From Saprospiraceae bacterium (lineage in GTDB: Bacteria > Bacteroidota > Bacteroidia > Chitinophagales > Saprospiraceae): 64,000 nt of DNA. Below are positions 1 to 64,000 of this stretch, one piece after another. The notes under the pieces are model-generated. The model had not been told where the DNA came from. It made no database searches and saw nothing but the letters and a program-made list of their open reading frames with translations. Location: contig JANQSS010000144.1 of NCBI GenBank assembly GCA_028279185.1, positions 21,190 through 85,189 of the forward strand, given 5' to 3'. The position numbers and the translations under genes are program-made. The first letter of the stretch is position 1, and each line of letters opens with the position of its first letter.

Positions 1-1
1 T

Positions 2-361
2 ACAATGAAAGAAGGAGCTAATGGAGGAACTATTGATTATAATTCAGGCCCATTTGGAGTAGATTCCTATAAGCTAACTATAACAAAGAGTAAAGAAGGT
101 GGAACGTTAGCATATAACGTAGCCGATTATGCCAATTATTTAACGGGCTTGTCTTTGAGGAAACTTGGGTATGCATCTGAATGGACAGGGATATTTGGAC
201 ATGGGAATAATATTATCAATGGACCTTCTGATCATGGCTCCAGAGCTCGCTCTGGATGGCTAGACTCAAAAGCAGATCAGCGAGCACTAAGAAATGGATA
301 TGGCCATTTTCAAGCGATACCTAATTTTAATCCACAGTTTCCTACGGGATATAAACTTTGA
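2..361 (+). CDS. C-terminal fragment of a larger protein (N-terminus lies outside the window); Gly/Asn-rich, no recognised catalytic motif; possible polymorphic-toxin C-terminal domain
   Basis: Reading frame is open from the first base of the window. Its stop lies 3 nt before a compact downstream ORF, an arrangement typical of toxin-immunity pairs. No motif recognised. Confidence 0.35.
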   Translation, partial: TMKEGANGGTIDYNSGPFGVDSYKLTITKSKEGGTLAYNVADYANYLTGLSLRKLGYASEWTGIFGHGNNIINGPSDHGSRARSGWLDSKADQRALRNGYGHFQAIPNFNPQFPTGYKL

Positions 362-364
362 TTT

Positions 365-985
365 ATGACGCTGCCTAAAAGAAGTATAATTTGGCTTTGT
401 ATTATTCATATTACTTGCAGTTGTGAATTGAATCGTGTTGAATTGTGCAAACAGAAGGCTGATTATTTAATTGACAATCTTGATGAAACCAAAATTAATA
501 GACTTTTTGGAGTTTCAGCGGAGGTGCGCGGTGAAGATGAAAATGGAGAGACAATAGTGTCTAGAATTTCATATACAGACCAGAATAGAAATGTGTATGA
601 GTTTCCGTCTTTTCAAGAGCCCAAAAATAAATCGAAAGGTCGGGAAATATACTTAATGACAAGAGATAGCATGTTTGATTATGATGAATTGGCCAAAATT
701 TTAAATATAGATGCAGGTGACCCAAAAGAAGCAATTAAAGTTTTTTGTGGATCATTGGAAAGCCTGTTTCATGAATTTGGTTTGTATAAAATCTCAAGTC
801 AAAGATACCTTGGTGACTTTATAGAGTTTAAATTTGACCAAGGCTGCTCATTATGGTACAAGTCTGAAAACACTAGTCTAAAGGAAGCTCATTCATTTAA
901 ATTTAATAATGCGTTGCGGATTAAAGGCAATTGGTATATTTGGCGAGAATCCAACATGCAACAAATGATAATGAGTTTTGAATAG
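365..985 (+). CDS. hypothetical cytoplasmic protein (206 aa); candidate immunity-type partner of the upstream fragment
   Basis: Intact ORF starting 3 nt after the upstream stop. No signal peptide. No recognisable domain. Confidence 0.45.
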   Translation: MTLPKRSIIWLCIIHITCSCELNRVELCKQKADYLIDNLDETKINRLFGVSAEVRGEDENGETIVSRISYTDQNRNVYEFPSFQEPKNKSKGREIYLMTRDSMFDYDELAKILNIDAGDPKEAIKVFCGSLESLFHEFGLYKISSQRYLGDFIEFKFDQGCSLWYKSENTSLKEAHSFKFNNALRIKGNWYIWRESNMQQMIMSFE

Positions 986-1049
986 AATTATCTTTTTCTC
1001 AAATCGATTTGCAACCCATTTAATATCTGTTGATTGATTTGAATCTATA

Positions 1050-1688
1050 ATGACCTTAATAAAAGAATACATGATGCATCAAGATGGTTGTACACCTATC
1101 ATTGTTGGCGGGGATTTTAATATATCGTTTGATACGGATGAATTTAAAGATGTACTGCAAGTCGTATTAGGGCAACCTACTTTTGTCATTGCAAACGGAG
1201 AGAGAACACCAACAGGTGGCAAAGGAACAAAAATTCTGGACTACTTTTTCATTGATAACGTGTCCGGATTTTACGACGATCTATCGACCCAGACGTTCAC
1301 CGGATGTATACAAGGATATGAAATCGAAAAACACCATGTCGTCTTGGAGTATTTTTTAGAGGAATTTATCGTTAGTACATTCAATACGGAGTTAGAAGCA
1401 CAAACTTATATCAATAATCAAGAATATTTGAATTCTCCCGTGTACCAGAATATTGCTGGTAGGGCCAACTTTGATGAAAAGAAAGTTTCATTTTCTACAC
1501 GTCGCGAAACTACATTTTATTGCACCAAAACATTTCAAAATCCTAGTGACCATAATCCTATACAAACATGTTTCTCTTATGATTGCCAGGGCCAGGTAGA
1601 TTGCCATGATACACCTAGAGGAGATGAGTGTATCGATAGTTGTCTACCAGGATTCAAATGTGTCAATGGACATTGTATTCCTTTGTAA
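1050..1688 (+). CDS. truncated endonuclease/exonuclease/phosphatase (EEP) family C-terminal portion fused to a Cys-rich EGF-like tail with an RGD motif; likely gene remnant
   Basis: 'IIVGGDFN' and 'NPSDHNP' match the last two EEP catalytic motifs, but only ~20 aa precede the GDFN motif. An in-frame stop lies just upstream (TGA at 1035-1037), so the N-terminal two-thirds of an EEP fold are absent. C-terminus 'CQGQVDCHDTPRGDECIDSCLPGFKCVNGHCIPL' has an EGF-like six-Cys spacing. Confidence 0.45.
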   Translation: MTLIKEYMMHQDGCTPIIVGGDFNISFDTDEFKDVLQVVLGQPTFVIANGERTPTGGKGTKILDYFFIDNVSGFYDDLSTQTFTGCIQGYEIEKHHVVLEYFLEEFIVSTFNTELEAQTYINNQEYLNSPVYQNIAGRANFDEKKVSFSTRRETTFYCTKTFQNPSDHNPIQTCFSYDCQGQVDCHDTPRGDECIDSCLPGFKCVNGHCIPL

Positions 1689-2813
1689 CTATGATGGCCT
1701 ATTTGCTGCTGTTTGTTGTCTTATTCACAGGATTATACCGTATGAGCCTAGCTTAATTAGGTTAGGCAGTCGTACCTCTTGGATCTTTTAATATAAAAAA
1801 TAAAAGCCAAGAATAAATAAATTATGAAATACAAACCTGGGTCATGTTTGTAAAGACAACAAGCACCAGTATTATCAATGAAGTAGAAAATAATGAAAAT
1901 GGCAAGTAGACAATTATTTTTAAGTGCTCATAATTATTTAATAATAGTCAAACTATAATCAATTTTCCAGCACCCATATATCCCTTTTATTATCTTCAGG
2001 AGGTAAAAAGCCGGTGTTATCCGTTCACATAATATTTGGAGACCCAATTAGAAAAGAGAATTATGTTGGAGTTGATAACTCAGTTGAATTCCATTTCATT
2101 CAAAGTCTGTGATTCGAAATGCTTCTAGATTAAGAACTTTAGCTCCATTTAACGTACATTGATCTACGATTACTTAAAAATCGAATCTAAGAAAGCCATT
2201 ATCCATTTTTCTCTTTATTTCCACAATACTTCCGATTCCAAGAGCACCAGTGCCATTGAGCTTCGGTGTGCTTAGCTATCTTAACAATTCAATATCTTTT
2301 CTCGTGATCGTAACTTGAGTAGAGCGATTGGTAATCGACACTACTACTCGCTTGTTTTGTGCCACCCATTTCACAAGACAGTTCCATAAGATATGTCGTC
2401 AATCGTTGAATGCGGGGATACGCAGCATTGACGAAATAATCCTTTGCCGGCTTTCAGCAGAAGGTGGCCTCCAAAATAGGTAGTTTCACAAAATCGGTCA
2501 CTGAAATTAAGAATATCGGCTCGCGACCATTCGGAAAATGTCGACGGTAGATAGATAATCCCTGTCAACCCAATAATTGCGTCTTCATCTATACGCAGTA
2601 ATTTCAAATAAAATACGCATTCCAGGATTAAATACTCTATGTCGATCTCATTTAAAACAAAAGACGCTAAGTTATTGGTTGGTGCATACAAGTAGTTACG
2701 ATTTTATTGCCCGTCAACTATTTATCAGCTATCGGTTTGTTGTGTTGGTTCCACAACAACTGCATTAAATAAACACTATCGGTGAATTGATTAGCAAAAA
2801 AGGTCGCTTTGCT

Positions 2814-4481
2814 TTAGTTAGAATCTTTTATAAATCGCTTTACGATCTGTCTTGATCCTGAGTCCAGCACTAAAAAATAAATCCCGTTTAATAATTGACC
2901 AGTTGGAACATGAGTAATAGCCGTTTCAGAATAATCCGAAAACACCTTTCTTCCAAACATGTCTAATATCTCAAGTTGATATGGGTTCAAGTCATTTTTT
3001 TCGTGGTCGACATATATTTGTAGCTCGTCAACAACAGGATTGGGCCTCAGTTGCACTTTGAAATCATTCGCGTCTTCGAGTTGAGCGACATGTTTGAATT
3101 TCGTATTTTCTTTCAAGTTGCCAGGATAACATGCTTTTGCTGATTTTTCGGATTCCAATCCAATGACACAAATTGCCCTTACCGCCCATGCAAAACAGCC
3201 CTGCTCAAAGTTGGATGGGATAGGAAAAGAATTGTCAAAACTTACACCTTGATAAATAATATCTTCAATGGGGTTCCCAACATCTGCTTTGCACATACAA
3301 GGAGTTAACCCACCAACAGAGAAGTATATTTCATAACCTATTGCACCTGGAACTTGATCCCATGTGAGCAGATCCGGACCTGGTAAATTTGTAACCACTG
3401 AAAGATTTTCGGGCGCTGGACATTCTGTGTTATTCGTACCACAAGGATCGATCTGGGCAACAGCACCTGTTTCGAATCCAACTGATGCAACACTAATATC
3501 ATCGGTAAATAGTTCGAATTGGTTGCTGTATAATAACTGACTCTGCTGGGAGAGGCCTACATGGGTAAGACCGCTAAAAACGTTCTCGCAAGAATAAATT
3601 AACCCGCCATTATTATCTGGAATAAAAACAGAACTGACAGTAATAGTGGCTTTAACTTCCTCAACAGGGTTAATAAAATCGTTGTTTGAAATTGTAATTG
3701 ATACAGTATTAAAGTCTATAAATGATACAGAGCCTCCGAACACCCCTAAAATAAACCATTCGCCTGGGAAACTAGGATAGTGCTTGATGTCAGCGTTATA
3801 AGTGTATTCTCTTTCTTCTGAGTCATTCTTCAGAATTAAAGATATAGATGCATCAACAGAACAATCATTTGATACCATTCCACTGGGTTCTCCAAACACA
3901 TCTAGTTCAAAGATATAGTCTTCAAAATCGCAATGTTCATTTGGTATATTTAGGTTAATGAAGAGTTCCGGTGACACAAAACAGGATAAGCACTCATTGC
4001 CAAATATTTCTATCGGAAAGGGGTCCCAATAAAGGTTTTTCAGCCATAAAGATCGAATACATGCTTCAGGTTCAGATTGTATATAAATTCTAAAGGCAAC
4101 CAGTTCTCCAGGAAGGTTATAAAAATCGCCATATCGCGCCTCCGCAACGCGTACGATTTTGCGATTCGCACCTATAAAACTCAAGCTAGCACCGACGTCA
4201 GCTAATGTTGAATTTAAGCTTGCTACCGTTCTGATTTCGTCAATATCGAAATTTGATGTTGAACTTAATTCAACATCCATCGTAAAAGCATTCAAATTTA
4301 ACTCGCCGAATTCATCCGTATTCCAAGTCGCCTCCATATAATAACGACCATTTTCGTACAGCACATCGGACATAGTCAAATAGTTTCCTATGGGCTGAGG
4401 GCCGCATTGCGCTATGGCTAGTTGATCTAATGTAGATAGATATGAGCAGAGTACTATTAAGAAAGCAATTCTCGAAATCAT
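2814..4481 (-). CDS. secreted protein with T9SS (Por) C-terminal sorting domain and an FN3-like module
   Basis: Start taken at the internal Met giving the signal peptide 'MISRIAFLIVLCSYLSTLDQLAIAQ'. The C-terminal ~80 aa 'LRPNPVVDELQIYVDH...GIYFLVLDSGSRQIVKRFIKD' is a typical T9SS CTD. 'PAPENLSVVTNLPGPDLLTWDQVPGAIGYEIYFS' is FN3-like. Confidence 0.75.
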   Translation of the reverse strand: MISRIAFLIVLCSYLSTLDQLAIAQCGPQPIGNYLTMSDVLYENGRYYMEATWNTDEFGELNLNAFTMDVELSSTSNFDIDEIRTVASLNSTLADVGASLSFIGANRKIVRVAEARYGDFYNLPGELVAFRIYIQSEPEACIRSLWLKNLYWDPFPIEIFGNECLSCFVSPELFINLNIPNEHCDFEDYIFELDVFGEPSGMVSNDCSVDASISLILKNDSEEREYTYNADIKHYPSFPGEWFILGVFGGSVSFIDFNTVSITISNNDFINPVEEVKATITVSSVFIPDNNGGLIYSCENVFSGLTHVGLSQQSQLLYSNQFELFTDDISVASVGFETGAVAQIDPCGTNNTECPAPENLSVVTNLPGPDLLTWDQVPGAIGYEIYFSVGGLTPCMCKADVGNPIEDIIYQGVSFDNSFPIPSNFEQGCFAWAVRAICVIGLESEKSAKACYPGNLKENTKFKHVAQLEDANDFKVQLRPNPVVDELQIYVDHEKNDLNPYQLEILDMFGRKVFSDYSETAITHVPTGQLLNGIYFLVLDSGSRQIVKRFIKDSN

Positions 4482-4791
4482 GGTAATTTGTTTAATTAAT
4501 TGATACAGGTCAATATTGCCAAACAGACCGATTATTCTCATAGATCAACCTAGAATCCAAAACGTAACCGGAATAGCTGAACTTTTTTAACCAAGCATGA
4601 TCAAAACGTGTATTAAATACTATAAAAGATGACCGCTTTCAAAAAGTATGAATAAAAACGAGTAGAAAGATTACGATTAGACATAATTACGCAACGGAAA
4701 TAATTTGACCTTTCTTCTGAAGACAGAAACAACATGGACCAGTTAGTGAAGCAGATGACCACTCCATCATAAACTTAACATACCTGGCTCC

Positions 4792-7700
4792 TTATCTCAT
4801 CCTAATGACACCCCAACAAAGTAGAACTAATATTAATGGAAATAAAATATAACTTATCTTTTTCCATTTCGTGTTTAATGAAATTGGCTCCATATTACCT
4901 GAAGCGATAAATCCTGCCCAAAAGTATGGGTCAGGCTGGGCACCGAAAGCTAAGTGATCCAATTTTGCCTGTCGTAGTGCAGCATCCTTTTGCATTCCTT
5001 GATTGAGATAGGTATAAAAAGATTTCATCAGCTCGGAAGTCTGTGCATCATCAACACTCCAAAGGCTGGTAACCGTACTGGCAGCCCCGGCGTAAGTGAA
5101 GCCTCGTGCCATCCCAATAATGCCTTCTCCCTCCTGGAGTTCCCCTAAGCCCGTTTCACAAGCACTGAGCACAACAAGATCGGCATTGAGTTTCAGGTTG
5201 TACAGATCACGAACATACAGGAGATTGTCCTTATCCGAGGTATCATTGGTCTCTGAAAAAGCGATATAGGAAAAATCACCCATATTATCATTTGCTTTTC
5301 CATGTGTTGACAAGTGCAACATTCTATATTGATTCGCATGCGTCAAAAAATATGACGTTGTTGCCAAATCGCCAGTCACCACATCAGCACCATATATCTC
5401 CTTTATGGCCATCGTTTCTGTAACATTATATTCCAGCGCATTCAACCCGCTTCGTAATGATATCAGGTCATCGTGAGAAATGGTGTCTGATTGAAATTTG
5501 GGCGACATACAAAGCATGGTTTTGTGAGGGTTACTCTTAGTGTTATTTTTCAAATCATACCACAAAGTGGCAGAATAATCAGAACTTATTTGATGTCTAT
5601 TAATTAGATAAGCGTACTGACGAAAATCGTCGGTGCTGTCATGTTCTTGTGTCGTAAGCGCATCAAAAGGTACATAATGTAAAGGTCCATCTGGAATAAT
5701 GATTAGTTTTTTTGCGAGATTCGATTCGAAGGGTTTGATGAACTTTGTGAATAAAAGGTGTGCTTCTTTTGAATAACTCACCTTATTGTCTAAATATTTC
5801 TCATCACTGTATTTGGAATTCATCCAATATGAATAAATACTATTCCTAAGTTCTGTAATACTAGAAGCCAAGTCAAAATTTAGTGAGATTTCCTCGATCA
5901 TACTATTGTTTTGACGGATTACAAATGCATAAGCGTTACTATCACCGACAAAATACTCTACTAGTGTCTCTTCCGAAGATAGTTCACTTTGGATGTCCTC
6001 AATAGAACGTATATCATTCGCGTATTTTATTTTGTAATAATTCGGGTAACGTTCTTTGAGAGAGGCTGTTATACTATCACTTGTTTGCCGAAGGTGAAAC
6101 AAGCGTGATTTAAACCTTTCAGCCAAGCTATCTTGAGAATTTTCTACCAAAAATTGTTGCTCATACAGTTTCTTTTCGTAGTGCGCTATTTTTACATTTG
6201 TATCATATATTTTATTTGAAATGGCTTCCGGTAATGCTGCAAAGGACTGAGCTTCCACTTCCAGAAATCGCTCTCTCATAAAAGAACTCTTACTCTTCTC
6301 CAAAAAATAAAATAATTTTTCGAGCGAAATATGTGCGTCAGTTTTCTCTTTTAGTAAAAAATAAATTTGGAATGCTTGGTCTAGTACTTCTCGAAAACTG
6401 GGTTTGAGACCATGGTCGCATCTACCGAGTTCGCATTGTTCATACAGGTTGACATATTGCTCTAAGGCAATTTCATTGTGTATCCATGCATGCCGTAACA
6501 ATTCAATACTGTCTTTGAAATGATGGTACTGCGTAATACGCAATTCTGCTTTGGCATATTGTATTTCCACAAGGGCACGTATTTGTTTTGTATGAATTAT
6601 CTTTTCAGGCAAGGCGGAATTCAATTCAAGCGCATTGAGGGCCAGGTTATAGTAAGTTTCGGCCGAATCAATCTGCCCTAATGAACTGCTAACACGCCCC
6701 AAGTACTTATAAATACTCCAATACCACGACTCTCGGTCCCGATAAAATTCTTTGTTATATGAAAGCGCTTGTTGATAGTGATTTCGGGAGCGTACATACT
6801 GCTCCTGCTCTTCAAATAATTGAGCTAGAGAAATATGAGTTTTGGCTATTTGATTGACATCAAGGTTTTTGTCATGTAATTGTACATCAAGAATTTCTTG
6901 TAAGTATTGTTCAGATAATTTATATTCCCCAATATTTTTATGCGCATAACTTAAATCTCTTTTTTGGCCAATCGCTGCGGTCTTTTTTTTAGCCGCATTT
7001 TCCTCGAAAACAGTTTGAGAAAACTTAATGTATTCAATTGCCTTAGCGTAGTTTCCGAGAGCATTGTGAGCTTTGCCGAGCAGATGATAGGTACCGGCCT
7101 GAAACACAGTGTTTTCTTGAAATGTCCCCTTCCGAGCAGCTATCGCTTGTTCAAAATACAAAATGGCCCTATGTGGATCGTTGTTATTTAGCTGTAAGAG
7201 TCCAATTTTCTCCAACCAAATCGCTGTGCCCAATGTACCCCACCTTGTTTTTGTATTATGTGTGGCTTCGATAGCCATTTTGTACCATTTTAAACTTTGT
7301 TTAAAATCATTTATATCTCGATATACACTGCCAATATTTCCATAAATGAGTGGATAGTTTTTTGGAATGTCATCAGGCAATTGATCCAAAAATTTAATTC
7401 CAAGGTGATAGTAATCTAGAGCCCTATCATGAAGTTGCAATTTATTGTGGATCATACCCGCTGAGCTAAGCAAGGAGACATAGGTCAATTTATTTTGACA
7501 TTCAGGGTTTTCTTCACATATGGAAATGCCTTTTTTAACAGCTTCTTTGGCCAATTGAGTTTTATCCTGACGTATATATAAATTGCTGATGATTTTATAA
7601 CTCTGCACAAGAGTTAGATAGTTATAACGATTATATATAGCTAAACTTACCGCCTTGTTTGCATAGTAAAGTGCTTTCTCGGTGTTTCCCATTCGAGTAG

Positions 7701-8076
7701 AAATCGTTGCCAAATAGCTATATACTTTCATAGCAAAGGGGAACGTATCATTCAGATGTTGATAGTTTTTAAGAATTTGATAAAAACTAAAAAATGCGGT
7801 GTCGTAATTCAACTGAACAAGATGTGTATACCCAATGGACATTTGTGCATAAATACTCAATGAGTCATTTACCGGTTCTAGATTATTATAAATTTGAAGT
7901 GCTTTTTTACGTAAATGTAGAGCCTCTGCGTAGTCTTTATTTGTTGTTAAAACCTCTGCACTATCCAAATAGTCGTTTGCCAGTCTTGTATCTGAAGATT
8001 GTGCAAAAAGGTAAAACGATAAAAAGCAGAAAGAAATAAAAGAAGTTAGGGATTTCATATGTAAGGGCTTGAACAA
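4792..8076 (-). CDS. TPR-repeat / CHAT-domain (caspase-like) protease with N-terminal signal peptide and C-terminal TM anchor
   Basis: Signal peptide 'MKSLTSFISFCFLSFYLFAQS' (real start may be the Met at 8058). Long TPR-like region follows. The C-terminal CHAT domain carries the His/Cys dyad context 'LSTHGKANDN...LVVLSACETGLGE'. Hydrophobic tail 'ISYILFPLILVLLCWGVI'. Confidence 0.8.
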   Translation of the reverse strand: MFKPLHMKSLTSFISFCFLSFYLFAQSSDTRLANDYLDSAEVLTTNKDYAEALHLRKKALQIYNNLEPVNDSLSIYAQMSIGYTHLVQLNYDTAFFSFYQILKNYQHLNDTFPFAMKVYSYLATISTRMGNTEKALYYANKAVSLAIYNRYNYLTLVQSYKIISNLYIRQDKTQLAKEAVKKGISICEENPECQNKLTYVSLLSSAGMIHNKLQLHDRALDYYHLGIKFLDQLPDDIPKNYPLIYGNIGSVYRDINDFKQSLKWYKMAIEATHNTKTRWGTLGTAIWLEKIGLLQLNNNDPHRAILYFEQAIAARKGTFQENTVFQAGTYHLLGKAHNALGNYAKAIEYIKFSQTVFEENAAKKKTAAIGQKRDLSYAHKNIGEYKLSEQYLQEILDVQLHDKNLDVNQIAKTHISLAQLFEEQEQYVRSRNHYQQALSYNKEFYRDRESWYWSIYKYLGRVSSSLGQIDSAETYYNLALNALELNSALPEKIIHTKQIRALVEIQYAKAELRITQYHHFKDSIELLRHAWIHNEIALEQYVNLYEQCELGRCDHGLKPSFREVLDQAFQIYFLLKEKTDAHISLEKLFYFLEKSKSSFMRERFLEVEAQSFAALPEAISNKIYDTNVKIAHYEKKLYEQQFLVENSQDSLAERFKSRLFHLRQTSDSITASLKERYPNYYKIKYANDIRSIEDIQSELSSEETLVEYFVGDSNAYAFVIRQNNSMIEEISLNFDLASSITELRNSIYSYWMNSKYSDEKYLDNKVSYSKEAHLLFTKFIKPFESNLAKKLIIIPDGPLHYVPFDALTTQEHDSTDDFRQYAYLINRHQISSDYSATLWYDLKNNTKSNPHKTMLCMSPKFQSDTISHDDLISLRSGLNALEYNVTETMAIKEIYGADVVTGDLATTSYFLTHANQYRMLHLSTHGKANDNMGDFSYIAFSETNDTSDKDNLLYVRDLYNLKLNADLVVLSACETGLGELQEGEGIIGMARGFTYAGAASTVTSLWSVDDAQTSELMKSFYTYLNQGMQKDAALRQAKLDHLAFGAQPDPYFWAGFIASGNMEPISLNTKWKKISYILFPLILVLLCWGVIRMR

Positions 8077-8189
8077 AATTGATGTCTAGAATATAAGAAT
8101 ATTTAAAGTCGAGTGATTTATCCTAGAAAGCATTTCAGTTATAGTGTTACGCGCTGCACCGCACGTGAGACTATCCGTCGTTACATGGG

Positions 8190-8933
8190 TCAGTTCAAAC
8201 TCAATCTCTCCAACACTTCAACCATTTCCTTTCTATTAAAGTGTGATACAGTCGAATCAACCGTCGCCCTCAACATTTGCTTTGCCTTATCGACTTGGTT
8301 TGTTTTCAAATAGGCCAAAGACAAAAACCAAACGACTTGTTCTTCAAAAGGGCCGCCGCCCTCGTTTTTAAGCGAAAGAAGAATTTCGATAGCCTTTTCT
8401 GTTTGATTAATCGACATCAAAGACATGGCTCGATAAAATCGTTGCGGTTGATTAAAATCGATACCTTGATTTTCTGCGATTTGGAATGCTTCGTTGGCTA
8501 ATTTATATTGACCATTGGCATAGGCCTTCATGGCTTGCGAAAGAATACTCGAATCCACTGGAGCTTCATTGCCATTTTTTTGTTCGAACAGACTCGGATA
8601 TGGCTCAAAATAGGCCGCATAAATGTTTGCCGGAGCATCCGTTTTTGATCCGATTGACTTAATAAGCAGAAAACCGCCAACTCCGATGAAAACAGCGACT
8701 AATAAAAGAATCCATTTTAATCGATCTCTTCTTTTTTCTCTTGCTATCATGTCGTTATGAATGGCGTGCATTTTTTGTCGAAGTTCGGACCGTCCAAGAC
8801 TGCGAATACTTTCATCAGTGATTAAGTCGGCCAAATCTTCTTCATTCAATGAATGTTGCGACTTAGCATGTTCATGCGTCTCTAAAAGCGATTTCAAGTA
8901 GCGAATAATTATATTTCGTTTTTTTTCTATCAT
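8190..8933 (-). CDS. anti-sigma factor-like membrane protein (cytoplasmic N-domain, single TM, periplasmic TPR-like domain)
   Basis: 4-nt ATGA overlap with the upstream ECF sigma gene. TM segment 'WILLLVAVFIGVGGFLLI'. C-terminal TPR-like helices. Confidence 0.65.
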   Translation of the reverse strand: MIEKKRNIIIRYLKSLLETHEHAKSQHSLNEEDLADLITDESIRSLGRSELRQKMHAIHNDMIAREKRRDRLKWILLLVAVFIGVGGFLLIKSIGSKTDAPANIYAAYFEPYPSLFEQKNGNEAPVDSSILSQAMKAYANGQYKLANEAFQIAENQGIDFNQPQRFYRAMSLMSINQTEKAIEILLSLKNEGGGPFEEQVVWFLSLAYLKTNQVDKAKQMLRATVDSTVSHFNRKEMVEVLERLSLN

Positions 8934-9541
8934 CGCAACTCGTTTAATAATGCGGTCAAATCGATAGATTCTTCAATTATTTTCTTCAATTTTTGAAGAC
9001 ATTTGTATTTCTTATTTCGGGCTATTTGTTCATTGTCATAACCCATTTCCTGTGCTATAGCTTTCATAGATTTGTCCAAATAAACTGCTGCCGTGAGCAC
9101 TTTTTTGCAGTCATCACCTAATGCATTCAAAATCAATTTGACAAAGGCATTTTCTTCAGCTCTTGTCAATTGATCTTTTGGCAATAAGGTCAATGCAGGA
9201 TATCGTTCCTCCCGCATATCATCATGAACAAGCTTCATATTCTTCTTCAATCGGTTAACCCATAGATTCCGACTGACAGTATATAAGTATGTTCCTATTT
9301 TTGCTTGAGTCTTAAAGTCATCCGATTTCACTCGTTCGTAAAACACAAGTAGTGCGTCTTGAAATATATCCTGTACGTCTTGATCATTTCCTCCCCTACT
9401 TCTTATCAGCTTTTTGATCATCCCGTAATGAGTCGTATAGAGATATTCGATTACCTTATCCTCTTCCGATGAGCGCTTTCGAAGTATACGCACAACCTCT
9501 TCGTCTGTATAGTCTTGTCTGTTCCCAGCGCGCTTCATCAT
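8930..9541 (-). CDS. ECF (sigma-70 family) RNA polymerase sigma factor
   Basis: Sigma-70 region 2-like 'DIFQDALLVFYERVK' and a region 4 HTH near the C-terminus. Size ~200 aa. Translationally coupled to the anti-sigma gene. Confidence 0.8.
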   Translation of the reverse strand: MMKRAGNRQDYTDEEVVRILRKRSSEEDKVIEYLYTTHYGMIKKLIRSRGGNDQDVQDIFQDALLVFYERVKSDDFKTQAKIGTYLYTVSRNLWVNRLKKNMKLVHDDMREERYPALTLLPKDQLTRAEENAFVKLILNALGDDCKKVLTAAVYLDKSMKAIAQEMGYDNEQIARNKKYKCLQKLKKIIEESIDLTALLNELR

Positions 9542-10069
9542 GTAATCATTTGTAGCAAGATGACAAAGATATAGAAGCTGAATAAAATTATGTTGAAAAT
9601 AGCGATGCCATTCACCTAGTCAATATTGACGACATAGTTTGTTATCAGACTGAAAGCAGTTACTCCAATTTCTTTCTATCCGACGGAAGAAAAATGATAA
9701 CGTCGTAAAATTTGCGTGAATACGTGAATATAAACGCTTATTAACACATCATCGATTCATGCGCTATATTCATATTCGACAAACTTAAATCACATTACAG
9801 AGGTTTGAAAAAGTGATAGCGGACAATTGTGTATGACCAATAGTAGATTTATTCTAATCAGCAAACACAAAAAGGTCCAAATCCCTAACATAATAAGTCG
9901 GTCATTTATTACTTAATTTAAGTACGCCATTTTATTTCATCAATAAAATCCGCAATGACTTTGTACAACTCCTGGTATTCGACACAACAAAGTCATCCAC
10001 CAGTCTTTAGCTTTCCGTGCAGACAAGATCCAAACAAGATGATAAAAAATAAAAAAAAGTTCAAATAAA

Positions 10070-10102
10070 TTTGGAAACTAAAATTATTTGCATTTACCTT
10101 TG
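10070..10102 (+). promoter_or_regulatory. candidate Bacteroidota sigma-A promoter (-33 TTTG / -7 TAnnTTTG) reading into the tRNA/ncRNA region
   Basis: TTTG at 10070-10073 and TACCTTTG at 10095-10102 with ~21-nt spacing. No ORF lies downstream, only the tRNA region. Confidence 0.25.
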
Positions 10103-10362
10103 TGTCGAAATGATAAAACAAGATAAACATATCATCTTATCGAAGGAGTGCTTTTCAAGTAATCCGATGACGGCCGTAATGGTCCACTAGTCTTCTCTTG
10201 ACTCAAGCGTTGGCTGGTGCCAATGCAACTATTTTTTCTCATTAATATTCGCATTGGATTCTCGGTTTAGAAACTGAATTGATTTTAATTATTTTATCAT
10301 GAATTGACATGAATAAAATGGGCCGTGCTATGCACAATGCCAAGTGAAAAATCGAAAAAAAT

Positions 10363-10434
10363 TGGCTTGTAACTCAACGGTAGAGTATCCCGCTTTTAAC
10401 GGGAGAGTTGTAGGTTCGAATCCTTCCAGGCCAA
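10363..10434 (+). tRNA. tRNA-Lys (anticodon UUU)
   Basis: Hand-folded cloverleaf. Acceptor TGGCTTG/CAGGCCA gives 7 bp with one G-U. D-arm ACTC-AACGGTA-GAGT. Anticodon arm TCCCG-CTTTTAA-CGGGA with U33 and UUU at 34-36. T-arm GTAGG-TTCGAAT-CCTTC has one U-U mismatch. Discriminator A, CCA not encoded. Confidence 0.6.
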
Positions 10435-10927
10435 CTTCATTTTTAATTGTCGAATTTGTCGACCGAAAAAGTTCATTGACATATTACACATACTTAGGTG
10501 TGTGGAAATAATAAGGGCAGCTTATTGTCCCAGGAGTTATCCTAAAAATAACTGTGGTAACACAGGTAAATCTGGAATTGGAGTTCACCAATCCGGAGAC
10601 TGGAGAAATTCAGTTTGAGTAAGCAAGCAATTATCGATTGTAAACCTAGTGGTCAGTGTCAAGCGATGAGATCATTGGTTGCAATTACCCAAGCAGTGGA
10701 GCGCGGGTTGAGATGGAGACATCAATAGGGAAAATTGTAGTGATTCGGTATATATAAGATTATCCATTTTTTTATATGCTGGTTGCAGTACGAGGGATAG
10801 GTGCTCGGTGACGAGTCGTTATCCTGCTGTACGGTGAGTCGGGAGACTTGCAGAAAGGAGTGGAGTATTCTGAGGGCCAAAATCTTCGGAGCTGCATCCG
10901 AGACACTTCTTTCAAAATCTACCAGAC

Positions 10928-10994
10928 AATGTGATTAGCTCATTGGTAGAGCGTCTGACAACTAATCAGAAAGTATTGGGTTCGATTCCCAAAT
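10928..10994 (+). tRNA. non-canonical tRNA-like element (possible pseudo-tRNA): perfect D-arm, anticodon arm and T-arm but A at position 33 and an unpaired acceptor stem
   Basis: D-arm GCTC-ATTGGTA-GAGC. Anticodon arm TCTGA-CAACTAA-TCAGA, where loop position 2 is A rather than the near-universal U. T-arm TTGGG-TTCGATT-CCCAA. Acceptor strands ATGTGAT and ATCGACT do not pair (about 4-5 of 7). Confidence 0.3.
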
Positions 10995-11466
10995 CGACTT
11001 TATTGTTAAAAGCAAAAGTCTCGGACGTAGCAAAGTAGTAATTGCCTAAACCCATTGTAATATATGGGCCGGATAATGCCGCAAGCATTGTGCGGGTAGT
11101 GCACATTCGTTTAGCCGGCTTCAAGGCCTGCCTTGGAGAACGTTAATTAAATGCCGGGGGCCAACCCCGCTGCTTATCGACTTGAGGGTCGTTGAGCAGT
11201 TGCAAAGAGCGACTAAAAGTCGCTATGCATGCTAAGTCTAAGGTGCTGATCATTTGCTATGTATCTATAATGGCATTGAGCCTTTACTGTGATGAAGCAA
11301 TTCGGAGCAGTGGATAACGAGGGAAAACTGAAGCCGCAACTTCGGTCATAATCTTCGGAAAGGAGGCTTGTAAAATGTGTAATCCCAACATTTTTTAAAA
11401 AATTCTAAAACATAATAAGTAAATGCTGAACGAATTTTAGTACAGCATTAACATAAAATTAAAATA

Positions 11467-11506
11467 CAACAATCAATCAGAACTGTGTTCTTCTGATTGA
11501 TTGTTG
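11467..11506 (-). terminator. intrinsic terminator hairpin downstream of the 11532..11915 gene
   Basis: Perfect 16-bp inverted repeat CAACAATCAATCAGAA / TTCTGATTGATTGTTG with an 8-nt loop. AT/U-rich flank on the minus-strand transcript. Confidence 0.5.
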
Positions 11507-11531
11507 CTCAAATTTTTACTAATCCGGTGAT

Positions 11532-11915
11532 TTAACAAACCGACCCACCATTGCAGGAATAGGTGTCGAAAGATGCCGTATACGTATTACAACCTCTTAC
11601 TACCACCGTTATTGTTAAATCTTCGCAATCGGGCAAATCATTAACAGAAAAACATGCATTTGGAGCAGTCCCAGTACCGCTTGCTACTGTATTTCCGCTG
11701 CCATCTTTAACCGTATAGGCGATAATTAATGTTCCAGAGCCGCAACCGGAAATGGTAACGTTAATATCACCACAATTAGAAGATACGGTTAGGCCAGATG
11801 CAGATTCGGTAATCAACTCTTCCTTTAGATCATCCGAATCAACATTAAAGGAAGCTCCAAAAGCCAAACCAACTACGCATAGCGATAAAATTAAAATAAA
11901 CAAGTTCTTTTTCAT
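11532..11915 (-). CDS. small secreted Cys/Gly/Thr-rich protein (127 aa)
   Basis: Signal peptide 'MKKNLFILILSLCVVGLAFGA'. Multiple Cys residues. Strong terminator follows. Confidence 0.55.
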   Translation of the reverse strand: MKKNLFILILSLCVVGLAFGASFNVDSDDLKEELITESASGLTVSSNCGDINVTISGCGSGTLIIAYTVKDGSGNTVASGTGTAPNACFSVNDLPDCEDLTITVVVRGCNTYTASFDTYSCNGGSVC

Positions 11916-12142
11916 GATTACTATTTTTAATAAGTTGCCTACTCTTTTCTAGCTTTTCGGCGTCCGCATATGCAGATTAATACCAGTAAGACCAAAAAGA
12001 TACCGGTGAATCGAACTTTTTTATTGAAAAAAATAATTTCAAACGATACCGCATACCGAAGAACCACTCATTATAGCATTTTGGCTCCTTTGCTATTCTC
12101 GACAAAATGTAATACATTTCTTTTCTATAAATAATTAAACCT

Positions 12143-12700
12143 ATGCTTGACTTCATTTCTCAACCCTGGCCATGGTACGTGTCAGGACCAATGATCGCCT
12201 TAGTCATGTTACTTCTCTTGCTTTCAGGTGGCAACTTCGGTGTCAGCAGCACATTACGAAGTACATGCTCTATTTTAGGCGCCGGTAAACGGGTGAAATT
12301 CTTTGACTTTGATTGGAAAAATCAAATTTGGAATTTAGTCTTTGTGTGCGGAGCGGTAGTTGGAGGGTGGGTTGCGTCTACCTGGTTGAATGGAAATCAT
12401 GACCTGGAAATTTCACAGGCAACTGTAGAATCCCTGGCAGAACTTAATATCGCGTTCTCCGGAGGTCTGGTTCCTGAATCATTGTTTAGTTGGGAGCACG
12501 TACTATCTCTTCAGGGGTTCCTGGTTATCATTGTCGGTGGCTTCCTTATCGGATTTGGTGCGCGTTGGGCAGGTGGATGCACATCAGGACATGCGATTAG
12601 TGGGCTCTCAAATTTTCAATTTCCTTCCCTTCTTGCCGTAATTGGGTTTTTCATCGGAGGCCTCATCATGACATTTCTACTTTTTCCCATTATCTTTTAA
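12143..12700 (+). CDS. YeeE/YedE family (sulfur-transport-type) membrane protein, first half
   Basis: Polytopic membrane protein carrying the family motif 'GGCTSGHAISG'. Confidence 0.75.
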   Translation: MLDFISQPWPWYVSGPMIALVMLLLLLSGGNFGVSSTLRSTCSILGAGKRVKFFDFDWKNQIWNLVFVCGAVVGGWVASTWLNGNHDLEISQATVESLAELNIAFSGGLVPESLFSWEHVLSLQGFLVIIVGGFLIGFGARWAGGCTSGHAISGLSNFQFPSLLAVIGFFIGGLIMTFLLFPIIF

Positions 12701-12711
12701 TTCAACCATAG

Positions 12712-13125
12712 ATGAAGTACATAAAATATTTAATGATTGGCATTCTCTTTGGCATCATAATGACAAAATCCGAAGCTGTTTCCTGGTACCGGATCCAGGA
12801 AATGTTCCGTTTTCAAGCATTTCATATGTACGGTATTATAGCGACAGCATTACTTTTCGGTGTGCTCATTACGCGAGTTCTTAAATACAATACCTACAAA
12901 TCTATAGATGGTAAGCCAATTCAATTTCAAGACAAACAACGAAGTGTAGCCCGATATCTTCTGGGCGGTATAGTTTTTGGTCTCGGCTGGGCGCTGGCAG
13001 GTTCATGCCCAGGACCAATGTTTACTTTATTGGGAAATGGATTTACAATTTTCATTTTAGTTATTGCAAGTGCGGTATTAGGAACTTTTACATATGGCCT
13101 TTTACGTGACAAATTGCCTCATTGA
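12712..13125 (+). CDS. YeeE/YedE family membrane protein, second half
   Basis: Motif 'AGSCPGPMF'. Adjacent to the first half with an 11-nt gap, the typical split-pair arrangement. Confidence 0.75.
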   Translation: MKYIKYLMIGILFGIIMTKSEAVSWYRIQEMFRFQAFHMYGIIATALLFGVLITRVLKYNTYKSIDGKPIQFQDKQRSVARYLLGGIVFGLGWALAGSCPGPMFTLLGNGFTIFILVIASAVLGTFTYGLLRDKLPH

Positions 13126-13162
13126 TGAACGTATGATAGCAGACAAAATCGGCTACTATATA

Positions 13163-13200
13163 AAAAGGGTAGTCAAAATTGACTACCCTTTCTCGATTTT
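13163..13200. terminator. bidirectional terminator hairpin between convergent genes
   Basis: AAGGGTAGTC-AAAATT-GACTACCCTT followed by T-rich sequence. Confidence 0.5.
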
Positions 13201-13212
13201 ATGGAGTATATC

Positions 13213-13557
13213 TTATTCTTGTTTAAACTCAACAGAAATTTCATATTCGGCTTGATCATCCGATAATTTTGTACTTATCTTTCTTCCTTCCAATTGCTTT
13301 TTAATTGTTTTGCAAACTTCGTGGTCTGCGCAATCAACTTCAATTACTTCTATTCTATTTTTCCGATTTAATTTAAACGTAACATGTGCAGCAATGTCTA
13401 CGACATCAATTCCCATTTGCGAAAGGTGTGTGGTGACTTCGGCGCGTAATGATTTTTTCTGTTTCGTTGTTGAATTTGAAATATCCGCTGCGGAGACAGA
13501 TGAGATTGAAAGCATAATTGTCAACATAACGAAAGAAAGACTCTTTAAAAGTTTCAT
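13213..13557 (-). CDS. small secreted protein, paralog A (114 aa)
   Basis: Signal peptide. Shares an 'S(L/Q)LRAEV' block and overall design with the 13949..14326 product. Confidence 0.55.
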   Translation of the reverse strand: MKLLKSLSFVMLTIMLSISSVSAADISNSTTKQKKSLRAEVTTHLSQMGIDVVDIAAHVTFKLNRKNRIEVIEVDCADHEVCKTIKKQLEGRKISTKLSDDQAEYEISVEFKQE

Positions 13558-13948
13558 AGATTGTGATTTGTGGTTAAAAAATCTAGATAATGTCGTGCGT
13601 GTGAAACACGATCAAAAGAGTACGTTTCAATTCATTGGCAAATTATTTCGTTTTAACAATGTTCTACTAATGTGAATTTCTTTGTGACTCTCTTATAACA
13701 TTATCGATGAAATAAAATTGCTACTTCATCAAAATATTAACAATTACCTTCTACAAATTCATGCAAATACTCGATAAACATTTTTACTATAAGTCCTATT
13801 AGAAAACTCAGTAAACGAATACCGCATATTAAAAGGTATATTCGTTTAACACAAATAAATTTCTTATGTCAAAGCCATCATAATGAAAAAAGACACCTGA
13901 TCCTTCGACCAGATGCCTTCACATTCATCTACACTTGATATGTACCGG

Positions 13949-14326
13949 TTATTGCTCTTTCTGAAATATTAAATCGATAAAATACTTCTGATTCTTGTCT
14001 TTGAGGTGTGTTTTAACTTTTTTATAGTTCAAACGACGTTTTATAATGGATGAAATGTCATCGTTCTCAGATTCAACATACAGCACAACGATCTCGTTTT
14101 TGGCCGAAACCATAAAACTCACGGTGGCTACTTCACGCCCGTCAATCAACTCCAGGTCGACATCATTTATATATTTCAATACCTCTGCTCGTAGCTGTGA
14201 TTTCGTTTCATCTGGAGTAGGTGGACTTGTGTCGGCGATAGCAGATGTACTAAATAGGGCCGATACGAATAATAAGAGCACAGAACTTTTAATCATCTTC
14301 ATTACAAAATATTTTTGGGTTAACAA
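13949..14326 (-). CDS. small secreted protein, paralog B (125 aa)
   Basis: Signal peptide 'MIKSSVLLLFVSALFSTSAIA'. 'SQLRAEVLKYINDVDLELI' parallels 'SLRAEVTTHLSQMGIDVVDI' in paralog A. Confidence 0.55.
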   Translation of the reverse strand: MLTQKYFVMKMIKSSVLLLFVSALFSTSAIADTSPPTPDETKSQLRAEVLKYINDVDLELIDGREVATVSFMVSAKNEIVVLYVESENDDISSIIKRRLNYKKVKTHLKDKNQKYFIDLIFQKEQ

Positions 14327-15120
14327 TTTTTAAAGTTTATAATAAGCTATTCTTAGCGTGATGGATAATTAAACCTAATACGCTCATGTCGTGTTGCCCT
14401 GCCCCTAAATTTTATTCCCACCTTTCTACTAATAAGGGTCGAAAGTCGATGAGCGTATCGACATCATATGCAAACAATTCTTGTTTGCATTTATGTAAAA
14501 AATTCGATTTGTTAACATCTGGTTAAAGACTCTGTTAAGATAAAATATCCTCTCGCGGCAATTTTGCTGTTGCTGTATTGAGCCCAGGTAAAAGCTACAT
14601 GTTTTATTCATGCAGCTGACTGTGGACAAGGAGGTAAATTGGTTAACGAACATACGGTCCGCCGAAAGGTCAGTGATTAGATGATGTTGTGTTGTAACCG
14701 TTGGTTATAGGAAAATTTCATCTACGCTGATCGATACTGCAAAGGAGTATTAATTTATAGCCAACAATGTAACCCCCTGGCGATCCCGCTCCCAATACGT
14801 TTTCGATCCATCTTGAATACCAGGGCAATGACACTTCAAAGGTCTGTGAAGACTTTTGAGTATTGGGTGTAATGCAGCCAAATGAAATTGTCATTATTCT
14901 TGCCGAAGCCACATTCGATAACAGCGAAGCACTTGAGCAAGACGAACCACGACAATATTTGATGTTGGGCTTCCATAAAAGTCTGTACGCGCCAAGGTCC
15001 GAGACAAAATTACAGACCATTTCGCCGCTTACATTCACCTCGATTGCACTAGATCCAATAATTAAACCCCTCCTAGGCGAGCCTAGCATTTATAAACAAC
15101 CTATCAGACAGCTCTTTAGT

Positions 15121-15558
15121 CTATGAACTGTGGTCGCTGACGATGAACCACTTTCCTTTGATTTTTTTCATCAAAACGGAAAAGTATCCTTGCCGTACCT
15201 CTTCTTGTTCGGCAAATGTCAGGTTAAAACGGCCAATGACATAATAATATTTAGCGCCTATTTTTCGAAATTGCATATGGTCGAAATGCAATTTTCCCAT
15301 GCGTTCTGGTGGAAAGTACTGCTGATATTGCTTTAAAATAACGTCATACCCTTTTGTTACACCAGCTCTGGAAATTGTTTGAATCTCTTCTGTCGTAGCA
15401 TATGCCTGCATGTAACAAACGAGATCTGAATTATTCCAGCACATTTCTTGTTTTTTAAAATTCGCTTTAATACCCTCCACAGCTTTATTCTGTGCCATTG
15501 CACAACAGCACATTAAAAATGTAGCAGTCAATACTGAAAAAATCCTCATTCGTACCAT
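15121..15558 (-). CDS. small secreted NTF2-like/DUF4440-like protein
   Basis: Signal peptide; ~145 aa. Fold assignment is tentative, based on size and pattern only. Confidence 0.45.
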   Translation of the reverse strand: MVRMRIFSVLTATFLMCCCAMAQNKAVEGIKANFKKQEMCWNNSDLVCYMQAYATTEEIQTISRAGVTKGYDVILKQYQQYFPPERMGKLHFDHMQFRKIGAKYYYVIGRFNLTFAEQEEVRQGYFSVLMKKIKGKWFIVSDHSS

Positions 15559-16961
15559 GTGTTTTTATCAAATTTTCTTGGATTGAAGTATTTATGTTCT
15601 AATAGTCGTGGTGCTTGGATATTATGATAGTATTCTGATTGACGTAGATTGCCATTTATATAAAAATAAACTTCCCCTTCTATCCAGTACGGTCCATAGG
15701 ACTCATGGCCTGCATATCGCACATCCAATGATTTTCCGCTCTTGGTTCTACTAATACGCCTGACGACGGCATGATGCTGGGCATCATACCAAACTTGAGG
15801 CGAGGTTAAATCTCCTTCGTTCGCTCCAATAATGTATACGGGGCGGTTTAAATATTTTCCAGTTCGAAATATTTCTGTATTGATACCCAAACTATCCAGG
15901 CGCCATTTTATTTCCGCCTCATCATAGTGGTGAAATCCATTTTTAAATAATAGCGAAGCTTGATACTCTCCAGCAGCATGAACAATTTCTCCTTTTCTTA
16001 ATACATATAAACTGTCCGCACACCACAAGTTGCGATTTTTATCCTTCGCAGAACCGAAGTCAATTCGAAATTGATGTGGATATCGAACAGCCTCATGCCA
16101 ATAAGAAGTGTCCTGTATATTACCCTCTTCATCAAAACGTACCGTCTCTTGATAGAATGTGAATCCATCTAACCTCTGATCGCGAAACTGATCTTTTAGG
16201 TAGGCGTAATAGCCCATTGTTGTCCTAGGGTGGAATTCGAAAAAATTAACTGGATATTCTTCGTTGACCTTAATGCTATCATAGGTCATTTCAAATTGAC
16301 GACCATCACTTGCAATTAAGCTTATCCGAAAAGGAAAAGGATAGCCATCCACTTTTTTGAAATCGTAGAATTTGGTCTTATAGTATACTCCTGCGTGAGC
16401 CGGATCTTCGGAATACTCACCTGTCATGTATATTAAACTAGTCTTTAAGTCGATCCAATACATTTGCGTATCTACAACAGACTTCACTACTTGCAGCACC
16501 GCACATGACTTTTCATCTATCCTTTCATCTTTTAGCCGTGTTACCGTATATGGATAATTTCTGGCAAACAATAGCTCTTCATAAAATTCCGGCTCTTCTT
16601 CCATTTCAATTTCCTCTCCTGGTCTCATCTCTATATAATTTCCATCAATTGATAGAAAGCCTTGTTTTCCGTCATACGATTTAATTCGTTGACGTCCATC
16701 GCGCCAACTTACTATTTTGTACTCATCCGGTTTGCGATTGTGGTTTGTAACGACTACGCCATTTGGTCGTGTTTGAAACAAGGTGTAGGTTCGCATATTT
16801 TTCCACAAATCCGTACCGCCCATTGCATCAATATGCGCGTCCAAAATGACATCAACATTATGTTCAAAATTTTGGCCCGATATTACAGCAGCAAACCAGT
16901 TTATCGTAATAACTAATAGCGTATACAGCTTTAATTTATGTACCTTTTTACTTATTCCCAT
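15546..16961 (-). CDS. hypothetical secreted protein (471 aa)
   Basis: Hydrophobic N-terminal signal/anchor. Aromatic-rich. No recognised catalytic motif. Overlaps the downstream gene by 13 nt. Confidence 0.55.
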   Translation of the reverse strand: MGISKKVHKLKLYTLLVITINWFAAVISGQNFEHNVDVILDAHIDAMGGTDLWKNMRTYTLFQTRPNGVVVTNHNRKPDEYKIVSWRDGRQRIKSYDGKQGFLSIDGNYIEMRPGEEIEMEEEPEFYEELLFARNYPYTVTRLKDERIDEKSCAVLQVVKSVVDTQMYWIDLKTSLIYMTGEYSEDPAHAGVYYKTKFYDFKKVDGYPFPFRISLIASDGRQFEMTYDSIKVNEEYPVNFFEFHPRTTMGYYAYLKDQFRDQRLDGFTFYQETVRFDEEGNIQDTSYWHEAVRYPHQFRIDFGSAKDKNRNLWCADSLYVLRKGEIVHAAGEYQASLLFKNGFHHYDEAEIKWRLDSLGINTEIFRTGKYLNRPVYIIGANEGDLTSPQVWYDAQHHAVVRRISRTKSGKSLDVRYAGHESYGPYWIEGEVYFYINGNLRQSEYYHNIQAPRLLEHKYFNPRKFDKNTWYE

Positions 16962-17012
16962 TTTAATTTAAAATAAATCCACTGAATGGTAAAAATTATC
17001 GTATTCTCTTTG

Positions 17013-19424
17013 CTAAGTGGCACGTCGCATTTCATCCTCAGCACTTGTTTGCCTTCGCTGCCGTGGTGCCACACGTTGATTGCCAAATCGATAAGATAAT
17101 GATAAAGTGGCAATTCGTGTATCGCGAATACTTTCAAACTCTTCATTTATATTTCCAAACCGGGTATGCCCACGTGGATAAGAGCGCCACAGAATATCTC
17201 GAACATTAAATCGCACTTGTCCCCTATTTTTCCAAATCTGTTTTTGCAAACCAACATCTAAATTATAGCGTGCTTTCATAACGGAAATGCCATACGTAAG
17301 ACTGGGCTGATAGCGGAAGTTGAGTTCACTCCGCCAACCTTTTCCGATGGCAAATCCGTTACTAAAAGACACATTGTAAGACAAATCCTCATTGTTCAAA
17401 TCGGTTCTTGAAACGATGCCTTTGTATTGATTATAAAAAACGGTCCCATCCATCCGACAAGTCCATTGTTCAATAGGATTTATCGTTCCTGACAAGTTGA
17501 GTGCCGCATAATTATATGTCCCAATGTTTACGAATGTAACAATGGTAATTCGCTCCAAATCATCCTGCAGCAAAACATTGATCATGTTATCTTTTGTCTG
17601 CGCCAGAGTTAAATTGGCAGAATACCGCTGATTAAATGTATATCCTAAATTTATATTTACACTTGACTCAGGCCGTAAAAATGGGTTTCCATCACGAGCC
17701 GTAGTCACGTCAACAAATCCTCGAAATGGATTAAGTTGCGCATAGCTTGGTCGATTTATTCTGCGGCCAATGTTGAGACTAAATACGTGATTTTCTGAGG
17801 GCGTGAAGTTGACAAATACACTTGGAAACAATTGCACATAGTTACGATGAAAAGACGTATCCGTAGTCAATTGATTTCCATCAGCCACGGTTTGTTCACC
17901 CCGTAGACCAACCTGCATATTCCATTTTCCTGCGTTTTTTCCCAGAGTAAAATACACAGCATTAATATTTTCGTCATACAAAAAGTGATTACTCTGATCC
18001 GTATCCAGTATTTCTTGGTCATTAACCTGATCAAAATATTTTAAATTATTGTCATTTTTAACCAAACTACTTCTCAATCCGGTTTCGAATTGAACTGTCT
18101 CCAATATAGGATAAGAAAAATCAATACTAGCAGCATATAACGAAATGTCACCAGAAATATCACCGCGAAGGCCCTCATATCCGATAAATGCATGGTTTTT
18201 ATCAAAATATGATGTGGTAAAATGCTGGTCAGCAGCGCTGCTGTATTGCGCAACATCCACGTTTACCCGAATTTGTGACTCTTCCTTGGCCAATTTGTGT
18301 TCAAACATTACATTCACTGCTCCATTCCCTCGCTTAACAACTGACCTGTTGGTTGAATTAAACCCGCCCGTAAACATTTCATCTCGGTCAAAAATGAGTG
18401 ACTCCCCGTTACCTTTAGGTTTAAAATAATTGAAATTTCCGGTCAATAGGACACCAATAGTCGATTTATCACTTACATACATATCCATTCCGCCAGTAAC
18501 ACTGTATCCATGTATCCCACGGACGAGCGTCGCGTCCTGGTCGTATGTATTCTCGATTTCATCATTTATGGAAAACCTTCTATGCGTTAATAAATTGTTG
18601 GAATACTCATTGTATCCCCCATTTACGTTAGCATGTAAGTTTAATTTACTACTCCGTTTATTTAATTGAAAACTACCATTTGATCTATGGTGTATTCCTC
18701 TTCCATAGGAAAGGCGAATTGAACCATTTGTGCCGTGTCCCGCATCACGTTTTCGAACAATGTTTATAATCCCGGCTGTTCCCTCGGCGTCGTATCTGGC
18801 CGATGGATTATTGATAATTTCAATATTTTGAACTGAGCCCGAAGGGAGAGTCTGCAAGAAATTTATCAAGTCCAATCCCAGTAATCGCGCGGGTTTATTA
18901 TCTAATAATATGCGTACACCCGGTCGTCCATTCAATGAAATTGCTCCATCTTGATCTATGGATATACCTGGTGATTTTTCCAACACTTCATAGGTATTAG
19001 CTCCGACGTCAATAATACTATTTTCAACATTGATTATAAGCTTATCGAGTCGACGTTCAATAAATGGTCGCTCAGCCGATACTACAACTTCATCAAGCAT
19101 ATGTTCGTCGATGCGCATAATAATATCTCCCATGTCAATGTTTTCTTCTGAAAAGTCCTGTAAAACACGCTCCTGATGTTCTCGGTACCCTATGTAACTA
19201 AATTGAACATAAGCGATAGCTTTATCTGTGGTTGAAATAGAAAAAGCACCATTTTCTTCACTCAACACACCTGTCAACAATATCGAATCAGATGAAAATG
19301 CCATCACATTGACAAAGGGTAACGGCTTCATATTTGAAGTTTTAATTATTCCGTAAAGATTTAGTGTTTGGCTAACCGCCATATGCATGGTGAACAAATG
19401 AATAAAGAGAATTAAATAACGCAT
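17013..19424 (-). CDS. TonB-dependent receptor-like outer-membrane beta-barrel (CarboxypepD_reg-like N-domain, plug, barrel) with a short basic C-terminal extension
   Basis: Signal peptide. N-terminal carboxypeptidase-regulatory-like domain. Plug-like 'ISLNGRPGVRILLDNKP'. Long alternating beta-strand region. '...LSLSYRFG' barrel terminus is followed by a ~25-aa Arg-rich tail. Confidence 0.7.
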   Translation of the reverse strand: MRYLILFIHLFTMHMAVSQTLNLYGIIKTSNMKPLPFVNVMAFSSDSILLTGVLSEENGAFSISTTDKAIAYVQFSYIGYREHQERVLQDFSEENIDMGDIIMRIDEHMLDEVVVSAERPFIERRLDKLIINVENSIIDVGANTYEVLEKSPGISIDQDGAISLNGRPGVRILLDNKPARLLGLDLINFLQTLPSGSVQNIEIINNPSARYDAEGTAGIINIVRKRDAGHGTNGSIRLSYGRGIHHRSNGSFQLNKRSSKLNLHANVNGGYNEYSNNLLTHRRFSINDEIENTYDQDATLVRGIHGYSVTGGMDMYVSDKSTIGVLLTGNFNYFKPKGNGESLIFDRDEMFTGGFNSTNRSVVKRGNGAVNVMFEHKLAKEESQIRVNVDVAQYSSAADQHFTTSYFDKNHAFIGYEGLRGDISGDISLYAASIDFSYPILETVQFETGLRSSLVKNDNNLKYFDQVNDQEILDTDQSNHFLYDENINAVYFTLGKNAGKWNMQVGLRGEQTVADGNQLTTDTSFHRNYVQLFPSVFVNFTPSENHVFSLNIGRRINRPSYAQLNPFRGFVDVTTARDGNPFLRPESSVNINLGYTFNQRYSANLTLAQTKDNMINVLLQDDLERITIVTFVNIGTYNYAALNLSGTINPIEQWTCRMDGTVFYNQYKGIVSRTDLNNEDLSYNVSFSNGFAIGKGWRSELNFRYQPSLTYGISVMKARYNLDVGLQKQIWKNRGQVRFNVRDILWRSYPRGHTRFGNINEEFESIRDTRIATLSLSYRFGNQRVAPRQRRQTSAEDEMRRAT

Positions 19425-19558
19425 TCGAATTAGTTTAGTAACACAAGTTACTTGGATTAAATATTCGCGACATAGTAAAATTTATCCTCGTTCATGTCGA
19501 ATTTTTACTATTAGAGGTGGGAATTTACCTACATCTTTATCAGCTTAAGTAAAATATT

Positions 19559-21763
19559 ATGAAAAACGTCTGTATCTTAGTTTTAATCGTGTCCTTTTAT
19601 TACACGCCTTTTTGCCAAGACCAATCCTGTAATCGTAAATTTGAGCAACTCGGTCAAGAATTACCGACTCCGAACTCATATAGAGCTGCCGATGGTGCTC
19701 CCGGACCAGCGTATTGGCAGCAAAAATGCGATTACGAAATCGACGTTTACCTTAATGACGAAAATCAGGAAGTGACGGGGTCGGCGACCATAACTTATTA
19801 CAATAATTCTCCACAACCACTTACCTATTTATGGTTTCAACTGGATCAAAATAGACGCGATTCGCATAGTGATTTTTATCTAACAAAAACCACTCAAATG
19901 TCAGATACCGTAACGAGTAAATCGCTGGTATCTGAATTCGGGCTATCTACACTGGATTGTGGAATGAACATAATTCGCGTAGCGGACGCCACTGACAAGC
20001 CTATTTCATATACGATAAATAAGACCATGATGCGCGTTGACTTGCCTACATCATTGGCACCAGGAAAGACTCAAAAACTTAAATTAAAGTGGAGTTATAA
20101 TTTAAATAATCGCATGGAAATAGGCGGCCGAAGTGGCTTTGAATATTTTCCGGAAGATGGCAATTACCTCTACGCTATCGCTCAGTTTTACCCACGACTA
20201 GCTGTTTACGACGACTACGAAGGCTGGCAAAACAAACAATTTCTTGGTAGCGGTGAGTTCACCGTCGGGTTTGGAGATTTTAACGTTCGTATTACCGTTC
20301 CTGATGATCATGTCGTAGCCGCTACAGGTGTACTCACGAATGCCAAAAAGGTTCTTCCGAAAAAAACGTACGGCAAGTACATAAAAGCATTTTCTTCATT
20401 TGATAAGCCTTTGATAATTATATCAGAAACCCAAGCGCGTGAAAATGAAAAAAGCCGGTCGTCTCGTTATCAAACATGGGAGTACAAAGCAGAAAATGTC
20501 CGAGACTTTGCCTTTACTTCTTCCAGAAAATTTATTTGGGATGCTCAGGCCATAAAATTCGGATCGGAAACTACACTGGCAATGTCGCTTTACCCAAAGG
20601 AAGGTAATCCTCTCTGGGAACGTGAGTCTACAAAAGCTGTGATTAACACCTTAAAAACATATTCACACTATTCCATTGACTACCCCTATCCTTTTGCTAC
20701 TTCTGTGCATAGTGCCAATATAGGAATGGAATACCCGATGATTTGTTTCAACTTTGGGAGACCAAACAGTGACGGTTCATATAGTGACGGATTGAAATTT
20801 GCTACAATTGGTGTAATTATTCATGAAGTTGGGCACAATTTTTTTCCGATGATTGTTAATTCGGATGAACGACAATGGGGCTGGATGGACGAAGGCATAA
20901 ATTCATATCTCGAATTTCGAACTGAAGCGGAAAACTATGAAAACTTTCCACACCAACGTGGACCCGCATCAACCATAGTAAATTACATGAATGGCAACCA
21001 AAAGTATATTCGTCCAATCATGACCAATGCTGAACAAGTAGTACAATTGGGTAACAATGCATATGGGAAACCTGCAAGCGCATTGCATATTCTGCGTGAA
21101 ATTGTGATGGGGCCAGAATTATTTGACAAGGCGTTTAAAACATTTTCACAGCGATGGGCTTTTAAACATCCGAAACCGGCAGATTTCTTTCGGTCAATGG
21201 AAGACGCGAGTGGAGTTGATCTCGATTGGTTTTGGCGAGGGTGGTTTTACAGTACAGAAAAAGTTGACCTTGCACTGGACACTGTCATTTGGTATCATGC
21301 TGATTCCGACAATATGCTCGCTCAACTTTCCCAGTCAAAAAAACCAGGACCAAATAGTGATAACCGAGTTGATATCTCGTTAGATCAGCCGAATCCCCTA
21401 GCCATTGTGCCGGCACCAGATTTCCATTATTGGGAATTTAAAGAACGAATTAAACATGATGACGTAGTCGCTTTTTCAAGAAGTAAAAATTTCTATGAGA
21501 TAACCGTTAGCAACAAGGGTGGTTTGGTCATGCCAATTCTCATGCACTTTACCTTTGAAGATGGTACGGAAGAAGAAGTCTATATCCCAGCTGAAATATG
21601 GCGATATAACGAATACAAAATAAAGAAGACATTTTATTTTGACAAAAAACTAAAACATGTTGCTATCGATCCGAAAGGCATAACAGCCGATGTTGATTTA
21701 TTTAACAATTTCTTTCCTCGGCCAGAGAAAACTTCAAAGTTCAAAGAATACAAAAAAAATTAA
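19559..21763 (+). CDS. secreted M1-like (gluzincin) zinc metallopeptidase
   Basis: Signal peptide. 'HEVGHNFF' with Glu exactly 18 residues after the motif ('WMDEGINSY') gives the HEXXH-X18-E signature. Confidence 0.75.
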   Translation: MKNVCILVLIVSFYYTPFCQDQSCNRKFEQLGQELPTPNSYRAADGAPGPAYWQQKCDYEIDVYLNDENQEVTGSATITYYNNSPQPLTYLWFQLDQNRRDSHSDFYLTKTTQMSDTVTSKSLVSEFGLSTLDCGMNIIRVADATDKPISYTINKTMMRVDLPTSLAPGKTQKLKLKWSYNLNNRMEIGGRSGFEYFPEDGNYLYAIAQFYPRLAVYDDYEGWQNKQFLGSGEFTVGFGDFNVRITVPDDHVVAATGVLTNAKKVLPKKTYGKYIKAFSSFDKPLIIISETQARENEKSRSSRYQTWEYKAENVRDFAFTSSRKFIWDAQAIKFGSETTLAMSLYPKEGNPLWERESTKAVINTLKTYSHYSIDYPYPFATSVHSANIGMEYPMICFNFGRPNSDGSYSDGLKFATIGVIIHEVGHNFFPMIVNSDERQWGWMDEGINSYLEFRTEAENYENFPHQRGPASTIVNYMNGNQKYIRPIMTNAEQVVQLGNNAYGKPASALHILREIVMGPELFDKAFKTFSQRWAFKHPKPADFFRSMEDASGVDLDWFWRGWFYSTEKVDLALDTVIWYHADSDNMLAQLSQSKKPGPNSDNRVDISLDQPNPLAIVPAPDFHYWEFKERIKHDDVVAFSRSKNFYEITVSNKGGLVMPILMHFTFEDGTEEEVYIPAEIWRYNEYKIKKTFYFDKKLKHVAIDPKGITADVDLFNNFFPRPEKTSKFKEYKKN

Positions 21764-21837
21764 TTAGCGATTATTTTTTTGCATCCAATTGTTCAAAAAA
21801 ATCTATAAGCGTTACAAGCCAAACATGAATTAAAGCA

Positions 21838-22737
21838 CTAAGATCGTCCGCATAAATATTGCAACTGCATCTTTTCCATCGGATTGTTTTTCTTTCTGAA
21901 CACTTTTTGAGGTGCGGCGCCTGTAAAATATTTAACATCGCGGATAAAGTGCATTTGATCAAAGTACCCGCAGTCATATGCAACGGATGTTAATTTTTTT
22001 TCTTGTAAATTTTCAAAAGCCTTAAAACTTTGATTGAACCGTACGATTCTGCAATACATTTTAGGTGTCATCCCAACATACAGTTTAAACATACGTTGCA
22101 ATCTTTTGTAGTTGAGGCCGAACTGCTCGCTAATTGTTCTTATGGCAACGTCACCACCATGTCCATGAATATGGGCTATGATTTCTGGCATAACTGTTGG
22201 GTCCTGGGCAATTCCCAATTTCGTTTGTCTATCAAATAAAAAGTGTTCGAGTATTTTAATGCGCTGAGAAAACACTTTTCTTGCCCATAATGACTTTTCT
22301 AATTCAGTTAGTTGCTCACCAACAATATGAGAAAATTGAACATACGAATCGGTTAATTGGTCCGATGATAACCCAAAAAGGTGATGCAGCGCACCTGGTT
22401 TAAATTTTGCCCCAAAAACGGCTAGCTGTGTAGTCGGAAAAGCATATCGAACGGCCCGAGTCTTTTGGCCAAATAAATAAGACTGGTCAATCGTGAGGCC
22501 GGATTGTGCTCCAACCATCGTTCGACGGATTGCACCTTTCTCTACGAACATCAACCCCGATGTTCCATCGGGAAAAATTAACTCTTCTGACGCAGGGGCG
22601 TCAAGCTCGTCATGCGAACTGTAAAAATATCGCTCCACGAATGGTGAGTCCGTAGGTGATGGTTGATAAAAACAATACATGTGATCTGCCTGATTTACAT
22701 TGTCTTGTCGGATTTCACGAATAAAAACCACATTCAA
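21838..22737 (-). CDS. AraC-family transcriptional regulator
   Basis: C-terminal AraC HTH: 'VAYDCGYFDQMHFIRDVKYFTGAAPQ'. Confidence 0.8.
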   Translation of the reverse strand: MNVVFIREIRQDNVNQADHMYCFYQPSPTDSPFVERYFYSSHDELDAPASEELIFPDGTSGLMFVEKGAIRRTMVGAQSGLTIDQSYLFGQKTRAVRYAFPTTQLAVFGAKFKPGALHHLFGLSSDQLTDSYVQFSHIVGEQLTELEKSLWARKVFSQRIKILEHFLFDRQTKLGIAQDPTVMPEIIAHIHGHGGDVAIRTISEQFGLNYKRLQRMFKLYVGMTPKMYCRIVRFNQSFKAFENLQEKKLTSVAYDCGYFDQMHFIRDVKYFTGAAPQKVFRKKNNPMEKMQLQYLCGRS

Positions 22738-22983
22738 ATTCCATGTAAATGAAGTGATTTATCAGGCAGAACTGGTACATATTAGACAGATCGACATAGA
22801 ATCTAGATAAATTTAATGTAATACTTGAAATGCCCTGCCTGTACTCAACCGCTACTGACTTGAAAATCGGACAAGCAATGTATGCTTCATAGTATTTAGG
22901 TTTCTTGGCTTAACAATTAAGGTGCTGCATACGTATCCCTCTCCGTATGCAAAGAGATCGGCCAATAAATACATAGATGTGTT

Positions 22984-23030
22984 AAAATAAGTGAGACCCA
23001 ATTCTAACGAATTGGGTCTCACTTATTTTT
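22984..23030. terminator. strong intrinsic terminator downstream of the vWA/rhodanese gene
   Basis: Perfect 21-bp inverted repeat AAAATAAGTGAGACCCAATTC / GAATTGGGTCTCACTTATTTT with a 4-nt loop. Confidence 0.6.
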
Positions 23031-23100
23031 CCTATTACCGTATTGCTCAATTTCTGCCTTCGAGCTACCGAAATACGAACAACCAAATTGGCTTTTACCA

Positions 23101-24672
23101 CTATCTCCTTACAGCTAATCCTTCAAATTTGAGCCGCTCGTCCGACACATGTACGTCTTCCGATAATTCGTAAACATTTTTGTAACCGTACGCATACAGA
23201 TTTATGTACGTCGGAATATTTAATGCCATAGGCGCCATTTTGCCGACATAGAGTATGGGGTCACCGAGTAAATTATTGTTACAATAAATTAAAATGCGAG
23301 TATCTTTATTCGGAATTAATTTGGCGAGTTTTTCTTCACTAAAATCCGAAAAATTCAAGTGCACCGCATTTGCAAGATGTTTGGCTTCGTACATCTGTTT
23401 ACTTCTCGTATCCAAAATCAAGGTATGGGTATCCTTTGCGTAAGACAGGAAGGTGTTAAGATCGATCAGTCTCTTCTGTCGATGTGCTTGAACCTCAGCC
23501 GTAGCTTCGGAGAAGCCGATGTAATCAATGCGGGCCGGTTTAATTTGACGTACCACAGGTTCTGTTCGTGCTATTTTCATTTGCTTTTTAATCGATTTTA
23601 TTAACGAATCTTCTAACCCATTTGCTCTGCTGTCTTTATTTTTCATACCATGTATATATTCATTTCGAAGACGTCCAACTTCTTTCATTTGACCCTTAAT
23701 CGCATTGCGTTCTAAAATGAGTTGTTCTATTTTTTGTTGAATTTCTAACTCAGTCAATTTTGAATACGATTCAGGCAAATTGTGAATATCTCTTATTACT
23801 TTTTTATCGGTATTGTATGCATCAATTAAATCCCAATTGGCATTATTGTACTGCCCTCTTATTTTATAAAGGCTTCTTGTTGCTATGTTTGCTGTGCCAT
23901 AACCGGCCGCATTATTATCTTGTTTATGTAAATTTTCATAACCTAACTTGCCATCTTTTCCATATGGAATATAAGTTTCGTTTAATTTCTTGTTCAATGC
24001 ATTCAGTTGATCATCATAAGGAGTATTAATATATTGAATTTGCTCGTTGTGATTGATAACAAAAAAATCTCCTCCTCCGCGAAGTGCACCATCTTTCCAT
24101 TGTAACGAAATGCCACTTTGAAAATCGCCACAGAATATAGTATTAACCAAAATATCTTTTCCTTGAGCTGTTTCCATTACATCAATATAATCAACAGTGC
24201 CTTGCGCGAACGATTCATTGCCTGCAATAAATACAACTTTATACATAGCCCTATTATCCCACTTCAACTCCTTAAACGATTTGCTCAAAACTTCTCCGCA
24301 ATATTCTTTTCCGCCATTTGTAGTTAAGGAGAATAAGTTTTCGGAAATTTGATCTACGTCATGCGTAAAGCTTGAAAGTTGGCGAACAAATCCATCATTA
24401 CTACTCAAGCCAGAATTTCCGTATTCGTACAGAGCTAATTCAAGCACAACATCTTCGCCTCCTCGTTCGGCAATTTCATTAACTATTTTCCAAAGTTTTG
24501 CTTTTGCCTGCTCGATAAGGCCACGCATGGAACTACTTGTATCGAGCAGTAATGCCACTTGCACTTTGTTCTGCTTTTGACTATGGCTTTTTTCTGGATA
24601 AAGTCTTGTATCCTGGGGCTCATACGCAGTCATTAACCCAAATAATGCGATGAGAGAGATAATACTTTTCAT
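23101..24672 (-). CDS. secreted vWA-domain protein with coiled-coil linker and C-terminal rhodanese-like domain
   Basis: Signal peptide. MIDAS motif 'ALLLDTSSSM'. Coiled coil 'LEIQQKIEQLILERNAIKGQMKEVGRL'. Rhodanese-like C-terminus with active-site-loop position 'ILIYCNNNLLGD'. Confidence 0.7.
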   Translation of the reverse strand: MKSIISLIALFGLMTAYEPQDTRLYPEKSHSQKQNKVQVALLLDTSSSMRGLIEQAKAKLWKIVNEIAERGGEDVVLELALYEYGNSGLSSNDGFVRQLSSFTHDVDQISENLFSLTTNGGKEYCGEVLSKSFKELKWDNRAMYKVVFIAGNESFAQGTVDYIDVMETAQGKDILVNTIFCGDFQSGISLQWKDGALRGGGDFFVINHNEQIQYINTPYDDQLNALNKKLNETYIPYGKDGKLGYENLHKQDNNAAGYGTANIATRSLYKIRGQYNNANWDLIDAYNTDKKVIRDIHNLPESYSKLTELEIQQKIEQLILERNAIKGQMKEVGRLRNEYIHGMKNKDSRANGLEDSLIKSIKKQMKIARTEPVVRQIKPARIDYIGFSEATAEVQAHRQKRLIDLNTFLSYAKDTHTLILDTRSKQMYEAKHLANAVHLNFSDFSEEKLAKLIPNKDTRILIYCNNNLLGDPILYVGKMAPMALNIPTYINLYAYGYKNVYELSEDVHVSDERLKFEGLAVRR

Positions 24673-24860
24673 AATTTAATCGATTTGTGATAAAATGTTG
24701 TGATTTGCAGTTCAAATATCCTATCGGTATCAACACGTTTCAAGTTGATCTTGGCTAACATTCCTCACCGATACGTGAATCAGCCTATAAACTTTGTAAA
24801 CCAGCGCTCTGTCGTTGTAACAAATACGACCATCCGAACAGGGAGCGTTACCTTTGACAT

Positions 24861-26732
24861 ATGAGCAATTACGCTATATCACTACTACTATCAATCGTCT
24901 GTCTTCTCTTTACATCGGCTACAATTCATAGCCAACATAGAGACGGCAGTAGGCCCGACACTTCCCTTACACACGTAAAATCATTGATGAAAAGTGATGT
25001 CCAACAAGCCAGTGCAGAACTGCGTGCTTTACTCAATCAAAAAAATATTAAACATTATCCCGGATTTCTACTTGAAGCATACACCCTGCTTGGTGATATA
25101 TATATAGATATTGATCAGGTCGATTTGGCCATTAAGCGATATGAAAAAGCGTGGAGTTATTCGGACGATTCGATGGATAAAGTAAGACAACGATTACTCC
25201 TCAAAAAAGGTACGGCTACCTTGAAGTCAAACCCCAATCTGGCCATCTCCTATTTTAATTCGTGCTTAGTACAAAACCCTAAAGGAGAATATGCTTCTGC
25301 TTGCAGGGAAGGGCTGGCCGACGCACAAGTGGCTTTAAATAAATCTTCACCTGCATTGAAATTATATTTAGATTTAGAACAACATTATCAGGATGAAAAT
25401 CATCCGGAAGACTTGGTACGTATCCAGGCTAAATTGGCCAATGCCTACTATGCACAAAATGACATCGTCAATGCGCGCACCAACTTTCAAAATGCGTATT
25501 CGAATGCACAGCTATCACCGCCTAATAATGATGTCGTTCTGGATGTGTACAATCAAGCCAAAGAAAATATAATATCAGGTGAAACCAGTTTAGAAAATCA
25601 AAAAGCCATTCGGGGACAAAATATTGAATTAAATAATTTAAATCCCAGACAAAAAGCTGTTGAACAGTTAAAACTAGCCGAGCTTTATGTGCTGGCTGAT
25701 GAACCACAATTAGCCCTCAGCACTTTAAAAGAGGCGGATAAGACTATTGGCAACATTGATGCGCCCGAAATAAAGGCTGAAATTAATCGTAAATCGTCCC
25801 GGGTTTTTGCAAGACAAGGTGAATTTGACAAAGCATTCGAAGCACTGCGCATTTATGAAAAAGAACGCCAAGCCGCGCTCGACGCAACTGAAACTAATTT
25901 AAATAAACAACTGGCCATTGTCAAAAATCAGCAGCGTATAGACTTGGACGAAAAGGACTACATAAACGCATACAATAAAACGACATACGATAAAAGCCTC
26001 TACAAAACTCAACGCTATATTATTGTATTACTCTCATCTTTGCTTCTCATTGCGGCGATATCGCTGTATATCATTTGGCGAAATATTGAATCAAAAAAAC
26101 GAACAAACAGCTTATTACAATTGAAGAATCTTCGGGCACAAATGAATCCACATTTTCTCTTTAATGCACTGAACACAGTTAACGAATATATTATCACGCA
26201 AGATGAACGCAGCGCAAATCAGTATTTGACCGATTTTTCATCTTTAATGCGCCATATATTAGACAACTCCCAAAAAGACCTAATCCCGTTACATGACGAA
26301 TTACATGTTTCACGGCTTTACCTGGAATTGGAACATCGCCGATTTAGTGATCATTTTGATTTCAACATTGAAGTTGATGATGATTTGCCCGATGATCTTC
26401 AACTTCCTCCATTAACCTTACAGCCCTTTCTTGAAAATGCGATTTGGCACGGATTACGCTATAAGAAAGAAAAAGGCACCTTATTCTTTAACATCAAAAA
26501 CAGTAATACCGGAGTCGTCATACGAATTATTGACAACGGCATCGGACGTCTGAAATCCAAAGAGTTGAAGACTCAAAATCAAAAATTACGAAAATCGACA
26601 GGTTTATCCAATACCACTAAGCGTATCCAACTTGTCAACCGTCTATACAACACAAACATGCATCTCTATATAATGGATGCCTTTCCATCATCTGAAGACG
26701 TAGGAACAGAAATAAAAATAGAATTAAGGTAA
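24861..26732 (+). CDS. sensor histidine kinase, LytS/YehU-type (His_kinase PF06580-like) with periplasmic TPR-like sensor domain
   Basis: Signal peptide, TPR-like region, TM 'YIIVLLSSLLLIAAISLYIIW', then 'LRAQMNPHFLFNALNTVNEYI' and an HATPase region. Confidence 0.8.
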   Translation: MSNYAISLLLSIVCLLFTSATIHSQHRDGSRPDTSLTHVKSLMKSDVQQASAELRALLNQKNIKHYPGFLLEAYTLLGDIYIDIDQVDLAIKRYEKAWSYSDDSMDKVRQRLLLKKGTATLKSNPNLAISYFNSCLVQNPKGEYASACREGLADAQVALNKSSPALKLYLDLEQHYQDENHPEDLVRIQAKLANAYYAQNDIVNARTNFQNAYSNAQLSPPNNDVVLDVYNQAKENIISGETSLENQKAIRGQNIELNNLNPRQKAVEQLKLAELYVLADEPQLALSTLKEADKTIGNIDAPEIKAEINRKSSRVFARQGEFDKAFEALRIYEKERQAALDATETNLNKQLAIVKNQQRIDLDEKDYINAYNKTTYDKSLYKTQRYIIVLLSSLLLIAAISLYIIWRNIESKKRTNSLLQLKNLRAQMNPHFLFNALNTVNEYIITQDERSANQYLTDFSSLMRHILDNSQKDLIPLHDELHVSRLYLELEHRRFSDHFDFNIEVDDDLPDDLQLPPLTLQPFLENAIWHGLRYKKEKGTLFFNIKNSNTGVVIRIIDNGIGRLKSKELKTQNQKLRKSTGLSNTTKRIQLVNRLYNTNMHLYIMDAFPSSEDVGTEIKIELR

Positions 26733-26741
26733 GATCACTAA

Positions 26742-27515
26742 ATGTCAGAAAACAATACAAATCAAAATACGATCAAAGCAATTATTGTAGACGACGAGTT
26801 ATCAGCGCGAAAAAGTTTAGCCAGTTTTATCCAAAAATATTGCGGACAGGTACAAATCGTAGGCCAGGCCAGTGATATTGAACAAGCCTCAGATTTAATT
26901 CAAGATAATACACCTGATCTTGTTTTTTTAGATATTGAGATGCCAGGTGGTAATGCATTTGATTTGCTTGATCGATTTACAGAAATAAATTTCGAAATTA
27001 TTTTTATTACAGCTTTCAATGACTATGCCGTAAAGGCATTCGAAATGAGTGCCGCCAACTACTTGCTCAAACCCTTATCAATCGATGCGTTGACTCAAGC
27101 TGTTGCACAGGTCTCTCAGAAGTTACAAAATGCGCAGGAGCTCTTTTCAAATCGAATTTTATTGTCGAATATGAATGTAGGGAATAAGCAAGACCAACAA
27201 ATCGTATTACCTCTAATTGATGGGTTCGAGCTCGTTAAGTTGTCCCAAATAATTTTTATTCGCGCTTTGGATAACTTTTCCCAGGTACATCTAGAAGATG
27301 GTCGAAAAATCACGGTTTGCCGAAAGCTCAAACATTTCGAACATTTACTTCAGACAACTGGGTTTTTCCGCATCCATCGTTCTCACATAGTCAACAAAAT
27401 ATTCATTCAGCGCTATCACAAAGGAAAGGGAGGGTATGTTGTTCTACATTCCGGTCACGAACTGGACGTAGCACAAAGCAGAAAAAAGGAGTTCTTGGAA
27501 CTCTTCGGAAGTTAA
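26742..27515 (+). CDS. LytTR-family response regulator
   Basis: Receiver domain 'IIVDDE...DLVFLDIEMPG'. LytTR DNA-binding domain 'FFRIHRSHIVNKIFIQ'. Confidence 0.85.
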   Translation: MSENNTNQNTIKAIIVDDELSARKSLASFIQKYCGQVQIVGQASDIEQASDLIQDNTPDLVFLDIEMPGGNAFDLLDRFTEINFEIIFITAFNDYAVKAFEMSAANYLLKPLSIDALTQAVAQVSQKLQNAQELFSNRILLSNMNVGNKQDQQIVLPLIDGFELVKLSQIIFIRALDNFSQVHLEDGRKITVCRKLKHFEHLLQTTGFFRIHRSHIVNKIFIQRYHKGKGGYVVLHSGHELDVAQSRKKEFLELFGS

Positions 27516-27596
27516 AAGTGGACTATATCAGCGCTTTATCAACTTACGCAGCGTTTCTTTCCTTATCTTTCTCTTACGGGCAAAGATTACGAGAAA

Positions 27597-29414
27597 ATGA
27601 TTCAGAATATGCGATATAGAAATTTGATAACCCTGAGCGCTGTCCTGCTCTGCATCTTTGGCCTTTTTCAGAGCTGCGTAAAGGACAGCCTGGAAACCGT
27701 ACGAACAGAGATCAACCCAGACCCACAGGAAGTGATTAACTCCTCATTTTATGGGCAAGTGCTCAATGACGCAGGACAACCTGTCGCAGGAGCTGACGTC
27801 ACAATCAGAACGCTAGAAGGCATGCAAGTTCTGCAGACGAATTCCAACGGATATTTTCAAATACTCCGATACAACAATATCGGTGCATCGGCCTATATAA
27901 AGGTGGAAGCTGAAGGCTATTTTGATGGCTACAGACGTGTTTCGTTGGTGCGTAACAACTATAATTTTACACGAATTCAGCTGTTGGATAAAACATTTGT
28001 AGGGACAATCAGTTCAGCTGATGGTGGTGAAGTGAGTACATCTACGGGTATGAAGCTGCGATTGCCATCATCTGCTATCCTTCGTTCAAATGGTCAGACA
28101 TATGAAGGAGATGTACGTGTTGAAATGGCGTGGGTTGACCCAACTGGTACTGATTTACCTGATAGAATGATAGGCGATTTAAGTGGAATTTCGCTTGAAG
28201 GAAACACCGCTACGCTGGCAACTTACGGCATGGTACATGTCGAACTATCCGATGCAAATGGACAAGAATTAAATATAAAAGAAGGTCAGTTGGCGCAATT
28301 AAGTTATCCAATCCCAAGTAGTCGACTTACTAGCGCTCCCAACACCATACCCCTTTGGTCATATGATGAAGTAGAAGGTACGTGGATTGAAGAATCATTT
28401 GCAATCTTAGAAGGGAACAATTATGTCGGAGATGTGAGTCACTTCAGCGCATGGAATGTTGACTTTTTAATGGATCCAATAACGATCAACGGCTGCGTAC
28501 AAATCAACAGTCAAAACCGTGAAGGCACTGTCCTACGGGCACGAGTTCTGGTCTGCAGTGACCTGATAGGAACAAAAGGTGGCTGGTTATGCCCGGATGG
28601 AAAATTTGAGTTTTATAATTTTCCAAAAAACGAGGAATTCACGTTAAAAATCTTGGATGAATGCGGCGAAGTAATTTATGAACAAGTCTACGGACCTTTT
28701 GACGCGGATGAAAACCTGGGTACTATTAATGTAGACTTAATTACAACCGATTTAGTATCCATTATTGGAACAGCTTTGAACTGTGACAATCAAAATATCA
28801 CAAATGGCTATGCCCAAATCACTACAGATTTAGGCGATGAATATTTAGTACCAATTACCGATGGAGTTTACTCATTGGATTTACCAGCTTGTCTCGAAGT
28901 AGAAAGTGCAACAATCGTTGTTTTTGATTATGATGCACTGAAGATGAGCGCTCCGGTAAATGTCACACTTACACCTGGTATTAATAATATCGAAGTTTTA
29001 GAAGCATGTGACGAATTGGATGAATTTTTATACGTCATTATTCCGGATGTCACAAATACATTAACACTGAACCCATATTTATTTGGTGCGCCGGGTGATT
29101 TTGGTGTCAATTTCCGAAATGACACGTTCGAAATCTTTTCATTTGGAATTGGCGGCTTCGATCCTCCGGTTTCCGGCACGGGCACATATCAAGTTGATTC
29201 CATCTGGTTAAATTATTACAATATACCTGAGGAAACAGGTATTTGGATAAATACAGTTGGATCACCGATCACCGTAACAATTACCTCCTACGGGCCGGAT
29301 GTGGACGACATCGTCCGAGGAAGTTATGAAGGGGAAGTTGAAGTCTGGCAAAATCAAATGTCGTTAGGAAATAAAATAATTAACGGAACTTTTAAAATAA
29401 GGCGCGATAGATAA
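27597..29414 (+). CDS. secreted/lipoprotein with carboxypeptidase-regulatory-like beta-sandwich N-domain (605 aa)
   Basis: Signal peptide with lipobox-like 'LFQSC'. 'GQVLNDAGQPVAGADVTIRT...SNGYFQI' resembles a CarboxypepD_reg fold. Confidence 0.6.
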   Translation: MIQNMRYRNLITLSAVLLCIFGLFQSCVKDSLETVRTEINPDPQEVINSSFYGQVLNDAGQPVAGADVTIRTLEGMQVLQTNSNGYFQILRYNNIGASAYIKVEAEGYFDGYRRVSLVRNNYNFTRIQLLDKTFVGTISSADGGEVSTSTGMKLRLPSSAILRSNGQTYEGDVRVEMAWVDPTGTDLPDRMIGDLSGISLEGNTATLATYGMVHVELSDANGQELNIKEGQLAQLSYPIPSSRLTSAPNTIPLWSYDEVEGTWIEESFAILEGNNYVGDVSHFSAWNVDFLMDPITINGCVQINSQNREGTVLRARVLVCSDLIGTKGGWLCPDGKFEFYNFPKNEEFTLKILDECGEVIYEQVYGPFDADENLGTINVDLITTDLVSIIGTALNCDNQNITNGYAQITTDLGDEYLVPITDGVYSLDLPACLEVESATIVVFDYDALKMSAPVNVTLTPGINNIEVLEACDELDEFLYVIIPDVTNTLTLNPYLFGAPGDFGVNFRNDTFEIFSFGIGGFDPPVSGTGTYQVDSIWLNYYNIPEETGIWINTVGSPITVTITSYGPDVDDIVRGSYEGEVEVWQNQMSLGNKIINGTFKIRRDR

Positions 29415-29419
29415 AACGC

Positions 29420-29959
29420 ATGGCCGTAGAGCATATAATCAAGGGATGCATCAAGCAAAATAGAAGGGCTCAGAAAGAGCTCTTCTATACCTATTCTAAG
29501 CAATTAATGGCCACTGCTATGCGGTATACAAAAAACGAATTTGCCGCAAAGGATGTCGTACAGGAGAGTTTTATAAAAATATATAACTCCATGCATCAAT
29601 TAAAGCAATACCATGAAGGAACATTAATTGCCTGGATGAAAAAAATTACGGCACGACAAGCGCTACGGTACCTGGAACAAAATAAATCATTCCAAGCAAG
29701 ACAAGTGAGCAAACGATCACACAGCGTTTCATCAACGAGTGAACTTCAGTTGGAAGACGTAAAGTTGGCATTAGATAAATTACCCGACGGATATCGAACC
29801 GTCTTTCAACTCTATGTGATTGAAGGCTATTCACATAAAGAAATTGGCGAAATGCTCAACATCGGCACTAGTTCATCGCGATCTCAATTAACACGCGCAC
29901 GTACTATGTTTTATGAAAAATGGTCAGAATTAGAAAATTACTATGGAAATGTCAAATAA
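29420..29959 (+). CDS. ECF sigma factor
   Basis: Region 2 'DVVQESFIKIY'. Region 4 'FQLYVIEGYSHKEIGEMLNIGTSSSRSQLTRAR'. Confidence 0.8.
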   Translation: MAVEHIIKGCIKQNRRAQKELFYTYSKQLMATAMRYTKNEFAAKDVVQESFIKIYNSMHQLKQYHEGTLIAWMKKITARQALRYLEQNKSFQARQVSKRSHSVSSTSELQLEDVKLALDKLPDGYRTVFQLYVIEGYSHKEIGEMLNIGTSSSRSQLTRARTMFYEKWSELENYYGNVK

Positions 29960-38800: not shown

Positions 38801-41800
38801 CTAATTTAATGACTTGTAATAAAGTTCTACTAATCGCTTATAGTATGGAGTAAGAAGTGGCGAAGTTCGATTCACTTCACGCAATTGATTCTCTCTATTT
38901 TTCAAATAGGCCTCTATCGCGGGAGGAATTTTTCTTTCAACACGCTCTGCAGTTTTTGACTCGCGTTTATCATCCAGGTCACGCTCTCGTTCCGCTTTTT
39001 CCGCTTCGAGCAATCGCGTTTCAATTTCCTGCTGACGTTTGAGCATTTCATTCGTCAACTGCTTATTAACAAGGTCTTTTTCCATTCCGTCCATGGCTTC
39101 CATTATTTCTTCGAGCATTCGATCATTTTGGCCGCGTTCACTTTTACCTTTTTGCATATCGCGTAACATCTTACGCATAGCAGCTTGTTGTTGAGCCATT
39201 TTTCCAAATTGTTCACTTGATGGTTTTTGGCCATCTTTCATGCCTTGCATCATTTTTTGTAAGCCCTCTTTTATTTGTTGCTGACCCTGTGTGATTTTAT
39301 CCATTGGTTTTTTACCTCCACCCTGACCAGGTTTTGGATTGTTACACATTTGACTACCTGGCATCATGCTCGACATTTGTTGTTGCATTTGCGCCATGCT
39401 CTCGCTAAGCATTACGGCGAGGTCATTAAGGTAAGTCATGACAAATCGCTGTGATGTTGATGCCTTATCCTTTTTTCGATCTTCGAGCAACTTTAAGCTT
39501 TTCTCCAAATTCTGATCTATGTCAGCTACTTTGTCCATGACGAATGTTTCGATTTTTTCATTGCGTTTGCTCAAAGCGTGTAAACTATCGCGAACAATAG
39601 AAAAATCATCTTGAATTTTGAACTGCTCTTGCACTAATTCGACATACTTAGTAGTTAATTTATTTGTGCGATTAAATTGGCCAATAAGCAGTTCTTCGTC
39701 AAATGAAAGCGTGAGTATGTTTTCAAGCAATTGGCGAATCATTTCTATGTCTTCACCCATTTGGCTCATCTGACCGCCTTGCATAGCCGCCTGCATTTGC
39801 TGCGCCATTTGCTTCATTTTTTGTCCGGCTTTTTTCTGCGACTTTGATGCTTTTTGTTTGCTTGATTCTGACTGCTGCTGCTCATCGCTTTCTTGGCTTT
39901 TCTCTTCTTCTCCTTTCTCCTCTTCTTCTCCAGATTCTTCACTTTCTTCCTCTTTCTCGCCTTCCTCTTTCGATCCTTCATCCTGCTTTTCGCCGCCCTT
40001 CTTCTCTTTGTCGTCGCTGAGGGCGTCTTCACTTTTTTGCTGCTCCTCATCAATTTCTTTTTCTAAATCTTCCGTGTCCTCAATATTTTTCGGGTTCTCT
40101 AATTCCTTATTCTTTTCCTTTAGCTCTTCAATCTCCTTTTTAATTTCCTCAAATTTTTCACTTAATTCCTCCTGCTCTTTTTTCAAAGATTCATTGGACT
40201 CTTCCTCCTTCTTCGTTTTTTCACTTAGCTCTTCCTGTTCCTCAGCGAGCTCGTTTAATTTATCGATTTCCTGCTGCAATTGATGTTCGACTTCAAGCTG
40301 TTTAAATAATTCGAGCATTCGATCCATCTCCATTTCCATTTCCTGGGAATTCATTTCCATTTGCTCCATCTGCTCAATTGACTCTTCGCGTTGCATCTCC
40401 TCCAGCAATTTGTTAATCTCGTCCATCAATTGCTTAAGCTCGTCATCCATTACCTTTTCCATCATCTCCTCAAGTTTCTTCTGCTTCTCCATAAGCTCTT
40501 CAGACATGTTGTTGAGCTTTTCCTGATTCTCCCTATTCTCTTCGAGCATTTGTTTAGCTTTTTCGAGCGCGTCTCGAATTTCTTCCTGCTTCTTCTGTAA
40601 TTTTTCGGCGTCCTTTTTGTCCTGCCAATTGAGTTCTTTCTTATTTAAGAACTTTTCGCGAAGATCTTTTATCTCCTTTTTGAGCTCCTTTGTTTTATCC
40701 AGATTGTCTTTAATTGCATTTTTAATGTCCTCCGTATTTTGTTTCGACAGCTCTTCTATCTCGTCAAGTGATGCTTTTTTATACGTGTATAATGTTGTAC
40801 GAGCCGATTTGCTTCCTCGAATACCATCGTTGTCCCAGGTTTCGAAATGATAAACTATTTCTTCTCCATCTTTTAAATTAAATGAATCAGCTACGAACAA
40901 ATAATCAAATGTTGTAAATAAACCAGAAACTTGTTTTAAGGAAATTTTTAGTTCTTGTCCTTCAACACCTGAGGCATCTTTGATTTTATAAACCAGATTC
41001 AGTGATTTCAGTCCATAATCATCATCAGCCTTGCCCGTAAAATATCTGTAGTCCTGATCAAGCGAATCTTCTACCGAAACGACGGAAATTGTCGGATGTT
41101 GGTCCGGGATTGTTTCAATAAAGTAATGCATTGAGTCAGCCAATATTAACTCATCACTTGACGCATACAAGACATACGGTGAATTTCGAAATACGCCTTT
41201 TTTATACTCAAATTGCTCGTTGTCTCCCTTTTCAAAAGAACGCATATTCAAATCATCACTTTCAGGGAATCGTATTTGAATATCCGCTGTTTGCTTAGCG
41301 TTGATTGTCCATGAAAGTTGCGTACCTGCTGGAACCGTTAAATCACCATTATTTTCAAATGTTTCTGCCCGTCGATTGACGTATCTAGGGTAGACGGCTC
41401 GAACCCTCATGTCGAGAAATTGTGGCTTCTTAAGCACATCTATGTGGTATTCACGACTCGTCACCTCACCAGAGGTCAATGTAAATGACGCATCCTCTTT
41501 TATGTTTTTAACTACAAATCGGAAATCGTGTTTGTCATCCTTTTCCAATTCATATCGTTGATCATGTAGATCGATGAAAACGCGTTCTGGCACAAATTCG
41601 CCTTTAGTATCAACCAAAATTTCATAGTCTGAGTACTGAATCGCTGAAAGCTCATCAGCCTTTCGAACTTCGAAATGAAAGGGTGCTGGCTTTTCAAAGT
41701 ATTCATTATTCTTAATTATTCGGCCACTCCCTTCGGAAATCAGGCTTGGAGCCATGATGAGCAGTGCTCCCAATAGTAAAACCGGTGGCAGTGCATATTT

Positions 41801-42277
41801 GAGGTATCGCCTGTTTTTTGAGAGGTCAATGGCCTTTTGAAAAGGTACAGGTCGAATTCTAGCTGTTTTTTGATCAATGGAAGCCATCAACAATGTATTA
41901 TCCTCACTTGTACTCATCTGATCGCGGAGTTGGAGGATATTAATCAATTTGTCTTTGACATCAGAAAAGTGTTTTCCAATGATAGCGGCAGCTTGACTAT
42001 GATTAATTGTCTTTCCTAACTTAAAATAGGCGAACAGGGGTTTCAGGATAAAGAGAAACAAGCTGCCACTTAATACGGTCAAGAAGCTGAAAAACAACAC
42101 TTTACGAACAGACGTATCGAAGTAGAAGGTATACTCCAGAACTGAAAAAAGTATAAATAAGAAAAGAACTAGACCCACAAAAAGCAGGGCCCCTCTTATA
42201 ATCTTATTGACATAGTATTTGCGGGTAAATCGATCCAGCTTTGCTAAGAGCTCCTGGTAACTGCTACTTCCTTCCAT
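38801..42277 (-). CDS. 1158-aa membrane-anchored protein: two N-terminal TMs, ~450-aa globular region, ~600-aa hyper-charged E/K/Q/M-rich coiled-coil/low-complexity region, conserved C-terminal block
   Basis: TMs 'GALLFVGLVLFLFILFSVL' and 'VLFFSFLTVLSGSLFLFIL'. Repetitive 'EQMEQMEMNSQEMEMEMDRMLELFKQLEVEH', 'EESEESGEEEEKGEEEKSQE'. The antisense Ser-rich and Lys-rich ORFs in the track are artefacts of the GAA/GAG repeats. Confidence 0.7.
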   Translation of the reverse strand: MEGSSSYQELLAKLDRFTRKYYVNKIIRGALLFVGLVLFLFILFSVLEYTFYFDTSVRKVLFFSFLTVLSGSLFLFILKPLFAYFKLGKTINHSQAAAIIGKHFSDVKDKLINILQLRDQMSTSEDNTLLMASIDQKTARIRPVPFQKAIDLSKNRRYLKYALPPVLLLGALLIMAPSLISEGSGRIIKNNEYFEKPAPFHFEVRKADELSAIQYSDYEILVDTKGEFVPERVFIDLHDQRYELEKDDKHDFRFVVKNIKEDASFTLTSGEVTSREYHIDVLKKPQFLDMRVRAVYPRYVNRRAETFENNGDLTVPAGTQLSWTINAKQTADIQIRFPESDDLNMRSFEKGDNEQFEYKKGVFRNSPYVLYASSDELILADSMHYFIETIPDQHPTISVVSVEDSLDQDYRYFTGKADDDYGLKSLNLVYKIKDASGVEGQELKISLKQVSGLFTTFDYLFVADSFNLKDGEEIVYHFETWDNDGIRGSKSARTTLYTYKKASLDEIEELSKQNTEDIKNAIKDNLDKTKELKKEIKDLREKFLNKKELNWQDKKDAEKLQKKQEEIRDALEKAKQMLEENRENQEKLNNMSEELMEKQKKLEEMMEKVMDDELKQLMDEINKLLEEMQREESIEQMEQMEMNSQEMEMEMDRMLELFKQLEVEHQLQQEIDKLNELAEEQEELSEKTKKEEESNESLKKEQEELSEKFEEIKKEIEELKEKNKELENPKNIEDTEDLEKEIDEEQQKSEDALSDDKEKKGGEKQDEGSKEEGEKEEESEESGEEEEKGEEEKSQESDEQQQSESSKQKASKSQKKAGQKMKQMAQQMQAAMQGGQMSQMGEDIEMIRQLLENILTLSFDEELLIGQFNRTNKLTTKYVELVQEQFKIQDDFSIVRDSLHALSKRNEKIETFVMDKVADIDQNLEKSLKLLEDRKKDKASTSQRFVMTYLNDLAVMLSESMAQMQQQMSSMMPGSQMCNNPKPGQGGGKKPMDKITQGQQQIKEGLQKMMQGMKDGQKPSSEQFGKMAQQQAAMRKMLRDMQKGKSERGQNDRMLEEIMEAMDGMEKDLVNKQLTNEMLKRQQEIETRLLEAEKAERERDLDDKRESKTAERVERKIPPAIEAYLKNRENQLREVNRTSPLLTPYYKRLVELYYKSLN

Positions 42278-42837
42278 ACGACATTATTCTATTTTATCTG
42301 ACAAGCCTTAATGATAACAGCCCGTGCGAAGATAAAATTTCAGTAGATAAAGGGTTTTAACAGCCAAATGTCCGATATGTTGAGGATGGTGTTGATTGAC
42401 TTAAGACTTAAGCTGGAGATAAAAGCAGAAGGTATGCAAGAAAACCAGCAAATAAGACTATGGCAAGCCAAAATCGCTTGTCCTTCAAGTCAATGTCACG
42501 TCTAGATTCTTCGGAGTTCATAAGCAAACTATCCTATTGTACTTTTTTATCATTCATTCAAAGGCAAAAAGGATGCCATAGCAGAAAATAGTAATATGAT
42601 ATAATACTTAAGACACTATAGTGGGGGAGGTATTGGAACTGGCTAAGCACACCTCATAACCCTAACCGTGCCCTTAGCAGAAGGGTGTCAGGACTTAAAT
42701 CTCCATTAGATGTTTCCGCCAGGTAAGAAGGAATTGTTTGAATTTGGTTTCTGATTTAGGAAAAGATAAGATTCCCTAGTCGGCAGTATGTTTATGTCTC
42801 GTATTAAAGACATTTTATAATGTTCTTGGGAATCAAT

Positions 42838-42877
42838 AAAAAGACCCACAAATCTTATTTGCGGGTCTTTTTATTTT
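42838..42877. terminator. intrinsic terminator-like hairpin with flanking A/T runs in a 930-nt ORF-free region
   Basis: AAGACCCACAAAT-CTT-ATTTGCGGGTCTT (13 bp, one mismatch) followed by TTTTATTTT. Confidence 0.45.
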
Positions 42878-43230
42878 ATTTCAACGACTCTTCATTGAAT
42901 TAGAGGTTCATTTTCAATGATGGTCTCGATGTTTTTCATTATCATGTTGATGTAGCCAGATTGAAAAAATCACAGGCCTAAAATTAATAGAACGAGACTA
43001 AGCTGTCAAAGTAAATTTGATTTTTGGCAGAAGTCAGTAACATCTGCCAATGAATGGTATGGTGGTTCCATATTAAAGCGATGTTTTATTTATTTAATAA
43101 CCAGATTTTAAATCCGATGTCCTGCTAAGTTAAGCTTTCTTTTTCAAAATCGCAATTGTTGCCCATTACTTTTTTAACAATTTTTATTTTTTAGTGCACC
43201 GAATCTGGTTAATATTAAATACGGTAAAAC

Positions 43231-45780
43231 TTACTCCAAATCATATTCTCCACACGGCTTGATGTATGCGTGGAATTTAGCTTGATTCATTGCTCGAAAG
43301 CCGGGTAAAAGGCGAATGTAATCACCGGCTTTCATTGTAACTTGCGTATTTGCGCCACCCGCTAATGTACCTGACGATTCAATCGTGCCACTGGCTTCAT
43401 AAAGGAGGTTATGCTCCATATTTAAATTTAAAACCAAATCCGTAGTGCAGGTCGAATAAAGGTCAGATTCATAAACGCCTTTGCCAAAAGTTGCTGCCCG
43501 GATTATTCCGTCACTTTCATAAATTTCTAAATCTGTAACTGGAACAAGTGGTAATTTTGTCCAAAATGGGACCCAGTCTGTCATTGTATTGCCTCGATAA
43601 TAAACACCTATATCTGTTCCAATATAAACACCATTTGATCCATCAACGACTATTGCATTAACTGGAATATTTGGAAGTGAGCCGGACATATTTGTCCAAC
43701 CCGCACCGGCATTATTTGAAAAATACACTTTTTGTCCATCGCCATATCCACCGAAAACCAGCCAAACATTAGACGAATTATTTGGGCGTACGCCTATACT
43801 CGTAACTTTTAAATTATCACCTGATGGAGGCAGGTTTGTCGAAGACATATTACTCCATGTCAATCCTGCATTATCTGATCGATATAGTCCGCGACCAGCA
43901 CTTGATGTTGATCCATTACCACCGGCCGCATAAAATCGATTATTATTACTCGGACAATGCTCAATATCCCAATTTCCACGTGCTCCGCGGTTTGACCAAG
44001 ACAAACCTCCATTTGTTGATCGCATAATATCCGTAAATCCGGCCAGTACTATATTACTATTATTGTTTGCACGTGATACGCGGCCAAACCATTCCGGTCC
44101 GTTTGGTAGTGTCGGGGTAATACTGACTCGATTTGCCCCATTACCCGTAAAAGACAAAATTGACCTGTTTCGTGAAAAATATCCCGCTGTCGCGCTTGCG
44201 TTGTCATAAATACAGTCAAAGCCGTCGGCACCTGATCTATGATTCCAAATAATAGAATTTGCATCACGTGACTTTATACCATTGTCCTGAAGACCAATCA
44301 TCATGTTGTTAATTGATGCATTAGAACCCGCCATATGATATATTTGAGATGCGGAGATTCCATCGGACAGGCTTACCCAATCGACACCATGATTGGAACT
44401 TTTATTCAGCCCACCATCCGAACATACAAATACTTCACCTGTGAGTGGACTATATTCTATGTCATGAATATCGGCATGCACATATCCGGTTGAACCGGCA
44501 CCGCATTGTGGTGTACGATTGACGAGCGTAATACCCAAATTCGTACTTCCCCAGCAATTGATTGCACCCATAACCATGCTTCCGCCGAACGTGTGCGAAA
44601 CACCAAGTGCCAAGTCATAATTGGACTGTGTGCGATTTGCTGAGCCGTCACCTGCGCAAGCTGCGTCTACGACATTAGGTGAATTTGACACTTGACCAAA
44701 TGACGCCCCTGAATTTGAGGAAAAATAGACACCTCCAAATGTGCTACCAGAAGATCCTCCACCAGACATAATGTAGACCCAACTGTCACTCGCTTCGGTG
44801 ACCGCCAACGCTACCCGCCCATTTGGCAGAGCAGGTGTCATACCCACCTCATTAAACGAAACACCTCCGTTTGTACTCCTCAGAAATGCGCCGCTTTGCG
44901 TAGCGTATACAATGTTTGATGACCCTGGTTTAAATTTCAATTCATAGGTACGACCTGTTTCTGATTCCGACCATGTTGCACCCCCATTTGTCGTTCTATA
45001 AATTCCCGTGCTCGTAGCTGCCAGCAACACATTTGCATTGTTTGGGTCCTGAACTAATTGATATCCAGCATAATTACTGGCAATTGGAAAGTCACCCAAT
45101 TTGGACCACGTATCACCGGCATCATCTGAAGAATATACACCTTCTGACCATCTGATGTAGCCAAAGTCTTCAACAAATCCACTAATGTTAGAATCACCAT
45201 CGCCCGTTAAAATGAAAATTTTATTGGGATTATTATGGCTGACAACTATACCTGATATTCCAGTGGACGGCAAATACCGACTGATCGGATTCCACGTTCC
45301 CCCGGCATTAACAGTTTTAAATAATCCACCTGCAGGTGTTCCGATGTACATAATGTCCGGGTCGGTTGGATGAAATGCTATTCTATCTACACGACCAATT
45401 CCAATGGCAGATTCAGTATTATTACTATCATCGATTTCTTTTGGCCCTCGAAAAACCCAATTACCTGTACTACTTCGATTATCATCAAATCGTCTTACCT
45501 CTTGTAGTGCTGTATTCGTTTTTTCGGTAATATTTACAAGATTTCCTTCTCTATCCGTATGCATGGACATGTAATATGCCCATCGTATCCAGTGTTTATG
45601 TTTTGGTTCGACAGTTCGTGAAATGGCGCCCGATTCAATATCTGCATAATGATCGTTGACAACAGTCATGATTTCATCGAGATTTCGTTTACCTTTTAGT
45701 TTTTGTTTCAAAGAAACTTGTTGACTAAATGCATTTATTGAAAACGCAATTAAAAATCCAAGAATAAATATTTTTTTCAT
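43231..45780 (-). CDS. secreted BNR/Asp-box repeat protein (sortilin/GH74-like beta-propeller)
   Basis: Signal peptide. Multiple S-x-D-x-G-x-T-W boxes: 'SDDAGDTW', 'TTNGGATW', 'STNGGLSW', 'SDNAGLTW', 'SNNAGAGW'. Confidence 0.75.
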   Translation of the reverse strand: MKKIFILGFLIAFSINAFSQQVSLKQKLKGKRNLDEIMTVVNDHYADIESGAISRTVEPKHKHWIRWAYYMSMHTDREGNLVNITEKTNTALQEVRRFDDNRSSTGNWVFRGPKEIDDSNNTESAIGIGRVDRIAFHPTDPDIMYIGTPAGGLFKTVNAGGTWNPISRYLPSTGISGIVVSHNNPNKIFILTGDGDSNISGFVEDFGYIRWSEGVYSSDDAGDTWSKLGDFPIASNYAGYQLVQDPNNANVLLAATSTGIYRTTNGGATWSESETGRTYELKFKPGSSNIVYATQSGAFLRSTNGGVSFNEVGMTPALPNGRVALAVTEASDSWVYIMSGGGSSGSTFGGVYFSSNSGASFGQVSNSPNVVDAACAGDGSANRTQSNYDLALGVSHTFGGSMVMGAINCWGSTNLGITLVNRTPQCGAGSTGYVHADIHDIEYSPLTGEVFVCSDGGLNKSSNHGVDWVSLSDGISASQIYHMAGSNASINNMMIGLQDNGIKSRDANSIIWNHRSGADGFDCIYDNASATAGYFSRNRSILSFTGNGANRVSITPTLPNGPEWFGRVSRANNNSNIVLAGFTDIMRSTNGGLSWSNRGARGNWDIEHCPSNNNRFYAAGGNGSTSSAGRGLYRSDNAGLTWSNMSSTNLPPSGDNLKVTSIGVRPNNSSNVWLVFGGYGDGQKVYFSNNAGAGWTNMSGSLPNIPVNAIVVDGSNGVYIGTDIGVYYRGNTMTDWVPFWTKLPLVPVTDLEIYESDGIIRAATFGKGVYESDLYSTCTTDLVLNLNMEHNLLYEASGTIESSGTLAGGANTQVTMKAGDYIRLLPGFRAMNQAKFHAYIKPCGEYDLE

Positions 45781-45825
45781 GATTGAACAATTTAAAATTG
45801 ATTAATGCAATTTTGTCAATAATTT

Positions 45826-46911
45826 TTATCGATCAGCTTTCAATTGTTCGATCTCTTTATTTAAGGCAATCACATGCAAGGTCAACTCTTCAATTTTTTC
45901 CATCATTCTTTTTTGCATGTCGCCAAGGTGCAGACCATTTTCAGCTATTTCATCTGCTGAAGGAATTCCGGGTAGGTGACCATTTTCGTTAATGGCTTTT
46001 TCTACATCGGGCAACGACATCAATTGATAATTATCAGCGAATACATAATCGGGCCAGTCATTTCGCAAATCCACGCGAACTTCTTCGGTAATAATGGCGC
46101 CATTGACGGCCAATTTGTACCCTGGAGAAGCATACGACGTGCCGATGCTTACTGCCTCTTCTGTTCCATGTAAGCAAAGGATAGGCAAGCTGGTATTTCC
46201 ATCGTCATCAAAAACCAGGTGGTTTTCTCCCGTTAACCAATTCGGAGCCGATGCACCTACATACCAGGTATTGGTCTGATCATCGTCATTTCGAATTACA
46301 AGCTGGTGTCCTTCGTCCTGTAAATGGAGTTTGGCAATTGGATTCGCTGTTCCTATTCCCACGTCCCCTCCGTTCTCTATATGAAACATACCGGAGGCAC
46401 CACTTGACAATCCAATTGTAAAATCCGATGCAGCAATCGTACTCTCATTTAATGCACCTACGTACCAATTATCCGATTGCGCCGCTAACCGGATATGCTC
46501 AGACGCGGATGAAAAATCTGTACTTCCTCCACCGAAAACAGCATCATCCAATACATGGAGTAGTTTAGACGGAGATTCTGTCCCGATACCAACCGCTCCG
46601 GAAGGACTTACAGTTAGCCTTCTACTTCCATTCGTTTCCAAATAAATCCGATCATTTGATGAAATATTGATATCAGCAAACGAATTTGGTACAGTTGGAT
46701 CATTTGCCAATGTTAAATTATTTCCCGTATTCGAATTCCCCAAATATTCGCCATATAGGCGACCAACAAGGTTTGGATCATCTACGGGTCCATCACAAAT
46801 GAGTACTTCGTTATTTATTTTAGCATCTCCTTCGGCATCAAGCATGACCTGAGCACCGGCTATTGCAATAGTAAAGAAAAGTCCAATTGTTATATAAACA
46901 TGCATTTTCAT
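45826..46911 (-). CDS. secreted phage tail-fibre-like protein with C-terminal intramolecular-chaperone (endosialidase chaperone / peptidase S74-like) domain
   Basis: Signal peptide. Repeated 'GxVGIGTxxP...LHV/L' beta-helix-like units. C-terminus 'RVDLRNDWPDYVFADNYQLMSLPDVEKAINENGHLPGIPSADEIAENGLHLGDMQKRMMEKIEELTLHVIALNKEIEQLK'. Confidence 0.6.
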   Translation of the reverse strand: MKMHVYITIGLFFTIAIAGAQVMLDAEGDAKINNEVLICDGPVDDPNLVGRLYGEYLGNSNTGNNLTLANDPTVPNSFADINISSNDRIYLETNGSRRLTVSPSGAVGIGTESPSKLLHVLDDAVFGGGSTDFSSASEHIRLAAQSDNWYVGALNESTIAASDFTIGLSSGASGMFHIENGGDVGIGTANPIAKLHLQDEGHQLVIRNDDDQTNTWYVGASAPNWLTGENHLVFDDDGNTSLPILCLHGTEEAVSIGTSYASPGYKLAVNGAIITEEVRVDLRNDWPDYVFADNYQLMSLPDVEKAINENGHLPGIPSADEIAENGLHLGDMQKRMMEKIEELTLHVIALNKEIEQLKADR

Positions 46912-47225
46912 AATCTAAAATTTTTTATAGTGAATAATTTATTTCTATTGAAGCACACATGAACATCATGCTGTACATATCACTTACATAGCGTAGTATT
47001 GTGTCGGGTAGTTGAGAGGAATCTTTTTAATGCCGATTTCAAAGTTATAGGAGAAATTTGCGAGATTCTTGACTACTTTGTAAGTAGACAATATCTTTTG
47101 TAATTGACACAATCAGAAAGTAATTGAACTAACCATGTCATACCATGTTTTTACTCTTACTTCTTGAACAATATCGGCCACAATGAATTGTGCTCCTCAA
47201 TCATCGTTAGTATTCTGAAATTTCG

Positions 47226-48107
47226 TTGAAAAAAGCAGGTAAATATTTGGCTTATACGTTGGCTACAGTCGTCATAGCGACACTAGCCTTTCTACATGTT
47301 TCGATGTGGCGGATGAGCACAGCCTATGACAATTTTATTCGATCAAGTCTTGACAACGGTACATTTGTCAGTAAACGAGTTAAACATGAATCTGATAGCA
47401 TATCCTATCTTATTGGAGGAAACGATAAATCGGGTACAGCGCTTATAGGCATTCATGGTTCCCCTGGAAGCGCAGATAATCTAGCACTCTATTTTCAAAC
47501 GCAGAAATTACGCCAACAGATGCAAATTGTTTCCTATGACCGACGTGGCTTCGGTCTGGAAAAAGGGCATGAACAATACAATCGGCTTGCACAAGAAGTG
47601 GAGCATTTACGCTCTATAATAAAATACGTTCGGGCAGACACAATCATATTTCTCGCCCATTCCTACGGAAGCAGTGTAGCGCTGAAATATCTGGCCAATT
47701 ATAAAGACAAGGCGTATGCCGCTGTATTGATAGGATCCCCGATCGACCCAAAACTTGAAAAAGGTCATTGGTGGCGACGTATCGTAAATTTTAACGGTAT
47801 CCGATGGGCTATTCCAAATCCACTCAGAAAATGCAATGCAGAAATACTCGCACTTCGAGATGAACTAACTTTAATGGAAAATGAAATACAGCACATCAGT
47901 CATCCATTATTATTTTTTCATGGAAAAAATGATATGTTAGTGCCAGTAGAGAATATTGACACTTTTAAGTCACGAGATCAAATAAAATCAAAACATGTCT
48001 ACATAAAGGTTGAAGACGATGGCCACTTTATCATTTGGTCAAGAAAAACGGAGGTAGTAGATTTGATTGACAAATTAATTATTACACTCCGTCAAGGTAA
48101 TAACTAA
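47226..48107 (+). CDS. alpha/beta-hydrolase fold protein
   Basis: Nucleophile elbow 'FLAHSYGSS'. Membrane-anchored N-terminus. Confidence 0.7.
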   Translation: MKKAGKYLAYTLATVVIATLAFLHVSMWRMSTAYDNFIRSSLDNGTFVSKRVKHESDSISYLIGGNDKSGTALIGIHGSPGSADNLALYFQTQKLRQQMQIVSYDRRGFGLEKGHEQYNRLAQEVEHLRSIIKYVRADTIIFLAHSYGSSVALKYLANYKDKAYAAVLIGSPIDPKLEKGHWWRRIVNFNGIRWAIPNPLRKCNAEILALRDELTLMENEIQHISHPLLFFHGKNDMLVPVENIDTFKSRDQIKSKHVYIKVEDDGHFIIWSRKTEVVDLIDKLIITLRQGNN

Positions 48108-48114
48108 AATAAGT

Positions 48115-48630
48115 ATGCAATTGGAAGAATCGTTGAGGCAACGATGTTCTAAAACCAAAATGATGAATATGGCACATTATGTAGCTGGTAATCCAGCTCA
48201 TTATGCAGAGCTTATCGACCTAATTTTACATGGTCGTCCTCCTGTACCACAATATGGTGCCTGGGTTTTGCAGCATGCGTCAAATGAAAATCCAAATCGT
48301 ATCATCCCGCATCTGCGTGAATTACTTGAACTAATTGATGGTGATGCACACGATGCGATCAAAAGGGCTGTGTTGCGCACGTTGGCTATGATTGACGTAC
48401 CAAAAAAAGAAAAAGAACAGGTGATAAATATTTGCTTTCGGCTTTTAGAGGATAATAAACAGGCTGTGGCCATCAAGGTCTTTTCCATGTCCGCTCTATG
48501 GCGTGCCTGTCAGGGAGAAAACGATTTATTACAGGAACTTGGAAGGCAAATTCAAATTCAAATGCCTACTGGAAGTGCTGGATTTAAAAGTCGCGGCCGT
48601 AAAATACTGAAAGCAATCGATAGGTTATAA
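48115..48630 (+). CDS. HEAT/ARM-like helical repeat protein (171 aa)
   Basis: All-helical repeat pattern. Tentative. Confidence 0.45.
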   Translation: MQLEESLRQRCSKTKMMNMAHYVAGNPAHYAELIDLILHGRPPVPQYGAWVLQHASNENPNRIIPHLRELLELIDGDAHDAIKRAVLRTLAMIDVPKKEKEQVINICFRLLEDNKQAVAIKVFSMSALWRACQGENDLLQELGRQIQIQMPTGSAGFKSRGRKILKAIDRL

Positions 48631-48696
48631 GTGTCCTTTCAAATTGTTTAATTAAATTTCCCTTTGAACAAGGTGCTTTAACTATTACCCGCGACC

Positions 48697-51678
48697 ATGA
48701 AATCGAATCATCCCCCTGTAAAAAAACTTAAGCTATCCTTTGCAATGGGCGGAGGTGTTTCGCTCGGAGCGTTCAGTGGTGCTGCGTTGACCGAAGCACT
48801 TAAATTATTACTTATAGGCGGGTTGGACGACGAGGGAAGACGATATACGCATATCGAACTCGATAGCATGAGCGGTGCAAGCGCGGGGGCCGTCTCACTT
48901 TGTATCATGCTCTCCAGCCTCCTTAATTACAAAAGATATATTACTACCGAAGTAAAAAAACATAACCACAAATTTTTAATAGAAGATATCGACGCCGAAT
49001 TAAGAGAACAGTTTGGCCCTGATTGGAAAGCGGAACATCAACAGTACATAGAACCACTTCGTGCTCTTCAAGTTGCACAAAAGTTACAAGAAGTTTTGTG
49101 GGTTGAAAAAGTGAACATGGACGAGTTAATCCGAATTAAGGATTTTAATCCTGAACAAAAAGATAATTTTTCCCTACTCGATCGGTCCTTACTTATTGAA
49201 TTGGTTAATGATTACATACTTGCTGATATTGAAAACATAAATGATGGTGAAGCGTACATAATCTCAGACAACCGATTTTTATTCGCATGCTCACTGACAA
49301 ATTTAATTCCGTTAGCACTTGGTCACGGTGATAACCAAGATGACTTTACAGAACCGCTTGTCAAAGAACTACAAAAAGCACACGCCTCGTATAATCATAA
49401 AGAGTTGAGATTGTTTGACTTTCAATTAAACAAACATGTAAATGAGGAAAAATCGCGATTAACAAAGGCGGTCACTATAGGTAGAAACGAAACTTTTCAA
49501 TTTCAACTACACGAGGCTGAAACATGGTCTGTCATCGCAGCTACTTGCTTGGCTTGCGCAGCATTCCCGTTTGCTTTTGAACCGGTAGTGCTCAAGCGAT
49601 ACAAATATGAATACAAAATAGCAGAGCTTGATCCGGAGCCGGACGAGTCTAATGAAATCGTCTTTGAGGCGGATTTCGAAACTCACCATTTTAAGGACAA
49701 AATTCCAACGTTTCAATCTTCCTACACGACCAAGTACAATCGTCAAATAGAACAAAGCGTACCCTGGACTACTCGGATAAAACCAGATGAAACCGATTCA
49801 CCGGCCGAAGGAGATGAATTTTTCCATTTTAGCTATATCGATGGTGGTACATTAAACAATGAACCCATACGCGAGGCTTTTCGTATGGCCAATTACCTCG
49901 ACGTTCGCGATTCCACTCCCTCTTTCGCCTATGATCGCATTGTCATATTTGTTGACCCAATCGTACGAACAGAACAGATTAAGCACAACTCACCATCATT
50001 TTATAAATACAATGTTAAACACAAACACAACCGTCTGTATGTGCGAAAAAATGGAGAGTGGAACAGATTGACTTCTTTTACTTCAAAATTAATTGCTACT
50101 CTTCGTGATCAGGGTGCGATTAAGGAAGAGCACAAAATTAGCACATACATGTCTTCGATCAACCTCAATAAAAAATTGGGTGCATTGATCAGATCTAGTC
50201 CGTTTAATGGTGATTTTTCTGAAGATTTTACCGAGACAGTTCTCGAATTTTTAAGATTTCAATCACAGCAAAATAATGATGATCATGTGAGTACGTTTGA
50301 TGTGAATGATCGTCTTTTTATTGAAAATATATTAAAACGCTACTTAGTCGGTCGTGGAAAGATTAATTTGTTTAAAGATATTTTCGTCAGTTTTTATGAA
50401 ATTATTGCGACCATTCGCAATTACCAAGAAGATGGAATATCTATCGCAGATATAACCGTTGAGTTAAATCAAACAATTCCTCCAGCTCTAAAGAGTGAGA
50501 TTAAGAAATTTTTTTATCAAAACATACTGCAGGCAATCCTAGATGCAGATGGAAAGGACCCAAGCGCTATGCGTATGGCCATTACACCGGTACGATACAA
50601 CGTTGAAAAGACCGACGATATTAAACAGCCCAGAACGATCGAACTTCCTGGTGCCGAATTTGAAGCTTTTGGTGGATTTGCAAGTGAGTCTGCACGCGCA
50701 TTCAGCAATGAATACGGTCGATATTGTGCTTATCAAGCACTGTCTCGCGGGGATTTTAGAAAGTACTTTTCACGTATTGTCAACCGAGAAGACCTGCCGT
50801 ACAACGCTCGTCTCATTGACAGAAATACTGCGATGGAAGAACGTTATCGAAGTCGATTAATTAAAAAATCACCGATGACATCTTTGGAGAAGGCAGCCTC
50901 CTACTGGAAAGATGTGCGAAAAAAAATATATCGTTTATTAAAACTTCGAACCAATAAATCTCTCAGACCATTATTGACACTTAATTCGACACTTTCTGCC
51001 ACGGCCATTTTAATCATCATAATTTTTGCCCCGTGGTATGTACAGCGCTTCGTACCGTTTAGCGCTGCATTTATTCAATTTCCTCTGTTTGGAGTTTTTT
51101 TTGGTGGAATCCTTTGGCTGATCGCGCGGAGCCAACGTGCTAGTTTAAAAGAGGCATTTTATTATTACAAGTTGCCTTGTTTAAAACTAGCACTCACCAA
51201 TGACAACAACTCGAAAATTAAAATTTCCCACGCTCGATTTAATGGTAAAGGAAAGTTAATGAAACTGCACCTTGATGGTAATCGACAACTATTGCCCATC
51301 CCCTATTTTATTGGTCAACCAGAATTTTCTACATCAGATGACGAAACAGCCGTCCATTTTACAACATCCTCACGAATTCCAAAAAAGTTTGCACGTGTGT
51401 TTTCCCTACTGGAACAAGACATCCAGCACACTGACTTACTAGAAACGATAACGCTTTACCATAAAGCCTTTCCGTTTCTTCCGGCAAAATTCATGACATC
51501 AATTTCCATATCTGAACTGAAAGCCATTAGAGAACTCGAACAAGTAGAAAAATTTATAAGTCCAATGATTCATGGGAAACTTAAGGACTCCGGAGTGTCT
51601 GAATTAAAAATAAAAGAAGAAATTGTTGCGTTGGAGGATCAAATTCTGGACTTTCATACAAGCAAATTGATAGAATAA
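48697..51678 (+). CDS. patatin-like phospholipase (993 aa) with long C-terminal extension containing two hydrophobic TM-like segments
   Basis: Oxyanion motif 'MGGGVSLGAFSGAA'. Nucleophile 'MSGASAGAV' (GxSxG). Catalytic Asp 'SYIDGGTLNNEP' (DGG). Hydrophobic segments 'LSATAILIIIIFAPWYV' and 'FPLFGVFFGGILWLIA' near residue ~780. Confidence 0.8.
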   Translation: MKSNHPPVKKLKLSFAMGGGVSLGAFSGAALTEALKLLLIGGLDDEGRRYTHIELDSMSGASAGAVSLCIMLSSLLNYKRYITTEVKKHNHKFLIEDIDAELREQFGPDWKAEHQQYIEPLRALQVAQKLQEVLWVEKVNMDELIRIKDFNPEQKDNFSLLDRSLLIELVNDYILADIENINDGEAYIISDNRFLFACSLTNLIPLALGHGDNQDDFTEPLVKELQKAHASYNHKELRLFDFQLNKHVNEEKSRLTKAVTIGRNETFQFQLHEAETWSVIAATCLACAAFPFAFEPVVLKRYKYEYKIAELDPEPDESNEIVFEADFETHHFKDKIPTFQSSYTTKYNRQIEQSVPWTTRIKPDETDSPAEGDEFFHFSYIDGGTLNNEPIREAFRMANYLDVRDSTPSFAYDRIVIFVDPIVRTEQIKHNSPSFYKYNVKHKHNRLYVRKNGEWNRLTSFTSKLIATLRDQGAIKEEHKISTYMSSINLNKKLGALIRSSPFNGDFSEDFTETVLEFLRFQSQQNNDDHVSTFDVNDRLFIENILKRYLVGRGKINLFKDIFVSFYEIIATIRNYQEDGISIADITVELNQTIPPALKSEIKKFFYQNILQAILDADGKDPSAMRMAITPVRYNVEKTDDIKQPRTIELPGAEFEAFGGFASESARAFSNEYGRYCAYQALSRGDFRKYFSRIVNREDLPYNARLIDRNTAMEERYRSRLIKKSPMTSLEKAASYWKDVRKKIYRLLKLRTNKSLRPLLTLNSTLSATAILIIIIFAPWYVQRFVPFSAAFIQFPLFGVFFGGILWLIARSQRASLKEAFYYYKLPCLKLALTNDNNSKIKISHARFNGKGKLMKLHLDGNRQLLPIPYFIGQPEFSTSDDETAVHFTTSSRIPKKFARVFSLLEQDIQHTDLLETITLYHKAFPFLPAKFMTSISISELKAIRELEQVEKFISPMIHGKLKDSGVSELKIKEEIVALEDQILDFHTSKLIE

Positions 51679-51692
51679 ATACAAAACAACCC

Positions 51693-52589
51693 TTACGTGG
51701 TCGATTTGGCTCGAGTACCAATGCTATTAATGAAAAGTAATATTTCTTCAAGTAATTCTTGATCAATTAATCGATGGCCTAATTTGTCCGTGACACGTAA
51801 TTTTGAATCGGGAATTAATTGATGTAACGCATAGGCATACGCTACGGGTGCATCCCGATCTGAAGTATCATGTACAATAAGTGACTCAGCCGATATCTTC
51901 GGTGCAAAATTCTTTATATCATAATATTCTGGCTCACGTCCTGCATACTGCTTAAAATAAGTTCGCATGTTTTCAACTGAGCGACTGGAAAGTCCAACAG
52001 TTTCAATCATAACTTCTATAAAATCCACGGCTCGACCTGGTGAAGCGAGCGAAACAAATTTCCGTGGCATAAAATTCGGATGATTGTGTAAAAAATATTG
52101 AATGCTAAAACTACCAATGGAATGTCCCACCATAACATCAACACTTCCAATTGTTTTGACAGCTTCATGAATCGTCTTTTCAAATAACGGTACATTGCCA
52201 AACTTCGAATCGGCATTTCCGTGCCCCGGAGCATCGATACTGTACACCGTAAATCGAGATGTATCAATCTGATCTATGTATCGTCTCCAGCGATATGTAT
52301 TACTTTGCCAGCCATGAACGAAGAGAATCTTGTGATTTCCTTCTCCCCACGAATAAAGTGGCACCGCACTCCCCTCGACAGAAAGCTGTTGCCGTCGCGC
52401 GGAATTAAGGTACGCTTGCTGCTTAGGAGATAACTTAGCTTTAAAGGGGTAACAGAACACAAAAAAAGCCTGTTTACCTCCAACTTTTGGGAAAATGAAG
52501 TTGATTGTATTTAAGTAAAGTCCGATAAGTTGTGTCAGAAGCTTCTGCATAGGCTTTTCTATTAATAAAGTCCATTCTTGTTTATCCAC
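51693..52589 (-). CDS. alpha/beta-hydrolase fold protein
   Basis: 'VMVGHSIGSFS' nucleophile elbow. Confidence 0.7.
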   Translation of the reverse strand: MDKQEWTLLIEKPMQKLLTQLIGLYLNTINFIFPKVGGKQAFFVFCYPFKAKLSPKQQAYLNSARRQQLSVEGSAVPLYSWGEGNHKILFVHGWQSNTYRWRRYIDQIDTSRFTVYSIDAPGHGNADSKFGNVPLFEKTIHEAVKTIGSVDVMVGHSIGSFSIQYFLHNHPNFMPRKFVSLASPGRAVDFIEVMIETVGLSSRSVENMRTYFKQYAGREPEYYDIKNFAPKISAESLIVHDTSDRDAPVAYAYALHQLIPDSKLRVTDKLGHRLIDQELLEEILLFINSIGTRAKSTT

Positions 52590-52641
52590 CTATAACAATG
52601 AAGTCTTCTTGTTGTTGGGTTTGTAAATGTTAATCGTGTGT

Positions 52642-53103
52642 CTAAATGTCCATGCGCATTTCTAAGGCCAAAGGTTCAAAACCGGCCTTTTTATAGGCAT
52701 CAATGGCGCCGCTGTTTTCCGTGTATACTTTTAGGCGAAATTCCCTAACTCCCTCATTACGACCCCAGTTTACCAATGCATCTATAATTTTTTTATTTAC
52801 GCCTTGTCGACGGTATTCTGGCGCCACATACATGTAAGCCAGATAAGCGTATCGATCATGTTTTAAATATGGGGCAGCTTCTTCTATTCGTGCAAACCCC
52901 GACGCGATTAAATTTCCGTCTTCCAATTGAGCTACGAAAATTTTAATATGTGGCGCCACTAGCATTTCGCTAAAATTATAGTAGACCGCATTTTCCTTTA
53001 ACGTAGGATCGAATGGTTGTTCGGCGATTATGACTCCTTGCTCCATTTTCACTAAATCCACTATGTCATTGTGATTTGCCGGTCGTATTATAACATTTTG
53101 CAT
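52642..53103 (-). CDS. GNAT-family N-acetyltransferase
   Basis: Acetyl-CoA binding motif 'RRQGVNKKIIDALVNWGR'. Confidence 0.75.
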   Translation of the reverse strand: MQNVIIRPANHNDIVDLVKMEQGVIIAEQPFDPTLKENAVYYNFSEMLVAPHIKIFVAQLEDGNLIASGFARIEEAAPYLKHDRYAYLAYMYVAPEYRRQGVNKKIIDALVNWGRNEGVREFRLKVYTENSGAIDAYKKAGFEPLALEMRMDI

Positions 53104-53197
53104 AATTCTTGTTGAGAAATTTATCCGATTAAATCCTTCGTTTCAATTTTTTACTTTGGTGTATAATTACAGTGGTTATCGGCGGAGATTATATATA

Positions 53198-56100
53198 TTA
53201 ATAACCATATTCATCATAGTCCTCCAGCATGTTCATGGCTTTTGCCTTCCAGTTTTTATCGTAAGTGGAATAATCCGAGTACGATTTAATTTTATCCATA
53301 TCGACAATTTCCTCCAACCGTTCCACTTGCGGACCTACTAGCCCTAAATAACTATATTCACTTTCTGAGTAGCTAAAGGTGCATCGATAGACACCAACAC
53401 GACCCATACTGTGTTCAATCGAACCGAGATAGGTAATTTTGTCAGCATAACCCTCATCATCATACAGGTATTCGTTCAAACAAACTTTCATTACTTGATC
53501 CGGACTTCGGTATAATTTTGGTATTTTATTATACTTCTTGAGCTTGATAAAAGTCTTCATCAATGGAAAACGAGACTCTACATTATTAAACAAGCGTTCA
53601 ACCAATTTTTTCTGTACCGGAAGATCATTTTCAATTCGCACTCCTATGGTACGTCCCAACCAATATCCTCCGGTATCGACTTTTATCAATTCAGAGGTCA
53701 TAAAATCAGTGATCTCCTTGCCATGAAATTTACTCATAAGCTCCAAATACTGGTAGCGATTGTTCATATATGGATAGAGATTGGTCGGGTCCGCAACTTC
53801 TTGTTTATAAATATCTAAGTCTTTTTTAACATACTTTGTCAACTCATCGAATTTCCCGTGAACTAGGTCGACATACAACTCATCTTCAGAATCAGTCAAC
53901 GAGATGGCCAAGTTTAAAATACTCGTTCGATAGTTTTCATGACTGAGTAATTCAATCAATTCATCAAAATATTGAGCAGTGAGGTCGACCGAGTCTGAAA
54001 ATGGTTCGAACAATCTCCACATCCTTTGTTGATTTTCTGGAGGATCGTTGAACAGGAATTCCAAATATGAAGCCGTCGACTGATCGCTTTCAATATCCAA
54101 GAAAGCATATAGAATTTTCAATTTTAATTCTTCTGTAGTATTGCGGTCTGTATATAATTTTTCAAGATGGGGAATGGACGAAGAATCTTTCAAAATCCCC
54201 AATTCTTCAACGATCAGAGCTCGACCTCCATCAAAGAGTGTGTCATCATGCCGAATAGTATTCAAAGATTCATGTAATATGGATAAGTCTTCTTTTATAA
54301 ATGTATAGTAATTAAATGCACCCAAAGCTTGTCTTTGAACCAGCGTATCATCCGAATTCAAATCAGACAAAATAAGCCTGGACTTTCGTTCATGCAGATT
54401 ATAGGGTTGATTTTTTTTTGTCAGATTGAATGAATTAAAAAATTCATCTGAGGCATCCGAAAAAATCTCCACGCTGTCCACAAACGCTGACAAAATGTAC
54501 ATTCTATTCCCATCCAACAACAGTCGGTTTCTGGAGCCTATTCGACCACCCCGTTGGCGCTGAATATATTCAATGGCGCGTTTGCCATTCATGTGCACTG
54601 CATTGACGAGTATGATCGTATCGCGCCATGTTTCAGCATTTTCAATAATACGCAAATACAATGAATCTAAATGTTCCGCATACATATAGGATCCATAGGT
54701 TGCCGATTGACACGCATATACATTGCCAGAAAAAGTATCGTGCATGATTACTGCTGATCCATCAATGTACTCATCGTCATCGCCAATGGTCGAATCTACT
54801 TCAATGATGTGGTCGTGATATTTTTGAATTTCGAAATTGTATTCCTCAATGAACAATTTCGATTTATCGGGTACTGCATATGGGGTGAATTGGAAACTCT
54901 CAAAAAACCGCCAATCCCCAATATCACCTTTATTTTTTTCTAATATTTGAACTAAAATTTTGTATACTCTATTTCCGCGTAGTACGACTATTGTTTCAGC
55001 ATACGATTCACTTGCGAGCATCATCTTAAATTTTCGGGCATCGTAGCCGCGGAATCGAATAATTTCAGGTTCTTCCATAATTTCGGCTGTCGTATTCAAT
55101 TGCTCATGTACAGAATTCCAGAACATGTGTCGATCCTCGACGATATATCCCAAGGGAAAATCGTTATAAGAAACTAAATATTGGCGCAAGTTTTCTAAAT
55201 CCAAATAATGTTCGATGTGGACGTAAATGGGTTGGCCATATACATCAAAAGTATTTGGGCTTAAGCGAGATGCCCGGTTGGGCTGTTCTGGCCATTGAGC
55301 TTGATATGCACCAATGGTATCAGCTTTTGTTATCCAATCACCTCTAGTTACTTTAACCGGTTCAAAAAGTTCAATTGAACTACTAAATTTTGAAACATGT
55401 TCATTCCCTAAAAATTCTTCTTTTCCAAACATTAGCGTTCCATAAAATAGGTTTCCACCGTACCATGCTTGCACTATGCTTTTATTTCCATTTGTATCGA
55501 CATAGGTAGCTTTTATCGCATCCAAGCTATCGATCGTCCACTCTGACAATTCCGAAATCGGTCTATTTAAAAGAAACGAAAAGACTCCTTTGAGGAGATG
55601 TATCTTTGACACTTCCTCAAGTTTCATCACGTTGTTAATTGCGGCTAAAGAATAGCTGACCTTCGAAATTTCGTCAGTCATTCCGTATACTCTTGCGAAT
55701 GTCAGATCGGTATATGTCTGTGGATATTTTGGAAACATGGCTGATATGCCCATCACGCTGTCGGTAAAAGAGGTCCAGTTACTATTCTCTGGTTTATAAT
55801 AATAATCGTCTGCAACATCTGTAAATGTTGCCTCTACAACTGATACTCTATACCCTCTGTTCCGTAATATCTGAATGAGGCCTTTTTCTCCCCACAAATG
55901 CGACACTCCCACTGCGGCAAACAACGTAGACTCTTTCGTGATCGATTGGATACTAGCTACCATCTCCTCATTCCGTCTATAAAATTCGTCATTAAACAAC
56001 AGTTCCGATCTGATCGCTGTTTGCATCAACTCCAGATTTCCAATCTCATACATTTCGATTAATTCATTAAAGTATTCTTCATACTCCGCAATACTATATT

Positions 56101-56704
56101 CCAGCTGTTTTTTTAAATAACGTAGATCACTCTCGGAATTACTTTTTTCTATGAGAAATTGAGCTTGAAGTTTGGCATTCTCGAGTCCAGCAATTTGTTT
56201 ATTCAACGTTTTGGCAATCCCAAGTAAATACGGATCAACAGTTGTGAACTTATCATCGCTGCGGTCTAAACTGGGTTCTAAGAACCAGGATACTGTGCGA
56301 ATATCCAAGCGAGATAACTCCTCTAACTTATACCCATTAAATTTATAAAACATTTTTTGCAGCCTGGTATATTCTAAGGAGTCCAACAACCTTTTCACGT
56401 AGTTGGTGGTATCTTTTTCGCCATCCATCGTATTCATCAATATCTGCTCAATTGAATCGCTGTGGCTTTCCAAAGCAAACACCTCACATCTCTCGATGGC
56501 AAGCATGACGGAATCACTGAAATTGAATGCGCGACTATCGTCCACATGCATCGTACCAAATATATAAGAAGGTGCATCTAATCCATTACCTTCAATGCGC
56601 CAAAGCAACTCATACTCCTTGTCATCAACAAGCTGTGCTTCTGTGCAATAGCTCGCCATTAATAGTAAATAGAAAAAGATTCCTCTAACTCGGGTCATTC
56701 TCAT
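53198..56704 (-). CDS. secreted TraB/GumN (TIKI-like) family domain protein fused to an ~850-aa C-terminal extension of unknown function
   Basis: N-terminal 'LLWRIEGNGLDAPSYIFGTMHVDD ... CEVFALESH' matches the TraB/GumN signature. The remaining 850 aa have no recognised motif. Confidence 0.65.
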   Translation of the reverse strand: MRMTRVRGIFFYLLLMASYCTEAQLVDDKEYELLWRIEGNGLDAPSYIFGTMHVDDSRAFNFSDSVMLAIERCEVFALESHSDSIEQILMNTMDGEKDTTNYVKRLLDSLEYTRLQKMFYKFNGYKLEELSRLDIRTVSWFLEPSLDRSDDKFTTVDPYLLGIAKTLNKQIAGLENAKLQAQFLIEKSNSESDLRYLKKQLEYSIAEYEEYFNELIEMYEIGNLELMQTAIRSELLFNDEFYRRNEEMVASIQSITKESTLFAAVGVSHLWGEKGLIQILRNRGYRVSVVEATFTDVADDYYYKPENSNWTSFTDSVMGISAMFPKYPQTYTDLTFARVYGMTDEISKVSYSLAAINNVMKLEEVSKIHLLKGVFSFLLNRPISELSEWTIDSLDAIKATYVDTNGNKSIVQAWYGGNLFYGTLMFGKEEFLGNEHVSKFSSSIELFEPVKVTRGDWITKADTIGAYQAQWPEQPNRASRLSPNTFDVYGQPIYVHIEHYLDLENLRQYLVSYNDFPLGYIVEDRHMFWNSVHEQLNTTAEIMEEPEIIRFRGYDARKFKMMLASESYAETIVVLRGNRVYKILVQILEKNKGDIGDWRFFESFQFTPYAVPDKSKLFIEEYNFEIQKYHDHIIEVDSTIGDDDEYIDGSAVIMHDTFSGNVYACQSATYGSYMYAEHLDSLYLRIIENAETWRDTIILVNAVHMNGKRAIEYIQRQRGGRIGSRNRLLLDGNRMYILSAFVDSVEIFSDASDEFFNSFNLTKKNQPYNLHERKSRLILSDLNSDDTLVQRQALGAFNYYTFIKEDLSILHESLNTIRHDDTLFDGGRALIVEELGILKDSSSIPHLEKLYTDRNTTEELKLKILYAFLDIESDQSTASYLEFLFNDPPENQQRMWRLFEPFSDSVDLTAQYFDELIELLSHENYRTSILNLAISLTDSEDELYVDLVHGKFDELTKYVKKDLDIYKQEVADPTNLYPYMNNRYQYLELMSKFHGKEITDFMTSELIKVDTGGYWLGRTIGVRIENDLPVQKKLVERLFNNVESRFPLMKTFIKLKKYNKIPKLYRSPDQVMKVCLNEYLYDDEGYADKITYLGSIEHSMGRVGVYRCTFSYSESEYSYLGLVGPQVERLEEIVDMDKIKSYSDYSTYDKNWKAKAMNMLEDYDEYGY

Positions 56705-56730
56705 ATCATTGTAAATTTCAGTGCAACAAA

Positions 56731-57993
56731 TTACTTCAATTTTCGTGCCATTGCGACCTTGTCAATCCGCTGCGAAATCAATAAACTCAGGATGACAAAA
56801 GCCGTAAAGGCAAAAAAACCAAATAGCAAGGCCGAATTATTAGTTGTTAAGATATCAAGATTTTTCATCATGGATTCAACCTGATTCATTTGTTCTGTAA
56901 TAATGCCGTCAAATCCGATATAGGCCATGAAGATAGCAATGACTAGTACGTCGGCCATTGACCACTTTCCCGTCTTAAAAACCATAAATTGAATAAATGG
57001 CCGTTTTCGGGTTGGCTCATTAAATATGTAGATGACCGATGATATCAATTTAGAAATTGGAAATAATACGCTAAAACACAGTACGAGCAATCCAACAAAA
57101 ATCAAATCAAGTCTTGCCTTCGTCATCATAAGTGCAACCACTTCCAGAATACTCTTACTTTTATAGAATAAAACCTGGTCGTAAAAGCTCACGGATTCTC
57201 CAAGGAGTTGCAATTTCATATTTGAAATACGCGCGTCGATTTCAATCATCGGCAAATACAGACCGATGATAAGGAATACGAATGATATTACACTTGCAAT
57301 GAGTAAGTCTATCTTTGTCAACCCACTGCTATAAATCAATAGAATGCCAATGATGAAAGCAATGACCAGGAGTCCAATTTTCCATGGACGCACCTGTTTG
57401 TTGATCGATTCAATATCTTTCATTAAAGCTTGACGTACTTCACTCCTTTCACTAAACCCATATTTGGAAAGAATTTCATTGTAACTCGTATAGTCCGTCT
57501 CTGCAAACGTTCTATCAGCATAGTCATCGATCCTATCAAGGATGTAACCGCGCAAAGCCTCACGATTTTTTTCTTCGTCCAAAAAATTTACAATTTGATC
57601 AGCGAACTTTGGAATATCCTTTTTCATGTGATCGAATGTACTCGTAACTTTTGCCACGGCGGACTTAAACAATCCACTTAACGACGATGAATTCTCTTCA
57701 TAGTATCGATCTTCAAAATCTGCTAAAACAACATTTAAAAAGTCGGTAATTTTTTTTCGTAACACTTCTTTGTTCGCTTCACCAACATCAAATTCTTCAA
57801 TTTTTTTGGTGATAATATTAGACAAAAGCCCCTTCCACTCATCTACATTAAAAAGTCCGTATTTGATTTTCGAAAGTTCGACCAGATCTTCTTTCATATG
57901 TCGTTTTTGTTTTTCGTGAGAAATGACGACAACGGCGCAAATAACAGCACATACAAACAACATCGTATATAATAAGGTGCTTTTGTTAAACAT
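56731..57993 (-). CDS. polytopic inner-membrane protein with a ~180-aa cytoplasmic loop
   Basis: Several hydrophobic helices: 'LLYTMLFVCAVICAVVVI', 'IGLLVIAFIIGILLIY', 'LIASVISFVFLIIGLYL', 'VLVIAIFMAYIGF', 'LLFGFFAFTAFVILSLLI'. Confidence 0.6.
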   Translation of the reverse strand: MFNKSTLLYTMLFVCAVICAVVVISHEKQKRHMKEDLVELSKIKYGLFNVDEWKGLLSNIITKKIEEFDVGEANKEVLRKKITDFLNVVLADFEDRYYEENSSSLSGLFKSAVAKVTSTFDHMKKDIPKFADQIVNFLDEEKNREALRGYILDRIDDYADRTFAETDYTSYNEILSKYGFSERSEVRQALMKDIESINKQVRPWKIGLLVIAFIIGILLIYSSGLTKIDLLIASVISFVFLIIGLYLPMIEIDARISNMKLQLLGESVSFYDQVLFYKSKSILEVVALMMTKARLDLIFVGLLVLCFSVLFPISKLISSVIYIFNEPTRKRPFIQFMVFKTGKWSMADVLVIAIFMAYIGFDGIITEQMNQVESMMKNLDILTTNNSALLFGFFAFTAFVILSLLISQRIDKVAMARKLK

Positions 57994-58014
57994 GAATGGT
58001 GGATAACCGTAAGC

Positions 58015-58875
58015 TTAACGACGGTTTTTAGATTTTTTTGATTTTCGTAATGATTTGCTCTTGGGGTTATCAATTCCTTTCTTTTTTACCTTAGGATTAT
58101 ATCTCCCCTTATATTCTTTTTTAAATTTTGTCTTTCCATAGGATTTAGCCGCCGAATCATTCGTTGATTTTTCGAGAACATCGTGCAATGTGTCAACCTC
58201 TTCTTTCGTAAATTCTCGCCATTCGCCAGGTGGAATTTTATCCAGTGCTATGTGCATGATTCGAATCCTCTTTAACTTCTGAACTTCATATCCAAGATGT
58301 GTACACATTCGTCTTATTTGACGATTTAATCCCTGAGTAAGAATAATCTTAAATGTATTAGTTGAAATTTTATCGACTTTGCACTTTTTGGTAATCGTGT
58401 TTAAAATACGTACACCATTTTGCATGTTTTTCAAAAACTTCTCTGAAATTGGTTTATCGACTTTAACGATATACTCTTTTTCGTGGCTATTGCCGGCGCG
58501 AAGCACCTTATTGACAATGTCACCATCATTCGTTAAAAAAATTAGACCCTCCGACGGCTTATCGAGTCGACCAACATGAAAAAGTCGTTCAGGATGGTTG
58601 ATGTATCGAATTATATTGTCTTTTTCCCGATCATCACTTGTACAGACAATTCCTACTGGCTTGTTAAAAGCAATATACAGGGGTGCTGGCTTAAATTTTA
58701 TAGGCCTACCGTCTACACGCACCTCGTCACCGGGATAAACACGGTTGCCCGGACGCGTTGGCATCCGATTGATCGCGACTCTACCTGCCCGGATAAGCTT
58801 ATCCGCTTCCCGGCGCGAACACATACCGCTGTCGCTGATGAATTTATTCAGACTTATTGAGCCATCTGAAGCCAT
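58015..58875 (-). CDS. S4-domain 23S rRNA pseudouridine synthase (RluB/RluF-type) with Lys-rich C-terminal tail
   Basis: S4 'ISLNKFISDSGMCSRREADKLIRAGRV'. Catalytic 'HVGRLDKPSEGLIFLTNDG'. Start taken at the internal Met (MASDGS). Confidence 0.8.
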   Translation of the reverse strand: MASDGSISLNKFISDSGMCSRREADKLIRAGRVAINRMPTRPGNRVYPGDEVRVDGRPIKFKPAPLYIAFNKPVGIVCTSDDREKDNIIRYINHPERLFHVGRLDKPSEGLIFLTNDGDIVNKVLRAGNSHEKEYIVKVDKPISEKFLKNMQNGVRILNTITKKCKVDKISTNTFKIILTQGLNRQIRRMCTHLGYEVQKLKRIRIMHIALDKIPPGEWREFTKEEVDTLHDVLEKSTNDSAAKSYGKTKFKKEYKGRYNPKVKKKGIDNPKSKSLRKSKKSKNRR

Positions 58876-59170
58876 GGATTCTTTATTTAATAAACGTGCG
58901 TAAAGATAGTTGAATAAAATATGGTGATCGATGCAAAAATGACTATGAAATATAAAACTCATTTGACCAACACCCTGGCTGGTCGGTTGACTTTGCAACG
59001 CTTTACCTTTACATCCACATAAGTTTCCTCTATCGATCCATCAACCCGCTAATTAAAGCTTAAGTTCATTTTTAGCTTTCCAGTTAAGCCAATGTTAAAT
59101 GTAATTATATTCAGACGGCATTCAGGAATAAATATCTATTTTCATTTTGATACCGTCATAGAAAAATTTT

Positions 59171-60361
59171 ATGCTTAGACTACATCATTTTTTACTCCTA
59201 TACACCTTCTTTTTTATTGGCTGTTCGGCTGCACGTCTCCAGAAGCAGGGTAAAATTCAAGACAAGAATTTCAATGTCGAAATACCTTTTCGATATGAAT
59301 ATGATTTAATTCTCGTAGATGTTGCTATCAATAGTACAACCCATACATTTCTTTTTGATACTGGTGCCGGACTAAATGTCATCGACTCATCTATCGCACA
59401 TCAAATTCGCTCTGACAATTTAAAACAGTTAAAAGTCACCGGTAGTAACAATAATACACTGACGATGGATTATCTCACAGTACCCAGTATTATTCTTGGG
59501 GGTGTAGAAGTTCTTGGAAGTGTAGCAATTGTTGGTAATTTAAGTCATTTTACCAAGTTTCTTGGATGCGCCGATGTGAAGGGCATCATTGGAAACAATT
59601 TCATGCGCAAAGCAAATGTTCAAATAGATTATGTCAACAAGGTGATCAGGCTAGCCGATCATAATAATTTGTTTACGCCATCGGCGGATGCACATGAAAT
59701 AAAAATGCATGCCGGAAAAGTCGGCAACGTAAAGCTAAAAGTACGAGCAGGTGATGTAAGTTGGTATGCTACTTTTGATACCGGTTTCTCCGGAAAGTTG
59801 AAATCCAACTATAGTGAACTTTTATCAAATTATTCTACTGCTTTTAGCAAAGGAATTACTGGTGCAAGCATTCACCAGGTCAATGTTGGCTCCTTGGCCG
59901 AAATCATTGTCGACACTGCACATGTAGCAGGACTTCCTTTTTTCAGTCAAACCATAACGATTGACACGAGTGCTTCTAATCTGATCGGTAACAAATTTTT
60001 AAAGAATTTCGTTTTAACCATACTTTGGGGTTCTGATCAATTGTATTTAGATCCAATAAAAACGATAGAACCAGATACGTTAAATCCTTTCGAAATAAGC
60101 TTGTATCCCGATTTTTTGAATAACACTATTCAGGTGTATAAACTATACGAAGCCCACTCCGAATATAGCGAAGACATTATCGGATGGACCGTTAACAAAA
60201 TTGATAATATCGACGTCACCCAATTTAATCCAGATGAAATGTGCACGTATTGGAATACGTTCAAAAGGGAGTTGAGATCAAAAAATCAGATTCAATTGGA
60301 AATATCCAACGAAAACGAAAAGCGGAATATAACGATTAGGCGAATTTCGATTGATGAATAA
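59171..60361 (+). CDS. lipoprotein, retropepsin/pepsin-like aspartic protease with two D(T/S)G lobes
   Basis: Lipobox 'FFIGCSA'. 'FLFDTGAGLNVID' in lobe 1 and 'ATFDTGFSGKLK' in lobe 2. Confidence 0.6.
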   Translation: MLRLHHFLLLYTFFFIGCSAARLQKQGKIQDKNFNVEIPFRYEYDLILVDVAINSTTHTFLFDTGAGLNVIDSSIAHQIRSDNLKQLKVTGSNNNTLTMDYLTVPSIILGGVEVLGSVAIVGNLSHFTKFLGCADVKGIIGNNFMRKANVQIDYVNKVIRLADHNNLFTPSADAHEIKMHAGKVGNVKLKVRAGDVSWYATFDTGFSGKLKSNYSELLSNYSTAFSKGITGASIHQVNVGSLAEIIVDTAHVAGLPFFSQTITIDTSASNLIGNKFLKNFVLTILWGSDQLYLDPIKTIEPDTLNPFEISLYPDFLNNTIQVYKLYEAHSEYSEDIIGWTVNKIDNIDVTQFNPDEMCTYWNTFKRELRSKNQIQLEISNENEKRNITIRRISIDE

Positions 60362-61073
60362 GGGTACGCAGCATTGATGAAACATAGTCCTGTGCGCGCG
60401 CTGCAGACTCCATTCCATCGGATGCAATAAATGAATCCCCAAAATGAATGCGCGCACGAATGCGCCAATTTGAGAACAATCGAAAAAAATGGGGTAAAAA
60501 TTTGTCTTTCCGTACGAAGGAGGCTTGTGCATTCTCATAAAATACGGTCACCGGTGTGATTGAAATATTGTTTGCCGATGCAATGTCAAAAACACCGCGT
60601 TTAAATGGCAATATGCTCCGCCCATCTGTTGTTGTTCCCTCCGGATATACGACGACGGAGTCGCCATGCAGCAGGGCCTTTGAAATTTCATTTCTAGTTG
60701 AGCGGAGGCTATCTACTTCTCTCCGTTGCACGAAAAGTACACCGCTTACACGACATCCATATCCGATCAATGGCCAGCTCGCCACTTCTTGTTTTGCAAC
60801 AGGGCGACCTAGGACATAGTTGACGAGCACAAAGGGATCTAAATAAGAAATATGGTTGCCAATAAACAAGGTCGTGCCTTTTGGTATGTTTCCAGATTGT
60901 ACGATTCGCACGCCTAAAAAAAACAGAATTGATTTTATAGTCGGTCGTCGCAGATAAATAGATGCCTTTGATTTATCGCCCTTTATAAAAATGGATACAA
61001 CAACGACGATCAAAATATACGTCGACATGATGGACGCGAAAATAATTAAGCGTAGCGCAGCGAGAATTTTCAT
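60336..61073 (-). CDS. plsC: 1-acyl-sn-glycerol-3-phosphate acyltransferase (PlsC family)
   Basis: 'IGNHISYLDP' (HX4D) and 'VVYPEGTTT' (PEGT) motifs. N-terminal TM. 3' end overlaps the convergent protease gene by 26 nt. Confidence 0.8.
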   Translation of the reverse strand: MKILAALRLIIFASIMSTYILIVVVVSIFIKGDKSKASIYLRRPTIKSILFFLGVRIVQSGNIPKGTTLFIGNHISYLDPFVLVNYVLGRPVAKQEVASWPLIGYGCRVSGVLFVQRREVDSLRSTRNEISKALLHGDSVVVYPEGTTTDGRSILPFKRGVFDIASANNISITPVTVFYENAQASFVRKDKFLPHFFRLFSNWRIRARIHFGDSFIASDGMESAARAQDYVSSMLRTLIHQSKFA

Positions 61074-61525
61074 TTAATAAAAGGAGTAAAAACCGATTTA
61101 TTTGTAACCATGCGCTCCCAGTCATATTTCACGTACGGCCGGACGAGATGCCACATGAGCGTTAATTTAATTTCATTTTCATCATCTTCGCAATATCCTG
61201 TCCAGGAAGTTATGCTTCCGAACGCATCCCATGAAACATGAAATGAAAGCGTAGTCAGGTCTGAATGCCGGTTGACAACTCCATACAGTGGATACAAAAT
61301 GGTATCATCACTTGCATTCGATTGATAGCTTCCTTTCAAAAAGCCTCCGTCATCCACTTTTATGTGCACAATAGAACTATCCTGGTTGATGTAAGCACCC
61401 ATGAGGGAATCACATGATTGAGCCACACACAAATGACCCGCCGCAATCATCACCATGACTGGAATGTATCTGGCAGTAATGACAAGGAGCCAAACGGCCT
61501 TCTCTTCTATTATTCGCATAGACAA
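61070..61525 (-). CDS. avidin/streptavidin-family beta-barrel protein (putative biotin-binding), secreted
   Basis: Hand alignment to the streptavidin core: 'GAYINQDSSIVHIKVDDGGFLKGSYQSN...ILYPLYG' vs '[28 protein letters not shown]...YVLTG'. The four biotin-pocket Trp positions are conserved (VSW, TSW, MWH, DWE). 4-nt ATGA overlap with plsC. Confidence 0.6.
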   Translation of the reverse strand: MSMRIIEEKAVWLLVITARYIPVMVMIAAGHLCVAQSCDSLMGAYINQDSSIVHIKVDDGGFLKGSYQSNASDDTILYPLYGVVNRHSDLTTLSFHVSWDAFGSITSWTGYCEDDENEIKLTLMWHLVRPYVKYDWERMVTNKSVFTPFIK

Positions 61526-61617
61526 TGATAGGTAAAAGACTTAAGTTTGTTCGAAGAAAATGGGGCTCGTAGATACTTTAACGAGTACCAATATGAATAG
61601 GAAACTGCTTTAATCAT

Positions 61618-63039
61618 ATGGACAACACGACGGGTAGAATAGATACGGATCAGAAGGCTTTGGAAATCAATCTTAACGATAAAATTTACGGCACATTCGC
61701 CGAAATTGGAGCAGGACAGGAAGTTGCGCGACATTTTTTTAAGGTTGGAGCCGCGGCAGGTACAATTGCCAAGTCAATGTCGGCTTATGACAAAACGTTT
61801 TCTGATTGCATATATGGCGAAGAATCGAGCGGAAGGTATGTGTGTGAATCACGTATCCATAAAATGCTCGATCATGAGTATAGTTTGATGGATGAACGGC
61901 TGACGGAATCTCGGCCCAAGACTTGTTTTTTTGTTTTCGCCGATACGGTTGCCGCCATCAATTATAGTAAGACCGTTAAAGGCCATGGGTGGCTTGGAAT
62001 GCGATTTCAACTAGAGCCACAAGGACAACCCAATGACATTTTGCTGCATGTGCGTATGCTCGATAATGATTATCGGCTACAACAAAACGCTATCGGTATT
62101 CTGGGTGTAAATTTTGTGTATGGTTGTTATTTTTTAAATCACAATATTGAAGCATTAATCGCATCCCTAATGGACGATTTACACGATCGTATTTCAATCG
62201 ATATGATTGAAGTTTCGGGTCCTAATTTTCCCAATGTCGATAATCGTCTTTTGTCCATGTATTTGGTAAAACACGATTTGACCGATGTCGCCATGTTTGA
62301 TGCTAACGGTAAAAGCATGCATCCGTCAGAATTTCTGTACAGAAAATCTCTAATGGTTGTGCGTGGAACATATCGACCTCCGACGATCGTATCAGAAGAT
62401 GTATTTGAACAAGGCATTCGCAAATTCAAGGAGGATTTTAAATTGGACGATGACAACGCCTCTTTAATGGCGGAAATAACAATGCAGAATCTCACGCGCG
62501 AAGGAGATGTGCAGGATCTGGATTATCTAGCTCGGGCAGACATGCTCTGTGCCATGGGATATGACACTATAGTATCTAGTTGCCTGGATCATCAAACGCT
62601 TGTCAACTATTTGGCGGATTATAAAACCACACACCTGGCCTTAGTTGTTGGGGCTCGTGAACTCGAAGACTTAATCAATGAAAATACAAAAATGACAGGA
62701 CAGGAAAATATGCTTGTTACTTTTGGCCGATTGTTCTCAAGAAATATAACGGTCTATGTATATCCGGCTTACAATGATGACAAAACCGTGCTTTTTACTT
62801 CAAAAAACTTACCTGTCCATCCTATGATTAAATATCTATATCAACATTTAATCGAACAAAACTTTATTGTCGATATTACAGAATACAATGCACAAAATCT
62901 CGACATCTTCCCCTATGAAGTACTACAAGAAATTAAAGAAAATAAAGAAGGTTGGGAAGACAAATTGCCTAAAGGTCTTGCTGATATTATCCGGAACAAG
63001 GGTTATTTTGGGTGGAAATCTGTTGCAATAAAAAGTTAA
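61618..63039 (+). CDS. hypothetical cytoplasmic protein (473 aa), conserved-looking but unrecognised
   Basis: Long intact ORF with Gly-rich 'FAEIGAGQEVARHFFKVGAAAGT' near the N-terminus. No family assigned. Confidence 0.55.
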   Translation: MDNTTGRIDTDQKALEINLNDKIYGTFAEIGAGQEVARHFFKVGAAAGTIAKSMSAYDKTFSDCIYGEESSGRYVCESRIHKMLDHEYSLMDERLTESRPKTCFFVFADTVAAINYSKTVKGHGWLGMRFQLEPQGQPNDILLHVRMLDNDYRLQQNAIGILGVNFVYGCYFLNHNIEALIASLMDDLHDRISIDMIEVSGPNFPNVDNRLLSMYLVKHDLTDVAMFDANGKSMHPSEFLYRKSLMVVRGTYRPPTIVSEDVFEQGIRKFKEDFKLDDDNASLMAEITMQNLTREGDVQDLDYLARADMLCAMGYDTIVSSCLDHQTLVNYLADYKTTHLALVVGARELEDLINENTKMTGQENMLVTFGRLFSRNITVYVYPAYNDDKTVLFTSKNLPVHPMIKYLYQHLIEQNFIVDITEYNAQNLDIFPYEVLQEIKENKEGWEDKLPKGLADIIRNKGYFGWKSVAIKS

Positions 63040-63078
63040 AAATTATTACTTATTTCTGTTAATTCGACGAAGTCTATT

Positions 63079-63888
63079 ATGAGATATTACATTTCTATCA
63101 CATTGGTTTTATTTGCATTCCTATTTTTTTTCGGTTGTGGATCAGAAAATCCTAAATCGAAAAAAAACACCAATTTGGCACCCGAAGAAGTTTCGGTAGA
63201 TAAATCCAAAACTGTCAGTGATATAACGTTGGATCGCGTAATGGGAAAATTTAATCCTCCCACGGATGAAAAATTTACATTGATTGAAGCGCCATATGCC
63301 GGTCGTGAAGACATGTACTTACACAAAGAAACCTATGCGGCATTTAAGAAAATGCATGCGGCCGCAAATGCGGATGGTATTAAATTAATCATTCGGTCAG
63401 CCACACGAAATTTCCTTAGTCAAAAATTTATTTGGGAAGGCAAATGGACTGGGCGAAGGCTCGTCGACGGTGGTGAAAATTTAAAAGATAGCACCCCAGA
63501 TCCCGAGGCTCGTGCTCTAAAAATTCTAAGATGGAGCTCCATGCCGGGAACCAGTCGTCATCATTGGGGAACCGATATTGACTTAAACGCCTTTACCAAT
63601 GACTACTTTGAGCATGGAGAAGGATACAAGGTATATAATTGGCTGAAGGCCAACGCGCACGACTACGGGTTTTGCCAACCTTATTCGGAGAAGGGGGTAA
63701 ATCGGCCCGATGGCTACAATGAGGAGCGTTGGCATTGGTCGTATATGCCGCTTGCTAGAAAATACATGGCGGTTGCGCGTCAACAAATGTCCAATGAAGC
63801 CATTACGGGCTTTGAAGGAAGTTCAACCGCAGGTGAAATCGACGTGGTTGGGAAATATGTATTTGGGATTGACAAGGCATGTCATTGA
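63079..63888 (+). CDS. lipoprotein, M15-family D-Ala-D-Ala carboxypeptidase (VanY-like)
   Basis: Lipobox 'FFGCGS'. LAS-metallopeptidase motif 'SRHHWGTDIDL' and downstream 'WHW'. Confidence 0.75.
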   Translation: MRYYISITLVLFAFLFFFGCGSENPKSKKNTNLAPEEVSVDKSKTVSDITLDRVMGKFNPPTDEKFTLIEAPYAGREDMYLHKETYAAFKKMHAAANADGIKLIIRSATRNFLSQKFIWEGKWTGRRLVDGGENLKDSTPDPEARALKILRWSSMPGTSRHHWGTDIDLNAFTNDYFEHGEGYKVYNWLKANAHDYGFCQPYSEKGVNRPDGYNEERWHWSYMPLARKYMAVARQQMSNEAITGFEGSSTAGEIDVVGKYVFGIDKACH

Positions 63889-63976
63889 TGTGAATGAGGG
63901 TCAAAATTCCTGTTAAAAAACTGATAATTTTGGTGGGGCTTAGTGGTTGATTTTAGGCCCTCTTAAGCTCATAGTC

Positions 63977-64000
63977 GCCAGGCATCTATAGATGCCTGGC
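63977..64000. repeat. perfect 24-nt palindrome at window edge (terminator-like hairpin, truncated by window)
   Basis: GCCAGGCATCTA|TAGATGCCTGGC. Confidence 0.4.

Follow-up and report, generated by a model that had tools for sequence, protein, structure and literature searches.

The predicted ECF sigma factor, single-pass anti-sigma factor and exported TPR-CHAT protease encoded side by side in the 64,000-nucleotide stretch of Saprospiraceae DNA analysed here (the window) are very probably functionally linked in one pathway. Conservation of the trio in Bacteroidota suggests envelope signalling under the control of a protease, in a pathway that by analogy resembles a divided form of the Myxococcus DdvS/DdvA system. 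For the mechanism, the preferred reading, with a probability of roughly 0.4, is that the CHAT protease may act on the anti-sigma factor as a site-1 protease in trans, by the logic proposed for DdvS/DdvA, except that two separate proteins, the anti-sigma factor and the TPR-CHAT protein, would take the place of the single DdvA chain. The original prediction, in which the CHAT protease served as site-1 protease for this ECF pathway and a T9SS-secreted FN3 protein as its output or ligand, is partly supported as a whole.

Organization of the locus and its conservation in Bacteroidota

All four predicted open reading frames were found on the minus strand, encoding the sigma factor (8930..9541, 203 aa), the anti-sigma factor (8190..8933, 247 aa), the TPR-CHAT protein (4792..8058, 1088 aa) and a T9SS type A cargo protein (2814..4541, 575 aa from the longest ORF). 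The predicted gaps of 113 and ~250 nt were likewise recovered. The first measures 113 nt from the TTG start of the longest TPR-CHAT ORF (4792-8076, 1094 aa) and 131 nt from the ATG at 8058, the likely true start (1088 aa) and the one used in the database protein P0013; the second is 250 nt. The anti-sigma ATG and the sigma stop codon share 4 nt (ATGA), and the two genes are translationally coupled, as had been proposed.

The sigma factor was identified as an ECF (group 4) sigma-70 factor by its matches to TIGR02937 (sigma70-ECF, E 5e-21, 75 bits vs a cutoff of 42.9) and Pfam Sigma70_r2 (E 7.7e-11). Its family signature, NEQIARNKKYKCLQKL, lies in region 4 (family alignments A1 and A2), and a scan of species genomes with the peptide pattern [AV]RNKKYKC identified 309 relatives, of which 80 were fetched, all 80 from Bacteroidota. 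Linkage was counted in the 73 fetched sigma loci flanked by 5 kb or more: a TPR-CHAT gene was located less than 10 kb from the sigma/anti-sigma pair in 68 of them, usually immediately following the anti-sigma gene, and was not linked in the other 5, which had ample flank. The same linkage was seen in metagenomic relatives and at the most divergent sigma relative found (28% identity), while two of three examined loci of distant CHAT homologues also carried a divergent sigma gene with a partner gene of roughly 245 aa. The conservation of the CHAT gene beside this pair, on which the original prediction had been made to depend, was therefore borne out.

The co-directional arrangement stood in the window and did not hold elsewhere: among the 68 linked loci the TPR-CHAT gene was convergent with the pair in 65, divergent in 3 and co-directional in none, and the operon-like layout is peculiar to the window. 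Since the relatives are never co-directional, the link between the sigma, anti-sigma and CHAT genes does not rest on co-transcription, and its survival through rearrangement into convergent, divergent and, in the window, co-directional order suggests that the tie is functional and not transcriptional. A chance juxtaposition without functional meaning might be suspected from the window itself, where gaps of 131 and 250 nt separate the genes and the search for a shared promoter motif was negative, but this explanation is barely credible given a linkage that spans several Bacteroidota families and CHAT matches that, across the 1.4 Mb of fetched loci, are almost confined to the position beside the pair. 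For the trio, chance is refuted by the linkage; it could apply only to the T9SS cargo gene.

The candidate anti-sigma factor and its periplasmic region

The protein encoded at 8190-8933 is a candidate anti-sigma factor, assigned from its position, topology and N-terminal motif. Its homologues form a family (f1) clustered in all 86 fetched loci, in 76 of which a copy lies directly 3' of the sigma gene, most often with an overlap of 8, 11 or 4 nt. The family has the consensus L..YLDG.L...E....E..L..D..L, similar to helix 1 of class I anti-sigma domains; it contains no Cys, so the CHCC zinc site is missing, unlike in DdvA. A Pfam search with the N-terminus gave no match, and the AlphaFold model is of low confidence there.

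A transmembrane helix, KWILLLVAVFIGVGGFLLIKSI, was placed at residues 73-94 (8652..8717, minus strand) from the translation, the alignment and the AlphaFold model; the corresponding columns are also hydrophobic in the family alignment, and the modelled helix runs unbroken over residues 48-94. The predicted topology is that of an N-in, single-pass protein with a periplasmic TPR domain. This domain, a three-repeat TPR-like fold at residues 130-246 (8196..8546, minus strand), matches TPR families in Pfam only below threshold and is modelled as a well-predicted helical repeat (block pLDDT mostly about 75-95). Foldseek aligned it with three-repeat TPR domains at target-normalised TM scores of 0.7-0.8 and weak E-values of 0.03-0.1, the matches being small peptide-binding domains such as those of YbgF, HOP TPR1 and IpgC, in line with the periplasmic TPR-like domain proposed from the sequence.

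Between the membrane and this domain lies a periplasmic juxtamembrane linker (residues 95-129; 8547..8651, minus strand), delimited from conserved columns and the AlphaFold model, that contains the conserved motif YFEPYPSL..QKNG. F109, Y112, K/R119 and G121 are among the best-conserved columns in 75 sequences, and the motif is unchanged in P0002, a homologue at 36% identity. In the model, residues 109-129 have no regular structure and pLDDT falls below 50 at 118-126. The linker is therefore a candidate recognition site for a protease or a TPR, and its conservation together with its predicted disorder matches the proposed cleavage region of DdvA.

The TPR-CHAT protein and its predicted exposure to the same compartment

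Pfam and the translation confirmed the expected signal peptide, TPR region, CHAT domain and C-terminal anchor of the second membrane-associated protein (CHAT E 7.5e-58, with many TPR matches). Its AlphaFold model (pLDDT 85, pTM 0.82) comprises a TPR superhelix and a caspase-like protease, and its best Foldseek matches were Csx29 (8eey_B, 2e-20), separases (about 1e-17 for human separase) and DdvA (8rot_A, 9e-15). In a profile search of PDB sequences, DdvA (8rot_B) ranked first for the CHAT domain with an E-value of 2.5e-9, while Csx29 showed weak sequence similarity (E about 1e-3). The CHAT domain occupies residues about 766-1055 of 1088 (4894..5763, minus strand; 772-1061 in the numbering of the 1094-aa ORF). 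The catalytic residues, whose loss on proper alignment would have counted against the prediction, are His919 in HLSTH(919)G (codon 5302-5304) and Cys967 in VLSAC(967)ETG (codon 5158-5160), both on the minus strand; they align with H862 and C907 of DdvA and are invariant in 62 locus-derived and 44 database homologues, indicating that the protease is under selection.

The predicted signal peptide, MKSLTSFISFCFLSFYLFAQS, is encoded at 7996..8058, and the C-terminus, KISYILFPLILVLLCWGV-IRMR, resembles a membrane anchor (4807..4860) followed by a basic tail, both on the minus strand. An N-terminal hydrophobic stretch is present in 58 of the 62 family members and a C-terminal one in 59, the latter usually followed by an R/K-rich tail. 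By the positive-inside rule, the basic tail would be cytoplasmic and the TPR-CHAT portion periplasmic, and the conservation of both elements across the family would place the protease and the TPR domain of the anti-sigma factor on one side of the membrane, in agreement with the shared compartment originally proposed.

These features could also be read as those of a sensor or co-anti-sigma factor, in which the TPR superhelix locks the TPR domain or linker of the anti-sigma factor and the signal is transmitted by ligand-induced release or by self-cleavage of CHAT, the anti-sigma factor not being a protease substrate. Both partners have TPR modules, which are typical protein or peptide binders; both membrane anchors would keep the partners in the same membrane; the convergent genes, with overlapping 3' ends in 20 of 33 adjacent pairs, could help to keep the two partners stoichiometric; and TPR-CHAT proteases are known to be gated allosterically, separase by securin and Csx29 by Cas7-11 (PMC11506125). 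A purely scaffolding role would, however, leave the strict conservation of the catalytic dyad unexplained, and this alternative is considered unlikely.

Promoter-like motif and predicted targets

A matrix trained solely on regions upstream of the sigma genes, applied at a threshold of at least 16 bits, described a promoter-like motif, GGTTACAAA-N14-TTACnAAT, with 153 matches vs 3 in shuffled loci, nearly all of them 5' of module genes. Across the family the motif is genuine, and it is presumably used by the linked sigma factor. Matches were also located 5' of neighbouring lipoprotein genes and of small T9SS cargo genes, the latter encoding CTD proteins in Flavobacteriaceae relatives; a DUF4382/CarboxypepD_reg lipoprotein follows the anti-sigma gene in 29 Bacteroidota loci. 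In Chitinophagaceae, the motif precedes a lipoprotein-CHAT operon: in 41 loci of this type the CHAT gene lies a median of ~50 nt 3' of a lipoprotein gene (f3), and the motif precedes f3 in at least 26 of them. CHAT is therefore probably co-transcribed there, apparently within the predicted regulon of the sigma factor, and may thus serve the pathway at both ends, as input and as output.

This arrangement is the main argument for a competing explanation, in which CHAT is the output of the pathway and not its trigger: the sigma factor would drive production of an envelope protease for the processing, maturation or degradation of exported proteins, such as the co-regulated lipoproteins or T9SS cargo, or of damaged envelope proteins, with the anti-sigma factor inactivated by other means. 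Envelope proteases are common in ECF regulons, and the remaining predicted regulon members (the DUF4382/CarboxypepD_reg lipoprotein and the small T9SS CTD proteins) are all exported. In 20 loci without f3, of Flavobacteriaceae, Saprospiraceae and window type and including the window, the motif is nevertheless absent 5' of CHAT while neighbouring cargo genes have it, and the linkage is still tight; this suits a constitutive signalling component better than a mere output. The putative substrates, moreover, vary by clade (f3/f4, f15 or unrelated cargo) where CHAT is constant, and the closest solved relative of CHAT is itself part of an anti-sigma factor. CHAT as output alone is therefore judged somewhat improbable.

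The matrix scan of the window found no recognisable sigma-type promoter 5' of the sigma, CHAT or cargo genes. The cargo protein likely starts at M21 (4481), which opens a signal peptide, MISRIAFLIVLCSYLS, and it ends in a CTD (2829-3044, minus strand; Por_Secre_tail E 1.6e-8, TIGR04183 E 6.9e-9, above cutoff) that makes it the sole CTD protein detected in the window. Pfam reported no FN3 domain at E <= 0.1, contrary to the original description, and beyond its CTD the protein has no homologue in the other loci. A -35-like box, CGGTTACGTTTT, lies 5' of the cargo gene (4559..4570, minus strand), and in the closest relative (L007) an identical 12-mer is located about 20-30 nt 5' of a T9SS cargo gene. 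The two-block matrix scores the 12-mer in the window no better than chance because its -10 part is without the invariant AC, and the box is at best a weak candidate for a sigma-dependent promoter element. The proposed role of T9SS cargo as output is thus favoured by the motif-bearing CTD genes of Flavobacteriaceae, whereas the cargo gene of the window offers only the -35-like 12-mer, and its membership in the module is tentative.

Proposed mechanism and precedents

In the preferred reading, proteolysis of the anti-sigma factor by CHAT, the anti-sigma factor would hold the sigma factor at the inner membrane through its cytoplasmic N-terminus of roughly 70 residues while displaying the flexible, conserved linker and the small three-repeat TPR domain in the periplasm. 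The signal peptide of the TPR-CHAT protein would direct its export and the C-terminal anchor would hold it in the same membrane, so that its large TPR superhelix and caspase-like protease would face the periplasmic part of the anti-sigma factor. A signal from the periplasm or the cell surface, probably a peptide or protein that binds to the TPR arrays, would activate CHAT, which would then cut the juxtamembrane linker as a trans-acting site-1 protease, and a site-2 protease and cytoplasmic proteases would release the sigma factor; CHAT action on the anti-sigma factor and every proteolytic step are inferred. The freed sigma factor would transcribe from promoters of the GGTTACAAA-N14-TTACnAAT type, including that of its own operon, and its targets would encode exported proteins, which in Chitinophagaceae are lipoproteins and in Flavobacteriaceae small T9SS cargo proteins; the 575-aa cargo of the window is a plausible counterpart of these. 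In Chitinophagaceae, the sigma factor might additionally drive the lipoprotein-CHAT operon, creating feedback.

Anti-sigma proteolysis is classically represented by RseA-DegS-RseP, RsiW-PrsW, RsiV and RsiP-signal peptidase. As in those systems, a single-pass anti-sigma factor is translationally coupled to its sigma factor, and its periplasmic domain could block site-2 cleavage until removed; if CHAT acts at site 1, classical regulated intramembrane proteolysis (RIP) would be the downstream mechanism. The classical site-1 enzymes are serine proteases, metalloproteases or signal peptidases encoded elsewhere, whereas the candidate here would be a clan-CD cysteine protease that is genetically linked to the pathway and carries a very large TPR sensor.

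The original prediction had considered an envelope signalling role unusual for a CHAT protease, but an ECF-associated role already has precedent in DdvA and ECF54. DdvA of Myxococcus xanthus is an anti-sigma factor with a fused periplasmic TPR-CHAT region (PDB 8rot/8rw5; PMC11506125, PMC6061681). As in the trio, its ECF sigma gene (DdvS) adjoins the membrane-bound anti-sigma gene, the periplasm contains a separase/craspase-type TPR-CHAT region whose His-Cys dyad is conserved, and CHAT is proposed to cut a flexible juxtamembrane linker at site 1 before RseP acts. The fusion of anti-sigma factor, TM helix and periplasmic TPR-CHAT in this closest solved CHAT relative supports, by analogy, an action of CHAT on the anti-sigma factor. 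Site-1 autoproteolysis of DdvA has been proposed in print and not proven; mutating the dyad produced no phenotype in the conditions used, and DdvA lacking its TPR-CHAT becomes an RseP substrate (PMC11506125). Unlike in DdvA, the anti-sigma factor (247 aa) and the TPR-CHAT protein (1088 aa) are here encoded by separate genes, the former having its own small TPR domain and the latter its own signal peptide and C-terminal anchor in place of the shared N-terminal TM helix. DdvA-like proteins were reported only in Myxococcota and one Comamonas (PMC11506125), whereas the range here covers at least 309 Bacteroidota species genomes.

A CBASS-CRISPR island is under DdvS/DdvA control, and DdvA has the CHAT domain most similar to the one described here; the module might therefore be imagined as an anti-phage sensor that detects an invader-derived periplasmic protein and switches on a defence island. 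This is highly improbable: PADLOC returned no defence-family match for the four proteins save generic TPR, the neighbours and predicted regulon in roughly 80 loci are lipoproteins, T9SS cargo and housekeeping genes instead of CBASS or CRISPR, and the module sits in conserved chromosomal contexts, e.g., beside hscB or rimO-like genes. The TPR-CHAT architecture and caspase-like dyad are also shared with Csx29 (the type III-E CRISPR craspase) and eukaryotic separase; those proteins are cytoplasmic or nuclear and gated by Cas7-11/RNA or securin, whereas the protein of the window carries signals for export and membrane anchoring and is found in no CRISPR context.

ECF54 genes of Actinobacteria adjoin CHAT-TPR genes; the group is described as exclusively actinobacterial, with no evident anti-sigma factor, an associated subtilase and a predicted promoter of GTATCAG-Xn-CTCC (Huang et al. 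2015; Casas-Pastor et al. 2021 supplement). The Bacteroidota loci differ in their clear anti-sigma partner, their motif and the absence of a detected subtilase. Common to both is an ECF sigma factor conserved beside a CHAT protein with TPR repeats, and the ECF54 context includes a carboxypeptidase-regulatory-like domain protein, comparable to the DUF4382/CarboxypepD_reg lipoprotein of the 29 Bacteroidota loci.

Gene content of the locus and conservation of its linkage

The four consecutive minus-strand open reading frames of the original prediction were all present and their coordinates were confirmed: an ECF sigma factor of 203 aa (8930-9541), a candidate anti-sigma factor of 247 aa (8190-8933) whose start overlaps the sigma stop as ATGA, a TPR-CHAT protein (4792-8058) and a T9SS type A cargo protein (2814-4541). 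The TPR-CHAT gene stood as predicted except for its start, the ATG at 8058 (1088 aa) being preferred to the TTG at 8076. The sigma factor matched TIGR02937 over residues 31-188 (75 bits, cutoff 42.9; E 5e-21) and Pfam Sigma70_r2 over its cutoff, with Sigma70_r4_2 sub-threshold at 13.5 bits, and every match in a PDB profile search was an ECF sigma factor.

A word-indexed protein database returned few homologues (two matches for the anti-sigma, ten for the sigma). The genome scan was built on the sigma gene, resting on a 6-sequence alignment because an 11-sequence alignment was too divergent; the region-4 signature NEQIARNKKYKCLQKL is distinctive for the family. The peptide pattern [AV]RNKKYKC, applied to one genome per species, recovered 309 sigma relatives, the best 80 of which were fetched with 10-kb flanks (loci are numbered with the prefix L). 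These best 80 were all from Bacteroidota, mainly Chitinophagaceae, with the remaining fetched relatives from Flavobacteriaceae, Saprospiraceae, Cytophagales and Sphingobacteriales; the nearest relative of the window sigma factor belongs to a Saprospiraceae MAG at 40% identity. No DNA near-identical to the window was found in a plasmid collection.

Within the fetched loci, the anti-sigma family directly followed the sigma gene in 76 cases, mostly with overlaps of 8 or 11 nt. Six-frame ORFs of the same loci were searched with the window CHAT domain, which placed a CHAT gene downstream of the pair and convergent to it in 65 loci and upstream and divergent in 3; no CHAT gene was found in 5 loci whose downstream flank reached 5 kb or more, and in 7 more the contig was too short to judge. 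CHAT is thus conserved beside the sigma/anti-sigma pair, as the original prediction required, in 68 of the 73 informative loci (93%), usually as the next gene after the anti-sigma. The co-directional layout that had been described holds in the window and does not extend to the relatives, none of the fetched loci being co-directional; the conserved feature is proximity rather than co-transcription. CHAT also lies beside the pair in metagenomic relatives and next to the most divergent sigma factor found (28% identity), and in the reverse check two of three distant CHAT homologues on long contigs were accompanied by a divergent sigma gene and a ~245-aa partner gene. In the five CHAT-less relatives, a search for an alternative protease after the anti-sigma gene found only housekeeping genes and one PD40/OmpA protein. 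The sigma factor, anti-sigma factor and TPR-CHAT protein (the trio) are most readily interpreted as parts of a single signaling module.

Where the anti-sigma and CHAT genes are direct convergent neighbors, their 3' ends overlap or lie at most 6 nt apart in 20 of 33 cases (a 4-nt overlap in L004, L007, L011, L012, L020, L024 and L072, with 13 further tight loci), leaving no space for a terminator and suggesting transcriptional interference or antisense coupling. Copy number also varies: L013 carries tandem CHAT duplicates (3917-6862 and 6890-9835) beside one sigma/anti-sigma pair, L088 carries a CHAT gene (6001-9399) followed by a similar TPR-rich paralogue (9399-12737), and in L023 a second CHAT and sigma copy lies ~2 kb downstream of the first (9878-14376; 16517-20495), indicating that the module can be amplified.

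The TPR-CHAT protein

The window protein matched the CHAT profile (PF12770) over positions 4-289 of 289 (E 7.5e-58; 196.7 bits, cutoff 24) in addition to many TPR matches, and its AlphaFold model (pLDDT 85, pTM 0.82) consists of helical repeats from residue 22 to 690 followed by an alpha/beta CHAT domain. On proper alignment the catalytic His and Cys anticipated in the original prediction proved to be H919 (STHG) and C967 (SACETG), invariant in alignments of 62, 44 and 12 sequences. These predicted catalytic residues align with H862 and C907 of DdvA, the Myxococcus xanthus anti-sigma factor of the ECF sigma DdvS, which carries a fused periplasmic TPR-CHAT region. Foldseek searches with the model returned Csx29, separases and DdvA as best matches, and the CHAT-domain profile against all PDB sequences ranked DdvA first (8rot_B, E 2.5e-9), with Csx29 at ~1e-3; a single-sequence PDB search with the whole protein returned TPR proteins only, the domain profile being needed to reach DdvA and Csx29.

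Both ends of the protein are hydrophobic, with a signal-peptide-like N-terminus and a C-terminal anchor followed by IRMR. Among 62 full-length CHAT proteins from the loci, a hydrophobic stretch was found at the N-terminus in 58 and at the C-terminus in 59, the latter typically followed by an Arg/Lys-rich tail. Under the positive-inside rule such a tail is cytoplasmic; the signal peptide and the C-terminal anchor with its basic tail therefore lead to the prediction that the TPR-CHAT part is periplasmic and the tail cytoplasmic.

In several metagenome-derived loci (L001 5246-8432, L039, L051, L064, L071 and L073) the CHAT gene is broken into two or three ORFs, which could reflect frameshifts, pseudogenes or assembly errors. 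Elsewhere in the window, a 185-aa ORF at 31876-32433 (+) gave a weak match to the full-length TPR-CHAT profile, presumably through its TPR part.

The anti-sigma factor

The anti-sigma candidate had no significant match to any Pfam or NCBIfam family, TPR appearing sub-threshold only. Its layout appears to be single-pass, with ~70 cytoplasmic residues, a helix at 73-94 and ~150 periplasmic residues: residues 73-94 are hydrophobic, the hydrophobic columns are kept in the family, and the AlphaFold model, which was made from two sequences only (mean pLDDT 74), places a helix at 48-94. In this model the N-terminus has pLDDT 46-63, residues 109-129 are without regular structure and residues 130-246 form a confident helical repeat, which superposes on small three-repeat TPR domains of the peptide-binding kind (TM 0.7-0.8, normalized to the target), although the E-values are weak. 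Four juxtamembrane positions conserved across 75 sequences (F109, Y112, K/R119 and G121) fall inside the modelled unstructured segment.

In the same alignment the N-terminal consensus is L..YLDG.L...E....E..L..D..L, with the hydrophobic helix next, a pattern which we take to recall helix 1 of class I anti-sigma domains (ZAS/ASD) with the zinc ligands missing. The zinc motif H-x3-C-x2-C is absent; the N-terminal region of the window protein is without cysteine, and neither Cys nor His is conserved at this end of the consensus. If this region is an ASD, it would accordingly be of the non-zinc type.

Promoter-like motif and predicted regulon

A two-block word-pair count upstream of 91 sigma genes was dominated by TTACA-N16-TTAC, present in 47 sequences, and was refined to a 35-nt matrix with the consensus GGTTACAAA-N14-TTACnAAT, typically starting ~45 nt before the sigma ORF. 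We infer that this motif is the target of the module's sigma factor, because it lies upstream of the sigma genes and has an ECF-like two-block form. In the supplement of the ECF classification, the strings GGTTAC and TTACAA are absent and GTTACA occurs only in a different context, the ECF29 -10 element.

The matrix was trained on sigma-upstream sequence only and was scanned against both strands of the 1.4 Mb of fetched loci, where 153 matches scored at least 16 bits, compared with 3 in block-shuffled loci. A sigma gene lay downstream of 67 matches. A further 26 preceded the gene of a ~290-aa lipoprotein (f3) found immediately before CHAT in 47 loci, and 20 preceded a lipoprotein with DUF4382 and CarboxypepD_reg domains (f4) located after the anti-sigma gene. 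Smaller numbers preceded small (~160 aa) T9SS CTD proteins divergent from sigma in Flavobacteriaceae (6), another small exported protein (4), a short anti-sigma-like gene just upstream of sigma (4) and other genes (4, two of them away from the module), while 22 had no ORF of at least 80 codons downstream, most of these in the gap between the anti-sigma gene and the CHAT 3' end. In L002 and L004, copies with lower scores were also found before the larger T9SS cargo genes. In L025, L036, L039 and L053, a ~190-210-aa paralogue of the anti-sigma family with the promoter motif lies directly upstream of sigma, a position that would give the operon order anti-sigma-like gene, sigma, anti-sigma.

The gap between f3 and CHAT has a median of ~50 nt, so that CHAT in Chitinophagaceae is probably transcribed from the motif promoter. 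This operon structure weighs against the site-1 protease role discussed below, in that an output or feedback role would explain it just as well; in a pure output or effector role CHAT would be made by the pathway rather than act in it. In the 20 loci without f3 (Flavobacteriaceae, Saprospiraceae and the window), no motif was found before CHAT. The pure output role is rated somewhat less probable than the site-1 protease role.

Where the motif lies orphaned between the anti-sigma gene and the convergent CHAT gene, its copies are strong, are on the plus strand throughout and are aimed at the CHAT 3' end. Single copies occur at L026 4590-4624, L042 11412-11446, L043 11412-11446, L049 1702-1736 and L051 4874-4908, tandem copies at L045 11375-11409 and 11449-11483 and at L059 11373-11407 and 11448-11482, and further copies in L061, L062, L081, L082 and L084. 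No conserved small ORF was found behind them in this gap; possible roles are the production of an antisense transcript or a small RNA that targets the CHAT mRNA, and an alternative is that they remain from an f4 gene since lost. In addition, a ~800-aa Gly/Asn/Asp-rich exported protein without a Pfam match (f12; e.g., L044 6964-9345, minus strand) is encoded beside the small T9SS cargo gene that lies upstream of sigma; this holds for eight or more Flavobacteriaceae loci, and the protein may be a further member of the module.

Proposed mechanism and comparison with known systems

The reading favored for the trio is that the TPR-CHAT protein is a regulated protease acting in trans on the periplasmic linker of the anti-sigma factor, to which we give a probability of about 0.4. 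The TPR-CHAT protein would cut the linker as the site-1 step, and intramembrane proteolysis of the anti-sigma factor would follow; the conserved, predicted-disordered linker and the bulky C-terminal domain of the anti-sigma factor are compatible with such a cascade of regulated intramembrane proteolysis. The trans site-1 model is favored because the linkage of the trio survives rearrangement, the catalytic dyad of CHAT is conserved, CHAT and the anti-sigma factor are predicted to share a compartment and a membrane, the linker is conserved and predicted to be disordered, one major clade is without the sigma motif before CHAT, and DdvA fuses an anti-sigma domain, a transmembrane helix and a periplasmic TPR-CHAT region. 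A role for CHAT as a non-cleaving sensor or co-anti-sigma factor is considered improbable.

The trans site-1 model can be extended, more tentatively, to a description of the full pathway. In an ECF pathway widespread among Bacteroidota, CHAT would be the dedicated, genetically linked trans site-1 protease, membrane-tethered and facing the periplasm, with its ~700-residue TPR array as the signal receptor, the YFEPYPSL..QKNG-type linker of a non-zinc anti-sigma factor as the substrate, and surface lipoproteins and T9SS-secreted proteins as the output.

DdvA becomes accessible to RseP once its TPR-CHAT region is removed, and the published, unproven proposal is that CHAT mediates this self-cleavage in trans (PMC11506125). 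The concept of a site-1 protease of this kind is therefore already precedented in publication, and the key step in the present module is one that we infer. In our reading the trio resembles DdvS/DdvA in how it works, without belonging to the same family. The TPR-CHAT part is periplasmic in DdvA and predicted to be so here; however, DdvA is one polypeptide, whereas the anti-sigma factor (8190-8933) and TPR-CHAT protein (4792-8058) of the window are encoded by two genes, which are separate in all relatives examined. The TPR-CHAT anchor is at the opposite end compared with DdvA, the anti-sigma factor is without the zinc motif, the predicted regulon differs, and no CBASS/CRISPR-Cas island lies near the module. 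That the module is a defense system is very improbable, given that PADLOC reported no defense matches for the four window proteins apart from a generic TPR match and that the neighbors are lipoproteins, T9SS cargo and housekeeping genes; lacking both defense matches and defense neighbors, this reading was dropped.

A second comparison is offered by the ECF54 context of Actinobacteria, which likewise includes a CHAT-TPR gene and a CarboxypepD_reg protein; unlike ECF54, the Bacteroidota module has an anti-sigma factor, another promoter motif and a different phylum. The motif-bearing lipoprotein with DUF4382 and CarboxypepD_reg-like domains follows the anti-sigma gene in 29 loci, many of them from Chitinophagaceae (e.g., L037 3119-3982, plus strand), and the presence of a CarboxypepD_reg protein in both contexts hints at a deeper, cross-phylum module. 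A full-text search of an incomplete body of literature, in which an earlier description is possible, returned no paper on a Bacteroidota ECF-CHAT system. The system described here is a split, DdvA-like TPR-CHAT/anti-sigma/ECF module found widely among Bacteroidota; its promoter motif is defined and its predicted regulon consists of exported proteins.

To our knowledge, the event that removes the anti-sigma factor and the protease responsible are unknown for most ECF sigma pathways. The module, present in hundreds of species, encodes a candidate protease next to the protein that it is presumed to cut, and is a candidate for a long-missing type of component, the dedicated site-1 protease. Its occurrence in cultured carriers (Ulvibacter, Aequorivita, Aureisphaera, Niastella, Segetibacter and Aquimarina) makes the idea directly testable, and the DdvA model may be easier to test here because protease and substrate are split, so that each can be expressed and mutated on its own before the two are mixed. 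The predicted motif and regulon of surface lipoproteins and T9SS cargo provide ready-made reporters and suggest that cell-surface proteins of Bacteroidota are governed by a control circuit not described before. If the trans site-1 model is true, CHAT would become the first protease of the caspase family demonstrated to gate transmembrane transcription signaling in bacteria, and the DdvA autoproteolysis model would be settled experimentally; if CHAT is only an output, the analysis still defines a new and well-delimited group of ECF sigma factors, together with its promoter and regulon.

T9SS cargo and promoters of the window locus

The cargo protein of the window carries a C-terminal sorting domain at residues 500-572 (Por_Secre_tail, 35.1 bits against a cutoff of 27; TIGR04183, 35.6 against 23) and a signal-peptide-like MISRIAFLIVLCSYLS after the internal Met21. 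Pfam reported none of the FN3 domains that had been attributed to it, and no homologue of the protein outside its sorting domain was found in the other loci. Its membership of the module is plausible but tentative. It is the sole CTD protein in the 64-kb window, and of the 87 sources scanned 20 contained T9SS cargo genes. On the downstream side of the cargo gene, a 106-aa ORF with a TTG start (2371-2691, minus strand) had no family match and may not be a gene.

The motif matrix scored at best 2.7 bits upstream of the window sigma gene, a chance-level value, and the loci closest to the window also gave low scores. Matches of at least 11 bits numbered 12 in the 64-kb window, compared with ~5.7 in shuffles, with none upstream of sigma or CHAT. 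Near the module, matrices with fixed and variable spacing gave no more than chance-level scores, with no convincing site upstream of sigma, CHAT or cargo, and a clade-specific two-block search that covered 19 upstream regions of the seven nearest loci yielded nothing convincing. Generic sigma-70 promoters and terminators gave no useful signal, with 35 promoter-like sites (27 expected) and 6 terminator-like sites (5.5 expected).

On the upstream side of sigma, ~820 nt (9542-10362) are without an ORF of at least 80 codons and are bounded by a tRNA-Lys (TTT) at 10363-10435 (+). In Flavobacteriaceae relatives a divergent small T9SS cargo gene occupies this position, so the window locus may have been rearranged, perhaps beside the tRNA. 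At 8059-8100 (minus strand), CAATTTTG lies ~20 nt 5' of the CHAT ATG and resembles the Bacteroidetes housekeeping -7 element TAnnTTTG; as a sigma-A-type promoter it would give the CHAT gene transcription of its own. The only lead for a shared regulatory element in this clade is a 12-mer that precedes the cargo gene at 4559-4570, CGGTTACGTTTT, and recurs unchanged a short way upstream of a T9SS cargo gene in L007, the closest relative.
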